Shown here piece by piece: positions 1 through 64,000 of a DNA stretch of 64,000 bases. Position 1 is the stretch's first letter. Each line of letters begins with the position of its first letter. Where the stretch lies: positions 192,001-256,000 of the forward strand of contig CBDEFO010000004.1 of the NCBI GenBank assembly GCA_965237525.1. The letters are read 5' to 3'. Position numbers and translations under genes: made by a program. The notes beneath the pieces are model-generated. The model saw only the letters and a list, made by a program, of their open reading frames with translations. It was not told the origin of the DNA and did not search any database. Source of the DNA: Candidatus Latescibacterota bacterium (GTDB lineage Bacteria; Latescibacterota; CBDEFO01).

Positions 1-731
1 TAGAGAGCAAAATAAAGGAAGACAGAGGCATGAAGAGCGTAACAGTCAGGAGACAAGTGATCTTGTGCAACTGGGGCACAAAGGCTCGAGACATCATAGA
101 CGAGTTTATGATGGATTCAAAGATGGCAGATACACCTATAGTGTTGATAGATGACATGGAACATAAGCCCCCGATAGATCAGGAGAACGTGCTCTTTGTC
201 AGCGGGGACAGCACGTCCGAGGATACTCTAAAAAGGGCGGGAATATCCGACGCGGAAACCGTTATTGTGCTCTCAGACGAGGACGTCGAAGTCTACTCAA
301 GGGACGCAAAGGCGATACTGACCGTCTTGACCGTAAAGTCTTTGAATCCGGATGTCTATACCTGTGTAGAGCTTCTGGATGCGGAGAACACTCGGCACGC
401 CGAAAGAGCCAAGGCAGATGAGGTGATAGTCACGGGTGAGATTTCCAGAAGGCTTTTGGCCCGCTCCGCTCTGGACCATGGGATCTCGAACGTGGTATCT
501 GAGCTCGTGTGCGGCAGTTACGGAAACGCATTCTTTAAAGTGGATATAGCTCCCTCTATGATAGGTCAGTCTGTGGAAGATCTCCTCCTGTCTTTAAAGA
601 AAAATCACAAATCTACGTTGATAGCTATAGAGAGGGGAAAGGAAAATATCACCAATCCCGAACCTGGTGAGATTATTCAGGGGGGCGATCGCCTGATCGT
701 CCTTACACAAAAAAGACCGAGTCTGACTTGA
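1..731 (+). CDS. Potassium channel protein, C-terminal TrkA-N/TrkA-C (RCK) domains; 5' part outside window
   Basis: Motifs ILCNWG, GDSTSEDTLKRAGI, DAKAILTVL and NPEPGEIIQGGDRL. The frame stays open upstream of ATG 30 to the window edge. Confidence 0.85.
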   Translation, partial: ESKIKEDRGMKSVTVRRQVILCNWGTKARDIIDEFMMDSKMADTPIVLIDDMEHKPPIDQENVLFVSGDSTSEDTLKRAGISDAETVIVLSDEDVEVYSRDAKAILTVLTVKSLNPDVYTCVELLDAENTRHAERAKADEVIVTGEISRRLLARSALDHGISNVVSELVCGSYGNAFFKVDIAPSMIGQSVEDLLLSLKKNHKSTLIAIERGKENITNPEPGEIIQGGDRLIVLTQKRPSLT

Positions 732-749
732 GAAAGGGGGAAAAGGGCT

Positions 750-1271
750 TTGAGCATGTTTGGAAGGGCAAAGGCGATATTCAAGTCGAGGAAAAAGAGC
801 AAGCCTTCATCAGAGAAAAAGACCGTTCAAAATCTGGGAATAGGCGACGTTGTCTCCTATTACGGTCAGGACTTCATAGTTAAAGGGAGCATTAAATATT
901 CCGAGGGAGGTGACCTGTGGTTCGGGTACAGGCTCGTTGAGGGTGATGAAGTCAAGTGGCTCGGCGTCGAAGAGGACGACGGCCTTGAGCTTACGTTCTG
1001 GGAGAAAGTAAAAATGCGTATTCCCAAGCCTGTTCCGGATGTTCTTAACTACGAGGATGAGGAATTCGAGTTAGAGGAGCACGGACACGCAAAGACTACA
1101 TTGACTGAAGAGTCAGGGAACGCCAGGATACTGGATGTGGAGTACTGGGATTTCGAAGGGAAGGACGAAAATCTCCTGTCGGTCGAAAGATGGGGAGAAG
1201 AATACGAGGTGAGCGTAGGAAAATCCATAAATGAGTATGACATAGAGGTCTATCCAGGGAGTTTGGATTAG
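750..1271 (+). CDS. DUF4178 domain protein
   Basis: LGIGDVVSY, WFGYRL, WLGVEEDD, VEYWDF and LSVERW pattern. PspA/DUF350 neighbourhood is typical for this family. Confidence 0.75.
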   Translation: MSMFGRAKAIFKSRKKSKPSSEKKTVQNLGIGDVVSYYGQDFIVKGSIKYSEGGDLWFGYRLVEGDEVKWLGVEEDDGLELTFWEKVKMRIPKPVPDVLNYEDEEFELEEHGHAKTTLTEESGNARILDVEYWDFEGKDENLLSVERWGEEYEVSVGKSINEYDIEVYPGSLD

Positions 1272-1378
1272 TATTGCATTGTAGCTCTGCTTCTCTACAA
1301 GCCAAGGACTTGCACGAGTTACGACCTGCTGGAAGCGGCGTGAAAATCTCTCCTTCGGCCTATCCACAGGAGGCCGTC

Positions 1379-2521
1379 ATGGAATGCATAACTAGCAGCG
1401 TTCTTATACTATTAGTGATCATTGGGACATTGACCTTGCCGGAGTTGGGTCTCGCGCAGGATGAAAGCGTGCCGTCAAAAGAAACGTTGTTGGCGTTGTC
1501 AGCGTTGGAAGGGCTGCACGCCAAGCTCACTGGACGTGCGGATGTGACCCTTGACGAAATAGTTATGGAAGCCGCAAGAACTGTATATCTCCCGGAGAAC
1601 AGGGCGCGCACCACTTTGGCGATGCTAATCGGCAAGGCGACCTCCGATAGCAAGGTGGAGGGAGATTCCCTGAAAGTGAAAAAGGAGATTGAGCAAAGGG
1701 CAGCAACCCTCTCAGGAGTGGAACCTGATACTCTTTCCCTCTTCGTCACTGAACTGTTGACCTTGACGCAGGCCTTCCTTGAAGGGGGAGAGAACCCTTT
1801 CATGGATGAAATCCTGGGTGAGGCGGCGGATGCAGTGAATCTAGATGAAAACAAGGGCAACAATCTTGCTCGGACATTGGTTTATTACGCGGCAAAAAGG
1901 CTACGTCCTCTCCCTCGGAAGGAGATAAAACAGATACCGCGCGCAGCCTATGTGCTCGCCGTTAACTTACAAGCGTCCGATCGGTCCATTGATGACCGAA
2001 AGATGAAATCTTGGAGCAAGAAAACAATAAGGACCGGCACCAGCTACATAGCGGAAAAGTTGAGCAAGTCTATGACAATGAGTAGGAGGTTCAGGCGGAT
2101 AGTGCCTTCTTACAACATCGTGGATTCGAAGAATCTAATGGCAGACTATCTGCTTGTGCTCCATGTGGAGAGCGAGACTTGGGACTGGGTGAAGGATACA
2201 AGGGAAAGGGCCGAGAGAGATCCAGACGAACTCCTGGTCTCAAAGAAGAGAAAGAGTTATTGGGAGAGAAAACGTGAGGGCAAGGTATACGAGATTACCG
2301 TTGAACTTGAGGAGAGGATCGAGATGCTGCCCGATGGGGAAAAAGTGTGGAGTGACCACGCAACACTGAAAAGATATGTGGATGAGCTAAGCCGCACGGT
2401 GAAGCAAGACGAAACCTTTATCGCAAGGGGTGAGTGGAAGATCTATGAAAGCTCAGTCCGGCACGGCATCTGGGACCTCGTAACCCGTCAAGCCATCAGG
2501 GATTTCACCAAATTGAAATAG
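1379..2521 (+). CDS. Hypothetical exported protein
   Basis: AGGAGG precedes ATG 1379, followed by a hydrophobic signal-like N-terminus. No family recognised. Confidence 0.6.
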   Translation: MECITSSVLILLVIIGTLTLPELGLAQDESVPSKETLLALSALEGLHAKLTGRADVTLDEIVMEAARTVYLPENRARTTLAMLIGKATSDSKVEGDSLKVKKEIEQRAATLSGVEPDTLSLFVTELLTLTQAFLEGGENPFMDEILGEAADAVNLDENKGNNLARTLVYYAAKRLRPLPRKEIKQIPRAAYVLAVNLQASDRSIDDRKMKSWSKKTIRTGTSYIAEKLSKSMTMSRRFRRIVPSYNIVDSKNLMADYLLVLHVESETWDWVKDTRERAERDPDELLVSKKRKSYWERKREGKVYEITVELEERIEMLPDGEKVWSDHATLKRYVDELSRTVKQDETFIARGEWKIYESSVRHGIWDLVTRQAIRDFTKLK

Positions 2522-2544
2522 CGACTATCGGAAGGAGGTATATC

Positions 2545-4221
2545 ATGGAAACTTTTCGGTCTTTGTTGGCGTGGCAGGGACTCCTGGCGCTCTGGATAGT
2601 CGGACAGGTGCTCATATTTGCGATGACACGATCAGTCTGGGCAGAGGTAGAACTCGATGCTGTCAGGACGATATGTGTGTGCTCAGTCGTTCAGAAAGGA
2701 AAAATACTTGCCCCGGATTTCAGTGAGTTTTTGGCGGGATACCTGGACAACGTCAAGAACTACACGCTCCACAACCTCGATGAGTACAACTTAAAAGAAA
2801 GATTCATACTTAATCGGGAAAAACCAGAGATGCCTGCGCGAGAGAAGGCCGCTGAGTTAGGTGCTGACGCCCTGCTTCTCGCAAAAGTAGAGGACTTCAA
2901 GGACTACGATCGGAAAGGAAAGGTGGAGCTCCGTCTGTTCGATGTGAAGAGCGGAACGGAGATCCGAAAATGGTCCGCGATGTTCGAAGCGCCGTACTTC
3001 GATCCTCCCTTCTACCGTAACACCCAACCCTACGGCAACCTTGATGAGGTTTTCGCAGAGTTTCCCGTTAAGACGTACGAGGCTCCTATAGAGATCAGGT
3101 TGCTGGTGGTGTCGGATCAGCGCCTCAGGGGCGAGGGACGCCGTACGAAGGACTATTTGATGTCCCAATTGGCCCTTGCCTCCCGGATTATGGAACGAGA
3201 ATTCGGCATGAAACTCATCGTTGAGCGGGTTAAGCGATGGCGGCCGCCCGAGGGCAACATCACCAGCATAGCCAAAGCGGCTGCGAGCATTCCGGGCAGA
3301 GAGAATGTCAATCTTACCTTGGTGAGTCTCGGCCCTCCTGCTCCGACTACTTACTGGTCCAGACCAACGGCTATTGGCTATGCGCGCCTGCACACCAACG
3401 TCTTCGTGACGAAGATCATGAACGCCCACGTCTTTGTTCATGAGATTGCGCACGTCTTCGGCGCTATCCATGTCGACCAGGAGGGGTGCATTATGCAACC
3501 TATCCTTGCACGTCATCGAATGACAGAACGAATCGAGATTTTGCCTCACATAATGTTCAGCGAGACTAACAAACGGATAGTAAACGTTTCAAAGTCCATC
3601 TCGATCGGAGCGGACTACGAGCGCCATCTGGACAAGATCTCGAAGCTCGCGTCGATCTACGAGGAACTGAAAGAAGATCATTTGGCAGAGCTCGCATCTT
3701 ATTATTCTAGATTGCTGGTGAATCTAGGCAAGATCGACGAAGCTCTCGAACTACTTCAGGATGCGCTAAAGGTAGACCCGACCGATTCCGTGCTCCGGTA
3801 CTTTCTCATAGAAAATCTCCTCAAGGCAGGAAGATATGAGGAGGCACAGCAGCTAAAGCAGGCTGATTTTGACCTTCGCAAGGCTAGGTGGAAGCTCAAG
3901 GACTATGCCTCAATTCGTCTTTCGACTTCCTTTTTGATCTTCGGGGAACTCTCCGCCGGCAGACACAAAGTCAGGAAAATCACCGTATCCAACTTGGGAA
4001 CAAAGATGCTCGAGATATCCCGGATTACCTCACCGGCAAAACCGTTTTCTCTATCGGAGGACTTGCCCAAGACCCCGAGGGTGGAAACAGGGGAATCCCT
4101 GGACATAGAGGTGATCTTCCGTCCTGAAGAGGTTGGTTCGTATCAGAGCACATTTGAGATCTTTAGCAATGCACGTAAAAAGGGACTCACTTCGGTGAGC
4201 CTAACAGGTCGGGGGATATAG
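2545..4221 (+). CDS. Secreted metzincin (M12-like) metallopeptidase with TPR and C-terminal Ig-like (ASH/choice-of-anchor D) domain
   Basis: AGGAGG RBS; HEIAHVFGAIH zinc motif plus CIM Met-turn; TPR-like helices; ITVSNLGTKMLEI...VIFRPEEVG Ig-like pattern. Confidence 0.75.
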   Translation: METFRSLLAWQGLLALWIVGQVLIFAMTRSVWAEVELDAVRTICVCSVVQKGKILAPDFSEFLAGYLDNVKNYTLHNLDEYNLKERFILNREKPEMPAREKAAELGADALLLAKVEDFKDYDRKGKVELRLFDVKSGTEIRKWSAMFEAPYFDPPFYRNTQPYGNLDEVFAEFPVKTYEAPIEIRLLVVSDQRLRGEGRRTKDYLMSQLALASRIMEREFGMKLIVERVKRWRPPEGNITSIAKAAASIPGRENVNLTLVSLGPPAPTTYWSRPTAIGYARLHTNVFVTKIMNAHVFVHEIAHVFGAIHVDQEGCIMQPILARHRMTERIEILPHIMFSETNKRIVNVSKSISIGADYERHLDKISKLASIYEELKEDHLAELASYYSRLLVNLGKIDEALELLQDALKVDPTDSVLRYFLIENLLKAGRYEEAQQLKQADFDLRKARWKLKDYASIRLSTSFLIFGELSAGRHKVRKITVSNLGTKMLEISRITSPAKPFSLSEDLPKTPRVETGESLDIEVIFRPEEVGSYQSTFEIFSNARKKGLTSVSLTGRGI

Positions 4222-4339
4222 TTAGGACTCCCATTTGCATAGAATGAACTGAAAAGAAGCTCGGGCGAGTCAAGGCGCTATTCAGTATCTGTGCAACAGA
4301 TTATGACTATGTTATTTTTGCTATTTGACCGGACAGGAG

Positions 4340-5519
4340 CACAAGGGATAAAAAGGAACTCTATAGGATTTAAGAGCTTTTTCACTATACTAGGACCTGG
4401 CATCGCGATTGCGGCTACGGGCGTGGGCGCAGGCGACACGGTGGCTAGCAACTGTGAGCGGAGCCAATTACGGGCTGGTGATATTGTGGGCGGCCGTTGT
4501 CGGAGCCATCTTGAAATACGCCTTCACCGAAGGACTGGCGAGGTGCCAGTTATCCACAGAGACGACAATCCTGGAAGGCTGGGTCAAAAGATTGGCGCGT
4601 CCGGCTCTAATACTACTTTTTGGACTACCCTGTGCTCTGGTCCTTTATAGTGGGAGGCGCCTTGATTTCAGCCTGCGGCCTTGCGGCATATGCTATGTTT
4701 CCTGGATTGTCGCTGAACACTTGGGCTATCCTACATTCGCTTGCCGCATTCGCCATAGCCCTGAAGGGAGAGTACATCTGGTTTGAGAGGATTATCTAGT
4801 TCTTCGTGGGAGTTATGTTCGTCACGATAGTCGGAAGCGCGCTTTGAGTCTGGCCCGGCACTGTGTCCGTGCCGAAATCCCTGATCCCAAAAGTTTCCCA
4901 GGGATCGTGGAAATTCCTCTTGGGAGTCGTAGGCGCTGTAGGTGGAACCTTGACTCTGCTGTCGTACGGATACTGGATAAAAGAGAAAAGATGGAGCGGG
5001 ACCAGAATGCATGAACGCCATAAGAATAGACCTGTCCACCGCATATATCTTGACAGGCTTATTCGGCGCGGCGATCAGAATCCTCTCGTCCGATGTGCTC
5101 TATAAAGGAGGCATACAAGTATCGGGAAAAGAGGGTGTCCTGAAGATGGCACAGGTTCTTGGAGGTGTCGCAGGAGAAGCGGGACGTTGGATATTCCTTG
5201 TAGGGTTCTGAGGCGCTATCTTTACTTCGGATCTGGGAGTCGAGCAGGGAGTGTCTTATATGTTTGCAGACTATGTAGCTCTTTTGAAGGGACTTTCACA
5301 GGAGGAAAGAGAAAGGACAGTAAGTTCAAAATCTATATGGTACAGAGCGTATCTGACCTTTTTAGCGTTCCCTCCTATATATGAACAATAAGAGGGAATG
5401 GATAGGACAAAAATTGAAAAACGGCGTCCCGTCCAACGTCGTCTTGATCTTGGCTCTTGTCCTTTTGGGCTATCTTTGTGTAGGACAGATCGCAGAAATT
5501 ATCGACAAGTTACGGTAGA
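4340..5519 (+). pseudogene. Nramp-family divalent metal transporter, decayed
   Basis: Fragments GPGIAIAATGVGAGD, LKYAFTEGLAR and GAVGGTLTLLSYGYW lie in different frames, with several in-frame stops as well as frameshifts. Confidence 0.8.
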
Positions 5520-5582
5520 TCAATAATAATTCACAACGTTTTAGGGCTGTAAGCGCACAAACACAAAAAGGAGGTAAGGCAA

Positions 5583-6020
5583 TTGGAAGCGATACTCAAT
5601 CAGTTAGGTCAGTTAAGAGAGGCGGCTCTCTATTTCGTCGTGGGCTTGGTCGTGCTCATAATCGGGCGTAAGATTTTCGATTTAGCTACTCCCTACAACA
5701 TGAACGAAGAGATAGGAGAGAGGAATAACGTAGCCGCCGGAGTCACAGAAGGAGGATTCTACGTGGGCTTGGCGATCATAACCCACGCCGCCATAGCCGG
5801 AGGCTACGCTCTGGACTCTTTATGGAGCGACGTGCTCAATTCAGCGATATACTTTGTGTTCGGCCTCGTTGCTTTAGCGGTCGGCAGGAAGGTTTTGGAT
5901 CTGATAACGCCGTTCAGCATCAATAAGGAGATCGTGGAGGATCAAAACGTAGCTGCAGGTGCCGTTGAGGCAGCTTTTTACGTAGCTATAGCGATCATTA
6001 TCCACGCTACGGTGTCTTAA
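5583..6020 (+). CDS. DUF350 membrane protein
   Basis: Internal duplication DLATPYNMNEEI..NVAAG / DLITPFSINKEI..NVAAG; AGGAGG RBS. Confidence 0.9.
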   Translation: MEAILNQLGQLREAALYFVVGLVVLIIGRKIFDLATPYNMNEEIGERNNVAAGVTEGGFYVGLAIITHAAIAGGYALDSLWSDVLNSAIYFVFGLVALAVGRKVLDLITPFSINKEIVEDQNVAAGAVEAAFYVAIAIIIHATVS

Positions 6021-6701
6021 ATGAAAGCATAAGCGATAGCGGAAAGGATCGAGTAAGATGCTTCAAACAGCTCAAGTAAACCATTTTGAGCTGAGATGTC
6101 GAGATACAAAACTGGAGAGCACTTCCGAATCTGGGCACCTTTGGGGGCTATGTAACCTTGGACTGCGGGCTATACGTGCTTCGATTACCTACTTTAGAGA
6201 ACCCCATTTCTGGGCGCTATTATGCCCCCCGAAGTTCTTTAGATCAATGTCCTATTTGGCATTCGCTACAGTGGAAGCAAGAAGAATGAATATACGAGAA
6301 TCCCAGATTGAAGATATTTTTGCAACATCCCAGAGCTGTTAAGAGGAGTCATACAGATAAGTGAAGATGCAACGTTGACTGCTCGCCAGAAGATTCTTCG
6401 TTCCGGGAATAAGATAGTATTGCTATTCGTTCTTTTATTTTAACTTACATTAGACTGCAAAAATTGTGGATGCACTTGGAATTTCTAAACCGGAGGTGTA
6501 AAGAGGAATTAAATGCGCGCTGTAGGCATTATCACAATGTCCTTGGTTTTACTGCTTTTGTAAATATAGACCTACCGTCCTCTCGGAAACTCTGGGAAAG
6601 ACTCTTATAAAATGAGGTCGTGAACTTTAAGACATATGAAAGTCTTTTTGAAAGAGGAAGAGCTTCGATGAGGGTTATCTAACCAAAAGGAGGTAGTCAA
6701 A

Positions 6702-7370
6702 ATGGGAAAAGGAATGTTTTCTCGTATAGCTGACATTTCAAAAGCCAACATGAACGCACTTTTGGACAGGGCTGAGGACCCTGAGAAGATGATCAAGCAG
6801 ATGGTGATAGAGATGGAGGAAGCCGTAAATAAATCCACAACGTCTGTGGGAGTGGCTATCGCCAACGAGAAGAGATTAGGAAGGGAGTACGAAAATAAGA
6901 AGAAGCAGGCGGAGGAGTGGGAAAGGAAGGCGGTGTTAGCTGTGGAGAAGGGAAGCGATGACCTCGCCAGAAAAGCTTTGGAGAGAAAGAATGCGCTGGC
7001 GAAGGCGGCAGGTGATCTTTCGCCTGTCTTGGAGGAGGCAGGAAATACAGCCGGGCAACTAAGAGGTCAGCTGGATCAGTTGAAGACAAAGCTTGAAGAG
7101 GCTCGTGTTCGTCAGGGCACTCTAATAGCCCGGCATAGAGCGGCGCAGGCAAAAAAAGAGCTCGCTCAAAGCGTCTCAGGACTGGGAGGAGACGCCTTTG
7201 CAAGCTTTGACAGATTTGAACAGAAGATCGAAAGTTCCGAGGCCGAAGCCGAGGCTCACGCTGAGCTTGCAGGAGAAGACTCGCTGGATGACGAGTTTGC
7301 CAAGCTCGAGCAGGAAGGCAGTGCGGACGATGAGCTTGCCGCTTTGAAGGAAAAGATGAAAAAGAAGTAG
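6702..7370 (+). CDS. pspA: PspA/IM30 family protein
   Basis: MFSRIADISKANMNALLDRAEDPEKMIKQ, DDLARKALERK and DELAALKEKM motifs. Confidence 0.95.
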   Translation: MGKGMFSRIADISKANMNALLDRAEDPEKMIKQMVIEMEEAVNKSTTSVGVAIANEKRLGREYENKKKQAEEWERKAVLAVEKGSDDLARKALERKNALAKAAGDLSPVLEEAGNTAGQLRGQLDQLKTKLEEARVRQGTLIARHRAAQAKKELAQSVSGLGGDAFASFDRFEQKIESSEAEAEAHAELAGEDSLDDEFAKLEQEGSADDELAALKEKMKKK

Positions 7371-7397
7371 ATGCGTCGACTTAGGATTATTAGGTTG

Positions 7398-7437
7398 AAA
7401 GGGCTGTCTGCACGCATATCACACAGACAGCCCTTTT
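7398..7437 (+). terminator. Rho-independent terminator after pspA
   Basis: 13-bp inverted repeat AAAGGGCTGTCTG / CAGACAGCCCTTT ending in a T-run. Confidence 0.75.
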
Positions 7438-7629
7438 AAATGCTTTTTCATAGTGCAGAGACAATTTGCATATACTCTGCAGAGAAAAGACAGAGCAAGA
7501 ATCTTACTTGACAAAACTGATAAAATGAATTAAACATTAGTTAGAGACATGGATCTAAATATAGATATAATTGTGATCAAAGTTGTCTGCAGAGAGACTC
7601 CATTTGGGAGATTACAAGGATGAAAAGCG

Positions 7630-8919
7630 ATGTCGGAATCACTCTTTTCCGAGGCAAATCAAAGACTTGAAGAGGCTCTTCGCTACGCGACTCTGACGGA
7701 TGATGCCATTGAACGACTGAAACTGCCCAAAGCCAGTCTGAAGGTCTCCATTCCAGTTCGCATGGACAACGGAGACTTGAGAATCTTTCCCGGGTATCGC
7801 GTGCGTTATGACGATACACGAGGGCCTACGAAAGGAGGCATCCGATTTCACCCAAGTGTTTCTGTTGATGAAGTCCAAACCCTAGCCTTCTGGATGACTT
7901 TCAAATGTGCAGTCTTAAACTTGCCCTTTGGCGGAGCAAAAGGGGGAATTACCGTCAATCCGAAGGAGCTTTCGAAATTTGAATTGGAGCGGCTCAGTCG
8001 TGGGTATATTGATGCGATTGCAGATTTCATCGGTCCCGATATTGACATCCCAGCGCCGGACGTTTACACAAATCAGATGATTATGGGTTGGATGATGGAC
8101 GAGTATAGTGTTATTAAGCGGCAGATCGTCCCCGCTGTGATCACGGGAAAACCGCTGACTATGGGCGGAAGTTTAGGTCGTCAGACGGCAACAGCTATGG
8201 GGGCATTCTTTGTAATGGAAAACGTGATGCCCAAACTCAATCGCTCCGCAGAGTCCACGACGGTTGCCATTCAAGGATTTGGGAATGCCGGTTCTATCCT
8301 TTCAGAGCTGTTATTCCAAGCCGGCTATAAGGTCGTTGCCATCAGTGATTCCAAAGGAGCTATCTATTCCCCAAATGGATTACACATTCCCAGCGTCAAA
8401 GAATTCAAAGAATCTACCCGAGGCCTTAAAGCGGTCTACTGTGAAGATTCCGTTTGTAATATCGTCGAACATGAAATCCTCACCAATGAGGAACTTTTAA
8501 CATTAGATGTTGATGTCCTGATTCCAGCAGCCCTTGAAAACCAGATTACATCAGCCAATGCCGATGGCGTGAAAGCCAAACTCATCTTTGAAGTCGCAAA
8601 TGGGCCAATCTCTCCTGCTGCCGACAAAATTCTGGAGGAGAAGAAAATTCTCGTCTTTCCTGATATTTTAACCAATGCAGGCGGTGTCACAGTGAGCTAC
8701 TTTGAGTGGGCACAAAATCGCACGGGCATTTACTGGACGTCCGACGAAGTGAATAGCCGCTTAAGAGGGAAAATAGTTGAGGAGACTGAGAAAATCTGGG
8801 CGATTACGCAGGAAAAAACGATCTCACTACGTGCAGCCGCATATGTCCATGCATTGAATCGCATGGCGGAGGCAGTTAATGCTAAGGGTACAAAAGATTA
8901 CTATATCCGCGATGACTAG
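7630..8919 (+). CDS. gdhA: Glu/Leu/Phe/Val dehydrogenase (glutamate dehydrogenase 1)
   Basis: KGGIRF, GGAKGG, DIPAPD, GFGNAG and NAGGVTVSYFEW motifs. Confidence 0.92.
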   Translation: MSESLFSEANQRLEEALRYATLTDDAIERLKLPKASLKVSIPVRMDNGDLRIFPGYRVRYDDTRGPTKGGIRFHPSVSVDEVQTLAFWMTFKCAVLNLPFGGAKGGITVNPKELSKFELERLSRGYIDAIADFIGPDIDIPAPDVYTNQMIMGWMMDEYSVIKRQIVPAVITGKPLTMGGSLGRQTATAMGAFFVMENVMPKLNRSAESTTVAIQGFGNAGSILSELLFQAGYKVVAISDSKGAIYSPNGLHIPSVKEFKESTRGLKAVYCEDSVCNIVEHEILTNEELLTLDVDVLIPAALENQITSANADGVKAKLIFEVANGPISPAADKILEEKKILVFPDILTNAGGVTVSYFEWAQNRTGIYWTSDEVNSRLRGKIVEETEKIWAITQEKTISLRAAAYVHALNRMAEAVNAKGTKDYYIRDD

Positions 8920-8978
8920 ACAGTTGAGAGCATATCAAATAGACTGTAGAGGATTGTGTACCTAAAGAAAAGGTCAAG

Positions 8979-10235
8979 ATGGAAAAGAAAAATGAAGTCA
9001 ATCCCTGGGAGACAGCCTTGCGGCAGTTGGATAATGCCGCCGAAAGGCTGAATTTAGATCAGGGCATACACGAGAAATTAAGGCATCCTGAAAGGATACT
9101 GATAGTCTCTGTGCCCACAAAAATGGACGACGGAAGTATCAAGGTCTTTACGGGCTACAGAGTGCAGCACAGCTCAACAAGAGGGCCATCCAAAGGGGGC
9201 ATAAGGTATCATCCGGACGCGAACTTGGACGAGGTGAAGGCTTTGGCTATGTGGATGACGTGGAAGTGCGCTGTGGTGAATATCCCCTTCGGAGGTGCAA
9301 AAGGGGGAGTGACATGCGATCCTAAGGAGATGTCCCTCGGAGAACTTGAGCGGATGACCCGGAGGTTTGCTTCGGAGTTGACTGTCATCCTTGGGCCAGA
9401 TAAAGACATCCCCGCTCCCGATGTCTATACGAACGCTCAAACTATGAGCTGGATAATGGACACCTACAGCATGAACGTGGGACACACTGTTCCGGCTGTG
9501 GTGACCGGCAAGCCCCTATCGATCGGAGGGTCGCAAGGAAGAGAGGAAGCCACAGGGAGAGGATGTGCTCTGGTTATTGACAATGCTATGAAGCATCTGG
9601 GGATAGATATTGATAGCACAGAGGTAGTGGTCCAGGGATTTGGAAATGTAGGCAGAGCAGTAGCTAAGATCCTACACAGCATTGGATATAAGATTATAGG
9701 GGCAAGCGATTCGAAAGGAGGCATTTACAATACCAAAGGACTCGATCCGAATGATTTGATTGAGCTTAGAAATAGCGGAGTATCGCTCTTAGAGTACCCC
9801 GATGGCGATAAGGTCACCAACCAGGAGCTTTTGGAATTGGAGTGCGACATCCTTATACCCGCCGCTTTGGGGAATCAGATCACAGAATCGAACGCGCCCA
9901 GGATTAAAGCCAAAATAGTGGCAGAAGGAGCAAACGGGCCGACAACACCGGATGCGGACAATATCCTCTACGACAGGGATATCTTCGTAATCCCGGACAT
10001 CCTTGCCAACGCAGGCGGTGTTACAGTCTCGTATTTTGAATGGGTTCAGGACCTCCAGGAGTTCTTCTGGAGCGAGAAAGAGGTCAATTCGAGGCTTCAA
10101 AACATTATATGCGGGAGTTTTGAAGAGGTCTTTAAGACTCACCAGAAAGAGGATGTGGATATGCGCAGAGCCGCATATCTTCTGGCAGTGGACAGAGTCG
10201 CAGAAGCAGTCAGAGTGAGGGGAATATATCCCTGA
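8979..10235 (+). CDS. gdhA: Glu/Leu/Phe/Val dehydrogenase (glutamate dehydrogenase 2)
   Basis: KGGIRY, GGAKGG, DIPAPD, GFGNVG, EGANGP and NAGGVTVSYFEW motifs. Confidence 0.95.
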   Translation: MEKKNEVNPWETALRQLDNAAERLNLDQGIHEKLRHPERILIVSVPTKMDDGSIKVFTGYRVQHSSTRGPSKGGIRYHPDANLDEVKALAMWMTWKCAVVNIPFGGAKGGVTCDPKEMSLGELERMTRRFASELTVILGPDKDIPAPDVYTNAQTMSWIMDTYSMNVGHTVPAVVTGKPLSIGGSQGREEATGRGCALVIDNAMKHLGIDIDSTEVVVQGFGNVGRAVAKILHSIGYKIIGASDSKGGIYNTKGLDPNDLIELRNSGVSLLEYPDGDKVTNQELLELECDILIPAALGNQITESNAPRIKAKIVAEGANGPTTPDADNILYDRDIFVIPDILANAGGVTVSYFEWVQDLQEFFWSEKEVNSRLQNIICGSFEEVFKTHQKEDVDMRRAAYLLAVDRVAEAVRVRGIYP

Positions 10236-10252
10236 TCATAAGTAGACAGTAG

Positions 10253-10356
10253 CCCCCGATTGAATCTATCGGGGGTAGACAGGGCACATCCTCCCCCTAA
10301 ACCTAAACCCGTCATTGCGAGTGATCCCTGATAGATTCAATCGGGAAAGCAATCTC
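10253..10356. repeat. REP-like palindromic repeats: a free CCCCGATTGAATCTATCGGGG hairpin and a GTCATTGC...GCAATCTC element
   Basis: Hairpin at 10253-10275 and element at 10311-10356. Related copies at 13634, 54288 and 55397. Confidence 0.8.
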
Positions 10357-10429
10357 TGTTAGACTATCTCCCATCCCATGCTGTCTACTGATTCTTGTGG
10401 AAGAGGTTCCTTGGGAGGTCAAAAAACCG

Positions 10430-11629
10430 ATGAAGAAACTTTTGCTGGATGATCTGGATCTTAGAGGAAAGCGAGTCCTCGCAAGAGTGGATTTCAACGT
10501 GCCGTTAGATGAAGACAGCAATGTGGCGGACGATACGAGGATAGTGGAGACCCTGCCTACTATAAGGAAAATACTAAGGGATGGCGGAAAAGCTGTGTTG
10601 ATGTCTCATCTGGGCAGACCCAGTGGAAAGGTACTTGACAAGCTCAAGATGGCTCCTGTCGCCGTGAAATTGGAGAAGCTTTTGGGAATGCCTGTGGTTT
10701 ATCCTTTAAACTGCCTTGCACCGGAGACAGAGGAGAAAGTGAACTCTTTGAAAAATGGAGAGTGCGCACTTTTGGAGAACCTACGCTTCCATCCCCAAGA
10801 GGAGACCAACGATCCAAAATTTTCAGAGAAGCTTTCCAAGTTAGGCGATCTCTATGTAAATGACGCCTTCGGTACAGCGCACAGGTCGCACGCCTCGACA
10901 CAAGGCGTGACAAAGTTCTTCTCACAAAGGGCGGCAGGCTACCTGATGGCAAAGGAGATAGATCATCTAAGCAGGATTTTGATTTCCCCTCAAAGACCCT
11001 TCGTAGCAGTCCTGGGCGGAGCGAAGATCTCAGGTAAGATAGATGTCATCGAAAATCTGTTAAAGAGAGTCGATTCGCTCCTTTTAGGTGGAGGAATGGC
11101 CTTTACGTTCTTCAGAGCACAGGGCCTCCAAACAGGTGACTCTCTGCTCGAAGAGGACAAAGTCAATTTGTCGGTCGAGATATTGAACAGGGCCAAAAAG
11201 CAGAAAGTTAAACTCCTACTCCCCTCAGACTGCCTGATAGCCGATGGCCTCTCCGAGGATGCACAAACTAAGGTCGTGGAGAGCAATGAGATCCCAACAG
11301 GATGGAGAGGACTGGACATAGGTCCCAGGACAGTCCAAGAATTTGCAGAAATGATCAAGAAGGCCAAGACGGTTTTCTGGAACGGGCCTATGGGAGTATT
11401 CGAGATGGAAAGGTTCGCTTGCGGGACTTACAGGATAGCCGAGGCAGTCGCTGAGGCGACAGATAGAGGAGCTTTAGCTGTCGTAGGAGGAGGTGACTCG
11501 GCAGCGGCCCTTGCCAAAGCAGGGGTCCAAGACAGGATGACTCATATCTCAACGGGTGGAGGAGCGTCCTTGGAGTTCCTTGAAGGAAAGCTCCTTCCGG
11601 GCGTTGCTGCACTGAGCGATAAGGATTGA
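10430..11629 (+). CDS. pgk: Phosphoglycerate kinase
   Basis: RVDFNVP, SHLGRP, LLENLRF, NDAFGTAHR, WNGPMG and STGGGASLE motifs. Confidence 0.98.
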   Translation: MKKLLLDDLDLRGKRVLARVDFNVPLDEDSNVADDTRIVETLPTIRKILRDGGKAVLMSHLGRPSGKVLDKLKMAPVAVKLEKLLGMPVVYPLNCLAPETEEKVNSLKNGECALLENLRFHPQEETNDPKFSEKLSKLGDLYVNDAFGTAHRSHASTQGVTKFFSQRAAGYLMAKEIDHLSRILISPQRPFVAVLGGAKISGKIDVIENLLKRVDSLLLGGGMAFTFFRAQGLQTGDSLLEEDKVNLSVEILNRAKKQKVKLLLPSDCLIADGLSEDAQTKVVESNEIPTGWRGLDIGPRTVQEFAEMIKKAKTVFWNGPMGVFEMERFACGTYRIAEAVAEATDRGALAVVGGGDSAAALAKAGVQDRMTHISTGGGASLEFLEGKLLPGVAALSDKD

Positions 11630-11719
11630 TATCCTATCGAAGAATCCCCTTTCTTGCCTGATCTCTCTCGTGGCTGTGGAAACATATCAAAGATTGCAGC
11701 GCTAATTCGGAGGCGAACG

Positions 11720-13039
11720 ATGGCGATAAGACCAAGCGAAGCTCTGGAGTACCACAGTTCAGGCCGCAGGGGGAAGATCGAAGTAATATGCACCAAACCG
11801 TGTACGACCCAAAGGCACCTATCTTTGGCATACACACCCGGAGTCGCCGAGCCTTGCAAAGAGATAGATAAAGACCCCGGAAAATCGTATCTTTACACGG
11901 CAAAGGCTAATCTTGTAGCTGTGGTAACTAACGGGACTGCGGTTTTGGGCTTGGGAAATATCGGGGCTTTGGCGGGAAAACCTGTGATGGAAGGCAAAGG
12001 TGTCCTTTTTAAGCGCTTTGCCGACATAGATGTGTTCGACCTGGAGCTGAACACCCAGGACCCTGCTGAGATTATCAGGACGGTTGAGATCATGGAGCCG
12101 ACTTTCGGAGGAGTTAATCTGGAGGACATAAAGGCCCCTGAGTGCTTCTATATCGAGGAGGAACTGAGAAAAAGGATGAACATCCCGGTGTTCCATGACG
12201 ACCAGCACGGAACAGCCATAATAACAGGGGTCGGCCTTGTGAACGCCCTCGAAATAGCAGGGAAAAAGATAGATGAGGTGAGGATCGTGTATAACGGAGC
12301 AGGAGCAGGGGGGATAGCCTGTGCCGATCTGAACATAAAGATGGGAGTAAGGCCGGAAAACATGATACTGTGCGACAGCAAGGGGGTTATCTATAAGGGC
12401 AGAAGGGAGGGAATGAACAAATATAAGGAGAGATTCGCGATCCAAACCAATAGGAGGAGCTTATCAGAGGCTATGGAAGGATGCGATGTCTTTATTGGGC
12501 TTTCGACAAAGGATGTCGTTTCAAGGGAGATGGTGGCGACGATGGCCCACAACCCCATTGTCTTTGCGCTTGCAAACCCCGACCCTGAGATCAGCTACGA
12601 GGACGCCATCAGCGTAAGGGATGACGTGATCATGGCTACAGGGAGGTCGGACTATCCGAATCAGGTCAATAACGTGCTCGGCTTTCCCTTTATCTTCAGA
12701 GGGGCACTGGACGTAAGAGCAAAGTCGATCAACGAAGAGATGAAGATAGCGGCGGTGCACGCCCTTGCAGATCTGGCAAAGGAAGATGTGCCAGATTCAG
12801 TATTGAAGGCCTACGACCTGGAGCAACTTAGATTCGGGAAAGATTATATAATTCCTAAGCCGTTCGACTACAGGGTGCCTCTTTGGGTAGCACCGGCCGT
12901 GGCCAAAGCGGCGATGGAAACAGGTGTCGCCAGGGTCAATATAGATGTAGATAAATATAAAGAGGAGTTGGAAAAAAGACTGAGGCCAAGTCATGACCTG
13001 CAGGACGATTCAGTTATCCCGGAAGCGTTGGTTGAGTAG
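11720..13039 (+). CDS. NAD(P)-dependent malic enzyme (no phosphotransacetylase domain)
   Basis: [27 protein letters not shown] and [14 protein letters not shown] motifs; GGAGG RBS. Confidence 0.95.
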
Positions 13040-13086
13040 GAGAGTGCGTGACGTGTCAAGACCAAAGGAGAAAAGGTGACTTGAGC

Positions 13087-13542
13087 ATGAAATCTGTCGT
13101 ACGGCTGTATGCGGTTGCCCTAGTTCTGCTCTTAACTTGCTCTTTTGGCAAGGCGGCCGCCCAAGACGATACATCTCCAACACAGGTGGACTGGCCCTAT
13201 CAGATCGCCAAAGTGTTCCTTGCCCTAATTATCATCGTAGGATTGATCTATTTAACTATCTTTCTGCTCAGGAAGTCCATCTATAAAGGTTCACACGGAG
13301 CAAGTGGAGATCTCGTAAGGATCCTATCATCAGTTTACCTGGGACCTAAGAGGGCTATCTTTCTGGTCAAGGTCGCAGGTCGGATACTCGTCTTAGGAGT
13401 CACGGACGAAACCATTTCCACTCTTTCTGAAATTACAGATGAAGAGACCATAAGCCAAATCGTGTCAGTTTCTCAAGAAGGCAAAGGGACCTATCCCAAA
13501 AAATTTTCAGAATATCTCAGTTCCCTAAGAGGTAAAACATGA
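13087..13542 (+). CDS. FliO/MopB-like flagellar biosynthesis protein
   Basis: TM helix followed by VRILSSVYLGPKRAIFLVKVAGRILVLGVTDETISTLSEI, which is the FliO pattern. Confidence 0.75.
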   Translation: MKSVVRLYAVALVLLLTCSFGKAAAQDDTSPTQVDWPYQIAKVFLALIIIVGLIYLTIFLLRKSIYKGSHGASGDLVRILSSVYLGPKRAIFLVKVAGRILVLGVTDETISTLSEITDEETISQIVSVSQEGKGTYPKKFSEYLSSLRGKT

Positions 13543-13633
13543 GTAAGTGGGCAGATGAGAATGGTTCCGCTTCGCGTCTCCTTCGGGGTCGGGGTTTCAC
13601 CCCCTGCATTGACTGAAGGTCAAGTCAAACAAT

Positions 13634-13677
13634 GTCATTGCCACCCTCGATTTAATCGGGGGCAGCCAAGCAATCTC
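13634..13677. repeat. REP-like element
   Basis: GTCATTGC-[CCCTCGATTTAATCGGGGG]-AAGCAATCTC. Confidence 0.7.
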
Positions 13678-13724
13678 GAAGGCTTTCCCGATTCTTTCGA
13701 GAAAACTGAATAGTCCTGACCCGG

Positions 13725-14543
13725 ATGCGGTATACTTCACCTGCGGAGATTCGAGTGGTCAAATTCAATTACGATCAAACAGATATACAGCTGCGTTACG
13801 AGGAATCCAGAAGACTGCCTGAGGAGACCCTGACGCTGTGGCTCGAAACGATCTCGAAGTATGTGCCCCAAGATTCGACGAAGACTATTATGGATCTGGG
13901 TTGCGGCACCGGCAGATTTATGGAGGGCCTTTCCGATCACTTCAAAGCGAGAGTCTACGGGATAGACCCTTCTCGGAAGATGTTGACCGTAGCCAGACAA
14001 TCCCTCACTTCCCCTCTGGTTCGATTTATCCGTGGATCAGCCGAAAGCATTCCGCTGGATGATAAAGTAGCCGACCTGGTGTTTCTTTCGATGGTCTATC
14101 ACCATATCCAAGACCGAAGCGAGGCCATACGCGAGTTCAAGAGAATATTGAGGATGGACGGATTCCTGTGTATTCGCACGTCGACCCGAGAAAGTATGGA
14201 CTCCTACCGCTGGCTTGGGTTCTTCCCCAAGGCGCGCCAGATCGAACTTTCCCGCACCTCATCCAGAAGAGGTATAACGGATTTCTTGCAGGACAATGGA
14301 TTCGATCTAAAGGGACATACTGTTGTCCATCATCTATTCGCAGAAAACTTTCACCACTACTTTGAGAAGATAAGTCTCAGGGGGTTATCGAGCCTCCAAG
14401 CGATCAGGGATGATGAGTTCAAAGAAGGTCTAATTGGACTGAAAAAGTACTGTCAGGAACAAAAAACAGGAGATGCCGTTTTCGAAGACATCGATCTTTT
14501 CGTCTTCCGTTTGCGACTATCGCCGACATCGCAAGTAGCTTGA
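13725..14543 (+). CDS. Class I SAM-dependent methyltransferase
   Basis: MDLGCGTGRF, GIDPS and EFKRILRMDG motifs. Confidence 0.9.
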   Translation: MRYTSPAEIRVVKFNYDQTDIQLRYEESRRLPEETLTLWLETISKYVPQDSTKTIMDLGCGTGRFMEGLSDHFKARVYGIDPSRKMLTVARQSLTSPLVRFIRGSAESIPLDDKVADLVFLSMVYHHIQDRSEAIREFKRILRMDGFLCIRTSTRESMDSYRWLGFFPKARQIELSRTSSRRGITDFLQDNGFDLKGHTVVHHLFAENFHHYFEKISLRGLSSLQAIRDDEFKEGLIGLKKYCQEQKTGDAVFEDIDLFVFRLRLSPTSQVA

Positions 14544-14583
14544 ACGATCACAGAACGTAATGTCCACTGGAGAGTGAGATAAA

Positions 14584-15039
14584 ATGCAGAGATTGAGTAT
14601 ATCTGAAGAGATAAAGAGGAATTTAGAAGAGGTTTTGGATATTTCCTCAAGAGCACATAAGATCACAGAAGGAATCCAGGATCTGGCCCGAGATCAAGAT
14701 TTAGAAGTTCTGCATGAAAGAGTCGAGTACAGAGGAAAGTTGTTCTCTCAAGTGGAAGCGATTCAGGGTGTCCTGGAGAGTTTGAAAGGGAAGTTGAAGG
14801 ACGTCAACGAAAACGAAAAGCAACGCACCAAGAGACTCTGCCAACCCCTGATCGAGCAGATCCAGAATGTAATGAAGAAACACGGGAAGGTTGAAGAAGA
14901 GACAGTTCGATTCCTTCAAGACCAGATAAAAGATACAGAGGAGGGGCTAAAGGGTATCAGCGATCTCAAGAAGCTGTCGAAGGGCTATTTGGAGATGTGG
15001 AGAGATAAGGATCGGATCGTAGATATCCTCGGCGATTAG
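14584..15039 (+). CDS. Coiled-coil protein, FliT/FlgN-like export chaperone (tentative)
   Basis: All-helical 151 aa with a C-terminal KGY...D pattern. Weak resemblance only. Confidence 0.4.
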   Translation: MQRLSISEEIKRNLEEVLDISSRAHKITEGIQDLARDQDLEVLHERVEYRGKLFSQVEAIQGVLESLKGKLKDVNENEKQRTKRLCQPLIEQIQNVMKKHGKVEEETVRFLQDQIKDTEEGLKGISDLKKLSKGYLEMWRDKDRIVDILGD

Positions 15040-15150
15040 GTATCGTCTTCCCCTCAAAAAGTATCGGTGGGTCGGACCACTTCGTGACTTGTTGCCTCTC
15101 CGGCAAAGCGGCCACTCTGCCCAGTCTGACGAAGACCTCTTTCAGGGTCC

Positions 15151-15567
15151 TCAAAGCCGATAGAGCATCCAGTATACAATTACTCCTGTGACCGAGACGT
15201 ACATCCATAAGGGAAGGCAGATTCGTGCGATCCTCATGTGTCTTTCAAACTGCTCTTTCCATGCTCGGTAGAGGGTTATTGAGGCCAGTGGAAGGATAAG
15301 GACAGCAAGGGCAATGTGTGAAATGAGAATAGTAAAGTAAACGAGTCGAATCGAGCCGCGTCCTAAAAAGGGCACTGATCCGACATGGTAGTGATAAAAA
15401 AGATAGGAAGTCAAAAATAGCACAGAGGTCGCAAACGCCGAGAGCATAAAGACCTTATGTGCCCTTACCATCCTTCGGCGAATGAACACGTAACCTGTGG
15501 TAAGCAAGAGGGCGCTGACGCCATTTAATGTAGCGTTGACTGTGGGCAGATCAGATATGGAGATCAA
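15151..15567 (-). CDS. DUF420 membrane protein
   Basis: LPTVNATLNG, ILISHIALA and LWMYVSVTGVIVY motifs; cox-cluster context. Confidence 0.9.
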   Translation of the reverse strand: MISISDLPTVNATLNGVSALLLTTGYVFIRRRMVRAHKVFMLSAFATSVLFLTSYLFYHYHVGSVPFLGRGSIRLVYFTILISHIALAVLILPLASITLYRAWKEQFERHMRIARICLPLWMYVSVTGVIVYWMLYRL

Positions 15568-16223
15568 ATGGACTCCTCCTTCAGCAGGACTCCCACGTCG
15601 GTTAAGATTCGCTGATGCAATTGTGTGTCGGTGCTGTGGTAGTATCCCCGAATCTGTCCCTGTCGGTCAACGAGTGCGAATCTGAGGCTGTGGACGATGG
15701 GCGCATCCATAATATCCGGGGCGTCCGGATTCCTGTCAAAATTGTCGCCGACGCCCAGGTGGAATCCTTCCTTGGAGAGGCGGTAGATTGCCCCTTTCTC
15801 TCCGGTTAAAAAGAGCCATTGGCCCTGCTTTGCCCGGTAGTGATCGGCGTACGCCGATAGAACCTCGGGAGTATCCCGTTCGGGGTCGACGCTAAAGGAG
15901 ACCAAAAGGACGTCGTCCGCCCTGTCCAGTGAGATCTGCAGTGCGGACATCTGAGAGGACATCAGTGGACAGGTACCCTGGCAGTTTGTGAAGATGAAAT
16001 CAGCAATCCAGATTTTGCCCTGTAAGTCCCTCAGTCCCAGCGGTCTTCCGCTCCTTTCGATCAGAGAAAACTCCGGAACACGGCCGTAGACAGGCAGTGG
16101 CTTAAGACGCCCGCTTTGGCCTTCCACAAAGCTGTTCCAGGTCCATATCGCCGCGACTGCTACCAGAACCAGTACCAGAATGCCCCACAGGAGCTGATTT
16201 CGGATTAGGTTTTCTTTTTTCAT
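15564..16223 (-). CDS. SCO family copper chaperone
   Basis: FIFTNCQGTCP (CxxxC), SVDPERDTP and HS motifs. Confidence 0.95.
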   Translation of the reverse strand: MKKENLIRNQLLWGILVLVLVAVAAIWTWNSFVEGQSGRLKPLPVYGRVPEFSLIERSGRPLGLRDLQGKIWIADFIFTNCQGTCPLMSSQMSALQISLDRADDVLLVSFSVDPERDTPEVLSAYADHYRAKQGQWLFLTGEKGAIYRLSKEGFHLGVGDNFDRNPDAPDIMDAPIVHSLRFALVDRQGQIRGYYHSTDTQLHQRILTDVGVLLKEESI

Positions 16224-16339
16224 CGCGGAACGGACATGAATACAAAGCCCATGATATGTAGAAATTTCACAATGTGATAAAGGTTCTCCATTTTGGTCTC
16301 CTCTGATGGGACTGACACCTCAGAATAGCTCTGATACCT

Positions 16340-16918
16340 TCACTCCTGTGTTACCGCAGCCGGAACACCATCTGGCTCTATCTCAGCGGGAGGATGGATA
16401 TCGAAGGCATCGGCGATGCGCACAAAGAGGTTGAAGAGCGCCCCATCGTAGACCGCCTCTGCGATCTGCGCGTCCGTCCATCCCACCTCACGAAGGGCCT
16501 GAACTTGTTCGTCGGTAATCCGATACGCATGCCGCGTCAAGGTGCCAACAAATTCTAGCAGAAGACGTTCCGCAGGGGTTACCGGCGCTTGGTCCAAGTC
16601 TCCGTCGCGCAGCGCCTTTGCCGTCTCGATGTATTCTTCTCCCTGCAACTGCAGGAACCACGTGTGGCTACTGAGTCAATAGTGACAGCGGTTCAGTGCC
16701 GACACGTACGAAGCGATCATCTCGTGTTGGGCACAGGTGAGCGCTCCATCCGAAAAGTGCAGGCGCGCCGCATCCGTTATCGCCGCTAAAAAGTCAGGAC
16801 GTAGGCTCATCGTGTGTAAGATGTCAGGCACATGCCCGTCCTTTGATCGGGCTGCGTCGAAGAGTTCTGCAAGCTGCCCGCGAGCGTCAACATCCTCGAT
16901 CCAAGCAATCCGTGGCAT
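16340..16918 (-). CDS. AhpD/carboxymuconolactone-decarboxylase-like peroxidase, predicted selenoprotein (CxxU), 192 aa
   Basis: ORFs 16676..16918 and 16340..16648 are in one frame. They are separated only by a TGA at the second Cys position of the motif (SALNRCHY-U-LSSH), with a SECIS-like hairpin downstream. Confidence 0.8.
16640..16657 (-). promoter_or_regulatory. Putative bacterial SECIS hairpin
   Basis: UCCUGC-AGUU-GCAGGGA, with the G-containing apical loop about 25 nt after the UGA. Confidence 0.55.
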
Positions 16919-17807
16919 GGTGAATATCCTCCTTTGGCTTAAAAATTTGCCTGGTGTTTTTCTTTAAAGACTTGTTGAGGCTCCTCCCAGTGGACGTTCC
17001 ACCCGTGATGCGACGTTTCACCATAATCAGCGAGGTCACAAAGGTCGTCATAGCAAAGAGGATCGTAATCGTCAAAGACAAAAAAAGTGAAGGAAGGGCT
17101 CCCGTCGGATGTCCAAGATAGAGGCAATGCCGCAAGGCGGCCATCCCATAGGTTACGGGATTTAGCCACATCACAACCTGAAGCCAAGAGGGAACTCCAG
17201 AGATTGGAAAGACCGCTCCGGAAAGGAGCCACAGTGGAATCAAAAAAAGGTTCATAATGGCGTGAAATCCGGCTGTGGAATCCATACACCATGCAATCGA
17301 AAACCCAAGACCCGTCATCCCGAAGGCGATCAGGAAGATCGTCCCCACAGTGTAGATGAAGCTTGCCGGGGTGGTGGAAATCCCCACAGTGAAGGATAAT
17401 GCCAGAAAAAGGATCCCCTGAAAGAGCGCCATCGTGGCGCCTCCTGAGATCTTCCCCAAGACGAGACTCGATCTGGAGATGGGGGAGACCAGAACGGACT
17501 GCAGAAATCCCTCCCGACGATCTTCCACGATGGAAATGGTGGAAAATATCGCCGTGAAGAGGAGGATCAAGAGGAGCGTCCCCGGATAAAAGTATTCTAT
17601 GTAGGTTACATCTTCTGGCAAGGAAGACGAATGGAAGGAAGCGCCGAATCCTGATCCGATAAATATCCAGAAAAGCACCGGCTGTCCGAAAGCACCGATC
17701 ATGCGATTTCGATCCCGATAAAACCTGACAAGCTCACGAACCCATAGGGTCGCGATGGGGAGCAGAAAACTTATCCGTTTGTTTTGGGTCTTATCCTCAG
17801 TAATCAT
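16887..17807 (-). CDS. ABC-2 type transporter permease
   Basis: EDRREGFLQSVLVSP, LSGAVFP and NPVTY motifs. Confidence 0.9.
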   Translation of the reverse strand: MITEDKTQNKRISFLLPIATLWVRELVRFYRDRNRMIGAFGQPVLFWIFIGSGFGASFHSSSLPEDVTYIEYFYPGTLLLILLFTAIFSTISIVEDRREGFLQSVLVSPISRSSLVLGKISGGATMALFQGILFLALSFTVGISTTPASFIYTVGTIFLIAFGMTGLGFSIAWCMDSTAGFHAIMNLFLIPLWLLSGAVFPISGVPSWLQVVMWLNPVTYGMAALRHCLYLGHPTGALPSLFLSLTITILFAMTTFVTSLIMVKRRITGGTSTGRSLNKSLKKNTRQIFKPKEDIHHATDCLDRGC

Positions 17808-18754
17808 GGCAAAGCAGTAACCTCTCCATCCACTTCAAAGCGGTGTCCTGTCTTTTGGATAAAGACATCCTCAAGGGTGGGTTTTCCAAAGGTTACTGAT
17901 TGGATCTTCTCTTTGAAAGTGTCAAATAGCTGAGCCACAAATTGGTGCCCGTCCTGGCATTCGATCCGTATCGCGCTATTCAATATTGTGGACTCTACGC
18001 CGAATCTGCGAGAAATGTCCTCTTTAAGATCTTTCGGATCTTGGGTTTTAAGGACGATGACGTCCCCTCCGATCAATCTTTTGAGCGAATCGGGAGAATC
18101 CACTGCCGCGAGCTTGCCCTGATCTATGATCCCGATTCGGTCGCATCGTTCCGCTTCTTCGACAAAATGCGTCGTCAAAAGGACGGTGACGCTGTGTCGA
18201 TCCCTCAACTCTTCAAGGTTCTTCCAAAAATTTCGTCGAGCCCCCGGATCCAATCCAGTAGACGGTTCATCAAATATGAGAAGGCCTGGTTTGTGCAGGA
18301 GTCCCTTGGCCAATTCGACTCGCCGCCGAAGCCCTCCAGACAGGTTTTCCACAAGCTCCTCAGCACGGTCAGGTAGTCCTACAACCGTGAGGACTTCCTC
18401 CGTGCGAGACTTAAGATAGCTCCCGTAAAGGCCGTAAAGATGACCCTGGTGACGCAGGTTTTCCGTGACGGTTAATTTTCGGTCGAGGCTCGGATTTTGA
18501 AAAACGACGCCGATGCGCCTCCTTATCGCGTCGGGATTTTCAAAAATATCCAAACCGAAGATATGCACCCTCCCTTCGGTCGGACAGATGAGCGTGGAGA
18601 GAATCCTGAACAGAGTGGTCTTACCGCCTCCGTTGGGTCCAAGCAGCCCGAAGATCTCACCTTGCCCCACAGTAAAACTGATCCCACAAAGGGCTGTTCG
18701 TTCTCCGTAGTTGTGATAGAGGTCTTCAAGTTCTATGACGGATGGATCGCCCAT
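17804..18754 (-). CDS. ABC transporter ATP-binding protein (DrrA-like)
   Basis: GPNGGGKT, LSGG, DEPSTGLD and PTLEDVF motifs. Confidence 0.95.
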   Translation of the reverse strand: MGDPSVIELEDLYHNYGERTALCGISFTVGQGEIFGLLGPNGGGKTTLFRILSTLICPTEGRVHIFGLDIFENPDAIRRRIGVVFQNPSLDRKLTVTENLRHQGHLYGLYGSYLKSRTEEVLTVVGLPDRAEELVENLSGGLRRRVELAKGLLHKPGLLIFDEPSTGLDPGARRNFWKNLEELRDRHSVTVLLTTHFVEEAERCDRIGIIDQGKLAAVDSPDSLKRLIGGDVIVLKTQDPKDLKEDISRRFGVESTILNSAIRIECQDGHQFVAQLFDTFKEKIQSVTFGKPTLEDVFIQKTGHRFEVDGEVTALP

Positions 18755-18949
18755 TTTTCCCCAAAAAGTTCTGCGCGCACTTCTCCACCTCGCGGCTTCC
18801 TGCCTCCCAGTAAAGTGGCCATGTCACCCACGTTGTGGCTCGCTGACACTGTGTACCCCCTGCAAAAAGAGGTGGCAGCAACGCTATAGTGCACACACCA
18901 CCTTTCTGGGGTTCCTCATAGTGCCCACTGCTATTGAAGATCACCTATG

Positions 18950-19085
18950 AGTTTTGTTACGCCTCGCATCTCCTCGGGGTTGAGGTTTGACCTATCGCAA
19001 TGACATTGCTGGACTACGGCATTCAGTCATTGCACGCCGAAGCCGAGCGCGAAAGGAATTTTAAGCGAAGCAACCGCAATTCTCT
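18950..19085. repeat. Degenerate inverted pair of GTCATTGC-type REP-like elements
   Basis: GCAATGAC (18997) faces GTCATTGC (19026)...CGAAGCAA. Confidence 0.5.
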
Positions 19086-19099
19086 CCCGGCGATGGGCG

Positions 19100-19393
19100 T
19101 TAAAAGAGTGTGCGATGCAGGTGTGTTTCTAAGATTCCAACAATGGCCAATAGAACAGTTAGTGGCAGGGGAACGGCAGCGATCAGGATGAGCCTGCGTC
19201 TTTCAAACTTCAAGTGCATATAGTAGAGGGCAACTAACAGTGCCTTAGTGAGAGCAAAAGCCACCAGAAACAAAGCCATGTAGAATTTGGGAATGGGTAG
19301 ATACCTGGCGCCCAGCACTTCAATCACTGTAAGCACCGTAAGCCACACCCACACGGCCATGTAATTGTCCTGCTCTTTGTGAGAATCGTTCAT
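19100..19393 (-). CDS. ctaF: Cytochrome c oxidase subunit IV
   Basis: VWVWLTVLTVIE and KALLVALYYMHLKFE motifs. Confidence 0.9.
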   Translation of the reverse strand: MNDSHKEQDNYMAVWVWLTVLTVIEVLGARYLPIPKFYMALFLVAFALTKALLVALYYMHLKFERRRLILIAAVPLPLTVLLAIVGILETHLHRTLF

Positions 19394-19722
19394 GAGGCTT
19401 TCTCCTTATCAAGTTACATGGATGCAACCAGATTACCATCGGATAATTGTCGCTGAAACACATCAAGTCGATGTTTTCATCGGGGCTTTCTCTGCCCTAT
19501 GCTGACCTCTCTTTGTTTAAAGTGCATGCACAACCCCCAGGGCTATCCACTAGGATATTGCGACGAAACTGACACATAAAAGTCTGATCGTTTGCTGTAT
19601 ATCTCTCTGTAGTCTGTGCCATCGGAAATTCTATGTCACAACCATCCTTCTCAGCCAGTGCGTCAGAGATCAGGTAGTTTCCAAACTAGACTGGGACACT
19701 TCCACTGACACCGAGCCTCCAT

Positions 19723-20597
19723 TCACTCAGTTGGATGTCCAAGGTCCAGCCAGGATGTCAGAACGCCATCCAGGAACACTTTGCTCTGCTTGGCCGCCGA
19801 GACCGGGTCGCTTTCATAGCCGGATCCGAATACATGCGCCGCGTACTCGACGGAAATGTACCCATCGTAATCTGTCTCCAGCATGGCATGGACCAGCCCG
19901 GCCCAGTCCACCTCGCCTTTTTCCCAGTGGCGGGAATTCAAAGTTCTGCCGGCTCCCCTTGGCATCCTTGGCGTGCATATGGACAATACGCTCGCGCAAG
20001 CGGCCAAATGCCTCGACGGCGTCGTCGCCGGCGGCCTTGTAATGGGACGGATCGAAGTTGACGTACAAGTCCTGACGCTCAATCAGCTCAATCAACCTGC
20101 AGATCGTCGAAAGGTTCCAGACTAAAAAACCTGGAAAGACGGCGGCCTCCATGGCGACCTTCACGCCTGGCTGGCGTATAATCGAGGCACTCGCACAGTT
20201 CCTCCACCAGCCATAGCCAGCAATGGCTCTCAGAGACCCCGTCAGGAACAATCCCGGAAAATACATGGACGACGTCTGTCCCCAGGTCCACTGCCAGGTC
20301 GACGGCGCCCTTGACAAAATTGCAGTTCACTTCGCGCCTGTACTCGTCAGGCTCAATGAGACTGACATGGGCACTCAAGGAGGATAGAGAAAGCCCTGCT
20401 GATCGCAGGGTCTGCCTAATTTCTTCGCGCTTGCTCTGTGCAAGGTCTGGCAAGATGTGTGGCTGGAAATGTGCTGCCGTCTCCATGTTCAACTCAATAG
20501 CCTGGTAACCGATCTCTCTCAGGATCTCCGTGGTCTGCTCTATGCCGTAATCGGTGAAACCGCTTGAATGAAAGCTTATCCCTCCCCCACGCCGCAT
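19723..20597 (-). pseudogene. Sugar phosphate isomerase/epimerase (xylose-isomerase-like TIM barrel); frameshifted or sequencing indels
   Basis: GYQAIE, VNFDPSH, HMHAKD and YDGYISVE are spread over three frames. Confidence 0.75.
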
Positions 20598-21425
20598 TCC
20601 TGCATCACTCCCTTCATGTAGCAGAAGCACTCGTCCTGCCAGACGTCCGGATCGATAGGATGTCCTGCATACAGTTGAGCGGTGAGGAAACCGGTGTAGC
20701 CGACCTCCTTGAGGGTCTTGACAAACATCTTCCAGTTCATCGTTCCATGCCCAGGAATGTTGTGTGCCAGCCCTATGCCCTGGCCTTCGTTGTCGCTGAA
20801 GTGGACATAGTACAAATACGGCGCGACCTTTCGGACGGCGTCGGTGATGTTGACATCGGTGATGTTCTGGTCTGCGGTATCAATCATCAGCCTGCAGCCC
20901 GCCATGTGGATCTCACGCATCATTCTGATGGTATCGTCCAGGGTAACAACGACCCGAGATTCCGAGGGCGTGAGCGTGTGCAGACACAGGGTCACTCAGG
21001 GAGGCGTGTTCTGCGACCTCTTTCATCCCCTCCCGGGGGTTCCAGGCCCAGGCCTGCTCGAAGTCGGTGTCGCTTATCATGTGACCGCTGATGACATTGA
21101 TGCGAGGACAGCCGACTTGTGCCGCCACGTCCACACACTTCTTGTAGTAATCGACGGTGTCGCGCCGGACCCACTCCTTAGAATACGAGAAGTTGTACTC
21201 CCGCGCCAGAGCCCCACCGACCACCGACAGCGCGGTGATCTCCAACCCCTGGTCTTCCACCAGCTTGCCAATTTCCTCGCGATCCCCGCGGTCACACACG
21301 ACATCCAGGTGCGGACCATATGCCCAGATATCCACCCCCTGAAAGCCGGTCTTGGCAATCCGGCGTATAGCTTCCTCCAGCGTCGTGTAGTCCAGGTAGA
21401 TCATCGTACAGGAAGATAGTTTCAT
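20576..21425 (-). pseudogene. Sugar phosphate isomerase/epimerase; frameshifted near 21000-21040
   Basis: GFQGVDIW in ORF 20913..21434; YVHFSDN, PGHG and GYTGFL in ORF 20576..20995. Confidence 0.75.
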
Positions 21426-21572
21426 TGCGATCATCCCCTTAACATGCGATCAGAATACCTCTACTGACAAGCAAAACCAGCTAACTCGACATCTTCGCCG
21501 TCCCAAGAGGAGCTGCCGCTTCATTGCCCCTCTCGAGCACTTACTTCGAGCTTACGCAGTCTCTCTTCAGAG

Positions 21573-21868
21573 TTATTTCAGTTCTACAAGAATAGCGCAT
21601 CCTTCGCTGGAGCCAAGATTCTCTGTGGCGTGCTCCACCGCGTCTGCGAAAATTGCCTCGCCCGCTTTCAACTCAACTTCTGCGGTTCCCCCATCAGGTA
21701 AGGTGAAGTTGTACTTGCCATCGCTTATGCCAATGGCAACGAGAGCTGGGTGCGAATGCATATCTGTCTTTTGACCGGGCTTCATCCGACTTTCTAGCAC
21801 CCGCACCCGATCGTCTCCAGTATAACCTTGTAGACATGCGGTGCCGCAGCCGTTGCATCTCTTGCCAT
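21573..21868 (-). CDS. Small cupin protein (gene cassette); one missing base near 21815
   Basis: MARDATAAAPHVYKVILE joins DRVRVLE...MHSHP...EHATEN if one A is restored; AAGGA RBS. Confidence 0.75.
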
Positions 21869-21911
21869 TTTGCTCTTCCTTTATTCCTTTATAATGAACA
21901 GAGACCATCTC

Positions 21912-22008
21912 GGATAACGTTTGCCACCATACGAAGTTATGCATAACGAAGTAGAGCAGAATCCGAGAAAGCAAAGTGCAATAAGCCTTTCGTATAGTGC
22001 TGTTAGGT
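21912..22008 (-). mobile_element. Integron attC site (97 bp)
   Basis: Minus strand: R'' ACCTAAC, arms CACTATACGAA / TTCGTATGGTG, R' GTTATCC. Confidence 0.8.
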
Positions 22009-22030
22009 GCGCCGAGCGGAGGGGTCACAT

Positions 22031-22309
22031 TCAGCTTTTTTTCAATCTATAGAGTTGTGGTTTTGTCTTTGGTATTCTTTCTATAGTATTTCTTGCTTCG
22101 AGATCAAGTTTAATAACCTCTACATACCAAGATATCGAACCTTCGAATCCATCCTTTAGGTTCTTTTCAACAGCTTTTGATAATGAAGCAAAAGTTAATT
22201 CTTTCGATTTTAAGGTTTCGACTATTGATTCTCGGATAACTTTATACTTCGCTTTGCTGATATTCACTCCCTTCTTTCCTTCAGGATGTTGAGTTAAAAT
22301 TCTTTCCAT
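22031..22309 (-). CDS. Small hypothetical cassette protein (winged-helix-like)
   Basis: Low-GC 92-aa ORF (HPEGKKG...FEGSISWY..IKLDLEAR) between two attC sites. Confidence 0.8.
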   Translation of the reverse strand: MERILTQHPEGKKGVNISKAKYKVIRESIVETLKSKELTFASLSKAVEKNLKDGFEGSISWYVEVIKLDLEARNTIERIPKTKPQLYRLKKS

Positions 22310-22323
22310 TTAGCCTAAATGTC

Positions 22324-22410
22324 ACCTAACGTTCCACGGGTTAATGAACCCCTAAGGGGTTGGCGAAGCCCAAGCGGCGAACGCCGCGCAGCATTAACCC
22401 GCTGCTAACG
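22324..22410 (-). mobile_element. Integron attC site (87 bp)
   Basis: Minus strand: R'' CGTTAGC, perfect arms CGGGTTAATG / CATTAACCCG, R' GTTAGGT. Confidence 0.8.
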
Positions 22411-22424
22411 GAAGTGGTAATATT

Positions 22425-22640
22425 TCAATCTCTAAGTTCAGAAACGTCATCCTGGTACCACACAGAGATAATTGTTTTGGATGGCTCTAAGCTGCCCCCA
22501 CAGGACGTCTGCTGGATATCCTTGATTTGAATTTTTGGATTTTCTCTAAGCCAATTGTTGATTTCCTTCTCGAGAGCAGACGAGCTTCTTGACAAGGACC
22601 TGAAGTATCCCCTTTCTTTGGCAAACAATTTCACTAGCAT
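22425..22640 (-). CDS. Small hypothetical cassette protein
   Basis: AGGAG RBS; LEKEINNWL...IKDIQQ...IISVWY; followed directly by attC. Confidence 0.7.
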   Translation of the reverse strand: MLVKLFAKERGYFRSLSRSSSALEKEINNWLRENPKIQIKDIQQTSCGGSLEPSKTIISVWYQDDVSELRD

Positions 22641-22729
22641 GAAGACTCCTCTTCTGTGTAAGATCAATGAGGTAATTTAGCTTACGCAAGTGAAGTCAAC
22701 TGGGACACAGGGACGTGCTGTCTTCATAT

Positions 22730-22812
22730 CCATTTCCGTTAACTCAAAATCACCGAAACACTTCGTTTATGCTCCTAAATTGGAATATTTTTCGACGTAC
22801 TTGGTTTATGCA
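22730..22812 (-). mobile_element. Putative attI-like or secondary integration site
   Basis: Core GTTAACG at 22743. GTTAACGGAAATGG is 12/14 complementary to the R'' side of the first cassette. Two direct repeats of GCATAAAC lie upstream. Confidence 0.5.
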
Positions 22813-22897
22813 CTACTCTACGTGAGAACACAAAATGTAATTTTTGCTATTTTCATCTTCTTCAAGGTCAAAGCTAAAAGCTCTATTCCCCGGGACG

Positions 22898-23506
22898 TCA
22901 TATCAAATAGACGATAGTAAAGAGTATAATCCAGACAAGATCCACAAAGTGCCAGTACAGCCCAATTATCTCAACGCCGGTGTGATCTTCTTGTGAATAG
23001 CCGCCGCGGAACGCCTTTACCGTGACAAAGATCATGCAAAGGACTCCTATAGTCACGTGGGCGCCGTGGAAGCCCGTCAAGGTGAAGAAACAGGCCCCGA
23101 AAAGGGTGCCGCTGACAACAAGCCCCCCGTGGATTAATTCACTGTATTCGTACGCCTGTACGCTCAAGAACAACGCCCCCAGGATCACGGTTCCCACAAG
23201 GTATTTCTTGAGCCCTCTTTGATCATCGTTCCCAATTGCCGCAAACGCCTTTACCATGGTCACACTGCTGCAGATCAGGATAAAGGTGTTAAGAGCAGTA
23301 AGCGGCACGTTAAGGATATCACCGGGGGTTGCCCAAAGGGGACTGTCGGGCCAGCTAAGGCTTCCGAACCGGAGCACAATATAAGATCCGATCAAACCCG
23401 TAAAAAACATGACCTCCGAGCCGAGAAATACCCACATCCCTAACTTCTTGGTCTCCAGACCGAGGCTCGTCTCAGAGGGAGGTGGCAACGGTATTGCTTC
23501 TGCCAT
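22898..23506 (-). CDS. ctaE: Cytochrome c oxidase subunit III
   Basis: GMWVFLGSEVMFF, LTGFHGAHV and YWHFVDLVW motifs. Confidence 0.95.
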   Translation of the reverse strand: MAEAIPLPPPSETSLGLETKKLGMWVFLGSEVMFFTGLIGSYIVLRFGSLSWPDSPLWATPGDILNVPLTALNTFILICSSVTMVKAFAAIGNDDQRGLKKYLVGTVILGALFLSVQAYEYSELIHGGLVVSGTLFGACFFTLTGFHGAHVTIGVLCMIFVTVKAFRGGYSQEDHTGVEIIGLYWHFVDLVWIILFTIVYLI

Positions 23507-23530
23507 TTTATGGTTCTCCTTGTTTGATAT

Positions 23531-24526
23531 TCACGATAAAGGAACCTTGTCAAATATCATAACTGTCAACAATAGGGGAAGATAGATCAGTGAAGCTAAC
23601 ATAAGCATTCGGGCATACGCCTCGGTTCTGAAGAGGGCAAAACACAGGCTGCATCCTAAAAGTAAGAGACTCAGACAGAGTGCCACAAAGAAGTAGAGCA
23701 CACCTACCATACCCAGAAAGGCAGGGATTAGGCTGAAAGACATCAGGACAAGACTATAAAGGGCGGCCTGTCGCCCCGTGCTTTTTCCATCAGGATCAAA
23801 AAAAGGCAGCATCTTGCAGCCAGCTTTTGCATAATCGTCCCTGTAGATCCAGGCGATTGAGAGGAAATGAGGAAATTGCCAAAAGAAGAGGATCAAAAAG
23901 AGCATCCAAGCCTCAGAATTGATCTGGCCCCTTGCTGCTGCCCAACCCCCTATGGAGGGAATCGACCCTGGAATTGCCCCTATCAGTGTATTCAAGGACG
24001 TCTTTCTTTTCAGAGGAGTGTACAAGAACAGATAGCTCGAGATGGTGACTACAGAAAGCAAGCTGGTGGTAAGATTGACCAGAATGGCAAGGTATATAAC
24101 CCCTGTGACAGATAGGCCAACGCCGAAGCGCAGGGCGTCCTCCGGGTCCAATCGCCCAGATGGAAGAGGACGATCTTTCGTTCGCTGCATCTGTGAATCG
24201 AACTCGCGCTCAAGGAACTGGTTCAATGCAGCGGCTCCTCCTGCTACCAATGCCGCCCCAGCAAGCGCGTGGAGCAGAAGAAAGATGTCAAGGGCACCTG
24301 TGGACCCGAGATAGAATCCAGACAGAGTGGTCAAAAGAACAAACGACGTAATCCGGGGTTTTACAAGCTGAAGGTAATCCGATATTTTCTTGAGGACATC
24401 GTCGGATAGTCTAAATTCCCCTCTTGCAGCTAAAGAAACATTGGAGTTTCTTAGGCTTGGGACGCTATCTTTGCCCAAAGGACCGTCTGATGATAGATCG
24501 AGAGTATATGTATCCTCTTTCTGCAT
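23531..24526 (-). CDS. ctaB: Protoheme IX farnesyltransferase (heme o synthase)
   Basis: KPRI, MQRTKDRPLPSG, YTPLKR and WQFPHF motifs. Confidence 0.95.
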   Translation of the reverse strand: MQKEDTYTLDLSSDGPLGKDSVPSLRNSNVSLAARGEFRLSDDVLKKISDYLQLVKPRITSFVLLTTLSGFYLGSTGALDIFLLLHALAGAALVAGGAAALNQFLEREFDSQMQRTKDRPLPSGRLDPEDALRFGVGLSVTGVIYLAILVNLTTSLLSVVTISSYLFLYTPLKRKTSLNTLIGAIPGSIPSIGGWAAARGQINSEAWMLFLILFFWQFPHFLSIAWIYRDDYAKAGCKMLPFFDPDGKSTGRQAALYSLVLMSFSLIPAFLGMVGVLYFFVALCLSLLLLGCSLCFALFRTEAYARMLMLASLIYLPLLLTVMIFDKVPLS

Positions 24527-24528
24527 CT

Positions 24529-25527
24529 TTACCGCGTCTCCAAGGTTCTCTCAGGAATGCCCAGCATCTGGTAGGATCTTAGCGTAAGGGTCAGGCTTGA
24601 GGCCAAAACGAGGGCGCCGACTCCTACGTGGGCAGTCGTCAGATAGACCTCTTTGGCCGTCCAGATGACGAACGCCCCAAGGAGGATCTGAATGACCAAA
24701 AGCCCCGCCATAAGGAGTGATGGAACTAAAAGTCTGACTTGATCTTTATAGTCCCTGATGATCTTTGTTACTGTCCACAGGCCTCCTATCGTCACGACCC
24801 CCGCTCCTACCCTATGGGCAAAGTGGATGAGGATTCCTGTCCGGTATTCGTCTAAAAGGGAGAAGATCGGAGGAACCAGGCGGCCGAAAGAAAGGGGAAA
24901 GTCAGGAATAGCAAGTCCTGATCCTGTGTGTCGCACAAGGGCACCCAACAAAAGCTGAAGATAGATAAATGCGGTAGTTGTAAGAGAAAGGGATCGTAAG
25001 GAGGGAATGCCTCTATCTTCAAGTTTATTCGGACAATTAGGACCGCTCGCACCACGCTTCCATTCGGATGAAGTGAAAAGAGCCAGGCTGACGGTGATAC
25101 CAAAGAAGGCCTGAGCCAAGCAGGCGTGAGTCACCGAGATGAAAGTCGGGAGTCGGTAGATAACAGTTAACCCTCCCAGGACTCCCTGAACAACGATAGT
25201 TGCCAGCGCTCCCATTCCCAGCGAGCGAACCCACCGGCGGGGTTCCTTGAACCATAGCCAAAAAGAAAGGATCACCGTCAAAAAACCTACAGACATAGCG
25301 ATCATGCGATGTCCATGTTCATAAAATATCCCTCCGACCATGGGAGGGAAGAGCGTACCATACGAAAGCGGCCAATCAGGCACTGAGAGGCCGGAGCCGG
25401 TGCTGGTGACCAGACCGCCTGCGATGATCAGAACGAACGTCCCCGCCGCTGTTAGCACGGCGAACCGATGGAGCCACAGATTATCCCTTGACCTGCTCAC
25501 TTCAAGTGTGTTTCTACTTTCCACCAT
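24529..25527 (-). CDS. ctaA: Heme A synthase (COX15/CtaA)
   Basis: GGLVTSTGSGLSVPDWP, EHGHR, HACLAQ and HFAHR motifs. Confidence 0.9.
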   Translation of the reverse strand: MVESRNTLEVSRSRDNLWLHRFAVLTAAGTFVLIIAGGLVTSTGSGLSVPDWPLSYGTLFPPMVGGIFYEHGHRMIAMSVGFLTVILSFWLWFKEPRRWVRSLGMGALATIVVQGVLGGLTVIYRLPTFISVTHACLAQAFFGITVSLALFTSSEWKRGASGPNCPNKLEDRGIPSLRSLSLTTTAFIYLQLLLGALVRHTGSGLAIPDFPLSFGRLVPPIFSLLDEYRTGILIHFAHRVGAGVVTIGGLWTVTKIIRDYKDQVRLLVPSLLMAGLLVIQILLGAFVIWTAKEVYLTTAHVGVGALVLASSLTLTLRSYQMLGIPERTLETR

Positions 25528-27325
25528 CGCCCCCTGCGGGGACCTCTTCAAGATTGCGGGATTGAAGCAGCCAATCTTCCTGGACCTGGGGTGAACTGTA
25601 CTCGTGTGGACCCCGATAGACCGTAGGGATCGTATCAAAGTTCCCGTGCCCCGGAGGAGAGGGACAGATCCATTCGAGCGTGTTCGCCCGCCAAGGGTTC
25701 TTGTCCGACACCTTCCCTCTGTAAAGAGAGTAGAAGAAGTTGATAAAGAAGGGGATTTGAGCAAATCCGAGCACGATGCTGCTGATCGTCATAAAGACAT
25801 TTAACGGTTGAAGGGGCTGGAGGAATTCGTAAAAAGTGGGGTCGTATATTCTTCGCATCATTCCGCCGGCTCCCGCCATGTGCATTGGGAAGAAGACGCC
25901 ATTCATACTGATGAAGGTCAACCAGAAGTGTACTTTACCCCAGCGTTCGTTCATCAAGCGTCCGAATATCTTGGGAAACCAGAAGTAGATTCCGGCGAAG
26001 ATCGCCATCACGCTTCCCGTGAAGACGACATAGTGGATATGGGCGACGATGAAGTAGGTATCGTGAATGAAGATGTCAACCGGCGTGGATGCCATAAAGA
26101 TACCGCTTAAGCCGCCGATGATGAAGTGGGCTACAAACGCTATGGCAAAGCACATCGGTGTAGTAAACCAAATGGATGCGCCCCAAAGCGTTCCGAGCCA
26201 ATTGAACGTCTTGACGGACGACGGAACGGCGATTACCATGGTGGAGATCATAAAGGTCGTGCCCAAGACAGGGTTCATCCCGCTCTGGAACATGTGATGT
26301 CCCCAGACGATGAAGCCCAAACCCGCGATCGAAATCAAAGAGAAGACCATCGCCTTATACCCGAAGATGGGCTTGCGGGCAAAGGTCGAGATTATGTCCG
26401 AGACTATGCCCATAGCCGGCAGAATCATAATATAGACCGCAGGGTGGGAGTAGAACCAGAATACATGCTGAAATAGGAGCGGTTGTCCTCCTGCGCCCTT
26501 CTCCAGCAGCGTTCCCCCAATCATAAGACCTTTCGGCAGGAAGAAGCTGGTTCCGAGGACCCGATCAAAAAACAACATTATCACGCCAGCGGTCAAGACG
26601 GGCGTTGCTAAGACCTGGAGAATTGCCGTTATAAAGAGAGACCAGATCGAAAGAGGAAGGCGCAGCATCGACATCCCAGGCGCCCTCAAATTTAGGATGG
26701 TCGTGACATAGTTCATCCCTCCTACTACGGACGACATCCCCACCAGACCGATGCCTATGAGCCACAAGTTCGTTCCGTTGCCTGGCAGTGTAGCAGCAAG
26801 GGGAGGATATGTTGTCCAGCCGGCGCCGGCTGGCCCTCCTTCTGCCCAGAAGCTGGAAAATACGATGATCGCCGCAGGCCAGAACAACCAGTAGGAGATG
26901 GCGTTGAGTGTGGGAAACGCCATATCACGGTAGCCGATCTGCAGGGGAATCAGGAAGTTTGCAAAAAAACCAGCCAGAAGAGGGATAATCACAAAAAAGA
27001 TCATAATGGTGGCGTGCATTGTGAAGAGGTTGTTATAACCCTCCGGCAGGAGAATGTACTGCGTCTGGCCGGTCTCTTCGTTTACGCTTGTCTGGACGAT
27101 GCTGTCCGGAAGCAGATATCCGAAGGGCATACTTTCTCCTGGATAGGCAAGCTGCCAGCGAACACCCAAAGCTAATAGACCGCCCACAACGAAGAAAAAT
27201 AGGCTGGTAAAGAGGAACTGCTTGGCTATAACCTTGTGATCGGTGGACCAGATATATTTTCTAATGAAGCTCAGTTTGTGATGAACATCGTGGCCGGCCA
27301 TCTCAGCGCCCTTATTATCGTTCAT
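25514..27325 (-). CDS. ctaD: Cytochrome c oxidase subunit I, A2-type heme-copper oxidase
   Basis: STDHK, FTMHA, YSHPAVY (A2-type YS motif), WGHHM and AHIHY motifs. Confidence 0.97.
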   Translation of the reverse strand: MNDNKGAEMAGHDVHHKLSFIRKYIWSTDHKVIAKQFLFTSLFFFVVGGLLALGVRWQLAYPGESMPFGYLLPDSIVQTSVNEETGQTQYILLPEGYNNLFTMHATIMIFFVIIPLLAGFFANFLIPLQIGYRDMAFPTLNAISYWLFWPAAIIVFSSFWAEGGPAGAGWTTYPPLAATLPGNGTNLWLIGIGLVGMSSVVGGMNYVTTILNLRAPGMSMLRLPLSIWSLFITAILQVLATPVLTAGVIMLFFDRVLGTSFFLPKGLMIGGTLLEKGAGGQPLLFQHVFWFYSHPAVYIMILPAMGIVSDIISTFARKPIFGYKAMVFSLISIAGLGFIVWGHHMFQSGMNPVLGTTFMISTMVIAVPSSVKTFNWLGTLWGASIWFTTPMCFAIAFVAHFIIGGLSGIFMASTPVDIFIHDTYFIVAHIHYVVFTGSVMAIFAGIYFWFPKIFGRLMNERWGKVHFWLTFISMNGVFFPMHMAGAGGMMRRIYDPTFYEFLQPLQPLNVFMTISSIVLGFAQIPFFINFFYSLYRGKVSDKNPWRANTLEWICPSPPGHGNFDTIPTVYRGPHEYSSPQVQEDWLLQSRNLEEVPAGGDGGK

Positions 27326-27348
27326 ACATCATCCCCGTACATAGACTT

Positions 27349-27412
27349 GGGCGAACACGTGGGTTCGCCCCTACATCCATCTTTTGTAGGGGCAGACCCG
27401 TGTGTCTGCCCT
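27349..27412. repeat. Inverted pair of GTAG-type REP elements
   Basis: GGGCGAACACGTGGGTTCGCCCCTAC ... GTAGGGGCAGACCCGTGTGTCTGCCC. Confidence 0.75.
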
Positions 27413-27428
27413 GAAAATGAGATTCTTC

Positions 27429-28274
27429 TTAATAATAATATTCCTCTTCATCCAGTTTTTCCTCAAGTAATTCGTCGAGCCATGTCTGAAATTCTTCGGG
27501 TGTCTGGACAGTTATGAAACCTCTCATTCTGTAGTGCCCAAGACCACAAAGCTCGGCGCAGGCGATCTCCCAAGTTCCAGTTTGGGTCGCCACCACCCAG
27601 ACGTTGGGAGAAATCATCCCCGGGAGAACATCGTGCTTGATGCGGAAGTGAGGCAGAAAGAAGCTGTGGATGACATCTTTGGACTGCAAAAGGAAGCGAA
27701 CGTTTCGGTTGGCAGGAATATGGAGAATGTTAATCGTTGTCAGATCGTCCGCAGAGACAGGGTCGCTCCCGTCAATTCCGAGCGGGTTGTCGGAGGTTAT
27801 CAGTTTTGGATCGCGTCTGGCGAACTTCCCATCCGGCCCAGAGTATCTAAAGTTCCAAGCGAATTGCTCCGCAACAACTTCTATGTCGAACGTATCTTCG
27901 GGAATATCATAGCGAAGATCTGACCAGATCGTGTTACTGTAGATCGCCAAACCGATAAAAAAGATTGTCGGGACTATAGTCCAGACGAATTCAAGACGGG
28001 TATTACCGCGAGAATAGACGGCTCTGCGGCCCTCCCGACGGCGATAACGGATCATAAAGTAAATCAGGAGACCCTCAGTGATTAGGAACACAAAGCCTGT
28101 AACCCCGAGGATAAAAAAGTACAAAGAGTCGATCTTGGAACCGTGGAGCGAGACATCTTCCGGAAAACTCCAGCTAAATAACCGAGAATCAATGGCAAAC
28201 GCAGGGGCAGATCCTGAGGAGAGGATCGCAAGGACTGTCAAGATTAGCAACTTAATCAAAGTACGCAGATTCAT
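27429..28274 (-). CDS. ctaC: Cytochrome c oxidase subunit II (CuA; no fused cytochrome c)
   Basis: DVIHSF and CAELCGLGHYRM motifs; no CxxCH. Confidence 0.96.
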   Translation of the reverse strand: MNLRTLIKLLILTVLAILSSGSAPAFAIDSRLFSWSFPEDVSLHGSKIDSLYFFILGVTGFVFLITEGLLIYFMIRYRRREGRRAVYSRGNTRLEFVWTIVPTIFFIGLAIYSNTIWSDLRYDIPEDTFDIEVVAEQFAWNFRYSGPDGKFARRDPKLITSDNPLGIDGSDPVSADDLTTINILHIPANRNVRFLLQSKDVIHSFFLPHFRIKHDVLPGMISPNVWVVATQTGTWEIACAELCGLGHYRMRGFITVQTPEEFQTWLDELLEEKLDEEEYYY

Positions 28275-28370
28275 CTTCGGCCTTCTCCGTACGCAAGACT
28301 GTTGTGAAGAGTCCCGAAAAGTATCGAAAAACTTTCTTGGGGGAAGAGAGACAGATTTCGGGTGTGACTC

Positions 28371-29096
28371 TTACTTAGATCTGCTCGGAGGTATAAAGGT
28401 GAAGTCGATAGTCTTGGTCTCCCCTGCTCCCACTTTCACAGTCTGGGTCCGGGTTCCGAAGACCTCGTGCCAGGCTTCGATAACGTATTCCCCAGGCGGA
28501 AGGGAGTTCAACTGGAAGGTTCCTTTTTCTCCGGTAACACAGTAGAAGGGGTGTTCAAGGACGCCGATATAGGCGGTCATCCAGGGATGAACATCGCACT
28601 TTACGGGCATCATGACCTCTTCGAACTCAAACTCCTTTACCATTTCCTTCAACTGTTTTGGCATCGATATGTTAAATTCGTCGTTCTCCTCGGGCATGCA
28701 ATGGATATTATGGAGGATGCCGTCGCTGTTGAGTATCTTTAAAAGCTGTCCCACCTGAATCCCAACTATATGAGGAACGTACATACAGCCATTTTGATCC
28801 AGAACGACCGGCTCTTCAGGAGGCTCAAATCCCCCACCTTCGAGTCCCTCCCTGACATAGACGAAGACATTTCGGAGGGTACTGTCCTCATTGACAATGA
28901 CCCTCTCACTTAGAGACGGTTCGGTGTGTTTGGCAGCGCAGACAGCATCTGCGTCCATCTTTATTTTCCTTCTCCTTAGAATCTTTCCGTCAAATGCCAC
29001 TTTACCGGTGATGTTGCCACCGCCTGCAAGGACTTCGTCGAGGGTAAGAGACAGAAGAACGATTGCAGAAAGAGATAGTAGCTTTCGAAGTTTCAT
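28371..29096 (-). CDS. Exported cupredoxin-like / carboxypeptidase-regulatory-like domain protein
   Basis: Signal peptide; LDQNGCMYVPH; HNIH...CDVHPWM (His/Cys/His/Met); PGEYVIEAWHE. Confidence 0.8.
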   Translation of the reverse strand: MKLRKLLSLSAIVLLSLTLDEVLAGGGNITGKVAFDGKILRRRKIKMDADAVCAAKHTEPSLSERVIVNEDSTLRNVFVYVREGLEGGGFEPPEEPVVLDQNGCMYVPHIVGIQVGQLLKILNSDGILHNIHCMPEENDEFNISMPKQLKEMVKEFEFEEVMMPVKCDVHPWMTAYIGVLEHPFYCVTGEKGTFQLNSLPPGEYVIEAWHEVFGTRTQTVKVGAGETKTIDFTFIPPSRSK

Positions 29097-29136
29097 TGAG
29101 AACCTCCCAGGAGGATGCGGGTTACAAAAGGTAACT

Positions 29137-29460
29137 CTACGGTGAATTGGGATGCTCTTTTTTCTTCTGCTGGCGATAGGCGTTGAACACGAGAAGTCCG
29201 ACAGCTCCGACCAACACAAAAGGAGAGAACATCATCACAAGGATGCTCCAGTAGAACCCTTGGGCAAGCTCAGCCGCGCTCTCGGAGTCTCCTTCGGTGG
29301 GAATAGCAGTCTTGCACATCTCACAAGCATCCGCAGCAGCAGAGGCGGTTAGCATGAGGAGCACGATAGCACAGAGCATTCTCAGGACGGACAATCCTTG
29401 GGAGAGGAAACTGGTCTTAGTGGAGATCTTTATGGGCCTAAAGTAAAATGGATTTGTCAT
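29137..29460 (-). CDS. Small CxxC membrane protein of cox clusters
   Basis: Signal-like segment, ACEMCK and a C-terminal TM (GFYWSILVMM). The start may be further downstream. Confidence 0.65.
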   Translation of the reverse strand: MTNPFYFRPIKISTKTSFLSQGLSVLRMLCAIVLLMLTASAAADACEMCKTAIPTEGDSESAAELAQGFYWSILVMMFSPFVLVGAVGLLVFNAYRQQKKKEHPNSP

Positions 29461-29552
29461 AATCGTAGTAGTATCTCATAATCGTAGTAGTATAATGAGA
29501 ATTATTCCTAATAATAGCATGAAAAAGATAATCAAAAATGGGGCATAAAGCA
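29457..29552 (-). promoter_or_regulatory. Possible internal promoter plus an 18-bp tandem direct repeat
   Basis: TTGCTT-N16-TATCTT on the minus strand (29552-29525). TCATAATCGTAGTAGTAT occurs at 29457 and 29476. Confidence 0.45.
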
Positions 29553-29594
29553 AGACTTTTTTCGAGGCAATGGCGAAAGCTTCACAGCATTTTT

Positions 29595-30713
29595 CTATTC
29601 CTTCAGACTCACAAGATACGCCAGAAGATGGTTGAAATCGACCGTATACAGGAGATTGCCATAGTTGTCCGGCATCTTTGAGCGGACTCTCATCCTCCTT
29701 CCCGAAAGTTTACCTATGCCGTCTTTGGAGATTCTCCTGGGTTCCTCTCTGTCTTCTATCGTAAGAGTATCATCGTCCTCAGCGATCAAAGAGCCCTCCA
29801 CGGTCGTCCCGTCCTTCATCTCTGCACTCACCCAGAAATAGCCGCCTTTGAGCATATCCTTCTTTCTTCGGGTCCTACTCACCTTAATGTCAGACTTGAA
29901 CACCTTCTTTATCTCCTCACCTATCTTCAGGGTCACGCTCTCTTTGTCTTCATCTAATAAGATCCCTTCGAGCCTGCCTTCCTTATCCGATCTCAAGTAC
30001 ACCGCTCCGAAGCCTTTAACTATCTGGGCGTTGGGATGCAAAATCGACTCTTCGATGTAATCTATCGTGTTTATGGCCCCGATGTTCGTAAGGTCGGGAC
30101 CAACTCCGCTCTTGTCAACCCCTTGCCCGCCCTGTCCGCCCTCGCCTTTGACCCCATGACACGCCAGACACCCCATCGTCTCCTTAAAGATCTTTTCACC
30201 CCTTTTGGGGTCGCCCGTGATATTCCTTTCAAGAGCAGCGAGTACAAGAGCGGCCCTTTTTGTGTCCACAGGAGGTTCGAACGGAGTTATGTCGACTTCG
30301 CCCCCCTGACTTTGAAGGAAGGCTATCACTTTTGCAGTCTCTAAATTTGAGAGCGCAATAGGTGGCTTCCACACAGGAGGCATAATGTTCGGATAGCCCT
30401 TCACAACGTAAGCTTCGGGCCTGTAGAGAGATTCTATGAAGTACTCCTTAACCGTCATGCCGGGCTTTCTCGTCACCGCATTAGCACCTACGTTCTCAAG
30501 GTCGGGACACCTTGCATCTGCTTTTGGACCGATGGAGTGGCAATTTGCACACTTGCCCTTGAAAATATCCTCTCCCGCCTTCACAAAGGCTTCCACGCTC
30601 CTTCCCACACCCCTGCCCAACTCCTCAGAGACCCGAGGGATTCCCTTGTCTGCGGAAGCGCAGGCAAAGAGTATAAAGATTGTGGAAGATAGCAATTTAA
30701 GAGGTTCTTTCAT
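29595..30713 (-). CDS. Diheme cytochrome c, probable lipoprotein
   Basis: LFAC lipobox-like; CANCH and CLACH, each with PDL..G, IES...P and a distal MP. Confidence 0.9.
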   Translation of the reverse strand: MKEPLKLLSSTIFILFACASADKGIPRVSEELGRGVGRSVEAFVKAGEDIFKGKCANCHSIGPKADARCPDLENVGANAVTRKPGMTVKEYFIESLYRPEAYVVKGYPNIMPPVWKPPIALSNLETAKVIAFLQSQGGEVDITPFEPPVDTKRAALVLAALERNITGDPKRGEKIFKETMGCLACHGVKGEGGQGGQGVDKSGVGPDLTNIGAINTIDYIEESILHPNAQIVKGFGAVYLRSDKEGRLEGILLDEDKESVTLKIGEEIKKVFKSDIKVSRTRRKKDMLKGGYFWVSAEMKDGTTVEGSLIAEDDDTLTIEDREEPRRISKDGIGKLSGRRMRVRSKMPDNYGNLLYTVDFNHLLAYLVSLKE

Positions 30714-30863
30714 CTGTGCATATCCTCGGCTTACTTTTTGAGTTGACAGGGATACAAATAGTGTGGAGGCTGAAGATGTACGAGCAAAGTTACTTCCCCC
30801 TGAGAAAACTATGAAGCTTGTGCCTTTCAGTGACGGGAATACAAAGTCGCGTTCCTCGTTTTT

Positions 30864-31559
30864 CTACTTCTTCTTGGGAGAAAAGCTGAAGTCCATTTTT
30901 ACCTCGCCCGTCGCAGGGACGGTCGCATCCTTGGATATTGTACGCAGCTCTTCGTGCCAGGCTGTGAGCTTATAGCTCCCTTCTGGAACGTCGGCAATCT
31001 TGAACGCCCCTTTGTCGTTTGATATGGCAAAATAGGGGTTTTCAAGGACTACAATGTAGGCGTTCATCCACTTGTGGATGTCACATGCAAACTTAATCAC
31101 CTCAGGATCGTAAACCTCGTAGGGCAAAGACATGTCCTTTTCGGGCATCGCCCAGTTTATGGCCTCGTTCTCTTCGGCGTTCGCGCGGACATTGTGGTTA
31201 ACAGGGTCACTCGTATGTATATTGACTATCGTCCCTGCCAGTACAGGAAGCACGTGAGGATGATACTGACAGCTTCTCTGATCGAGCGTGGGCCCTTCTT
31301 CGTCCTCGGGCGGCTCGAACTCGCCTTCGACGCCTTCCACGTAGATCACTATGTTCTTTATACCCTTGCACTTCTTGTCTACTACCAGATTCTCCGATGC
31401 CTGCGTGCCGAAATGATCCATGCAGAACTGATCCTTGTCAGCCTTTACCGTCTGGGCTTTCGGAAGGTCGCCGCTGAACGTGACGCTTCCCACAATCGTA
31501 CCAGCCCAGGCAGAGTTGAAAGTCAACAGAACAGAAGCAATGATTATTAATGTTTTCAT
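30864..31559 (-). CDS. Exported cupredoxin-like / carboxypeptidase-regulatory-like domain protein (paralog of 28371..29096)
   Basis: LDQRSCQYHPH, HNVR...CDIHKWM and GSYKLTAWHE motifs. Confidence 0.8.
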   Translation of the reverse strand: MKTLIIIASVLLTFNSAWAGTIVGSVTFSGDLPKAQTVKADKDQFCMDHFGTQASENLVVDKKCKGIKNIVIYVEGVEGEFEPPEDEEGPTLDQRSCQYHPHVLPVLAGTIVNIHTSDPVNHNVRANAEENEAINWAMPEKDMSLPYEVYDPEVIKFACDIHKWMNAYIVVLENPYFAISNDKGAFKIADVPEGSYKLTAWHEELRTISKDATVPATGEVKMDFSFSPKKK

Positions 31560-31705
31560 TTTACATCTCCGTTGATGAATGATTTTTGTGATGTCGTTCA
31601 ATATTTTCCCGCTGCTGGTCGATCTGAGCGACAGAAAGGAGCGACAGCGTAGCGCGGTCGGGTGAGGGACGCTAGCGGAGAAGTCGCCACCACAAAATCT
31701 CTATT

Positions 31706-32386
31706 TTAAAGGGCAGTTTGTAGCTCCTTTGTTATTATTGGATTTTCAAAATCACTGTTCTTAATAACAATGTCAGCCTGTTCTTTTGGATTTGCTTTTT
31801 TAAAGTACAGTTTTTGTCCAGGTATGTAACGTTGGTTATATCTGTCAGTTATTTCCTGCTCGGCTCCGATATATTCTCTCTCGGTACCTCTTCCTATGGC
31901 ACGTTTGACAGCTATTTTGAAATCTACGTCAATGAATATCTTCAAATCCCAGTATTTGACTAGTTCAGGGCGAAATAAAAAGATTCCCTCCGTAATAAGT
32001 ATTGAATCACTTGTCGCTATTTGAACTGGCAAGACGACTTCCGAATCTGTTGCGTAATCGAAGACAGCAGTTTCGTATTGAAAATTGCCAGAGCTCAAAG
32101 GATCCAATAGTACTTCTGCCATTGCTTCATGATTGAACGAATCGAAATAGTACCCCTCTGGTGAATCTTCTCCTTTGCTATAGCGGATGCCTTTAGGATT
32201 ATGAAAACCAACAACAGAAGCCCTTATGATGTTACGGCCTGAACCTTTGAGTTCGTCTGCAAGCTCGTTTGCCAAAGTTGTTTTGCCAGAGGCATCTGCA
32301 CCATCAATTCCTACAAGTATTGGGCGATCTTTTTGTACTGCGGCTACGGTGTCTGCTAGATGTCTTATTAATTCTTTTCGCTTTAT
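31706..32386 (-). CDS. Uridine-kinase-like P-loop protein (gene cassette)
   Basis: The frame extends upstream of 32275 through VGIDGADASGKTT; also TEGIFL and RYIPGQ. Canonical start not seen (ATA at 32386). Low GC. Confidence 0.75.
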   Translation of the reverse strand: MKRKELIRHLADTVAAVQKDRPILVGIDGADASGKTTLANELADELKGSGRNIIRASVVGFHNPKGIRYSKGEDSPEGYYFDSFNHEAMAEVLLDPLSSGNFQYETAVFDYATDSEVVLPVQIATSDSILITEGIFLFRPELVKYWDLKIFIDVDFKIAVKRAIGRGTEREYIGAEQEITDRYNQRYIPGQKLYFKKANPKEQADIVIKNSDFENPIITKELQTAL

Positions 32387-32439
32387 AATGAGAAGCTGTA
32401 AAGTACCCGAATATCGAAACGTTTTGTGGTGGAAATTTC

Positions 32440-32530
32440 GGCTAACGGCTTCTGGTTTGCGAACCGGCGAATGCCGGTTGCCCGAAGGGCCAACGCGCGG
32501 ACGCGCCGTAGCGCTAATCAGGTGTTACAT
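32440..32530 (-). mobile_element. Integron attC site (91 bp)
   Basis: Minus strand: R'' ATGTAAC, arms CTGATTAGCG / CGCAAACCAG, R' GTTAGCC. Confidence 0.72.
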
Positions 32531-32551
32531 GACGTGGCACACGGGTACGGA

Positions 32552-33634
32552 TTACTTGTAACCAAACAAAAACGGTTCGTCAGAGAGGTATTTCTTGCAT
32601 TCCGGAATCAAGCAGTCAGGTAGCTCTCCTCCCCATGCACACCGCTGTGTTCGGGCAGCGATGAGTGCTCCTTCGACAAGTCGAACGAAATCGGGACTGC
32701 TGCGGGGCCACACTAGCGTAGCCATCAAGAAATCCCCGTCGCATCTCAGGAGCTTGTACGTCTACGAGGCACCACCCGATGTCATCGAACTGGTGCGTCA
32801 GTGCGCACAAGTCGAAGTCAATGGGCTTGTAGCGGTCTTCCTCCTCGACGCAATTTAGAACCCTGAAGTCGCCATGGGTCAGGCCCCACGGCTCGCCTCG
32901 TGCTTGACGGTTGCGCGTGACGGCTTCGATCGTGCGCTGAAGGAGCGCCAGCTCATCTCTGCTGAGGTTATTGTCTGTACGAACTTTCCAGTGATCGCGC
33001 TCGACCTCCTCCACATCACCCATCCAGTTTATTCGGATTCGATTGAAGCTGTCCGGGCGGGGCCAGGTCCGCCCATGATTGTGGAGGCGCCCGAGAACAA
33101 ATTCCAAGCTCGTGCATCGTCGCTTTCGGCAGGTTGATGGGCTCATCCTCCTTGGCTATGTCCTTTCCTTTTACCCATCGTTGGACGGTGCACACCGCCG
33201 CTGGTCCGTCGGGTCTATGGTCGAGAAGCTGGCAAATTGCGCCCGCTTCGTCCCGCGACCGGAATCTGAATCTCTAACTCAGTGTCTCGATCAAGCGCGA
33301 GAAGCCACGAACACATGGATGCAACTTGTCGGTGCACTTCGTCCAGGGGGAAGTCGTCATAGGGGAAATGCACAGTCACCAGATGCGACGGTTCCGGACC
33401 CTCCGTGACAACGGCGAGAGCGAAGTCGCTGTACCCGAAGTTTCCCATGTGCCCCGCCAGACGCAGCTGCCTAGGTTCCAAGTGACATCGCGCCAGCGCC
33501 TCATTGGAGAGTTTGCGGAGCCGGGCCTCTTGCTCCTCCCAGGGGCGACCATTGAGGTAACAGTTCGACCCGTCTGTGAGCGGTTCAGACTGATACAAGA
33601 CCTGTGTCATTGGCGAGCACTCCGTTGCGTTCAT
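32552..33634 (-). pseudogene. APH/homoserine-kinase-II-like phosphotransferase cassette, frameshifted
   Basis: LGRLH, HGDFRVLN, IDFD and FLDGY motifs; the gene is spread over at least three frame segments. Confidence 0.7.
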
Positions 33635-33711
33635 CCACAGCCTGATTGAAGTATTGTCACATTAGAAGTCAAAAATGCCAACTGATCAGTTCCACATTTT
33701 CATCCCATGTC

Positions 33712-33788
33712 AGGTAACGTGTTATATCCGATCTATTTCATATATCCTTCCATTTTGGTCTAATATCCGAAGATACATTCCGTTGCGT
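33712..33788 (-). mobile_element. attC/attI-like site heading the second cassette array
   Basis: Core GTTACCTGAC is 9/10 complementary to GTCATGTAAC at the cassette end. GGATAT occurs three times upstream. Confidence 0.5.
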
Positions 33789-33939
33789 GAAACACCAGCA
33801 TTGTGTTGTCTTCCCTCACACTGAACCGATGAATCTTCTTACAGGATTCTTCAGGGCAGACTAGCGAGGAAAACCTCTAACAACAGATGTAAGGGAGGCG
33901 AACGTACGGGTCGTCCTCCAATTTATCCTCTAACCTAAG

Positions 33940-36611
33940 CTACAGAGTCAGCAGATAATCTCTGAGCGCGTCTATCTGCATGTCCACCTGCTCTTTTTTG
34001 TACTCCTTATAGATCTTTCTCATTGAAGGAGCCGCGGGGATATATCTCCTCCTTTCGCCTCTTCCTACACCTATCCAGTTATTGGGCATCTTCGTGCCTT
34101 TTTGGATGCTTTGAGGGTCTTTGAGCCACCTTGCGATCCAGTCGTGCCTGAGCCTGTCTTTTGCCATCGTTAGATCAGGCGCCAGACTACCCACATCTAG
34201 ATCGAGTGTCTGTCCCTTTGTCGGATGGCAGGACTTGCACTGCAACAGTGTAAATATCTCTTTTCCGACTTTGATCTGATCTTTTGAGATCTCGCCTTGG
34301 TCCACAAACTCGAAGGGGAAATCCACATCCGCAAGTGACGCAAAATACCTGGCGATGTCCAGTCGCTTCATCCTTCGAAAGGTTGAACGTGGGCATCTTG
34401 ACGTTCAACCAAGGTCTTATAGGGACCGGATTCTTGAGGAAGTTGAAGAGCCACTCGGCTTGAACCTTGTCACCTTCGCCGTTTAAGTTCGGAGGCACCA
34501 AAGCGACCGCCTCGTCCCTGCTTTTACCTTCGGCGACCATAAAGTCGGAGATAATAGGTGCGATGTCTCCGCCTCTATTCTCAATCTTGTGACACCCCAC
34601 ACAGTTGTACTTCTCGACAAGCCTTCTTCCCTTTTCGATCTCCTGTTCCTTCTTTGTGAGCATCCTGGCGTGATTTGGAGACATGTTGCCTCCTCTGAAG
34701 CTCTTCAGCAGGACAGTTAAGGCCTCTACCTCATCGTCGGTAAGTTCGAAGTCAGGCATCCTGGCTACAATCCTCTCGGTGGGCGAATAGTCCTCGGATT
34801 TTTGAGCTTGTTTTTGGTCCACGCCTCCCACGTGAAGTCTATTTCCGTGACGTCTCCGAAGTCCAACGCCTCCGCTTCCTTGTTGCTAAACTCTGTAAGT
34901 TCCACACCTATTCTAGCGGCGTTTTCAAACCCTTTTATGTTATGACATCCAAAGCAGCCGTAATTCTGTATCAGTATCCTCCCTTTTTCTATCACTTGGG
35001 GATCGTTCAAGTGCAGGATGTGGTCTCCATAATCTTGGCTCTTTGTACTCATAAGATATGCCGTAGTAGCCTTAGCCTCCCCATCCGACAGCCTGAGGTT
35101 CGGCATCTTGGTGCTGGAATTGTAAGAGGATGGGTCCTTGACCCATGCAAAGAGCCAATCGGGATCGACCTTGTCACCCACTCTGCTCAGATCGGGAGCG
35201 TAATCAAAATCTCCGTCTAAGTATGTCCCTTTTAAGATCGGACGGCCTTTCCCCAATAAAATGACACCCGTAACAGCCCACCTGTTCCACAATTTTCTTG
35301 CCGTCATCAATCATTTTCTCTGAGTACTCGACCTTTTCAAGCTCCGCCTCTTCAGATGTATTCAAAAGATACGCCGCTACGGACTCAGCTTCGTCTCTTG
35401 AGAACTTGAAGTTCGGCATCTTTGTATGCGGAAGATAACTTTTAGGATTCTCTATCCATCTTATGAGCCATTCGGGATTTGCAGTCTTCATCTTTAGCTT
35501 TGTCAGATCTGGTCCGACCTTCTCCAGATCCTCGTAGCCCTCGATCTTATGGCATCCGTGACAGCCCAACTCTCTCAACAGTCTGTTTCCCTTGGAAAAG
35601 TGGGGTGCACCCTCAAGGTCCACCACCTGGAAGTGACACTTTTTGCAATTTGACTCTATAAAGAAGCCTTCTGCTACCGGGTCTTTCCAGTACTCGTTAT
35701 CCCTTGACAGGGCGTCCTCGTACGTCATAGCTCTTCCCTGCCCTCCGTGACACAATACGCATCCAAATTTGTCTATTGGATGATTGCCTAAAAGAAATTC
35801 TCTATTGGGATGAGCAGTATGAGGCTGAGGGAACTTCTGGACATCTGCAAACTCCGGTTCGTCTATTCCAAGATGGCAGGAACTGCACCTGTCCACCATA
35901 TCTATGTCCCTCAATCACCAACTGCTCTATCTTGGGGATCTTGCGCGCTACGGCCTCCAATTTGAACTTATATTTATTCGCATCCGCTTTCAGTTCATCT
36001 ATTTTTTTGGTCAGTTCCACAATCTCCTTTTCAACCTCATCCAAGTTAGCCAGTGCTTCATCTCTTTTTTCTTGAGCCTCGTCTATTTTCGGGAGGAACG
36101 AATTGGCAAACTTTTCCAGCTTATCCACTTCCGCCTTCTCCCCGGAAGCATCCGATCCCCGATGCAGAGCGTGTTTATAGAGGTAAAAGGCTGCGTCTAA
36201 TTCGCTCTTTGCGAACTGATACTTCTGGGTTACATCCTCAAGAGCGATCTCTTTATCTCTCAGATCTTGGCTGGCTTTTTTATATTCTTCGTTCTTTTCC
36301 AGATTCTTCTTTGCCTCCTCCAACTTCGCCGTCAGTTCCCTCTCCTCCTCGGGCATAGCCTTCAGTGCCTCTTCATACTCAGCCTTGGTCACTTCGTGCT
36401 CGTATTTGAAGAACTCCTCCTGAACCTTTTTCCAGGGTCGTCTGGTTATCGCCTCGTCGTATATAGTCCAGACCGTCACTAAGAGCATCACCATGATGGT
36501 CACAAGAAAGACGACACTGTAGGACTTGTCCTCCACCTTGAGTGTGTTAGACTCTTCCTCCTGTGTTTCTTCTTCTTTCTTATTTTCCTGGTTTTCTTGA
36601 TCTGACGCCAT
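33940..36611 (-). CDS. Membrane-anchored octaheme cytochrome c with coiled-coil stalk (about 888 aa); split into five ORFs by homopolymer insertions
   Basis: TM helix and coiled coil, then CSSCH, CVLCH, CKKCH, CHGCH, CYGCH, CFGCH, CVGCH and CKSCH. Frames rejoin on removing five duplicated bases. Confidence 0.85.
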
Positions 36612-36836
36612 GCTGTACCTTTCTAAAGAGTGGATAACCCGTTAAAAGGACAGTTGTTACACGCTATGTTTTCCCTGAGACACTCTGGCTTGCATCTTCC
36701 CCGTTATCTTTCCTGAAGTACCCATGTTAGACACCCAGACGTCGAGCCAACAGGCGCCCACCATCGTACCCAAGACCGCTAAAGTGACCGCTGCACTCAG
36801 GCGGCGGACCAAGTTCACGTCTGTCGCAAGATGCCT

Positions 36837-37133
36837 TCACTCTACATTTGCGATCTCAGCCTGTAATCTTAAGGCGTAGGTGGTGGCTGTGGATGGGGCG
36901 ACGTACCACTTGCCTTTGTAGAGCAAATAAGATAACGCAAAACCCACGGCGACGCCCAAGATATTCAATATGACTAACCACTTGAATGCGTAGTCGTAAG
37001 GGGCGGTTCTATATTCTGTGAGGTGACAAGAAGTAAAGACATGAACGGGGAGAATTAAGAAGAGGTATATATATGAGGCGTTTCGGTATTTCCTTATGTG
37101 ATTTGATAAGGGTGCTGTTGTTGATATATCCAC
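36837..37133 (-). CDS. Hypothetical small membrane protein
   Basis: 98-aa ORF with two hydrophobic segments; may be a remnant. Confidence 0.35.
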   Translation of the reverse strand: MDISTTAPLSNHIRKYRNASYIYLFLILPVHVFTSCHLTEYRTAPYDYAFKWLVILNILGVAVGFALSYLLYKGKWYVAPSTATTYALRLQAEIANVE

Positions 37134-37214
37134 GATTTTGCCTTTGGAATCACTGATAGCCCTAAACCCTTCTTCCCCTGATAAGAGGATAAGAGCAGGA
37201 GAGATGACAGGTCG

Positions 37215-38090
37215 CTATATGTTAAACCATGGAGTCACCCATACATATTTTATATTGAAGGCTATTCTCAGGAACATCTTTATAGGCAACGCCATCATAC
37301 TCAGGAACAAAAAGGCGGTCACCGCGTACTTGATCGGATAGTTCTTGAGGTATGCGCTTTTATTTTTTCTGACAAAGTAATAGATGACCCCAAAAAAGTA
37401 ATAACCTCCTACAACTATGGCACCGAAAATAGAGGCCATAAAGTTGTCCCTTATACCCAGGGCATAAGTCAGGTTCACGTTTGTCAGGGCTACCACTTTG
37501 TGGGGGTCCCATCTTTCCCAGGGGAAGAAAAAGTTCCATCCAGGTCCCCTCAGAAACGTCCCCATCATTATGAGGAACACCCATAGGACTATAAAGCCAA
37601 AACAGAACATGGTTATGGCGAACTTTCTCTCTTTGAACGTATAGTATCCCTGTCCCAACTTGTTCGTATCTACATAAGGAATAGCCATCAACCCTATAAC
37701 GATCAGAGTCGGAAGTACGACGCCGGCTATCCATGGATCGAAATAGACGAGCATCTCCTGAAGCCCCAAAAAGTACCAGGGTGCCTTGGAAGGATTGGGT
37801 GTCTTGGAAGAATTAGCTATATCCTCCAAAGGAGCATCTATCCCAATTGACCACACTGTAAGCAGGATCATACCCATCAAAAGACACAGAAACTCCGATC
37901 TCGTCAGATAGGGCCACACCAACACCTTGTCGTTCTCCACCTCCTCGGCGGACTTCTTTCCCTGTGCCTTCCGCCTGTCATTTTTTACCGCCTGCCTCAT
38001 AGCTATATAAAGGCAGAAAAAGACCAATAGTAACATCCCGGCGATGGGTATATTATCCGGTTTGCTCAATATTTTTATGAGGTTTTCCAT
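37215..38090 (-). CDS. Cytochrome b6/bc complex subunit IV-like protein
   Basis: MENLIK start; [26 protein letters not shown] (PEWY-equivalent) and GTFLRGPGW motifs. Confidence 0.85.
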
Positions 38091-38145
38091 ATTATTACTG
38101 CCTGAAAACTCATGCGATGTGGAGTGGTTAGGTACCTTTGCTTTT

Positions 38146-38912
38146 CTAAATTGGACCCGAGATTCCCCGTCCTTCCTTATCCTCCAGAAGTGGACAGCCA
38201 TAAGTATGCTCGCCACAAGGGGGATAAAAATGCAGTGGAGAACATAGAACCTCAAGAGCGTAGGGGGCCCGACCACAGTCCCACCCAGAAGGACGAATCT
38301 CACGTCGTTGTCTGGTTTCATTCCCAGATACTCGGAGAACGGGCCTTCGTGCCCCAGAAGAGGAGTCGCTCGCGCCATGTTCGTCCCGACTGTCACAGCC
38401 CATATTGAAAGCTGATCCCACGGCAGAAGATAACCGGTGAAGCTCAAAAGGAGCGTGAGCACCAGAAGAATGACGCCCACTGCCCAGTTGAACTCCCTTG
38501 GGGGTTTGTACGACCCCGTCAGAAAGACCCTGAACATGTGAAGCCAGACGGCGATCACCATCCCGTGAGCTGCCCAGCGGTGCATATTTCTCAGCATCAT
38601 TCCGAACGGAACGTCGAACTGGAGGTATTTCATGTCGGAGTAGGCGTCAGCGGTCGGCCGGTAGTAGAACATCAAAAAGATACCTGTGACCACGGTCACA
38701 AGGAACATCAAAAACGTTATTCCGCCCATGCACCAGGTGAATCTTATCCTGAGAGCGTGTCTGGGGAGCTTGATGGGATGCAGGTGAAGAAAGACGTTGT
38801 CCAGTATCTGCAGCAACCTGTTGCGAGGTGTATCCTTATAGTCGTGTCTGAACGCTGATGTCCATATCTGCGACTTGGTTATTTTGTCCTTAAGCTGTTT
38901 GACGTTCAACAT
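38146..38912 (-). CDS. qcrB: Cytochrome b6-like subunit (menaquinol:cytochrome c reductase cytochrome b)
   Basis: WCMGG (heme ci Cys), MHRW...[11 protein letters not shown] and YVLH...VHF. Adding one G to the GGGG run near 38165 restores the usual RKDGGISGPI* end. Confidence 0.9.
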
Positions 38913-38975
38913 TTCCTCCTTATGATTGTGCAAAGATACTCAAAGTTCCCTTTAGCGTCTAAATCAGAGCAATAA

Positions 38976-39004
38976 AAGATAACAACTACTATATCTCTTG
39001 TCAA
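38976..39004 (-). promoter_or_regulatory. Sigma70-type promoter of the respiratory operon
   Basis: TTGACA-N17-TATCTT with extended -10 TG, about 65 nt upstream of the cytochrome b start. Confidence 0.7.
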
Positions 39005-39059
39005 GCCTCTTAGCCAAAATTTTTTTGGAAAATTTTCTGGAATAATGAATTGACTTTAG

Positions 39060-40579
39060 AAGCCTTGTGAAAAACCCTTAGATTCAGAAAGTAGTATAGA
39101 ACAAGCATTGATAAAGCAGCTCCGATGTATTATATTATGTTATTGATAATATTATACATGGAGGAAACAATGACCCCACAAAAGCAGGAACAGACAAATC
39201 CGGTGTTTCACTATTTTCAGATGGAGGATTTAGTTCCCGAGGATCATATCCTTCGTCAGATTGATGAGGCAGTTGATTTTTCATTTGTACGAGACGTTGT
39301 ATCAGATTGTTATTGCCCTGACAATGGCAGACCCGGTATTGATCCTGAATTAGTTGTTCGAATGATCCTTATTGGCTATCTGTATAATTTGAGTGAGAAT
39401 CGGCTCTGTCAGGAAGTGGGGATGCATGCGGCATATCGGTTGTTTTGTCATCAGACATTTGATGATGCGGTTCCGGATAGGAGCACGATCAACAAGCTTC
39501 GCAATCACAAGTGGGCATCCAGTGGGTTGTTTGAACGGATAATGCGTCAGGTAGTCCAGTGTTGTATAGATGTCGGTGTTGTGAGCGGTAAACACCTTAG
39601 TGTCGACGGCACTCAGATACAAGCTGATGCTTCAGTGAAAAGTATTGAGCCGATAGAACCCCCTTTTTCTCTTGATGATTATCTCAAGGGAATCGGTTTT
39701 GAAGGTGATAAGACAAAGGGTAGGTCCCGGGCATCCTCAGGATAAAGACTTTCATGGTGAAAAGTGGACGAACCAAACACACCGTTCGACTACAGACCCC
39801 GACGCGCGCTTATACAGCAAATCGAAGGGCAAAGGGGCTTTTCTCTCGTTTATGGGCCATGATCTGATCGACACAAAAAGCAGAGTAATCCTTGAGACTC
39901 AGGGCACGCAGGCGACAGGGACAGCAGAGCCCGAAAGTGCCCTTAAGATGGTAGATGACCTTGAAACATACACCATGCCCAAAGACATTCAGACACTTAG
40001 TGCCGATACCGGTTACGGTTCTGGTAATTTTATCGCTGATGTACTTGACCGGGGAATCATACCCCATATTCCTCTGCGAGCCGATGAGAAGATTGAACCG
40101 ATTCCTACATGGAAAAACAAGACAAATTCAGCACATATTCAGGCCGAACGGGATAGAAAAGTGCGAGAGGCGAAAGCCAGAAATCATGCACGGTCTATCT
40201 CATTAACAGCTGACTACAAACTCTCCCGGAGACTCCGTAAACGCAGTGAACATATCTTTGCTGAAGCCAGGCAACAACACGGTATGGGACGAGCCCGTTA
40301 CAGAGAACTAGCCTCACTGAATGAACAGTTGAATCTTGTTGCAACAGTACAGAATCTCAAGAGGCTTGTATCTTTCATAAGAAGGGGGAAAGCGTCTATG
40401 TGTGCCCTGTCTGTCAAAGACAGTGCATCCTGTTCTTCAAACAGCTCCTATTCCTTGCTGACCAGAACTCTGATAAGACTATTTTGCTTATTCCACAGCA
40501 AAACGATACGATATGCTACTCTTTGACCCATAATCGGCGCTTCAGACGCTGCCTGGGACATAACTATTTCACAAGGCTT
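39060..40579 (+). mobile_element. IS1182-family insertion sequence, copy 1 (transposase +1 frameshift near 39725)
   Basis: 13-bp TIR AAGCCTTGTGAAA / TTTCACAAGGCTT; TSD TTAG; 1520 bp; transposase motifs VPEDHILR, GRPGIDP, VDGT, ADTGY and EHIFAE. Confidence 0.93.
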
Positions 40580-41099
40580 TTAGTGAATAGATCTTCCTTA
40601 GTCTCTATGTCATTTTTCTTTGCAATGAGCAAAGTGGCTGGCAAATCCGTGGTCAGCGTAGTACCTTGCATTTTCAAATAGTTCATCACCTCTCTATACA
40701 AGTTTATGACCTTTAGCTCGGAGTATTGTTCTTCCGCCAGATTTACCATCTTTTCCCTGGCCGACCCTGACAAAACCCAAGCGACCTTCTCTAAACCTAC
40801 GGGAATGTTTCTGTTTTTTTCCAGCTCAAGCCACTTTACCATTTCATCCAAAATAGCCTCATAGTCCTCATGCACTTCAACTTCACCTGAACTGTCAAAG
40901 GAAGTGTTCCATTTGTTAGCCTTAGCGTAGAGTCGAGCTAGAACTGTTCCCATAGAGTCTTCCCCAGCACAGACCAATAACTTAATACTTTTCTCGGGGC
41001 CGGCCGACTTAAAAAAGAGGCCGATTTTCCCCACATCTTGCGAGAGTCTGAATATGGACCCTATGATCTTATACTTTTCCTCTTCCTTCTCCTCTCTAA

Positions 41100-42618
41100 A
41101 AGCCTTGTGAAAAACCCTTAGATTCAGAAAGCAGTATAGAACAAGCATTGATAAAGCAGCTCCGATGTATTATATTATGTTATTGATAATATTATACATG
41201 GAGGAAACAATGACCCCACAAAAGCAGGAACAGACAAATCCGATGTTTCACTATTTTCAGATGGAGGATTTAGTTCCCGAGGATCATATCCTTCGTCAGA
41301 TTGATGAGGCAGTTGATTTTTCATTTGTACGAGACGTTGTATCAGATTGTTATTGCCCTGACAATGGCAGACCCGGTATTGATCCTGAATTAGTTGTTCG
41401 AATGATCCTTATTGGCTATCTGTATAATTTGAGTGAGAATCGGCTCTGTCAGGAAGTGGGGATGCATGCGGCATATCGGTTGTTTTGTCATCAGACATTT
41501 GATGATGCGGTTCCGGATAGGAGCACGATCAACAAGCTTCGCAATCACAAGTGGGCATCCAGTGGGTTGTTTGAACGGATAATGCGTCAGGTAGGCCAGT
41601 GTTGCATAGATGTCGGTCTTGTGAGCGGTAAACACCTTAGTGTCGACGGCACTCAGATACAAGCTGATGCTTCAGTGAAAAGTATTGAGCCGATAGAACC
41701 CCCTGTTTCTCTTGATGATTATCTCAAGGGAATCGGTTTTGAAGGTGATAAGACAAAGGGTAGGTCCGGGCATCCTCAGGATAAAGACTTTCATGGTGAA
41801 AAGTGGACGAACCAAACACACCGTTCGACTACAGACCCCGACGCGCGCTTATACAGCAAATCGAAGGGCAAAGGGGCTTTTCTCTCGTTTATGGGCCATG
41901 ATCTGATCGACACAAAAAGCAGAGTAATCCTTGAGACTCAGGGCACGCAGGCGACAGGGACAGCAGAGCCCGAAAGTGCCCTTAAGATGGTAGATGACCT
42001 TGAAACATAGACCATGCCCAAAGACATTCAGACACTTAGTGCCGATACCGGTTACGGTTCTGGTAATTTTATCGCTGATGTACTTGACCGGGGAATCATA
42101 CCCCATATTCCTCTGCGAGCCGATGAGAAGATTGAACCGATTCCTACATGGAAAAACAAGACAAATTCAGCACATATTCAGGCCGAACGGGATAGAAAAG
42201 TGCGAGAGGCGAAAGCCAGAAATCATGCACGGTCTATCTCATTAACAGCTGACTACAAACTCTCCCGGAGACTCCGTAAACGCAGTGAACATATCTTTGC
42301 TGAAGCCAGGCAACAACACGGTATGGGACGAGCCCGTTATAGAGGACCAGCCTCACTGAATGAACAGTTGAATCTTGTTGCAACAGTACAGAATCTCAAG
42401 AGGCTTGTATCTTTCATAAGAAGGGGGAAAGCGTCTATGTGTGCCCTGTCTGTCAAAGACAGTGCATCCTGTTCTTCAAACAGCTCCTGTTCCTTGCTGA
42501 CCAGAACTCTGATAAGACTATTTTGCTTATTCCACAGCAAAACGATACGATATGCTTCTCTTTGACCCATAATCGGCGCTTCAGACGCTGCCTGGGACAT
42601 AACTATTTCACAAGGCTT
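41100..42618 (+). mobile_element. IS1182-family insertion sequence, copy 2 (TAC>TAG nonsense at 42008-42010)
   Basis: Same TIRs; TSD CTAA; 1519 bp. Confidence 0.93.
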
Positions 42619-43369
42619 CTAAGTATACTTGGAGCCAAGAAGATAGGAAGCTCTGCTATGAGAGGAACATCGTCCTTAGCGAGCTCTTTTTTTATTTGGC
42701 CAAGATCAATGGCTATAGGCTCGGCTGTGAGCCTGATATCTTGTTTAAGAGACACAATTAAGGACTTGTACTCCTCCTTTAAGACCTTCAGATAGAGGAA
42801 TTTTAATTCCTGGTTATTCATCATTATTGCTCCTTTAACCTGTCTTTAACCTGTGGTCCCCTCTATAACTACTTTGGGTGTTACTGCTTCTCTATAATAA
42901 AGTATGACAAGCTTGTCTGCAAGCATTATTTAATGGTTAAAGAAATAGTAAGGTCTGGAAGGTGATTAAGAGATTAGAGCTATCTCAGGCTGTTAATCTT
43001 AATCAGAAAAGTACCCTGAGGAATATTCCTCCTAAGAATAACTAAGCTTCTATTTTTAATGTTCTTGTGCTTATTCATCATTTACAAACCTCTTGCTCTT
43101 AGATATCTTTTAGTTACGTAACTTTTCGTTATCCCATAGCACAACGGTGGTTGGCTGGTGTCTCTGCTGTAAGATCGTTCTGGCAAATGCCGGTCCCGGG
43201 GAACAGCCCGAACTGGATGATGGACTGTGTCGAGAAGATGTGCCGGAGAACTTGGGCGAGGAATAAAGGGGATAAAAAAAGGTCGAAATATAATCCCTAA
43301 TGAATGTGATATGGGGAATGTCGGTTTCTAACTAAAACGGTGAAGTTGAATGAAAGGAGGTTGAAAAAG

Positions 43370-44182
43370 ATGAGTCTGTTCAGGGATGTAATACGAAGCA
43401 TACATGGCTTCCTGTCTGATTCAGAATCAGAAGAGAAGCCAAAAGCCAAACCTCGTATTCAAGAGCTTGCTACCCAGAGGGTTCAAGCCCTGCAAGGGAG
43501 ATGGGAGGTTGTTGAGGCTCAGGTAAAGTTGGCGGCCCAAACACGTCAAGAGCTCAAAAAGCTCGTGGCAGAAGCCAAAGCCGTAGAAACGATTGGCATA
43601 AGAGCAATGGCTGCCAACAACAACAAGAAAGCGGAAGCTGCCCAGGCACGGTATGTAATTTTGCAGGAAACTATCCAGCAGATGACTACTCAAGCTCAGA
43701 CTGCTGATCAAGAAGCCCAAGAGGCGTTGGTAAGCTTTAAGACGGAAGCCAATGCCGCCAGGAGATCAGTCTCAGAAGCCAAAGCCCTGGCTCAACTTGA
43801 GCACGTGCTAGAGCTTCAAAAGAAGCATCGGGCACTCGAAATAACACAGTCAACAGCGGCTGATGAGTTCGAAGAGGCCAAAGACCAGCTTCTTTTGGAG
43901 ACATCAGTTCAGGCTGCTACCCAGAATATTCAGAAAGGAGAAGATGAACTGGCTGGGGAGATAGCGGCCGAATTACAAGATTTCAAGGCTCAACAGATCG
44001 GAGAAGAGTGGAGAAAGAGACTGGCTGAGGCGAATGGTAAAGTCGATGCTGAATTTGAGATTATAAGCAGCGATGCCAGTGAAGAGGCCATCCAATTTCT
44101 GGATCGACCTGTTTTGGGGGGCTTACTTGGTCATCAGGCCACTACTCCTGAAGACGAAGATTCAGAGGGTTCAAATGAGTAG
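43370..44182 (+). CDS. Divergent PspA/IM30-like coiled-coil protein
   Basis: AGGAGG RBS; amphipathic N-terminus MSLFRDVIRSIHGFL; long coiled coils; flotillin operon context. Confidence 0.6.
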   Translation: MSLFRDVIRSIHGFLSDSESEEKPKAKPRIQELATQRVQALQGRWEVVEAQVKLAAQTRQELKKLVAEAKAVETIGIRAMAANNNKKAEAAQARYVILQETIQQMTTQAQTADQEAQEALVSFKTEANAARRSVSEAKALAQLEHVLELQKKHRALEITQSTAADEFEEAKDQLLLETSVQAATQNIQKGEDELAGEIAAELQDFKAQQIGEEWRKRLAEANGKVDAEFEIISSDASEEAIQFLDRPVLGGLLGHQATTPEDEDSEGSNE

Positions 44183-44200
44183 GCAGCAGAAGGAAAGGGG

Positions 44201-44914
44201 GTGAGTATTATGACAGAGCTGCTCTATTGGTGGAACTTGATTTTTGTTCTACCTTTTGTCGCAGCACTGTTCTACATCCTGCTACTGACTACTGGAACAG
44301 GAGCGGCCCACCATGGTCATGGAACAGATGTTGATCATGACGTCGATCATGATGTGGGCATCGAACATGACGTAGCTGACACTGGCCATGATTTTGGACA
44401 TGGTGTTGAGCACGGATGCGAGGCCGGAACCTTTTTAAGAGGCCTAAGCTTCCTGGGAATCGGAAGAGTTCCTGTCTCTATCATTGTGGTCTCTTTCTGT
44501 TTCATCTGGGGATTTAGTGGTTGGGCAAGCAATAGGATGTTAGACGAGATTCTTCCAGCCACGTTGTTTTTCTGGCCATCGTTGGTTATCGCTCTTCTAG
44601 CCTCAGTATTTGTTACTCGCATTTTGGCCACAGGCATTTCAAAAATAATGCCGGCCACCGAGACGTATGCTGTTTCCGAAGGTCAGTTAACTGGCAGGAT
44701 AGCCGAAGCGGTTACCAATATTGATGACAGTTTTGGCCAAGCCCAAGTTCACGATGACTCAGGGTTCCTCCACACTATTTCCTCTCGGGTAAAACCGGGA
44801 GAGAAAAAAATTCCCCGGGGAACCCAGGTGGTACTTATGTATCACAACCAGGAAGAGCGCTTCTTTTTTGTAAACAGCGAGCTTCCGTCAACTGAAGGAC
44901 TGACCGAGGAGTGA
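44201..44914 (+). CDS. YqiJ/NfeD-like membrane protein with His/Asp-rich loop
   Basis: FLGIGRVP, three TMs and a C-terminal OB-fold (LTGRIA...GQAQVHD). Confidence 0.85.
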   Translation: MSIMTELLYWWNLIFVLPFVAALFYILLLTTGTGAAHHGHGTDVDHDVDHDVGIEHDVADTGHDFGHGVEHGCEAGTFLRGLSFLGIGRVPVSIIVVSFCFIWGFSGWASNRMLDEILPATLFFWPSLVIALLASVFVTRILATGISKIMPATETYAVSEGQLTGRIAEAVTNIDDSFGQAQVHDDSGFLHTISSRVKPGEKKIPRGTQVVLMYHNQEERFFFVNSELPSTEGLTEE

Positions 44915-44948
44915 GTCAATTTACTCACCAGAAAAGAAAGGGGGAAAA

Positions 44949-46949
44949 ATGATGGGCGCACTAATAGTAGTTGTTGCCCTGGCCTTTGTCACTCTGCCTC
45001 TGGTTTCCAGCGACTATGTCCAGGGGATCAGCCAGATACTCATTGTTGGTTTTGGAGTTCTGCTGCTGGTGCTGGTATCGGGTATTCGCATTATAACCCG
45101 TCTCTACCGAAGAACAGCCGCAGACGAAGCGTTCGTGAGAACAGGAATGGGCGGGCAAAAAGTTATTATTGATGGCGGTGCTCTTGTTGTTCCTGCTGTA
45201 CACGAATTAATTCCAGTATCCCTCAGCACCATGAGGCTTGATGTTGAAAGGACAGGACCCCATGCTCTTATTACTGGAGATAAACTCCGAGCTGACATCG
45301 AGGCAGAATTCTACATCAAGGTTCAGAAAGAAAGAGATGACGTGGTCAATGCCGCAACCTCTCTTGGCGAGAGGTCGGTTACTCCAGAAAACGTCAAAGA
45401 GCTAGTTTTTGACAAGCTGGTTTCAGCACTCAGAACCGTTGCTGCTACCAAAGATCTTCATGATCTGAACGAGAAGCGGGATGAGTTTGCTCACGCGGTC
45501 CAGAACATAGTGGAAAAAGACCTCAAGCATAATGGTCTGACATTGGAGACGGTCACTGTTTCAATGTTGGATCAGACCCCGCCGGATAAGATGCGGGCGG
45601 ACTCAAACGTTTTTGACGCTGAAGGCACGAGGAAGATCGCTGAGATCACCCAGAAGATGCGGGTGGAAACAAACGCCATCGCGCGTAAGGCGGACAAGGA
45701 AGTCAAACAACAGGACGTTGAGAAGGATAAGTTCGTCTACACGCAAGAACTTGGACGTGCCACTGCCGAGGCTATCCAAGACAGCGATATCCAACAAGCC
45801 CAAGCTGAAGCTGCGCAGAAAGCGGACACTTTCACTGCCGAGCAGGAAGAACAAGCCCGCGTTCGTGAGGTAGAAAGAGACCAGGCCATCCAGGTTTCGG
45901 GAGTCGAAAAGGCAAAACAAATCCAGGTGGCTAATGAGCAGCGCGAGCAGGCCCAGCAAGAAGCTGCGATTAAGAAACAAAAGGCTGTGGCCGATAGAAA
46001 CAAAGAGAAAGCCGAAGCTGAAGCTGCGCAGAAAGCGGCTGAGACTGAACGCGAGAAAGAAGCTCAGAATGTACAGACCGTTGCCATCACTGAAGAGGCA
46101 AAACGGACGGCTGAAAAAGGGTACATTGCAAAAGCCCGAGAGATTGACCAAGATGCGTACGAAAAGGAGCGTCAAGCTGAAGCAGAGCGGGTAGCCGCTG
46201 CAAGAGAAGCCGAGGCTCGTAAGACAAAAGCTGTGGCTGAAAAGGAGGCTCTGACAGACGAGGCTGAAGGTAAGACTGCTAGCGAAATGGTTCCAGTCAA
46301 CGTTGAAAGAAAGAAGGTTGAAGTTGAACAGTCTCGAGTCAACGATGTGACCAAACCACAGTTGGCAGCCAAAGCTGAGTTCCAGGAAATCTCCGTAAAG
46401 CTCGAGCTTGGCCTGAAGAACATCGAGGTCAATGGTGAGGTTCAAAAAGCTTTTGCCGATGCTATGGGGCTATCTCTTAGCGAGGCTGATATGAACATCT
46501 TCGGTGACCCTACCACTCTGGGTAAAATGATGACCATGTTCAGGAACGGTCAAGCTCTTTCAACCGGAATTGATGGTTTCATGAAAAGTGTTGACCCGGA
46601 TGCCCTTGGTCTCATCGGGGATATTGTCTCAGGTGTCAAAGACACTCTCACTGGAATCTTCCAGGGTATCTTTGGTAAAACCCTAGAAGATAGTACTGTT
46701 CAGGCTCTGGCTGCTAAGATTACTGAACAGCCTGAGATTCTCGAGCAGATCCAGGAGAAAGTAGTTTCGGCCCTCAAATCCCCGAGGGATGAAGCTGGGC
46801 TGGCTCAATACTTGGCTGCTACCTTTGGAGATGATTTTGATCTTAAGAGTGTTTCTGCTCTAATCGAAACCATCAAGGAGAAGCCGGCGATTCTTGGTCA
46901 GCTCAATCAAGCTTTTTCTAAACTTCAAGTCGCTGGTGCGACTGAGTAA
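44949..46949 (+). CDS. Flotillin/YqiK-like SPFH protein
   Basis: AFVRTGMGG, ALITGDKLRADI, DLKHNGLTLETV, FDAEG and an EA-rich coiled coil. Confidence 0.93.
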   Translation: MMGALIVVVALAFVTLPLVSSDYVQGISQILIVGFGVLLLVLVSGIRIITRLYRRTAADEAFVRTGMGGQKVIIDGGALVVPAVHELIPVSLSTMRLDVERTGPHALITGDKLRADIEAEFYIKVQKERDDVVNAATSLGERSVTPENVKELVFDKLVSALRTVAATKDLHDLNEKRDEFAHAVQNIVEKDLKHNGLTLETVTVSMLDQTPPDKMRADSNVFDAEGTRKIAEITQKMRVETNAIARKADKEVKQQDVEKDKFVYTQELGRATAEAIQDSDIQQAQAEAAQKADTFTAEQEEQARVREVERDQAIQVSGVEKAKQIQVANEQREQAQQEAAIKKQKAVADRNKEKAEAEAAQKAAETEREKEAQNVQTVAITEEAKRTAEKGYIAKAREIDQDAYEKERQAEAERVAAAREAEARKTKAVAEKEALTDEAEGKTASEMVPVNVERKKVEVEQSRVNDVTKPQLAAKAEFQEISVKLELGLKNIEVNGEVQKAFADAMGLSLSEADMNIFGDPTTLGKMMTMFRNGQALSTGIDGFMKSVDPDALGLIGDIVSGVKDTLTGIFQGIFGKTLEDSTVQALAAKITEQPEILEQIQEKVVSALKSPRDEAGLAQYLAATFGDDFDLKSVSALIETIKEKPAILGQLNQAFSKLQVAGATE

Positions 46950-47015
46950 ACCTAAAAACAGGGAACGCTGGGTCTTTTTAGGAGACCCTGCACTCTCCTC
47001 TTAAGGAGAAGAGCC

Positions 47016-47492
47016 ATGGAAGCAACACCTGGAGATGATATTAAGCCAAAGGTACTGGTGATTTCCTGCTCCGATGGTAGGTTTGCTCAAGCAAAGCAGC
47101 AGTTCCTAACTGAAGATTTAGAGCTTACAGTTTTTGACGAAGTTACTGTACCGGGAGGGCCAGCCAGAGTTCTCATTTCCGGAACTAACTTCTTTGCGGT
47201 CCAGGATGATATAAAGATGCTTGCTAAGGCACACGCAACAGAAAGGGTAATTGCCATTGCACATTTCGATTGTGCCTACTACCACAACAAGCATCCAAGA
47301 TTAGAAGAAGAGGCAGACCTAAGGGAAAAGCAGAAAAATGACCTTCTTGAATTTGCCGAGGAGATCAAGAATCTTGTTCCCAATGTCTTGGTGGAACTCT
47401 ATCGGGAAAATGTTGAAGATGGCCAAGTAGTTTTCCGTGAGATTAAACCAACAACTTTAGGAGGTGATGAAAATGGGCTGGTTGATACATAA
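47016..47492 (+). CDS. Beta-carbonic-anhydrase-like Zn protein
   Basis: CSDGR, VPGG and HFDCAYY (Cys/His/Cys zinc ligands). Confidence 0.75.
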   Translation: MEATPGDDIKPKVLVISCSDGRFAQAKQQFLTEDLELTVFDEVTVPGGPARVLISGTNFFAVQDDIKMLAKAHATERVIAIAHFDCAYYHNKHPRLEEEADLREKQKNDLLEFAEEIKNLVPNVLVELYRENVEDGQVVFREIKPTTLGGDENGLVDT

Positions 47493-48384
47493 CCCCATTG
47501 CCGATATGTATGGCCACGATTTTCTACTCTTTTACGGGGGCATCATTGTGCTGACGCTGGTAGCCTGTTGGCTGAAACTGCGTCAATCTGACCCGACGGC
47601 ATCCATGCCCCTACCACCGGTCCCTTCCGAACCGAATCCCTATGAAACCGCTTACCTGCGCGGCGGGGAGAATGAAGTAACGCGAGTGGTAATCTTCGGC
47701 TTGACCCAGCGAGGATACTTACAGGTGACAGAGGAAGCGGACAAACGGATAGAACAGGCGCCGGACCATCCTGACCCTGCCCACCTGCCCCAACTGGAAC
47801 GCGCCGTGTTTGAAGCGTTACAAATACCCCTGAGCGCCGAGGACATCTTTAAAAGCGTGAGCTTGTCCTCCACGGTTCGGTCATACTGCACTACTTACGA
47901 GCAGACACTTCAGAACGAGCAATTACTCACAGCCGACGAGGTGAAGACGGCCGCCAAGAGAATCGGACTTACAGGGGCTGCGGTTATCTTCGGCTTGGGA
48001 GGTTACAAGCTACTCATCGCTTTAGCGAAGGGTTACTCCAACGTGGGTTTCCTTATTGTTATGGGCATTGTTTCGCTTGTAATTCTCTTCATAATTTGCG
48101 AGTCGGACCGTCTTAGCAGCAGGGGAAAGAAGTATTTGGAGCGTCTCCAGTTAGCATTCGAGCGGCTGAAGGGGTCTGCTGCCAGTGTCCCCTCTGCGGC
48201 GGTGGACTCAACTCTATTGCTGCTCGTGGGAGTCTTCGGCGTCGAACTGCTTGCGGGAACCCCCTACGCCTACTACCAAGAAATGTTCCAGAGGTCTTCG
48301 TCAGGTGGGGGATCTTGTGGCGCTGGCTGTGGCTCAGGTGGAGGAGACGGGTGTGGCGGCGGCTGCGGCGGCTGCGGGGAATAG
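47473..48384 (+). CDS. TIGR04222-domain membrane protein with Gly/Cys-rich C-terminal tail
   Basis: GHDFLLFY, YETAYLRGG and LERAV motifs; tail SSSGGGSCGAGCGSGGGDGCGGGCGGCGE. Confidence 0.88.
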   Translation: MGWLIHNPIADMYGHDFLLFYGGIIVLTLVACWLKLRQSDPTASMPLPPVPSEPNPYETAYLRGGENEVTRVVIFGLTQRGYLQVTEEADKRIEQAPDHPDPAHLPQLERAVFEALQIPLSAEDIFKSVSLSSTVRSYCTTYEQTLQNEQLLTADEVKTAAKRIGLTGAAVIFGLGGYKLLIALAKGYSNVGFLIVMGIVSLVILFIICESDRLSSRGKKYLERLQLAFERLKGSAASVPSAAVDSTLLLLVGVFGVELLAGTPYAYYQEMFQRSSSGGGSCGAGCGSGGGDGCGGGCGGCGE

Positions 48385-48392
48385 TGAGAACT

Positions 48393-49235
48393 ATGGAAGG
48401 TATACTTTCACATCTGCCGGCATTGGGCGTTGGTCTAGGTTTTCGCGAGCCGTTCCGCAGTGACCTCTTTCTGCACCAAAAGAAGGTTGACTTTCTTGAG
48501 ATCACGGCGGATCACTATCTCGATGCGCCGCCAGAGAAGGAGCAAGAGCTGGAATTGCTCTCAGAGCATTTCACGCTCATCCCGCATGGGATCAACCTGT
48601 CCCTGGGAAGCGCTGAGGGAGTAGATGCCGCTTACGTTCGTAAGCTGGCAGCACTCATTCGGCGGCTGAATCCACCGTGGTGGAGTGAACACATCGCCTT
48701 CACGCAAGCGGGCGGTGTGGACATCGGGCATTTGTCACCTTTGCCCTTCACGCGCGAGGCGGTGGAGGTGCTTTCCCACAACATTGAAGCCGTGCGCCGC
48801 CAAATTGACGTGCCACTGATTTTAGAGAACATCACCTACTTGGTGCCCATACCAGGTGCGGAGATGACCGAAGCTGAGTTCCTGAGGGAAGTGCTGGAGC
48901 ATACCGATTGCGGGCTGTTGTTAGATGTCACTAACCTACACATTAATGCTGTCAACTACGCCTATGACGTTCAGGCGTTTTTAGAGCAATTGCCATTGGA
49001 GCGCATAGTGCAGCTTCACTTCGTTGGAGGACATTGGCATAACGGTGTGATCATTGACAGCCACTCGCAACCAACACCGCCTGAGGTGTGGACACTTATG
49101 GAAGCAGTCGTCGCTCATGCGCCGGTGAAAGGGATCATTCTGGAGCGGGATGAGAACATACCTCCGTTTGAAGAACTGCTAGGAGAGATAGAACAGGCAC
49201 GCTCCATTGGAAGACAGCACGAACGATGGGATTAG
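48393..49235 (+). CDS. DUF692 family multinuclear non-heme iron oxidative enzyme (MNIO)
   Basis: GVGLGFR, HGINLSLG, SEHIAF, LENI, LLLDVTNL, QLHFVGG, IDSH and LERD motifs. Confidence 0.95.
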   Translation: MEGILSHLPALGVGLGFREPFRSDLFLHQKKVDFLEITADHYLDAPPEKEQELELLSEHFTLIPHGINLSLGSAEGVDAAYVRKLAALIRRLNPPWWSEHIAFTQAGGVDIGHLSPLPFTREAVEVLSHNIEAVRRQIDVPLILENITYLVPIPGAEMTEAEFLREVLEHTDCGLLLDVTNLHINAVNYAYDVQAFLEQLPLERIVQLHFVGGHWHNGVIIDSHSQPTPPEVWTLMEAVVAHAPVKGIILERDENIPPFEELLGEIEQARSIGRQHERWD

Positions 49236-49927
49236 CGCAGATACAGCGAGTTTTGAGCCAGCTTTACACCGATGATGTCTTGCGGGAACGTTTCTTTGCG
49301 GATCCACAAGCGGTAGGTGAAGTGTTGGGACTTAGTTCTGCTGAGACACATCAGCTTGCTCAACTATCAGCCCAGCATGTCAACTTCTTCGCCAGGTCAC
49401 TGAAGCGCAAACGGCTAAACGTAGTGTGCAAACTGCTGCCGCTCACGCATCGAGTGTTGGGTAAGCGATTTTCCGGGCTTTTCCTTCAATATGCCGATAC
49501 CCATGTGCCGATGGGGACGAAGAAACATCGAGAAGATGCCGGTGCTTTCTCTAAATTTGTCGAACAGGCCGCTCGTGTGGACGGCATTGAACCGCCTTGG
49601 ATCATGGAGCTAGTTCGTTACGAAGCGTCGTGTCTGGAAGCAGCGGACACAACTTGCTGGTGGATAATGCGCTGGTTTCGTTACCCCCCAGTTAAGCTGG
49701 TGCGAAGTTTGATGCAGGGTGATGGAGCCCCATTGCCATTGGCGCAGCCTACTATTGCTCTCTGGTTTCGCTTCTCGCGGCGAAATCGGCTTCGGCATAT
49801 CGCTCTGACGCTGCCGCGTCCATTCATAGGCAAAAGCGAGGCGTACATAGGCCAGCAACTTCGGAGGCATCCCTGGACCGTTAGGATTACTTGCCATAGA
49901 GACATGGAAATCACAGGAATGAAATAG
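49226..49927 (+). CDS. Putative MNIO partner protein
   Basis: Overlaps the DUF692 gene by 10 nt. Pattern LYTDDVLRERF..DP, SLKRKR...LPLT..LG..F..YA and ELVRYE is typical of DUF692 partner proteins. Confidence 0.7.
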   Translation: MGLAQIQRVLSQLYTDDVLRERFFADPQAVGEVLGLSSAETHQLAQLSAQHVNFFARSLKRKRLNVVCKLLPLTHRVLGKRFSGLFLQYADTHVPMGTKKHREDAGAFSKFVEQAARVDGIEPPWIMELVRYEASCLEAADTTCWWIMRWFRYPPVKLVRSLMQGDGAPLPLAQPTIALWFRFSRRNRLRHIALTLPRPFIGKSEAYIGQQLRRHPWTVRITCHRDMEITGMK

Positions 49928-50415
49928 AGTTAAGATCATCTTCTATCTTTCTCTGTGTCTTTGTGGTCAAATGGATTAACCCGACGATTAAGGGTCACTA
50001 CCAAATAATCTAGCTCTTTGTTATAGGGGAAGTCCCAGTGACTTCCCTTTTTTATTACAATATCTGACCTGGGGGTAGCTAGAGGCCCAGTCATCCGACT
50101 GGGCAAGGAATTGCCCGTACAATGTGCAGCCAAAATAGGCAGAGGGCTGTGAACAGTACAATGTTTGGAAGACAGACGAGACAGAACTTACTGGAGAAGA
50201 CAGATGGAAGGGCAAGAACTTAGTGTTCTGGAATAGGCTTACTTGATACTAACAGATAGCTACGCAGGTACCACGGGTACGACCACTACGAGGTCCTCTA
50301 TAGTAACTTTTCAAAAAAACAAAGGGAAATGGAAATAATAAAGTTTGTGTGCGTGCCCTCGTACTGGTCGTACTTGCAAAAAAGAAGGGGCAAGATTAAA
50401 GAGGTTTTTTTGTGA

Positions 50416-50472
50416 TTGACATCTGAAGCAAAGTTTTGTATCTTTTTCTTTGAAACTGTGATCTATGTCACA
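50416..50472 (+). promoter_or_regulatory. Sigma70 promoter followed by a CRP/FNR-family operator
   Basis: TTGACA-N17-TATCTT (50416-50444) and a perfect TGTGA-N6-TCACA (50457-50472). Confidence 0.7.
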
Positions 50473-50606
50473 GATTCCTTCAGAGCTACTGATTAAGGTA
50501 TAGCAAATGGCAAATGAAGGATAGCAAATTCATAGCCAGAGTCTTCGATGCCAATACACAGGTTATTTCCGGAAGACTTTCCTCGGACTATCGGAAGTAG
50601 GTTACT

Positions 50607-51542
50607 ATGCTGATTGCGACTGAAACGACTCTATACTTTCAGGAAGGGGGCGGGAATCAGAATTCTCCCTCGGTACGATTAGAAAGGGAGGGCATAGAGC
50701 GTGTTGAGGAAGGAGTCCAATCTGAGGTTATAGCGCTGGCGAGCGGGGAGATCGTTCTCCTTTCCAAAGACGAATTACAGCGCATCTCCACCGGGATCGA
50801 AGATCCTATCGAATCGCTGGCGATTCTGCATGAAGGCCCCCTGGATCTGTTGATCGGCACAGAGGGACCGCATCTCTACAGGCTTTCAGGCGACGCCGGC
50901 GCAGTCCAGTGTATCCCTTCGTTTGAGGCGCTGGACTGCCGCAAGGAGTGGTACACGCCGTGGGGTGGGCCCGCATCCGTCCGAAGCCTTGCCTGTACAA
51001 AAGATGGTTGGGTCTACGCCGATATCCACGTGGGGAGCATCATGCGCTCTTCCGACCGGGGAGACTCGTGGGAGCCTGTTACGCCAGACCTGTACAAGGA
51101 CGTCCACCAGGTGGCGACCTGTCCAGAGTCGGATCGCCGGATCTATGCGAACACGGCCAACGCTGTCTATCTCAGCGAAGATCGAGGGCAGTCGTGGCTG
51201 CACCGCGCAGACGGGATGAGAGAACGCTACGGTAGGGCTATCGCCGTCCATCCCACGGATCCCGACTGTCTCCTTGCGACTGCCAGCCACGGTCCCGGCG
51301 GAGACGTTCAGGGCCAGCTCTACCGGTCAGAAGATGCGGGGTTGACCTGGGCGCATGTCACGGAGGGATTCCCGACATCCACAAGGAAAAACATCGATAC
51401 CTTCCACGTCGCCTTTTCGTCCGAAGGCCTTGCGTGGGCGGTTGTGGAAGCGACCCTGTTCGTGAGTCAGAACCGCGGTAGGAGTTGGGAATCTTTCTGG
51501 GAGGCCCCGGAGCAGATCATCATGATCTCTTGTCGGCGCTGA
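50607..51542 (+). CDS. BNR/Asp-box beta-propeller protein
   Basis: Repeated SxDxGxxW motifs (SSDRGDSW, SEDRGQSW, SEDAGLTW). Confidence 0.88.
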   Translation: MLIATETTLYFQEGGGNQNSPSVRLEREGIERVEEGVQSEVIALASGEIVLLSKDELQRISTGIEDPIESLAILHEGPLDLLIGTEGPHLYRLSGDAGAVQCIPSFEALDCRKEWYTPWGGPASVRSLACTKDGWVYADIHVGSIMRSSDRGDSWEPVTPDLYKDVHQVATCPESDRRIYANTANAVYLSEDRGQSWLHRADGMRERYGRAIAVHPTDPDCLLATASHGPGGDVQGQLYRSEDAGLTWAHVTEGFPTSTRKNIDTFHVAFSSEGLAWAVVEATLFVSQNRGRSWESFWEAPEQIIMISCRR

Positions 51543-51578
51543 CGGCAAGTAAGAACAGGAACAACATAATAAAAAGAA

Positions 51579-51747
51579 GCGATTGCTTCGCCCATCCACT
51601 TGGTGGTTTGCCGGCATTTCGTGCCCCCTGCAATCACCCCCCTGTATCCCCCCTTGATAAGGGAGGAATGAAAGGGGCGTGGCAGCAACGCACACAGTGC
51701 CCACGCCCCCCAACGATTCTATCGGCGGTTTATCCCGAAGCAATCTC
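51579..51747. repeat. Composite REP-like region
   Basis: Ends GATTGCTTCG ... CGAAGCAATC enclose a CCCCCCTGTATCCCCCCTTGATAAGGGAGGA palindromic unit. Confidence 0.55.
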
Positions 51748-51772
51748 AACCCCTACAGATTCGGCGGATATT

Positions 51773-52375
51773 ATGTTGAACAAAGAGGAATGCCTGAGGA
51801 AAATAGCCGAATGCCGCACCCAGGAGATAGTCATAACGACTATGGGAACGGCAAGACCCTGGGCGAGTGTTTCGCATCACGATTTAGATTTCGCTTCGGT
51901 GGGTAATGCAATGGGTCACGCTGCGGATTTTGCCCTGGGGATAGCCTTGGCACGCCCCGAAAGGAGAGTTATCTGCATCAACGGAGACGGGAGCCTGCTT
52001 ATGAGTCTGGGAATATTGGTGACTGTAGCCAATCTCGCCCCTAAGAACTACGTGATGGTCGTCTTTGAGAACGGGACTTACGAAGTGACGGGAAACCAGC
52101 CGATACCGGGCGCAGGAAATTCCAGCCTGGCACAGATGGCAAGAGGGGCCGGTTTAGAGCAGGTCTATGAGTTCAGCCAGATAGACGAATTTGAAGGACA
52201 GATCGCCCAGATATTAAAAGCAGAGGGTCCGGTCTTCTTGAGTCTAGAGGTAGAGCCCGGAGACGAGGATCCTCCGATGAGGAGAGCGGACCATCCAGCG
52301 TGGTATCTTACAAATACACTTAGCGAAGATGCACTTGCGTTGAAGAAGAAGTTGGAATCTTCATTCCCTACCTAG
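51773..52375 (+). CDS. Thiamine-pyrophosphate-binding protein (sulfopyruvate/phosphonopyruvate decarboxylase beta-subunit-like)
   Basis: MGHA, NGDGSLLM...ENGTYEVTGNQP motifs. Confidence 0.85.
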   Translation: MLNKEECLRKIAECRTQEIVITTMGTARPWASVSHHDLDFASVGNAMGHAADFALGIALARPERRVICINGDGSLLMSLGILVTVANLAPKNYVMVVFENGTYEVTGNQPIPGAGNSSLAQMARGAGLEQVYEFSQIDEFEGQIAQILKAEGPVFLSLEVEPGDEDPPMRRADHPAWYLTNTLSEDALALKKKLESSFPT

Positions 52376-54200
52376 CGGGAATGAGAGGCAGCAAGACATG
52401 CGAAGTATGTCCCCTGTCATGATATACCGTGTTCTGAGCTATCACAAGCCTCCTCTCACAGCCGAGCGGACCGCCCGTGTTCGGATTTACGTCGAATCTC
52501 GGGAAATTGCTGCTTGAGACATCTACCCTTATCCTGTGACCCTTCTTGAACAGGTTGGACGTAGGATACATCACGATCTCGAATCTGTATATCTTTCCCG
52601 GTTGCATCAATTCCGCACTTTCTCTGGAGTTCCTGTAGCGGGCCCTTATTATGCTGTCGGAGATGTTCATATCGAACCCCGAAGGATAGTCCTCATTGGG
52701 AGGATATACGTCTAAAAGCTTGACCGTAAAGTCCGTATCCAGGGCAGATGAAGACGCCCAAAGCACGAATGTAAGTGGCCCCGTAACCTCAACTTCCTTT
52801 TCCAAGACATCAGTTTGGAATACCAATACATCGTTCCTTGCCGAAAGGGGCATACTATCCCTGCAACCCAAGAAATCTTCCCTTCCTCTCTGATCGAACG
52901 CCCCTGCCGGTATCACGTCATCTGCGGCTGATATATTGCCCCCGATAGTCGGCACAGGATCGCGCGGATCGAAAGTGTAGCTGCTTGGAGGATCGTCATC
53001 CGGGACATCGGTAGAGAGGCGTCCGTCCAGATGGATGTAATACTTAGTATATATAGTCCTTTCCAAAGGCCATTGGTTCTCAAACCTCCACCTGCCGCCG
53101 TGATTTAGCCCTTCGTCTATAGTCTTCCTGCCGTCACCTCCTCCCATAACGAATATTTTGACCGGTGGATCGTCCATAATCCCCGTATCCAATCCCTTGA
53201 GATTGTAGTCGAACCACCTTAACCTGAAATCGTTGTAGTCCAGAGCGGCATCTGCGCCGAACTCCACATCACCGCAGCGGGACAATTCCAAAGTCTGCGC
53301 GCCGTGCGACCAGGGACCCATAATCAGCCTTATCGGCTCCTTTTTCATAGTGGACAGGCGCACATAATTGTCCGTCGTGGCTCTCGTGTAAGAGTCGTAC
53401 CATCCCCCTAAGTAGTACGCAGGCACATCGGCGTGTTCGTCATAGTATTCCTCGATGCTGTATCCCCTCTGTTTCCAATACTCATTATAGTCCCCTGTGG
53501 TCATGATGTCCAGTATCCACTGCTCATAAGTTGGGAAGAGACTCAAAGGCGAAGTCCCCTTCCCGTGCGGGTGTCTGGTCAGCCAATGTCCTACGTTCCT
53601 GTAGGCCTGCTCAGCAGCTGCCCTTTTAGCGGGGTCTTTCAAGGCCTCCTTGCTTGATAAGGCCATGCGAAAGGCATAGACGAAGAACGTGAGTTCACAT
53701 GCCCCGTTGTGCCTCATAGAACAGGTGTGATAGTTAGATGCCCCCTCGCTTACGAACATGCACTTTAGATGAGGCGGATTCATAGTGGCCAGAGCGCTTT
53801 GATCGCTTCCGCTGTAGGAAAGACCCATAGTCCCCACCTGGCCATCGCACCACTTCTGTTGCGCTATCCACTCGACTGCGTCGTACCCATCTGGCGCCTC
53901 ATTTGCAAAGGCATACCATACGCCTTCAGAATCGAATCTGCCTCTGACATCCTGGATGGCGACCACATAACCCCTTCGGGCGAAGTAGTTGCCGCTTTTG
54001 ACCATATCCAGCCTTATCTGTTTGCCGTACGGACTCCGCTCCAAAATGGCCGGGAATCTCCCCTTCGCAGGACTACCCTCCAGCGCGGGAAAATAGATGT
54101 CCGTCGCCAATTTCACACCGTCCCGCATTGACACAATCACGTTCCTCTCTACGACCACTTCATACTGCTGATGCGAGCCCTGTCTGCCAGAATCTGACAT
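52368..54200 (-). CDS. CocE/NonD family hydrolase
   Basis: MRDGVKLATDIY, RSPY, DVRGR, GLSYSG, GWYD, GPWSH and SSNFPRF motifs. Confidence 0.95.
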   Translation of the reverse strand: MSDSGRQGSHQQYEVVVERNVIVSMRDGVKLATDIYFPALEGSPAKGRFPAILERSPYGKQIRLDMVKSGNYFARRGYVVAIQDVRGRFDSEGVWYAFANEAPDGYDAVEWIAQQKWCDGQVGTMGLSYSGSDQSALATMNPPHLKCMFVSEGASNYHTCSMRHNGACELTFFVYAFRMALSSKEALKDPAKRAAAEQAYRNVGHWLTRHPHGKGTSPLSLFPTYEQWILDIMTTGDYNEYWKQRGYSIEEYYDEHADVPAYYLGGWYDSYTRATTDNYVRLSTMKKEPIRLIMGPWSHGAQTLELSRCGDVEFGADAALDYNDFRLRWFDYNLKGLDTGIMDDPPVKIFVMGGGDGRKTIDEGLNHGGRWRFENQWPLERTIYTKYYIHLDGRLSTDVPDDDPPSSYTFDPRDPVPTIGGNISAADDVIPAGAFDQRGREDFLGCRDSMPLSARNDVLVFQTDVLEKEVEVTGPLTFVLWASSSALDTDFTVKLLDVYPPNEDYPSGFDMNISDSIIRARYRNSRESAELMQPGKIYRFEIVMYPTSNLFKKGHRIRVDVSSSNFPRFDVNPNTGGPLGCERRLVIAQNTVYHDRGHTSHVLLPLIPAR

Positions 54201-54287
54201 GCGTCTGTTCCTATATTAGTAATCGAAGCAAAATATCCCGCACAGTGACGGCTCCTCCCTTCTGCACCATCTACAGAACCAAGCAAC

Positions 54288-54350
54288 GTCATTGCTACGC
54301 CCCCCGATTGAATCTATCGGGGGTTAACTCGGGGATAGCTAAGTAATCTC
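54288..54350. repeat. REP-like element with nested hairpin
   Basis: GTCATTGC-[CCCCGATTGAATCTATCGGGG]-AAGTAATCTC. Confidence 0.75.
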
Positions 54351-54508
54351 ACTTATACTACTTACCCTGAGTTTGGTACTGCTTCCCAACTCCTGACAGC
54401 GTCGGATCTGGTACCTTTTCCCCAGAGCTTTTTCGATACCTCCAATTGCAATGGCTGAAAGCCGAATGAATACGGAAAGACTTTACACTTTCAGCGTTGC
54501 CCTTGGAA

Positions 54509-55279
54509 CTAACACATATATCTCCCACCGTTCACGTCAATAGTGGCGCCCGTTATGTAGCTCGAATCGTCAGAAGCTAAAAAGACAACTGCCGGAGCTA
54601 ATTCCTCCGGCTCGCCGAACTTCCTCAGTGGGACAGACTTTAAAAACTCCTTCTTAAATTCCTCATCCCTGCTGTTCCAAAGGTCCCTTACCCTCTGAGT
54701 GCTCATGAAGAGTCCCGGAGCTACAGCGTTGACGGTTACCCCGAAAGGCCCGAATTCGTACGCCAGTTGCCGTGTCAACCCCCCTAATCCCGCCTTTGCG
54801 CTTGAGTAGTGCACTCCCGAGAGTTGCGCGCCGTGCATTCTCCCCGATAGGGAGGAGACATTCACAATCTTTCCGTACCTCATCTCCTTCATATACTTCC
54901 AGACCTCCCGACAGCACAGGAAAACAGCCCTCAGATTAGTGTCCACAACCTTATCCCAGTCCTCCTCCGTCAGTTCCTCGAAGAATACAGGAGTGAAGAG
55001 CGCTCCCCCGGCGTTGTTCACTAAAATGTCCACCTTTCCGAACTCTGAGATGGCCTTCTGGACCATCTCTCTGATCTGATCTATCTTTCGTATATCTCCC
55101 TTTGCTATGATCGCCCTCCGTCCCAGCGCTTCTATCTCTGCGCCAGTCTCCTCCATAGCCTCCACGTCCCTGCCATTTACCACTATATCCGCGCCCTCTT
55201 TAGCCATCGCTATGGCCATTGCTCTTCCCAAGCCCTTCGACGATCCTGTGATAATAGCAGACCTACCCTCCAGTCTCAT
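54509..55279 (-). CDS. SDR family oxidoreductase (FabG-like)
   Basis: TGSSKGLG, NNAG and YSSAK motifs. Confidence 0.93.
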   Translation of the reverse strand: MRLEGRSAIITGSSKGLGRAMAIAMAKEGADIVVNGRDVEAMEETGAEIEALGRRAIIAKGDIRKIDQIREMVQKAISEFGKVDILVNNAGGALFTPVFFEELTEEDWDKVVDTNLRAVFLCCREVWKYMKEMRYGKIVNVSSLSGRMHGAQLSGVHYSSAKAGLGGLTRQLAYEFGPFGVTVNAVAPGLFMSTQRVRDLWNSRDEEFKKEFLKSVPLRKFGEPEELAPAVVFLASDDSSYITGATIDVNGGRYMC

Positions 55280-55396
55280 TTCTACCTCCCATATTGAGAA
55301 ATCAACCATCTGCAAGCGTCTTTTTTGAAATCCTCCCCAGCAAGAAAGATAAAGAAAGAATCACAACCAAGTCAACACAAAACTCTCCCCATAATT

Positions 55397-55462
55397 GAGA
55401 TTGCTTCGCCACCCCTGAATTAAACCCCGATAGATTCAATCGGGGGGGGGGATCGCAATGAC
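55397..55462. repeat. REP-like element with nested hairpin
   Basis: GAGATTGCTTCG-[CCCCGATAGATTCAATCGGGG]-CGCAATGAC. Confidence 0.8.
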
Positions 55463-55596
55463 GTTGCGAATCTCAACGGAGGAGATGCGCTGCAGCCGTC
55501 TTGGGAAAATTCGGTTGACTTTTCAGCTTCAGAACATATATTTACACAACGTGTATTCTATTGCAGGCAGACAGAAAGGGCCGTAAAGGTAAGTGA

Positions 55597-57896
55597 ATGA
55601 CAACCTTCCAAAGTAAAGATACAAAAGTAGACAGCAAACATGAAGAAAAGATGCCCGCCATACTGTCGAATTACAACTGTCTACTCATATTATCCCTCCT
55701 CCTGGTGTTCGTGGTAGCCACCTTTCTCTATCTGAACACGCTCGGCAACAGCTTTGTGTGGGACGATGTGTTCATAGTAGAGTATAATCCCCGGATTAAG
55801 GACTGGGACCAATTGGGAAAGATCTTCACGGGAGATTTTTTTCCCCAGAAGGAAGAAAGGTCGGGCTTCTACAGACCTGTCACCACACTGTCGTTCGTCG
55901 CAGATCACAGCATCTGGGGCCTGAACGCCGCCGGATATCATCTGTCCAATGTGCTGATGCATTCTGTGGCCTCCGCGCTGGTCTTCTTTCTGGGATATGC
56001 CATTCTGGAGAGCATGCTCGGGGCGGTTTTCGTATCCCTCCTTTTTGCCCTGCACCCCGTTCATACCGAATCCGTCGCATGGATATCGGGCAGGACGGAT
56101 ATACTCGCCGCAATATTCTTCCTCTCAGCCCTTTTGGCCTTCATCCGCTCTCAGAAAGTGGTGCAACCACTTCGTCGTGAATATAGAGGGCCTCTTTTCT
56201 ACTCCCTATGCGTAGTCCTCTTTGCCCTTGCGCTCCTGTCCAAAGAGGTGGCCATAACCTTCCCTCTAATCGCAGCACTGTACGATTGGTATTACATATC
56301 TGAGGGAGATTTTAGGCTTTTCAAAAGGAACTTTATACGAAGATACACCCCCCTTGTCACAACAGCCGCGGCTTACGTCTTCCTACACCTTTCCCTAATC
56401 GGAGACAGGGCGATGGAAAGAGGGTACGACTACCCTGAGAACCCTATCTTAGCCTTTATCGAAACCCTTCAGATATTTGCGCATTACGTTAAAATCCTGA
56501 TCTTGCCTCTATGGTTGGACGCTGAAGTTCACATCTTTCCGCCCGAATCTCTGCTCCAGATTACGAATCTTGTATCCATAGCAGTCACAGCAGCGGTAAT
56601 ATATGCGGGCATCATGACGCTACGGAGTGGTCGCACCACCAAAAGGGCCAGGAAGTCTCATTTGGCATATTCTGGTTTCTATGTCTCTTTCCGTTCATAT
56701 CGGGCATAATCCCCAGTTGGGAGCTGATAGCCGAAAGATTCTTATACATCCCCTCCCTCGGCTTCTGCATAGCGCTGGGAGCGATTCTGGAAAGTGCCAT
56801 TTCGGGAAGGTCTGTGGAACGTCCACTTCAGGCAGAGCATCCACGGCAAATCCTCTCTTTCAATATCGCAAAATCCATCGCTTCCATAGCCTTCCTGTGC
56901 CTCATATGCTCCTACTCCGTTATTGTAATCAGGCGCAATAAAGACTGGGAAAATGACTACACCATATTTTCCAAATCGCTGGAGAACCCGAAAAATGCGG
57001 ATAACTCAAGACTGCACTATAATATGGCTTCCGCCTATATCAATATAAAAGGGTCTCTAACAGATGCCATACTGGAGCTTGAGAAGGCCGTGAGCCTGGA
57101 TTTTCCCGAAAAAAAGGCCTTCAGGGCCTTAGGCAAAGCATATCTTATAAAAGGCAGGACACACGATGCGATAGGAGTCCTGAGAAAGGCTTTAGATGTT
57201 GACCCTCATAAGCACGACATCTACAACGGCCTGGGGGGAGCTTACTTCGTAAACGGAATGATCGAAGAGGCCATAAGTAACTATAAAGAGGGAGTGAGAG
57301 AAAACCCAGATTACGATGAACTGCAGTACAACCTTGCCAATGTCTACGTCTATGTAGATTCCCTCGATAAAGCTGTATTTCACTACACAGAGGCATTAAG
57401 GATCAATAGCGATTACGCCAACGCCCACAATAATCTGGGAAACGTCTACTTAATAAAGGGGAAAATAGAGCGGGCCATATTCCATTTTAAAGAGGCGTTG
57501 AGAATATATCCCGATCACGAGATGGCGCATTACAATTTGGGAGACGCCTATATGGAAAGCGACTCCACAGAGCAGGCGATAAGGCACTATATGAGGGCGA
57601 TAAGTCTGGATTCGACGTACACAAGCGCGCACAACGCCTTGGGCAAAGCATACGTCTTTAGGGGTATGCCCCAGGACGGAATCGAACACTACAAGGAGGC
57701 GATAAGGATAGACTCCAACTTCGCAGATGCCCACTATAATTTAGGATTCAGCTATCACGATCTTGGGAGAGATTACGACAGAGCAATTTTCCATATGAAA
57801 GAAGGATTGAGGCTGCATCCCGATCACGTGCTCTCGGACCGAGCCAAGGAGATAGTTGAGAACCATAAGGAGCACATCCATGCGCCAAAACAATAG
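55597..57896 (+). CDS. TMTC-like GT-C membrane glycosyltransferase with TPR repeats; one frameshift near 56645
   Basis: FVWDD, YRP, HPVHTESVAWISGR and SKE in the first frame. AERFLYIPSLG and the TPRs follow in the frame of ORF 56814..57896. Confidence 0.88.
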
Positions 57897-57929
57897 ATCT
57901 ATCAGAGCGTCAGAAGAAAGGAAAAACCT

Positions 57930-58733
57930 ATGAAACTTGAGAACAAAAGAGCCATCGTCACAGGCGGGGGGGGCGGCATAGGGCGAGGAATAGTCCTGTG
58001 CCTTGCAGGTGAGGGGGCGGACATAGCAATAGCCGACCTGGACACGGAGAGCGCCCAAAATACAGCCGATGAGGTGAAGGCCCTGAAACGCCGAGTCATG
58101 GTAATCAAGACAGATGTCACAAAAAGAGAAGACGTGGAAAACATGGTGTCCGGGGTCGTAAAGGAGTTCGGAGGTGTAGACATACTCGTAAACAACGCCG
58201 GGGCTTGGGGGCACAACCTCGGAATGCCATTCACCGAAGACGATGAGGACAACTGGGATTTCAACTACTCCATAAACATGAAAGCCCCTTTTATCGTCAC
58301 AAGAGCCGTCGCTCCTCACATGATAGAACAGAAAAGCGGCAAGATAGTCAACATAAGCTCCATCGCTTCCAAGAGAAATCCCCCTATGTTGGCACCCTAC
58401 TGCGCAACCAAGGCCGCGCTTCTTAGCTTTACCAAAGTTGTGGCCAAAGGCCTTGCACCTCATAATATCAACGTCAACGTCATTTGTCCGGGGATAATAT
58501 GGACACCCTTCTGGGAGAGACTCGCTCCTCTTATGGCAGAGACCTATCCTGAACTTCAAGGACTCAGCGCAAGAGAGGCGTTCGACAAATGGGTCACCAA
58601 CGCCGTCCCGCTAAATAGAGAGCAGACCCCGGAAGACATTGGGAAAGGCGTAGTCTTTTTCAGCTCTGAAGACTCCAAGAACATAACCGGACAGACCATG
58701 CACATAGACGGCGGCGTGATTATGGAGTTGTAA
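57930..58733 (+). CDS. SDR family oxidoreductase
   Basis: TGGGGGIG, NNAG and YCATK motifs. Confidence 0.93.
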   Translation: MKLENKRAIVTGGGGGIGRGIVLCLAGEGADIAIADLDTESAQNTADEVKALKRRVMVIKTDVTKREDVENMVSGVVKEFGGVDILVNNAGAWGHNLGMPFTEDDEDNWDFNYSINMKAPFIVTRAVAPHMIEQKSGKIVNISSIASKRNPPMLAPYCATKAALLSFTKVVAKGLAPHNINVNVICPGIIWTPFWERLAPLMAETYPELQGLSAREAFDKWVTNAVPLNREQTPEDIGKGVVFFSSEDSKNITGQTMHIDGGVIMEL

Positions 58734-58793
58734 TCCCCAATAACACTACGGACTCAAATTAACCTGTCAGTTTATGAACAAGGAGTTCTGAAG

Positions 58794-59786
58794 ATGAAGC
58801 GGAAGATTTGGTCTATTACCGTAGTGGTGACGGCAGTACTTCTAGCCTGTTGCATCGCCTCGGCGAAAGCCCAAAGTCTCTTTAAAGACCCCGAGCTTGT
58901 TTTCTCCGCTCCAGAAGGGGCCAATCCAGGAGAGTTTGGACGGCTTGATCCAAAACCAGAAGGTGAGCCGCGGTACCCATCTGATTTCACGATTGACTCC
59001 AAAGGTAACTTCTGCATTCAAGACGATGTGAATCGTCGGATACAGAAATTTAACAGGGATGGCAGTTTCATACTTTCCTGGAGGCCCCCTCGTGAAGGCG
59101 GATGGATACAAGTAGGCGCAAGTTTAGAGGTAGATAGTCAGGATAATATTTATGTATTGACAGACCACGATGAGGGTTTGAGAGGCTGGAAATTAGACAA
59201 TCAAGCCAAGTTTGTGAGCCACTTTGAGGTTGAGTTTGGAAGTGGCATTGAACTTTGGCTACGCGTCAATTCGAAAGGGAATATTTTCATATCGAGCGGT
59301 AGACGTTCGTTATTTCTCAACAAGGCTGGAAAGACTGTGCTACGGAGAGGAGGTGTTCGGAGAATATATACCTCAGGCTTTTCAGATTACATCTTCTTAG
59401 AAAATTTTGGAGTACAAGGAAAGCGTTGGCCCTCGTTTGAACGACATGCCCAAATACCTGAAAAAGGTATCTCTGGATTGTCTACATCCATAAACAAGCA
59501 AGGATCGAGCTATGGCGTAATGTCCGCGATTAATGGACAAGGGAACTTATTTATTCTTAAAGTGGAAGGTCGAAGTAGAATTATGGGGTTTTATGGTAGG
59601 GGTGGAGAATACCTTGGGAAAGTTCCTGATTGTCCTAAGGAAACCCAACCCAGACCAAATGGTGGAGATGATTTTGTCACAGATGCAGATGGGAATCTCT
59701 ACCAGTTACAGCTATTTCATACCCAAATAGGGCGGAAAACAGCTGAAGGGTGGGTCAAGATCTGGAAGTGGGATAGGATAAAGTGA
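58794..59786 (+). CDS. Secreted NHL-like beta-propeller protein, tandem paralog 1 (intact)
   Basis: Signal peptide (AKA/Q); PSDFTIDSKGNF.IQD.VNRRIQKF; VTDADGNLY. Confidence 0.8.
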   Translation: MKRKIWSITVVVTAVLLACCIASAKAQSLFKDPELVFSAPEGANPGEFGRLDPKPEGEPRYPSDFTIDSKGNFCIQDDVNRRIQKFNRDGSFILSWRPPREGGWIQVGASLEVDSQDNIYVLTDHDEGLRGWKLDNQAKFVSHFEVEFGSGIELWLRVNSKGNIFISSGRRSLFLNKAGKTVLRRGGVRRIYTSGFSDYIFLENFGVQGKRWPSFERHAQIPEKGISGLSTSINKQGSSYGVMSAINGQGNLFILKVEGRSRIMGFYGRGGEYLGKVPDCPKETQPRPNGGDDFVTDADGNLYQLQLFHTQIGRKTAEGWVKIWKWDRIK

Positions 59787-59874
59787 TGATACTTGGACAG
59801 GATATTCCCCAGAGGCAAAAATTCCATTATGAACTCATATTAACCTCTCATTTTATCAACAAAGAGTTCTGACG

Positions 59875-60874
59875 ATGAAGCGAAAGATATGCTCGATTTC
59901 CATAGTGGTGACAGCAGTACTTCTGAGCAGTTACATCGCCTCGGCGAAAGCCCAAAGTCTCTTTAAAGACCCCGAGCTTGTTCTCTCCGCTCCCGAGGGA
60001 ACTGAGCAAGGAGCATTTGGAATGCATCTTGCAGTATCCAGAAGGTTAGTCTCTATATCCATATGATTTTACTATTGACTCGAAAGGTAACTTCTGGATT
60101 CAAGACGATGTGAATGGTAGAATACAGAAGTTTAACAGGGATCGAGAGTTCATCCTTGCCTGGAGTCCGCCTGATGAAGGATGGGAGATACGCGTAGGGG
60201 CAAGTCTAGAGGTGGATGGGCAAGATAACATTTATGAAGTGGAAGAACATAATACTGAAGAGGGCGCGAGAGGCACGAAGTTAAATAGTCAAGCTAAGTT
60301 TGTGAGCCACTTTCAGGTTGATTTTGAGAGTGGAGTTGAATTCTCCTTACGTGTTAACTCTAAAGGGGATATATCAATATTCAGTGGGTCACGTGCTTTA
60401 TTTCTTAACAAGGAAGGCAAGACGTTGCTATCACGGGGTAGGGTTTACCGAATAATTACCTCAGCCTTTTCCGATAACATTTTGTTAGAAACTTTTCCAG
60501 AAGGTAGAGACGAATGGGCGGCGTTTGAGAGGTATTCACAAAACCCTGGAAAAGGCAACTCAGGACTGCAAGTAACATTAAACAAGCAGGGATCGGGACA
60601 TGGAACAGTATCCGCAATTGATGTACAAGGAAATTCATTTGTTGTTGCACTTGATGATCGAGAGAGAAGTATGGAATTTTATAGTAGTGGTGGAGAGTAC
60701 CTTGGGAAAGTTCCCCATTGTCCTAAGAAATCCTTACCTAGAGCAGGTGGTGGAGATGATTTTGTCACGGATGGGGATGGTACCCTATACCGATTAGAGC
60801 TATTTCCTCCTTGGTGGGGGCGGAAAACAGCTGAAGGCTGGATCAAGATATGGAAGTGGGAGAGGATAAAGTGA
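59875..60874 (+). pseudogene. Tandem paralog 2, frameshifted around 60020-60065
   Basis: N-terminus in ORF 59875..60066, remainder in ORF 60110..60874. Confidence 0.8.
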
Positions 60875-60962
60875 TGATACTTGGACAGGATATTCCCCAG
60901 AGGCAAAAATTCCATTTTGAACTCATATTAACCTCTCAATTGATCAGCCGATGGTTCTGAAG

Positions 60963-63472
60963 ATGAAGCGAAAGATTTGGTCTATTCCCATAGCAGCCAC
61001 AGCAGTACTTCTGGCCTGTTGCATTGTCTCAGCGAAAGCCCAGAGTCTGTTTAAAAAACCCGAGCTTGTACTCTCAGCAGCAGAGGGGACTAATCCAGGA
61101 GAGTTAGGACTGCGTGTTCCCCAGCCAGAAGGTGAGATCTCATTTCCATCAGATTTTGCTGTCGATGCTAAAGGTAACTTCTGGATCCTAGATGATGTGA
61201 ATCGTCGGATTCAGAAGTTTAACACCAATGGCGACTTCGTCCTTGCGTGGGATGGTGATGGAAGGAGCATACTCTCAGGGGCAATTTTGGAGGCAGATAA
61301 CGAGGGTAACATTTATGTAATGGTGAGTGATACAGAGAGACATTGGTGGATAGCGAAATTGAATACAGAAGCCCAGATCGTGAGACACTTTCTCGTTAGT
61401 GATCCACCTATTAGTGATTTTTACCTTCGTGTTAATTCTAAAGGCGCAATGTGCATCAACAGCGGTTTTCGTGCTCGATTTCTTGACAAGGAAGGCAACA
61501 CTGTGCTATCAAGAGGAAGTGTTTACCGCATATTTACCTCAGCCTTTTCAGAAAAAATTTCGTTAAGAACTCTCTCAGAGGGTGGAGACATTTTGACTTT
61601 AGAGCGATATGTGCAAATCCCTGAAAAAGGCATCCCTGGATTGTCTGTATCATTAAAAGCCTTGTGAAATAGTTATGTCCCAGGCAGCGTCTGAAGCGCC
61701 GATTATGGGTCAAAGAGTAGCATATCGTATCGTTTTGCTGTGGAATAAGCAAAATAGTCTTATCAGAGTTCTGGTCAGCAAGGAACAGGAGCTGTTTGAA
61801 GAACAGGATGCACTGTCTTTGACAGACAGGGCACACATAGACGCTTTCCCCCTTCTTATGAAAGATACAAGCCTCTTGAGATTCTGTACTGTTGCAACAA
61901 GATTCAACTGTTCATTCAGTGAGGCTGGTCCTCTATAACGGGCTCGTCCCATACCGTGTTGTTGCCTGGCTTCAGCAAAGATATGTTCACTGCGTTTACG
62001 GAGTCTCCGGGAGAGTTTGTAGTCAGCTGTTAATGAGATAGACCGTGCATGATTTCTGGCTTTCGCCTCTCGCACTTTTCTATCCCGTTCGGCCTGAATA
62101 TGTGCTGGATTTGTCTTGTTTTTCCATGTAGGAATCGGTTCAATCTTCTCATCGGCTCGCAGAGGAATATGGGGTATGATTCCCCGGTCAAGTACATCAG
62201 CGATAAAATTACCAGAACCGTAACCGGTATCGGCACTAAGTGTCTGAATGTCTTTGGGCATGGTGTATGTTTCAAGGTCATCTACCATCTTAAGGGCACT
62301 TTCGGGCTCTGCTGTCCCTGTCGCCTGCGTGCCCTGAGTCTCAAGGATTACTCTGCTTTTTGTGTCGATCAGATCATGGCCCATAAACGAGAGAAAAGCC
62401 CCTTTGCCCTTCGATTTGCTGTATAAGCGCGCGTCGGGGTCTGTAGTCGAACGGTGTGTTTGGTTCGTCCACTTTTCACCATGAAAGTCTTTATCCTGAG
62501 GATGCCCGGACCTACCCTTTGTCTTATCACCTTCAAAACCGATTCCCTTGAGATAATCATCAAGAGAAACAGGGGGTTCTATCGGCTCAATACTTTTCAC
62601 TGAAGCATCAGCTTGTATCTGAGTGCCGTCGACACTAAGGTGTTTACCGCTCACAAGACCGACATCTATGCAACACTGGACTACCTGACGCATTATCCGT
62701 TCAAACAACCCACTGGATGCCCACTTGTGATTGCGAAGCTTGTTGATCGTGCTCCTATCCGGAACCGCATCATCAAATGTCTGATGACAAAACAACCGAT
62801 ATGCCGCATGCATCCCCACTTCCTGACAGAGCCGATTCTCACTCAAATTATACAGATAGCCAATAAGGATCATTCGAACAACTAATTCAGGATCAATACC
62901 GGGTCTGCCATTGTCAGGGCAATAACAATCTGATACAACGTCTCGTACAAATGAAAAATCAACTGCCTCATCAATCTGACGAAGGATATGATCCTCGGGA
63001 ACTAAATCCTCCATCTGAAAATAGTGAAACATCGGATTTGTCTGTTCCTGCTTTTGTGGGGTCATTGTTTCCTTCATGTATAATATTATCAATAACATAA
63101 TATAATACATCGGAGCTGCTTTATCAATGCTTGTTCTATACTACTTTCTGAATCTAAGGGTTTTTCACAAGGCTTTTAAACAAGCAGGGATCTAGTGCAA
63201 GAGCAATAGAAGCAATTGATGGGCAAGGGAATTCATTTGTTACTGCATTTAAGGATCGCAAGAGAATTATGGAATTCTATGGTAGTGGAGGGGAATACCT
63301 TGGTCTAGTTCCTGATTGTCCGAAGAGAACGTTAGGCAACCCAGGTAGCGGAGATGATTTCGTTACAGATGGAAATGGGAATCTATACCAGATACAGCTA
63401 ACTCCTTCCTGGTGGGAGCGCGAATCAGCTAAGGGGTCGGTCAAGATATGGAAGTGGGAGAGGATAAAGTGA
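60963..63472 (+). pseudogene. Tandem paralog 3, interrupted by IS copy 3
   Basis: Removing the IS and one TTAA restores GLSVSL/NKQGSS in frame (328 aa). Confidence 0.88.
61657..63175 (-). mobile_element. IS1182-family insertion sequence, copy 3 (intact transposase ORF 61710..63110)
   Basis: Same TIRs; TSD TTAA; 1519 bp. Confidence 0.95.
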
Positions 63473-63538
63473 TGATACTTGGACAGGATATTCCACTTCA
63501 AACCAGACCACAATATTAAGGAGGAAACTTAAAAAAAC

Positions 63539-64000
63539 ATGGCCTTCTACACTGAGAAAGAGATCAGGAATCGCCTGGCGGTGTCGACATTTATTTTTCG
63601 CCGCAAAAGGCCTTTGGATCGAGAGACGTTGGGCGAGATCAAAAAGAACGACATCGGGACTATTGAGATCGGCTTCCCCGAGGATCCCGATCACTTTGCA
63701 TTGGACGATCCCAAGTCAATGAAGATAATCAAGGATATATGTAATGATCTTGGACTCGCCGTCGGGACGTATCATTCCGGCAAAACCAACTTTGAGGTGG
63801 ACAGCGAAGCCGAAAGGCGCAAAAGGGTGGATAATTGCAAAAGGCAGATTGGCACACTGCTGTGGATGGGCGGAAATATCTGGGGATGCCACGGGCGCGT
63901 CAAGACACCTGCCACCTGGAAGAGCTTTGAAGAACTCCTCCGACACTTTGAAGGAGAGGACGTGCACCTGCTGGTCGAGAACTTCGGGCCGGGACAGACC
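63539..64000 (+). CDS. Sugar phosphate isomerase/epimerase-like TIM barrel (partial, runs off window)
   Basis: AGGAGG upstream; manual translation MAFYTEKEIRNRLAVST...TIEI...YHS...GCH...LLVEN, open to the window edge. Confidence 0.75.
   Translation, partial: MAFYTEKEIRNRLAVSTFIFRRKRPLDRETLGEIKKNDIGTIEIGFPEDPDHFALDDPKSMKIIKDICNDLGLAVGTYHSGKTNFEVDSEAERRKRVDNCKRQIGTLLWMGGNIWGCHGRVKTPATWKSFEELLRHFEGEDVHLLVENFGPGQT

Follow-up and report, generated by a model that had tools for sequence, protein, structure and literature searches.

A Three-Gene Cassette Predicted to Oxidize the Cys/Gly Tail of a TIGR04222 Membrane Protein in a Candidatus Latescibacterota Bacterium

Introduction

Membrane proteins of the TIGR04222 family end in a Cys/Gly tail that the TIGRFAM comment on the family reportedly already likens to a RiPP precursor. 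The chemistry of one MNIO pair, TglHI, is the excision of a beta-carbon. Clusters of a TIGR04222 protein, an MNIO and a type 2 partner (TIGR04222-MNIO-PME-type 2) were described in silico by Antoine et al. (2025, Microb Genom; PMC12452194), who proposed the tail as the substrate; the idea of a modified tail is therefore not new. About 40% of the candidate MNIO substrates without a signal peptide in that study belong to TIGR04222, so that a single experiment would bear on several hundred gene clusters. No later biochemical tests of these clusters were found in titles and abstract openings of the hits listed (40 of 155 in one case), a search in which subscription journals were mostly outside coverage. 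A preliminary description of the DNA studied here likewise knew of no biochemical characterization of such an arrangement. For the related pair FonBC, the available text of PMC13097082 describes a requirement for a small residue after the cysteine, a preference for Cys-Gly dyads, and the installation of 5-thiooxazoles that bind copper.

Results

Organization and Distribution of the Cassette

The cassette is located in a 64-kb stretch of DNA (the window; contig CBDEFO010000004.1, positions 192,001 to 256,000) from a Candidatus Latescibacterota bacterium. The following features were assigned, in positions of the window:

47460..47464, + strand: left edge of the cassette, with a Shine-Dalgarno-like GGAGG that precedes the ATG at 47473 by 8 nt
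47473..48384, + strand: ORF1, TIGR04222 membrane protein of 303 aa and candidate substrate, with three predicted TM helices, a soluble domain whose predicted fold is GOLPH3/GPP34-like, and a Cys/Gly tail modeled as disordered
48295..48381, + strand: Cys/Gly tail (residues 275-303) with five Cys and a Gly after each
48393..49235, + strand: ORF2, MNIO (PF05114, DUF692) of 280 aa, assigned by profile match and nine iron-ligand positions
49226..49927, + strand: ORF3, partner of 233 aa, PME-type 2, with a TglI/NGO1945-like predicted fold and no DUF2063 signature
50025..50059, + strand: terminator-like hairpin and T run 3' of the partner gene, at chance level (9 such sites found in the region, 7.4 expected)

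The spacing of 8 nt between ORF1 and ORF2 and the overlap of 10 nt between ORF2 and ORF3 match the three tightly coupled genes of the preliminary description. The ATG of ORF1 at 47473 aligns with the start of 92% of its homologues. A carbonic-anhydrase-like ORF (47016-47492) overlaps ORF1 by 20 nt, which makes the three genes the end of a longer run on the same strand; a promoter scan of the region returned matches at chance level. The ORFs neighboring the cassette include no small precursor, protease or exporter, as had been noted before. The upstream PspA-like, YqiJ, flotillin, and carbonic-anhydrase-like genes were rejected as parts of the system: they accompany none of 80 MNIO loci and are present in a genome that lacks the cassette (G009, see below). 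The name PspA-like is a label by appearance, and a Pfam search gave no such match. The MNIO and TIGR04222 genes are each single copy in the host genome (4.58 Mb, 96.6% complete). A haem-copper oxidase is encoded about 20 kb upstream of the cassette, within the window, and the host is therefore likely to meet O2.

Among 168 genomes of the host phylum, TIGR04222 exceeds its cut-off in three and PF05114 in seven, and a single further copy of the cassette was identified (genome G040, 72% DNA identity). The distribution of the cassette within the phylum is patchy. Genome G009, which belongs to the same genus as the host, is 98% identical up to window position 47457 and 93% identical from position 50311, and the slot held here by the cassette is filled in G009 by an NRAMP-family gene (PF01566, 102 bits), likely a divalent-metal transporter. 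This comparison defines the cassette as a replaceable three-gene unit behind the flotillin operon. The swap, seen in a single genome, gives a hint of metal handling, and the slot may be an insertion hotspot.

The TIGR04222 Protein and its Tail

The TIGR04222 profile matches ORF1 with 114.5 bits (cut-off 43). This is in line with its earlier assignment to this type of membrane protein, and ORF1 carries the five tail cysteines previously noted (C282, C286, C294, C298, and C301). The tail is C-proximal, Ser/Gly-rich and predicted to be unstructured, with a pLDDT <50 at residues 280-297 of the predicted model. Only 3 out of 85,313 open frames of the host genome combine at least three Cys with at least 18 Gly plus Ser in their last 40 residues, and ORF1 alone among these three has a CG..CG ending. 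The same motif is terminal in 117 out of 120 homologues of ORF1, and the rarity of such frames in the host, together with the shared ending, argues that the tail is not a product of chance. Cys-Gly dyads account for 621 out of 667 tail cysteines in 119 homologues and for all five in ORF1. No other tailed substrates were found among the 85,313 open frames. The N-terminus of this 303-aa polytopic protein lacks a basic region, and no Sec-type signal was seen by inspection.

The MNIO and its Partner

ORF2 scores 294.4 bits on PF05114 (cut-off 25), and the DUF692 protein with His/Glu/Asp motifs that had been described retains nine out of nine TglH iron ligands: H65, H100, E145, D178, N181, H209, D222, H224, and E251 align with H71, H107, E151, D184, N187, H216, D229, H231, and E258 of TglH (numbering from PMC10880893). 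Judging from shared motifs, three of these ligands would correspond to HvfB residues that are needed for activity (bioRxiv 10.64898/2026.07.17.739211). The NCBIfam scores of ORF2 are 237 bits for the bufferin maturase (BufB), 223 for HvfB, 121 for ApyH, 74 for ChrH, and 49 for MbnB, and every equivalog score lies below its cut-off (310 bits for BufB, 360 for HvfB). TglH is the second PDB sequence match (E 1e-32). At the position of the EY of TglH, ORF2 retains the ERD motif found in 3BWW, and D253 within this motif is, by analogy with FonB, the likely catalytic base.

ORF3 has no Pfam match and no match to PF09836 at an E-value of 0.001, and its profile retrieved only weak nitrile-hydratase rows from the PDB sequences (E 0.035 or worse). 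The predicted structure (pLDDT 89) resembles TglI (Foldseek E 2.9e-5; VIA Z 11.5, rmsd 5.7, 196 aligned) and, with lower Z scores, NGO1945 (3dee; Z 8.9, rmsd 3.5, 128 aligned) and MbnC (Z 6.4). By structure, the partner is nearer to TglI than to the DUF2063 type, which counts against thiooxazole chemistry. Helices are predicted at residues 1-140, followed by three strands; the earlier label of a helical partner holds for the former segment but not for the whole protein. The last ~35 residues are poorly modeled and absent from most homologues.

Co-occurrence of the Tail with the MNIO and the Partner

A total of 139 relatives of the MNIO were found in GTDB genomes, and the best 80 loci were analyzed; related cyanobacteria make up most of this set, and its loci do not count as independent cases. 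The closest relatives of ORF2 in this set (best 80 of 139) come from cyanobacterial, acidobacterial, verrucomicrobial, and planctomycete loci. The partner gene is present in all of the best 80 loci, a tailed TIGR04222 gene is located directly upstream in 58 and elsewhere within 5 kb in 13, one locus contains a broken TIGR04222 copy, and eight are without TIGR04222; two to three tailed copies were found in 12. It had been considered damaging to a role of the tail if such MNIO pairs mostly lacked TIGR04222, which is not the case: 71 out of 80 loci are tailed. Together with the universal presence of the partner (80 out of 80), this comparison of loci suggests that the tail is probably the substrate of the MNIO.

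Seven of the eight loci without TIGR04222 still have the tail, located at the contig edge, on a TIGR04222 protein encoded elsewhere in the genome, or on a short membrane peptide. Two lie at a contig edge, with the tail visible in one; three have TIGR04222 elsewhere in the genome (three out of five genomes searched); and three belong to verrucomicrobial genomes with 65-91-aa hydrophobic peptides that bear the same tail, in two cases directly 3' of the partner gene. Loci L071 and L078 encode membrane peptides of 65-87 aa that carry this tail, 3' of the partner gene. Furthermore, three-helix proteins of ~120-150 aa are encoded directly upstream of more distant MNIOs (L239 and L253, where they measure ~140 aa), and the tail is present in 94 out of 95 homologues of these mini proteins, which may be the 'adjamnio-I' family (122-293 aa, 8-21 Cys; PMC12452194). 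Since short peptides and mini proteins carry the tail beside an MNIO, it is the tail, and not the scaffold, that travels with the enzyme.

A metagenome scan by the tail ending GCGGCGGGD-stop covered 121 tails in 120 of ~190 loci. In this sample (120 of ~190 loci), an MNIO is found in the locus for 12 tails and is missing for 109; where at least 1 kb of downstream sequence is available, it is near 7 out of 56 tails. Among the complete short frames of the sample (the ~300-aa class), the MNIO adjoins 10 out of 14, and two of the four misses are at most 65 aa, whereas in the long scaffold class it is near 0 out of 26 tails. Tail and MNIO are linked only in the size class to which the window protein belongs. 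Similarly, 490 out of 1372 genomes with TIGR04222 are without any MNIO (PMC12452194), and the many tails without an MNIO indicate that the tail is of use even where this enzyme is missing. A radical SAM/SPASM gene takes the place of the MNIO directly 3' of a tailed TIGR04222 gene in locus L171, one of the misses of the scan and the only such case among 50 metagenomic loci of at least 3 kb (from the same 120 of ~190). No TM helix is predicted in three tailed proteins that seem to be complete (L134, L169, and L185). In 151 genomes of one order, a strict DNA pattern for the tail matched none, missing genomes known to carry tails, and a loose pattern matched 86, about as frequently as a reversed control. 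Profile comparisons of L134 and of an untrimmed mini protein were driven by the low-complexity tail and were not used.

The short tailed peptides score 24-34 bits on Pfam YxzE, below the cut-off of 40. In the available text of PMC3498285, yxzE is a member of the sigma-W envelope-stress regulon of B. subtilis together with pspA and floT, and what is accessible of PMC12563154 also gives it as a sigma-W gene. A profile search did not find PF05114 in the B. subtilis control genome. By analogy, the YxzE resemblance gives a hint of envelope stress.

Topology and Fold of the Membrane Protein

The model of ORF1 (pLDDT 91, built with 119 sequences) contains three long helices (residues 14-39, 155-186, and 192-209) that align as a bundle. 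A fourth hydrophobic stretch is modeled as two short helices (246-255 and 257-260) broken at the invariant G256; its median best 19-residue hydropathy (residues 247-262) is 1.75, and 83 out of 119 homologues, with values >1.6, pass a simple hydropathy threshold for TM helices. The mean number of Lys plus Arg residues in the homologues is 2.1 after TM1, 2.1 before TM2, and 4.7 after TM3, whereas the TM2-3 loop averages 1.2 and the N-terminus 0.2, a charge bias that places the N-terminus outside and the large domain and the post-TM3 segment inside. Where a complete tailed protein starts with a soluble domain, a hydrophobic N-terminal segment is absent (32 out of 32 cases), which fits the same N-out, tail-in orientation.

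The top Foldseek rows of the model are weak matches to GOLPH3/Vps74 chains (E 0.25-1.2). Residues 52-280 align weakly with these chains (152-165 aligned, Z 6.6-8.0, rmsd 5.7-7.0), with Z scores at a level that the alignment tool regards as common, and this range would make the fourth stretch a part of the soluble domain. One long homologue matches PF05719 at an E-value of 0.009, under the cut-off, and 118 out of 119 homologues match DUF2207_C at E-values up to 1. A wide VIA search with the membrane protein returned generic three-helix bundles only.

After trimming of the tails, the mini family gives ungapped alignments with TM1 (E 6e-6) and with TM2-3 (E 3e-4). Its tail follows directly after TM3 (42 proteins); its charge bias alone is not decisive for the topology. 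Of 58 distinct non-TIGR04222 tailed frames, some possibly not genes, 33 have a helix near the end, and in these 33 the Lys plus Arg count, taken in crude windows, is higher after the last helix than before it in 22, tied in 4, and lower in 7. The charge bias, the model, the weak GOLPH3-like fold match, and the mini versions together make it quite likely that the tail lies in the cytoplasm. A tail out of reach of the enzyme had been named as evidence against its modification; the predicted topology leaves it reachable by a cytoplasmic enzyme.

Discussion

In the proposed mechanism, the MNIO and its predicted helper would oxidize cysteines in the tail of the membrane protein. A dimer of MNIO and partner would use O2 and a di-iron center and would work on the Cys-Gly dyads of the already inserted protein, an order of events that the cytoplasmic topology makes possible; with the inserted protein as substrate, an exporter, a leader peptide, and a protease are not needed. 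The predicted product is a membrane-tethered, likely copper-binding patch facing the cytoplasm. Taken as a whole, the reading that the three-gene cassette oxidizes the tail, probably to 5-thiooxazoles, and thereby gives such a patch is considered somewhat probable. On its own, the assignment of the product as 5-thiooxazole, by analogy with characterized enzymes, is a best guess made with slightly less than even confidence, and it is more doubtful that the modified tail remains on the protein as a metal-binding site in the cytoplasm. Modification of the tail would mean that an MNIO matures a full-size integral membrane protein and not a secreted peptide, with a membrane-tethered chelator as the product. 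The natural short candidate substrates (65-150 aa) lend themselves to testing much more readily than the full protein. A wider and rather unlikely reading is that the Cys-Gly tail is a portable C-terminal tag on many unrelated membrane and soluble proteins, displayed at the cytoplasmic face of the membrane and matured there to a metal-binding patch, for which oxygen-using hosts would employ an MNIO and others a radical SAM/SPASM enzyme; if true, RiPP chemistry would mature ordinary proteins, including in trans.

The location of the tail is the point on which published and present predictions diverge. A tail modified during biogenesis, while still in the cytoplasm, and moved out afterwards across a fourth TM helix would act as a bufferin-like periplasmic copper sponge, which accords with the periplasmic tail predicted in PMC12452194, the hydrophobicity of residues 247-262 (above 1.6 in 83 out of 119 homologues), and the periplasmic action of bufferins. 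This is improbable, given that the fourth stretch is modeled as a 10-residue helix broken at the invariant G256, falls within the GOLPH3-aligned range, and is missing from the minis, which still keep the tail. The excess of Lys plus Arg after the last helix in 22 out of 33 non-TIGR04222 tailed proteins and the tails on proteins without a TM helix point the same way.

Oxidation to thiooxazoles at the cytoplasmic face also has to be weighed against a different fate of the tail. The best structural match of the partner to TglI, the TglH sequence match (E 1e-32), and the scores of ORF2 under all equivalog cut-offs leave a small probability that the tail is the substrate of other chemistry (cross-linking, a C-terminal change, or carbon excision of the TglH kind) or that a housekeeping protease releases the modified tail, which would act as a free peptide; the replacement of the MNIO by a radical SAM/SPASM gene in L171 makes other chemistry plausible. 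Against TglH-like chemistry, the internal, repeated, and Gly-flanked cysteines of the tail differ from the C-terminal Cys of TglA-Cys, and the ERD motif retained by ORF2 differs from the EY of TglH, while release of the tail finds no protease gene beside the window cassette. It is slightly less probable that the tail works without modification and gives an envelope-stress membrane protein a free-thiol metal, Fe-S or redox site, with the MNIO pair acting on another target or only occasionally. In favor of this are the 109 out of 121 metagenomic tails without a nearby MNIO (120 of ~190 loci), the resemblance of the short tailed peptides to YxzE (24-34 of 40 bits), the place of yxzE in the sigma-W regulon (in the available text of PMC3498285), and the failure to find PF05114 in the B. 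subtilis control genome. Against an unmodified tail, the MNIO adjoins 10 out of 14 tails of the ~300-aa class in the same loci (120 of ~190), the cassette offered no further candidate substrate, and it moves as three genes.

Among known systems, the captophorins (bufferins, oxazolin, and fontiphorin; BufABC, HvfABC, and FonABC) contain the closest characterized enzymes by profile score and share the precursor-enzyme-partner order and the repeated Cys-Gly dyads, and by analogy the chemistry is likely shared. Their precursors are short and Sec-exported (DUF2282, EGKCG or 6/12-Cys type) whereas the precursor here is a polytopic membrane protein, their partner is of the DUF2063-RRE type (PME-type 1) and not type 2, and the enzyme described here scores under the BufB and HvfB cut-offs. 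The cassette works most like the bufferin/captophorin systems, yet by score, partner, and precursor it is not a member. TglHI of the 3-thiaglutamate pathway shares all nine iron ligands and the predicted partner fold, but removes the beta-carbon from a C-terminal, tRNA-appended Cys and depends on a PEARL enzyme, and no such gene lies beside the cassette. The likeness to GOLPH3/Vps74 (GPP34) spans nearly the whole GOLPH3 chain but is weak (Z 6.6-8.0); the TM hairpin appears to be inserted in the domain here, and no function follows from the match. With the clusters of PMC12452194, the cassette shares the three components, their order, a signal-peptide-less precursor with a Ser/Gly/Cys tail, and a partner without the DUF2063 signature and with a predicted TglI/NGO1945-like fold. 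Members in that study are mostly actinobacterial, whereas the relatives found here (best 80 of 139) are cyanobacterial, acidobacterial, verrucomicrobial, and planctomycete, and the study places the tail and the large domain in the periplasm, whereas the present evidence favors the cytoplasm. The available text of PMC12452194 makes no mention of a GOLPH3-like fold, short tailed peptides, or an NRAMP swap. The cassette is a member of the class proposed there in silico, and the locus adds a member rather than a concept; what is added to that proposal is the argument for a cytoplasmic tail, the portable tail with its natural short substrates, and the NRAMP swap.

Genomic context of the cassette

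In a genome of the same genus (G009), a gene for an NRAMP-family transporter occupies the slot of the three-gene cassette. The replacement segment (G009:C1:3951457-3952769; L274:3590-4888) corresponds to positions 47458-50310 of the window, and the segments flanking the slot share 98% and 93% identity between the two genomes. Both G009 and a different host contig contain an 86% identical copy of the partner gene's 3' terminus (window 49856-49939), and the last ~35 residues of the partner may represent read-through into a repeat. A run of genes on the same strand lies upstream of the cassette.

Features of the window upstream of the cassette
22898-38933, minus strand: single run of genes for cytochrome c oxidase, haem biosynthesis and several cytochromes c and b (Pfam check of cytochrome c oxidase subunit I only)
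39125-40526: transposase gene copy (DUF772 and DDE domain)
40564-41148: 194-aa ORF of no known family
41165-42565: transposase gene copy (DUF772 and DDE domain)
43340-47492, same strand as the cassette: coiled-coil ORF, YqiJ-like gene, flotillin (Band 7) and putative carbonic anhydrase (PF20393)

Co-transcription of the 43340-47492 run with the cassette is possible because the putative carbonic anhydrase ORF extends 20 nt into the beginning of the cassette. The coiled-coil ORF is PspA-like by appearance and has no Pfam match. The two transposase genes, between which the 194-aa ORF is located, are near-identical and each is broken into two frames.

MNIO neighborhoods and tailed proteins in other genomes

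A nucleotidyltransferase-like gene was found near the MNIO in 10 of the best 80 loci among 139 MNIO relatives (L046, L049, L050, L052, L061, L071, L073, L074, L077, and L078), and none is present beside the window cassette. The MNIO of the sole other cassette found in the phylum (L057:4896-5842) reads as two frames, reflecting either a real break or a sequencing error.

Within the metagenome scan based on the tail motif, one locus (L171:2441-4445) carries a radical SAM/SPASM gene directly behind the tailed TIGR04222 gene, in the place of the MNIO, and no MNIO was found near the tailed proteins of the long class. Many tailed proteins (L110, L113, L123, L137, L152, and others) contain a W[HQ]xH motif in an N-terminal soluble domain of ~150 aa, and one protein with this domain displayed a weak GRDP-like Pfam match.

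Genomes with this MNIO also encode short membrane peptides that bear the same Cys/Gly tail (L071, L078, L099, L102, and L108), and at least four such ORFs are present in a single genome (G173). Nostoc TIGR04222 copies with an internal deletion have the gene start fused to the tail end and are directly followed by the MNIO. A three-helix mini family lacks the soluble domain and carries the tail immediately after TM3, with an MNIO directly downstream.

Short tailed, internally deleted and three-helix forms
L071:6517-7096: short tailed membrane peptide
L078:7260-7457: short tailed membrane peptide, DUF350 gene next after
L042:4826-4997: internally deleted Nostoc TIGR04222 copy
L047:4826-4993: internally deleted Nostoc TIGR04222 copy
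L239:2280-2717; L253:1501-1965; proteins P0121-P0163: three-helix mini family

The three-helix mini family possibly corresponds to the adjamnio-I family (Antoine et al. 2025, PMC12452194).
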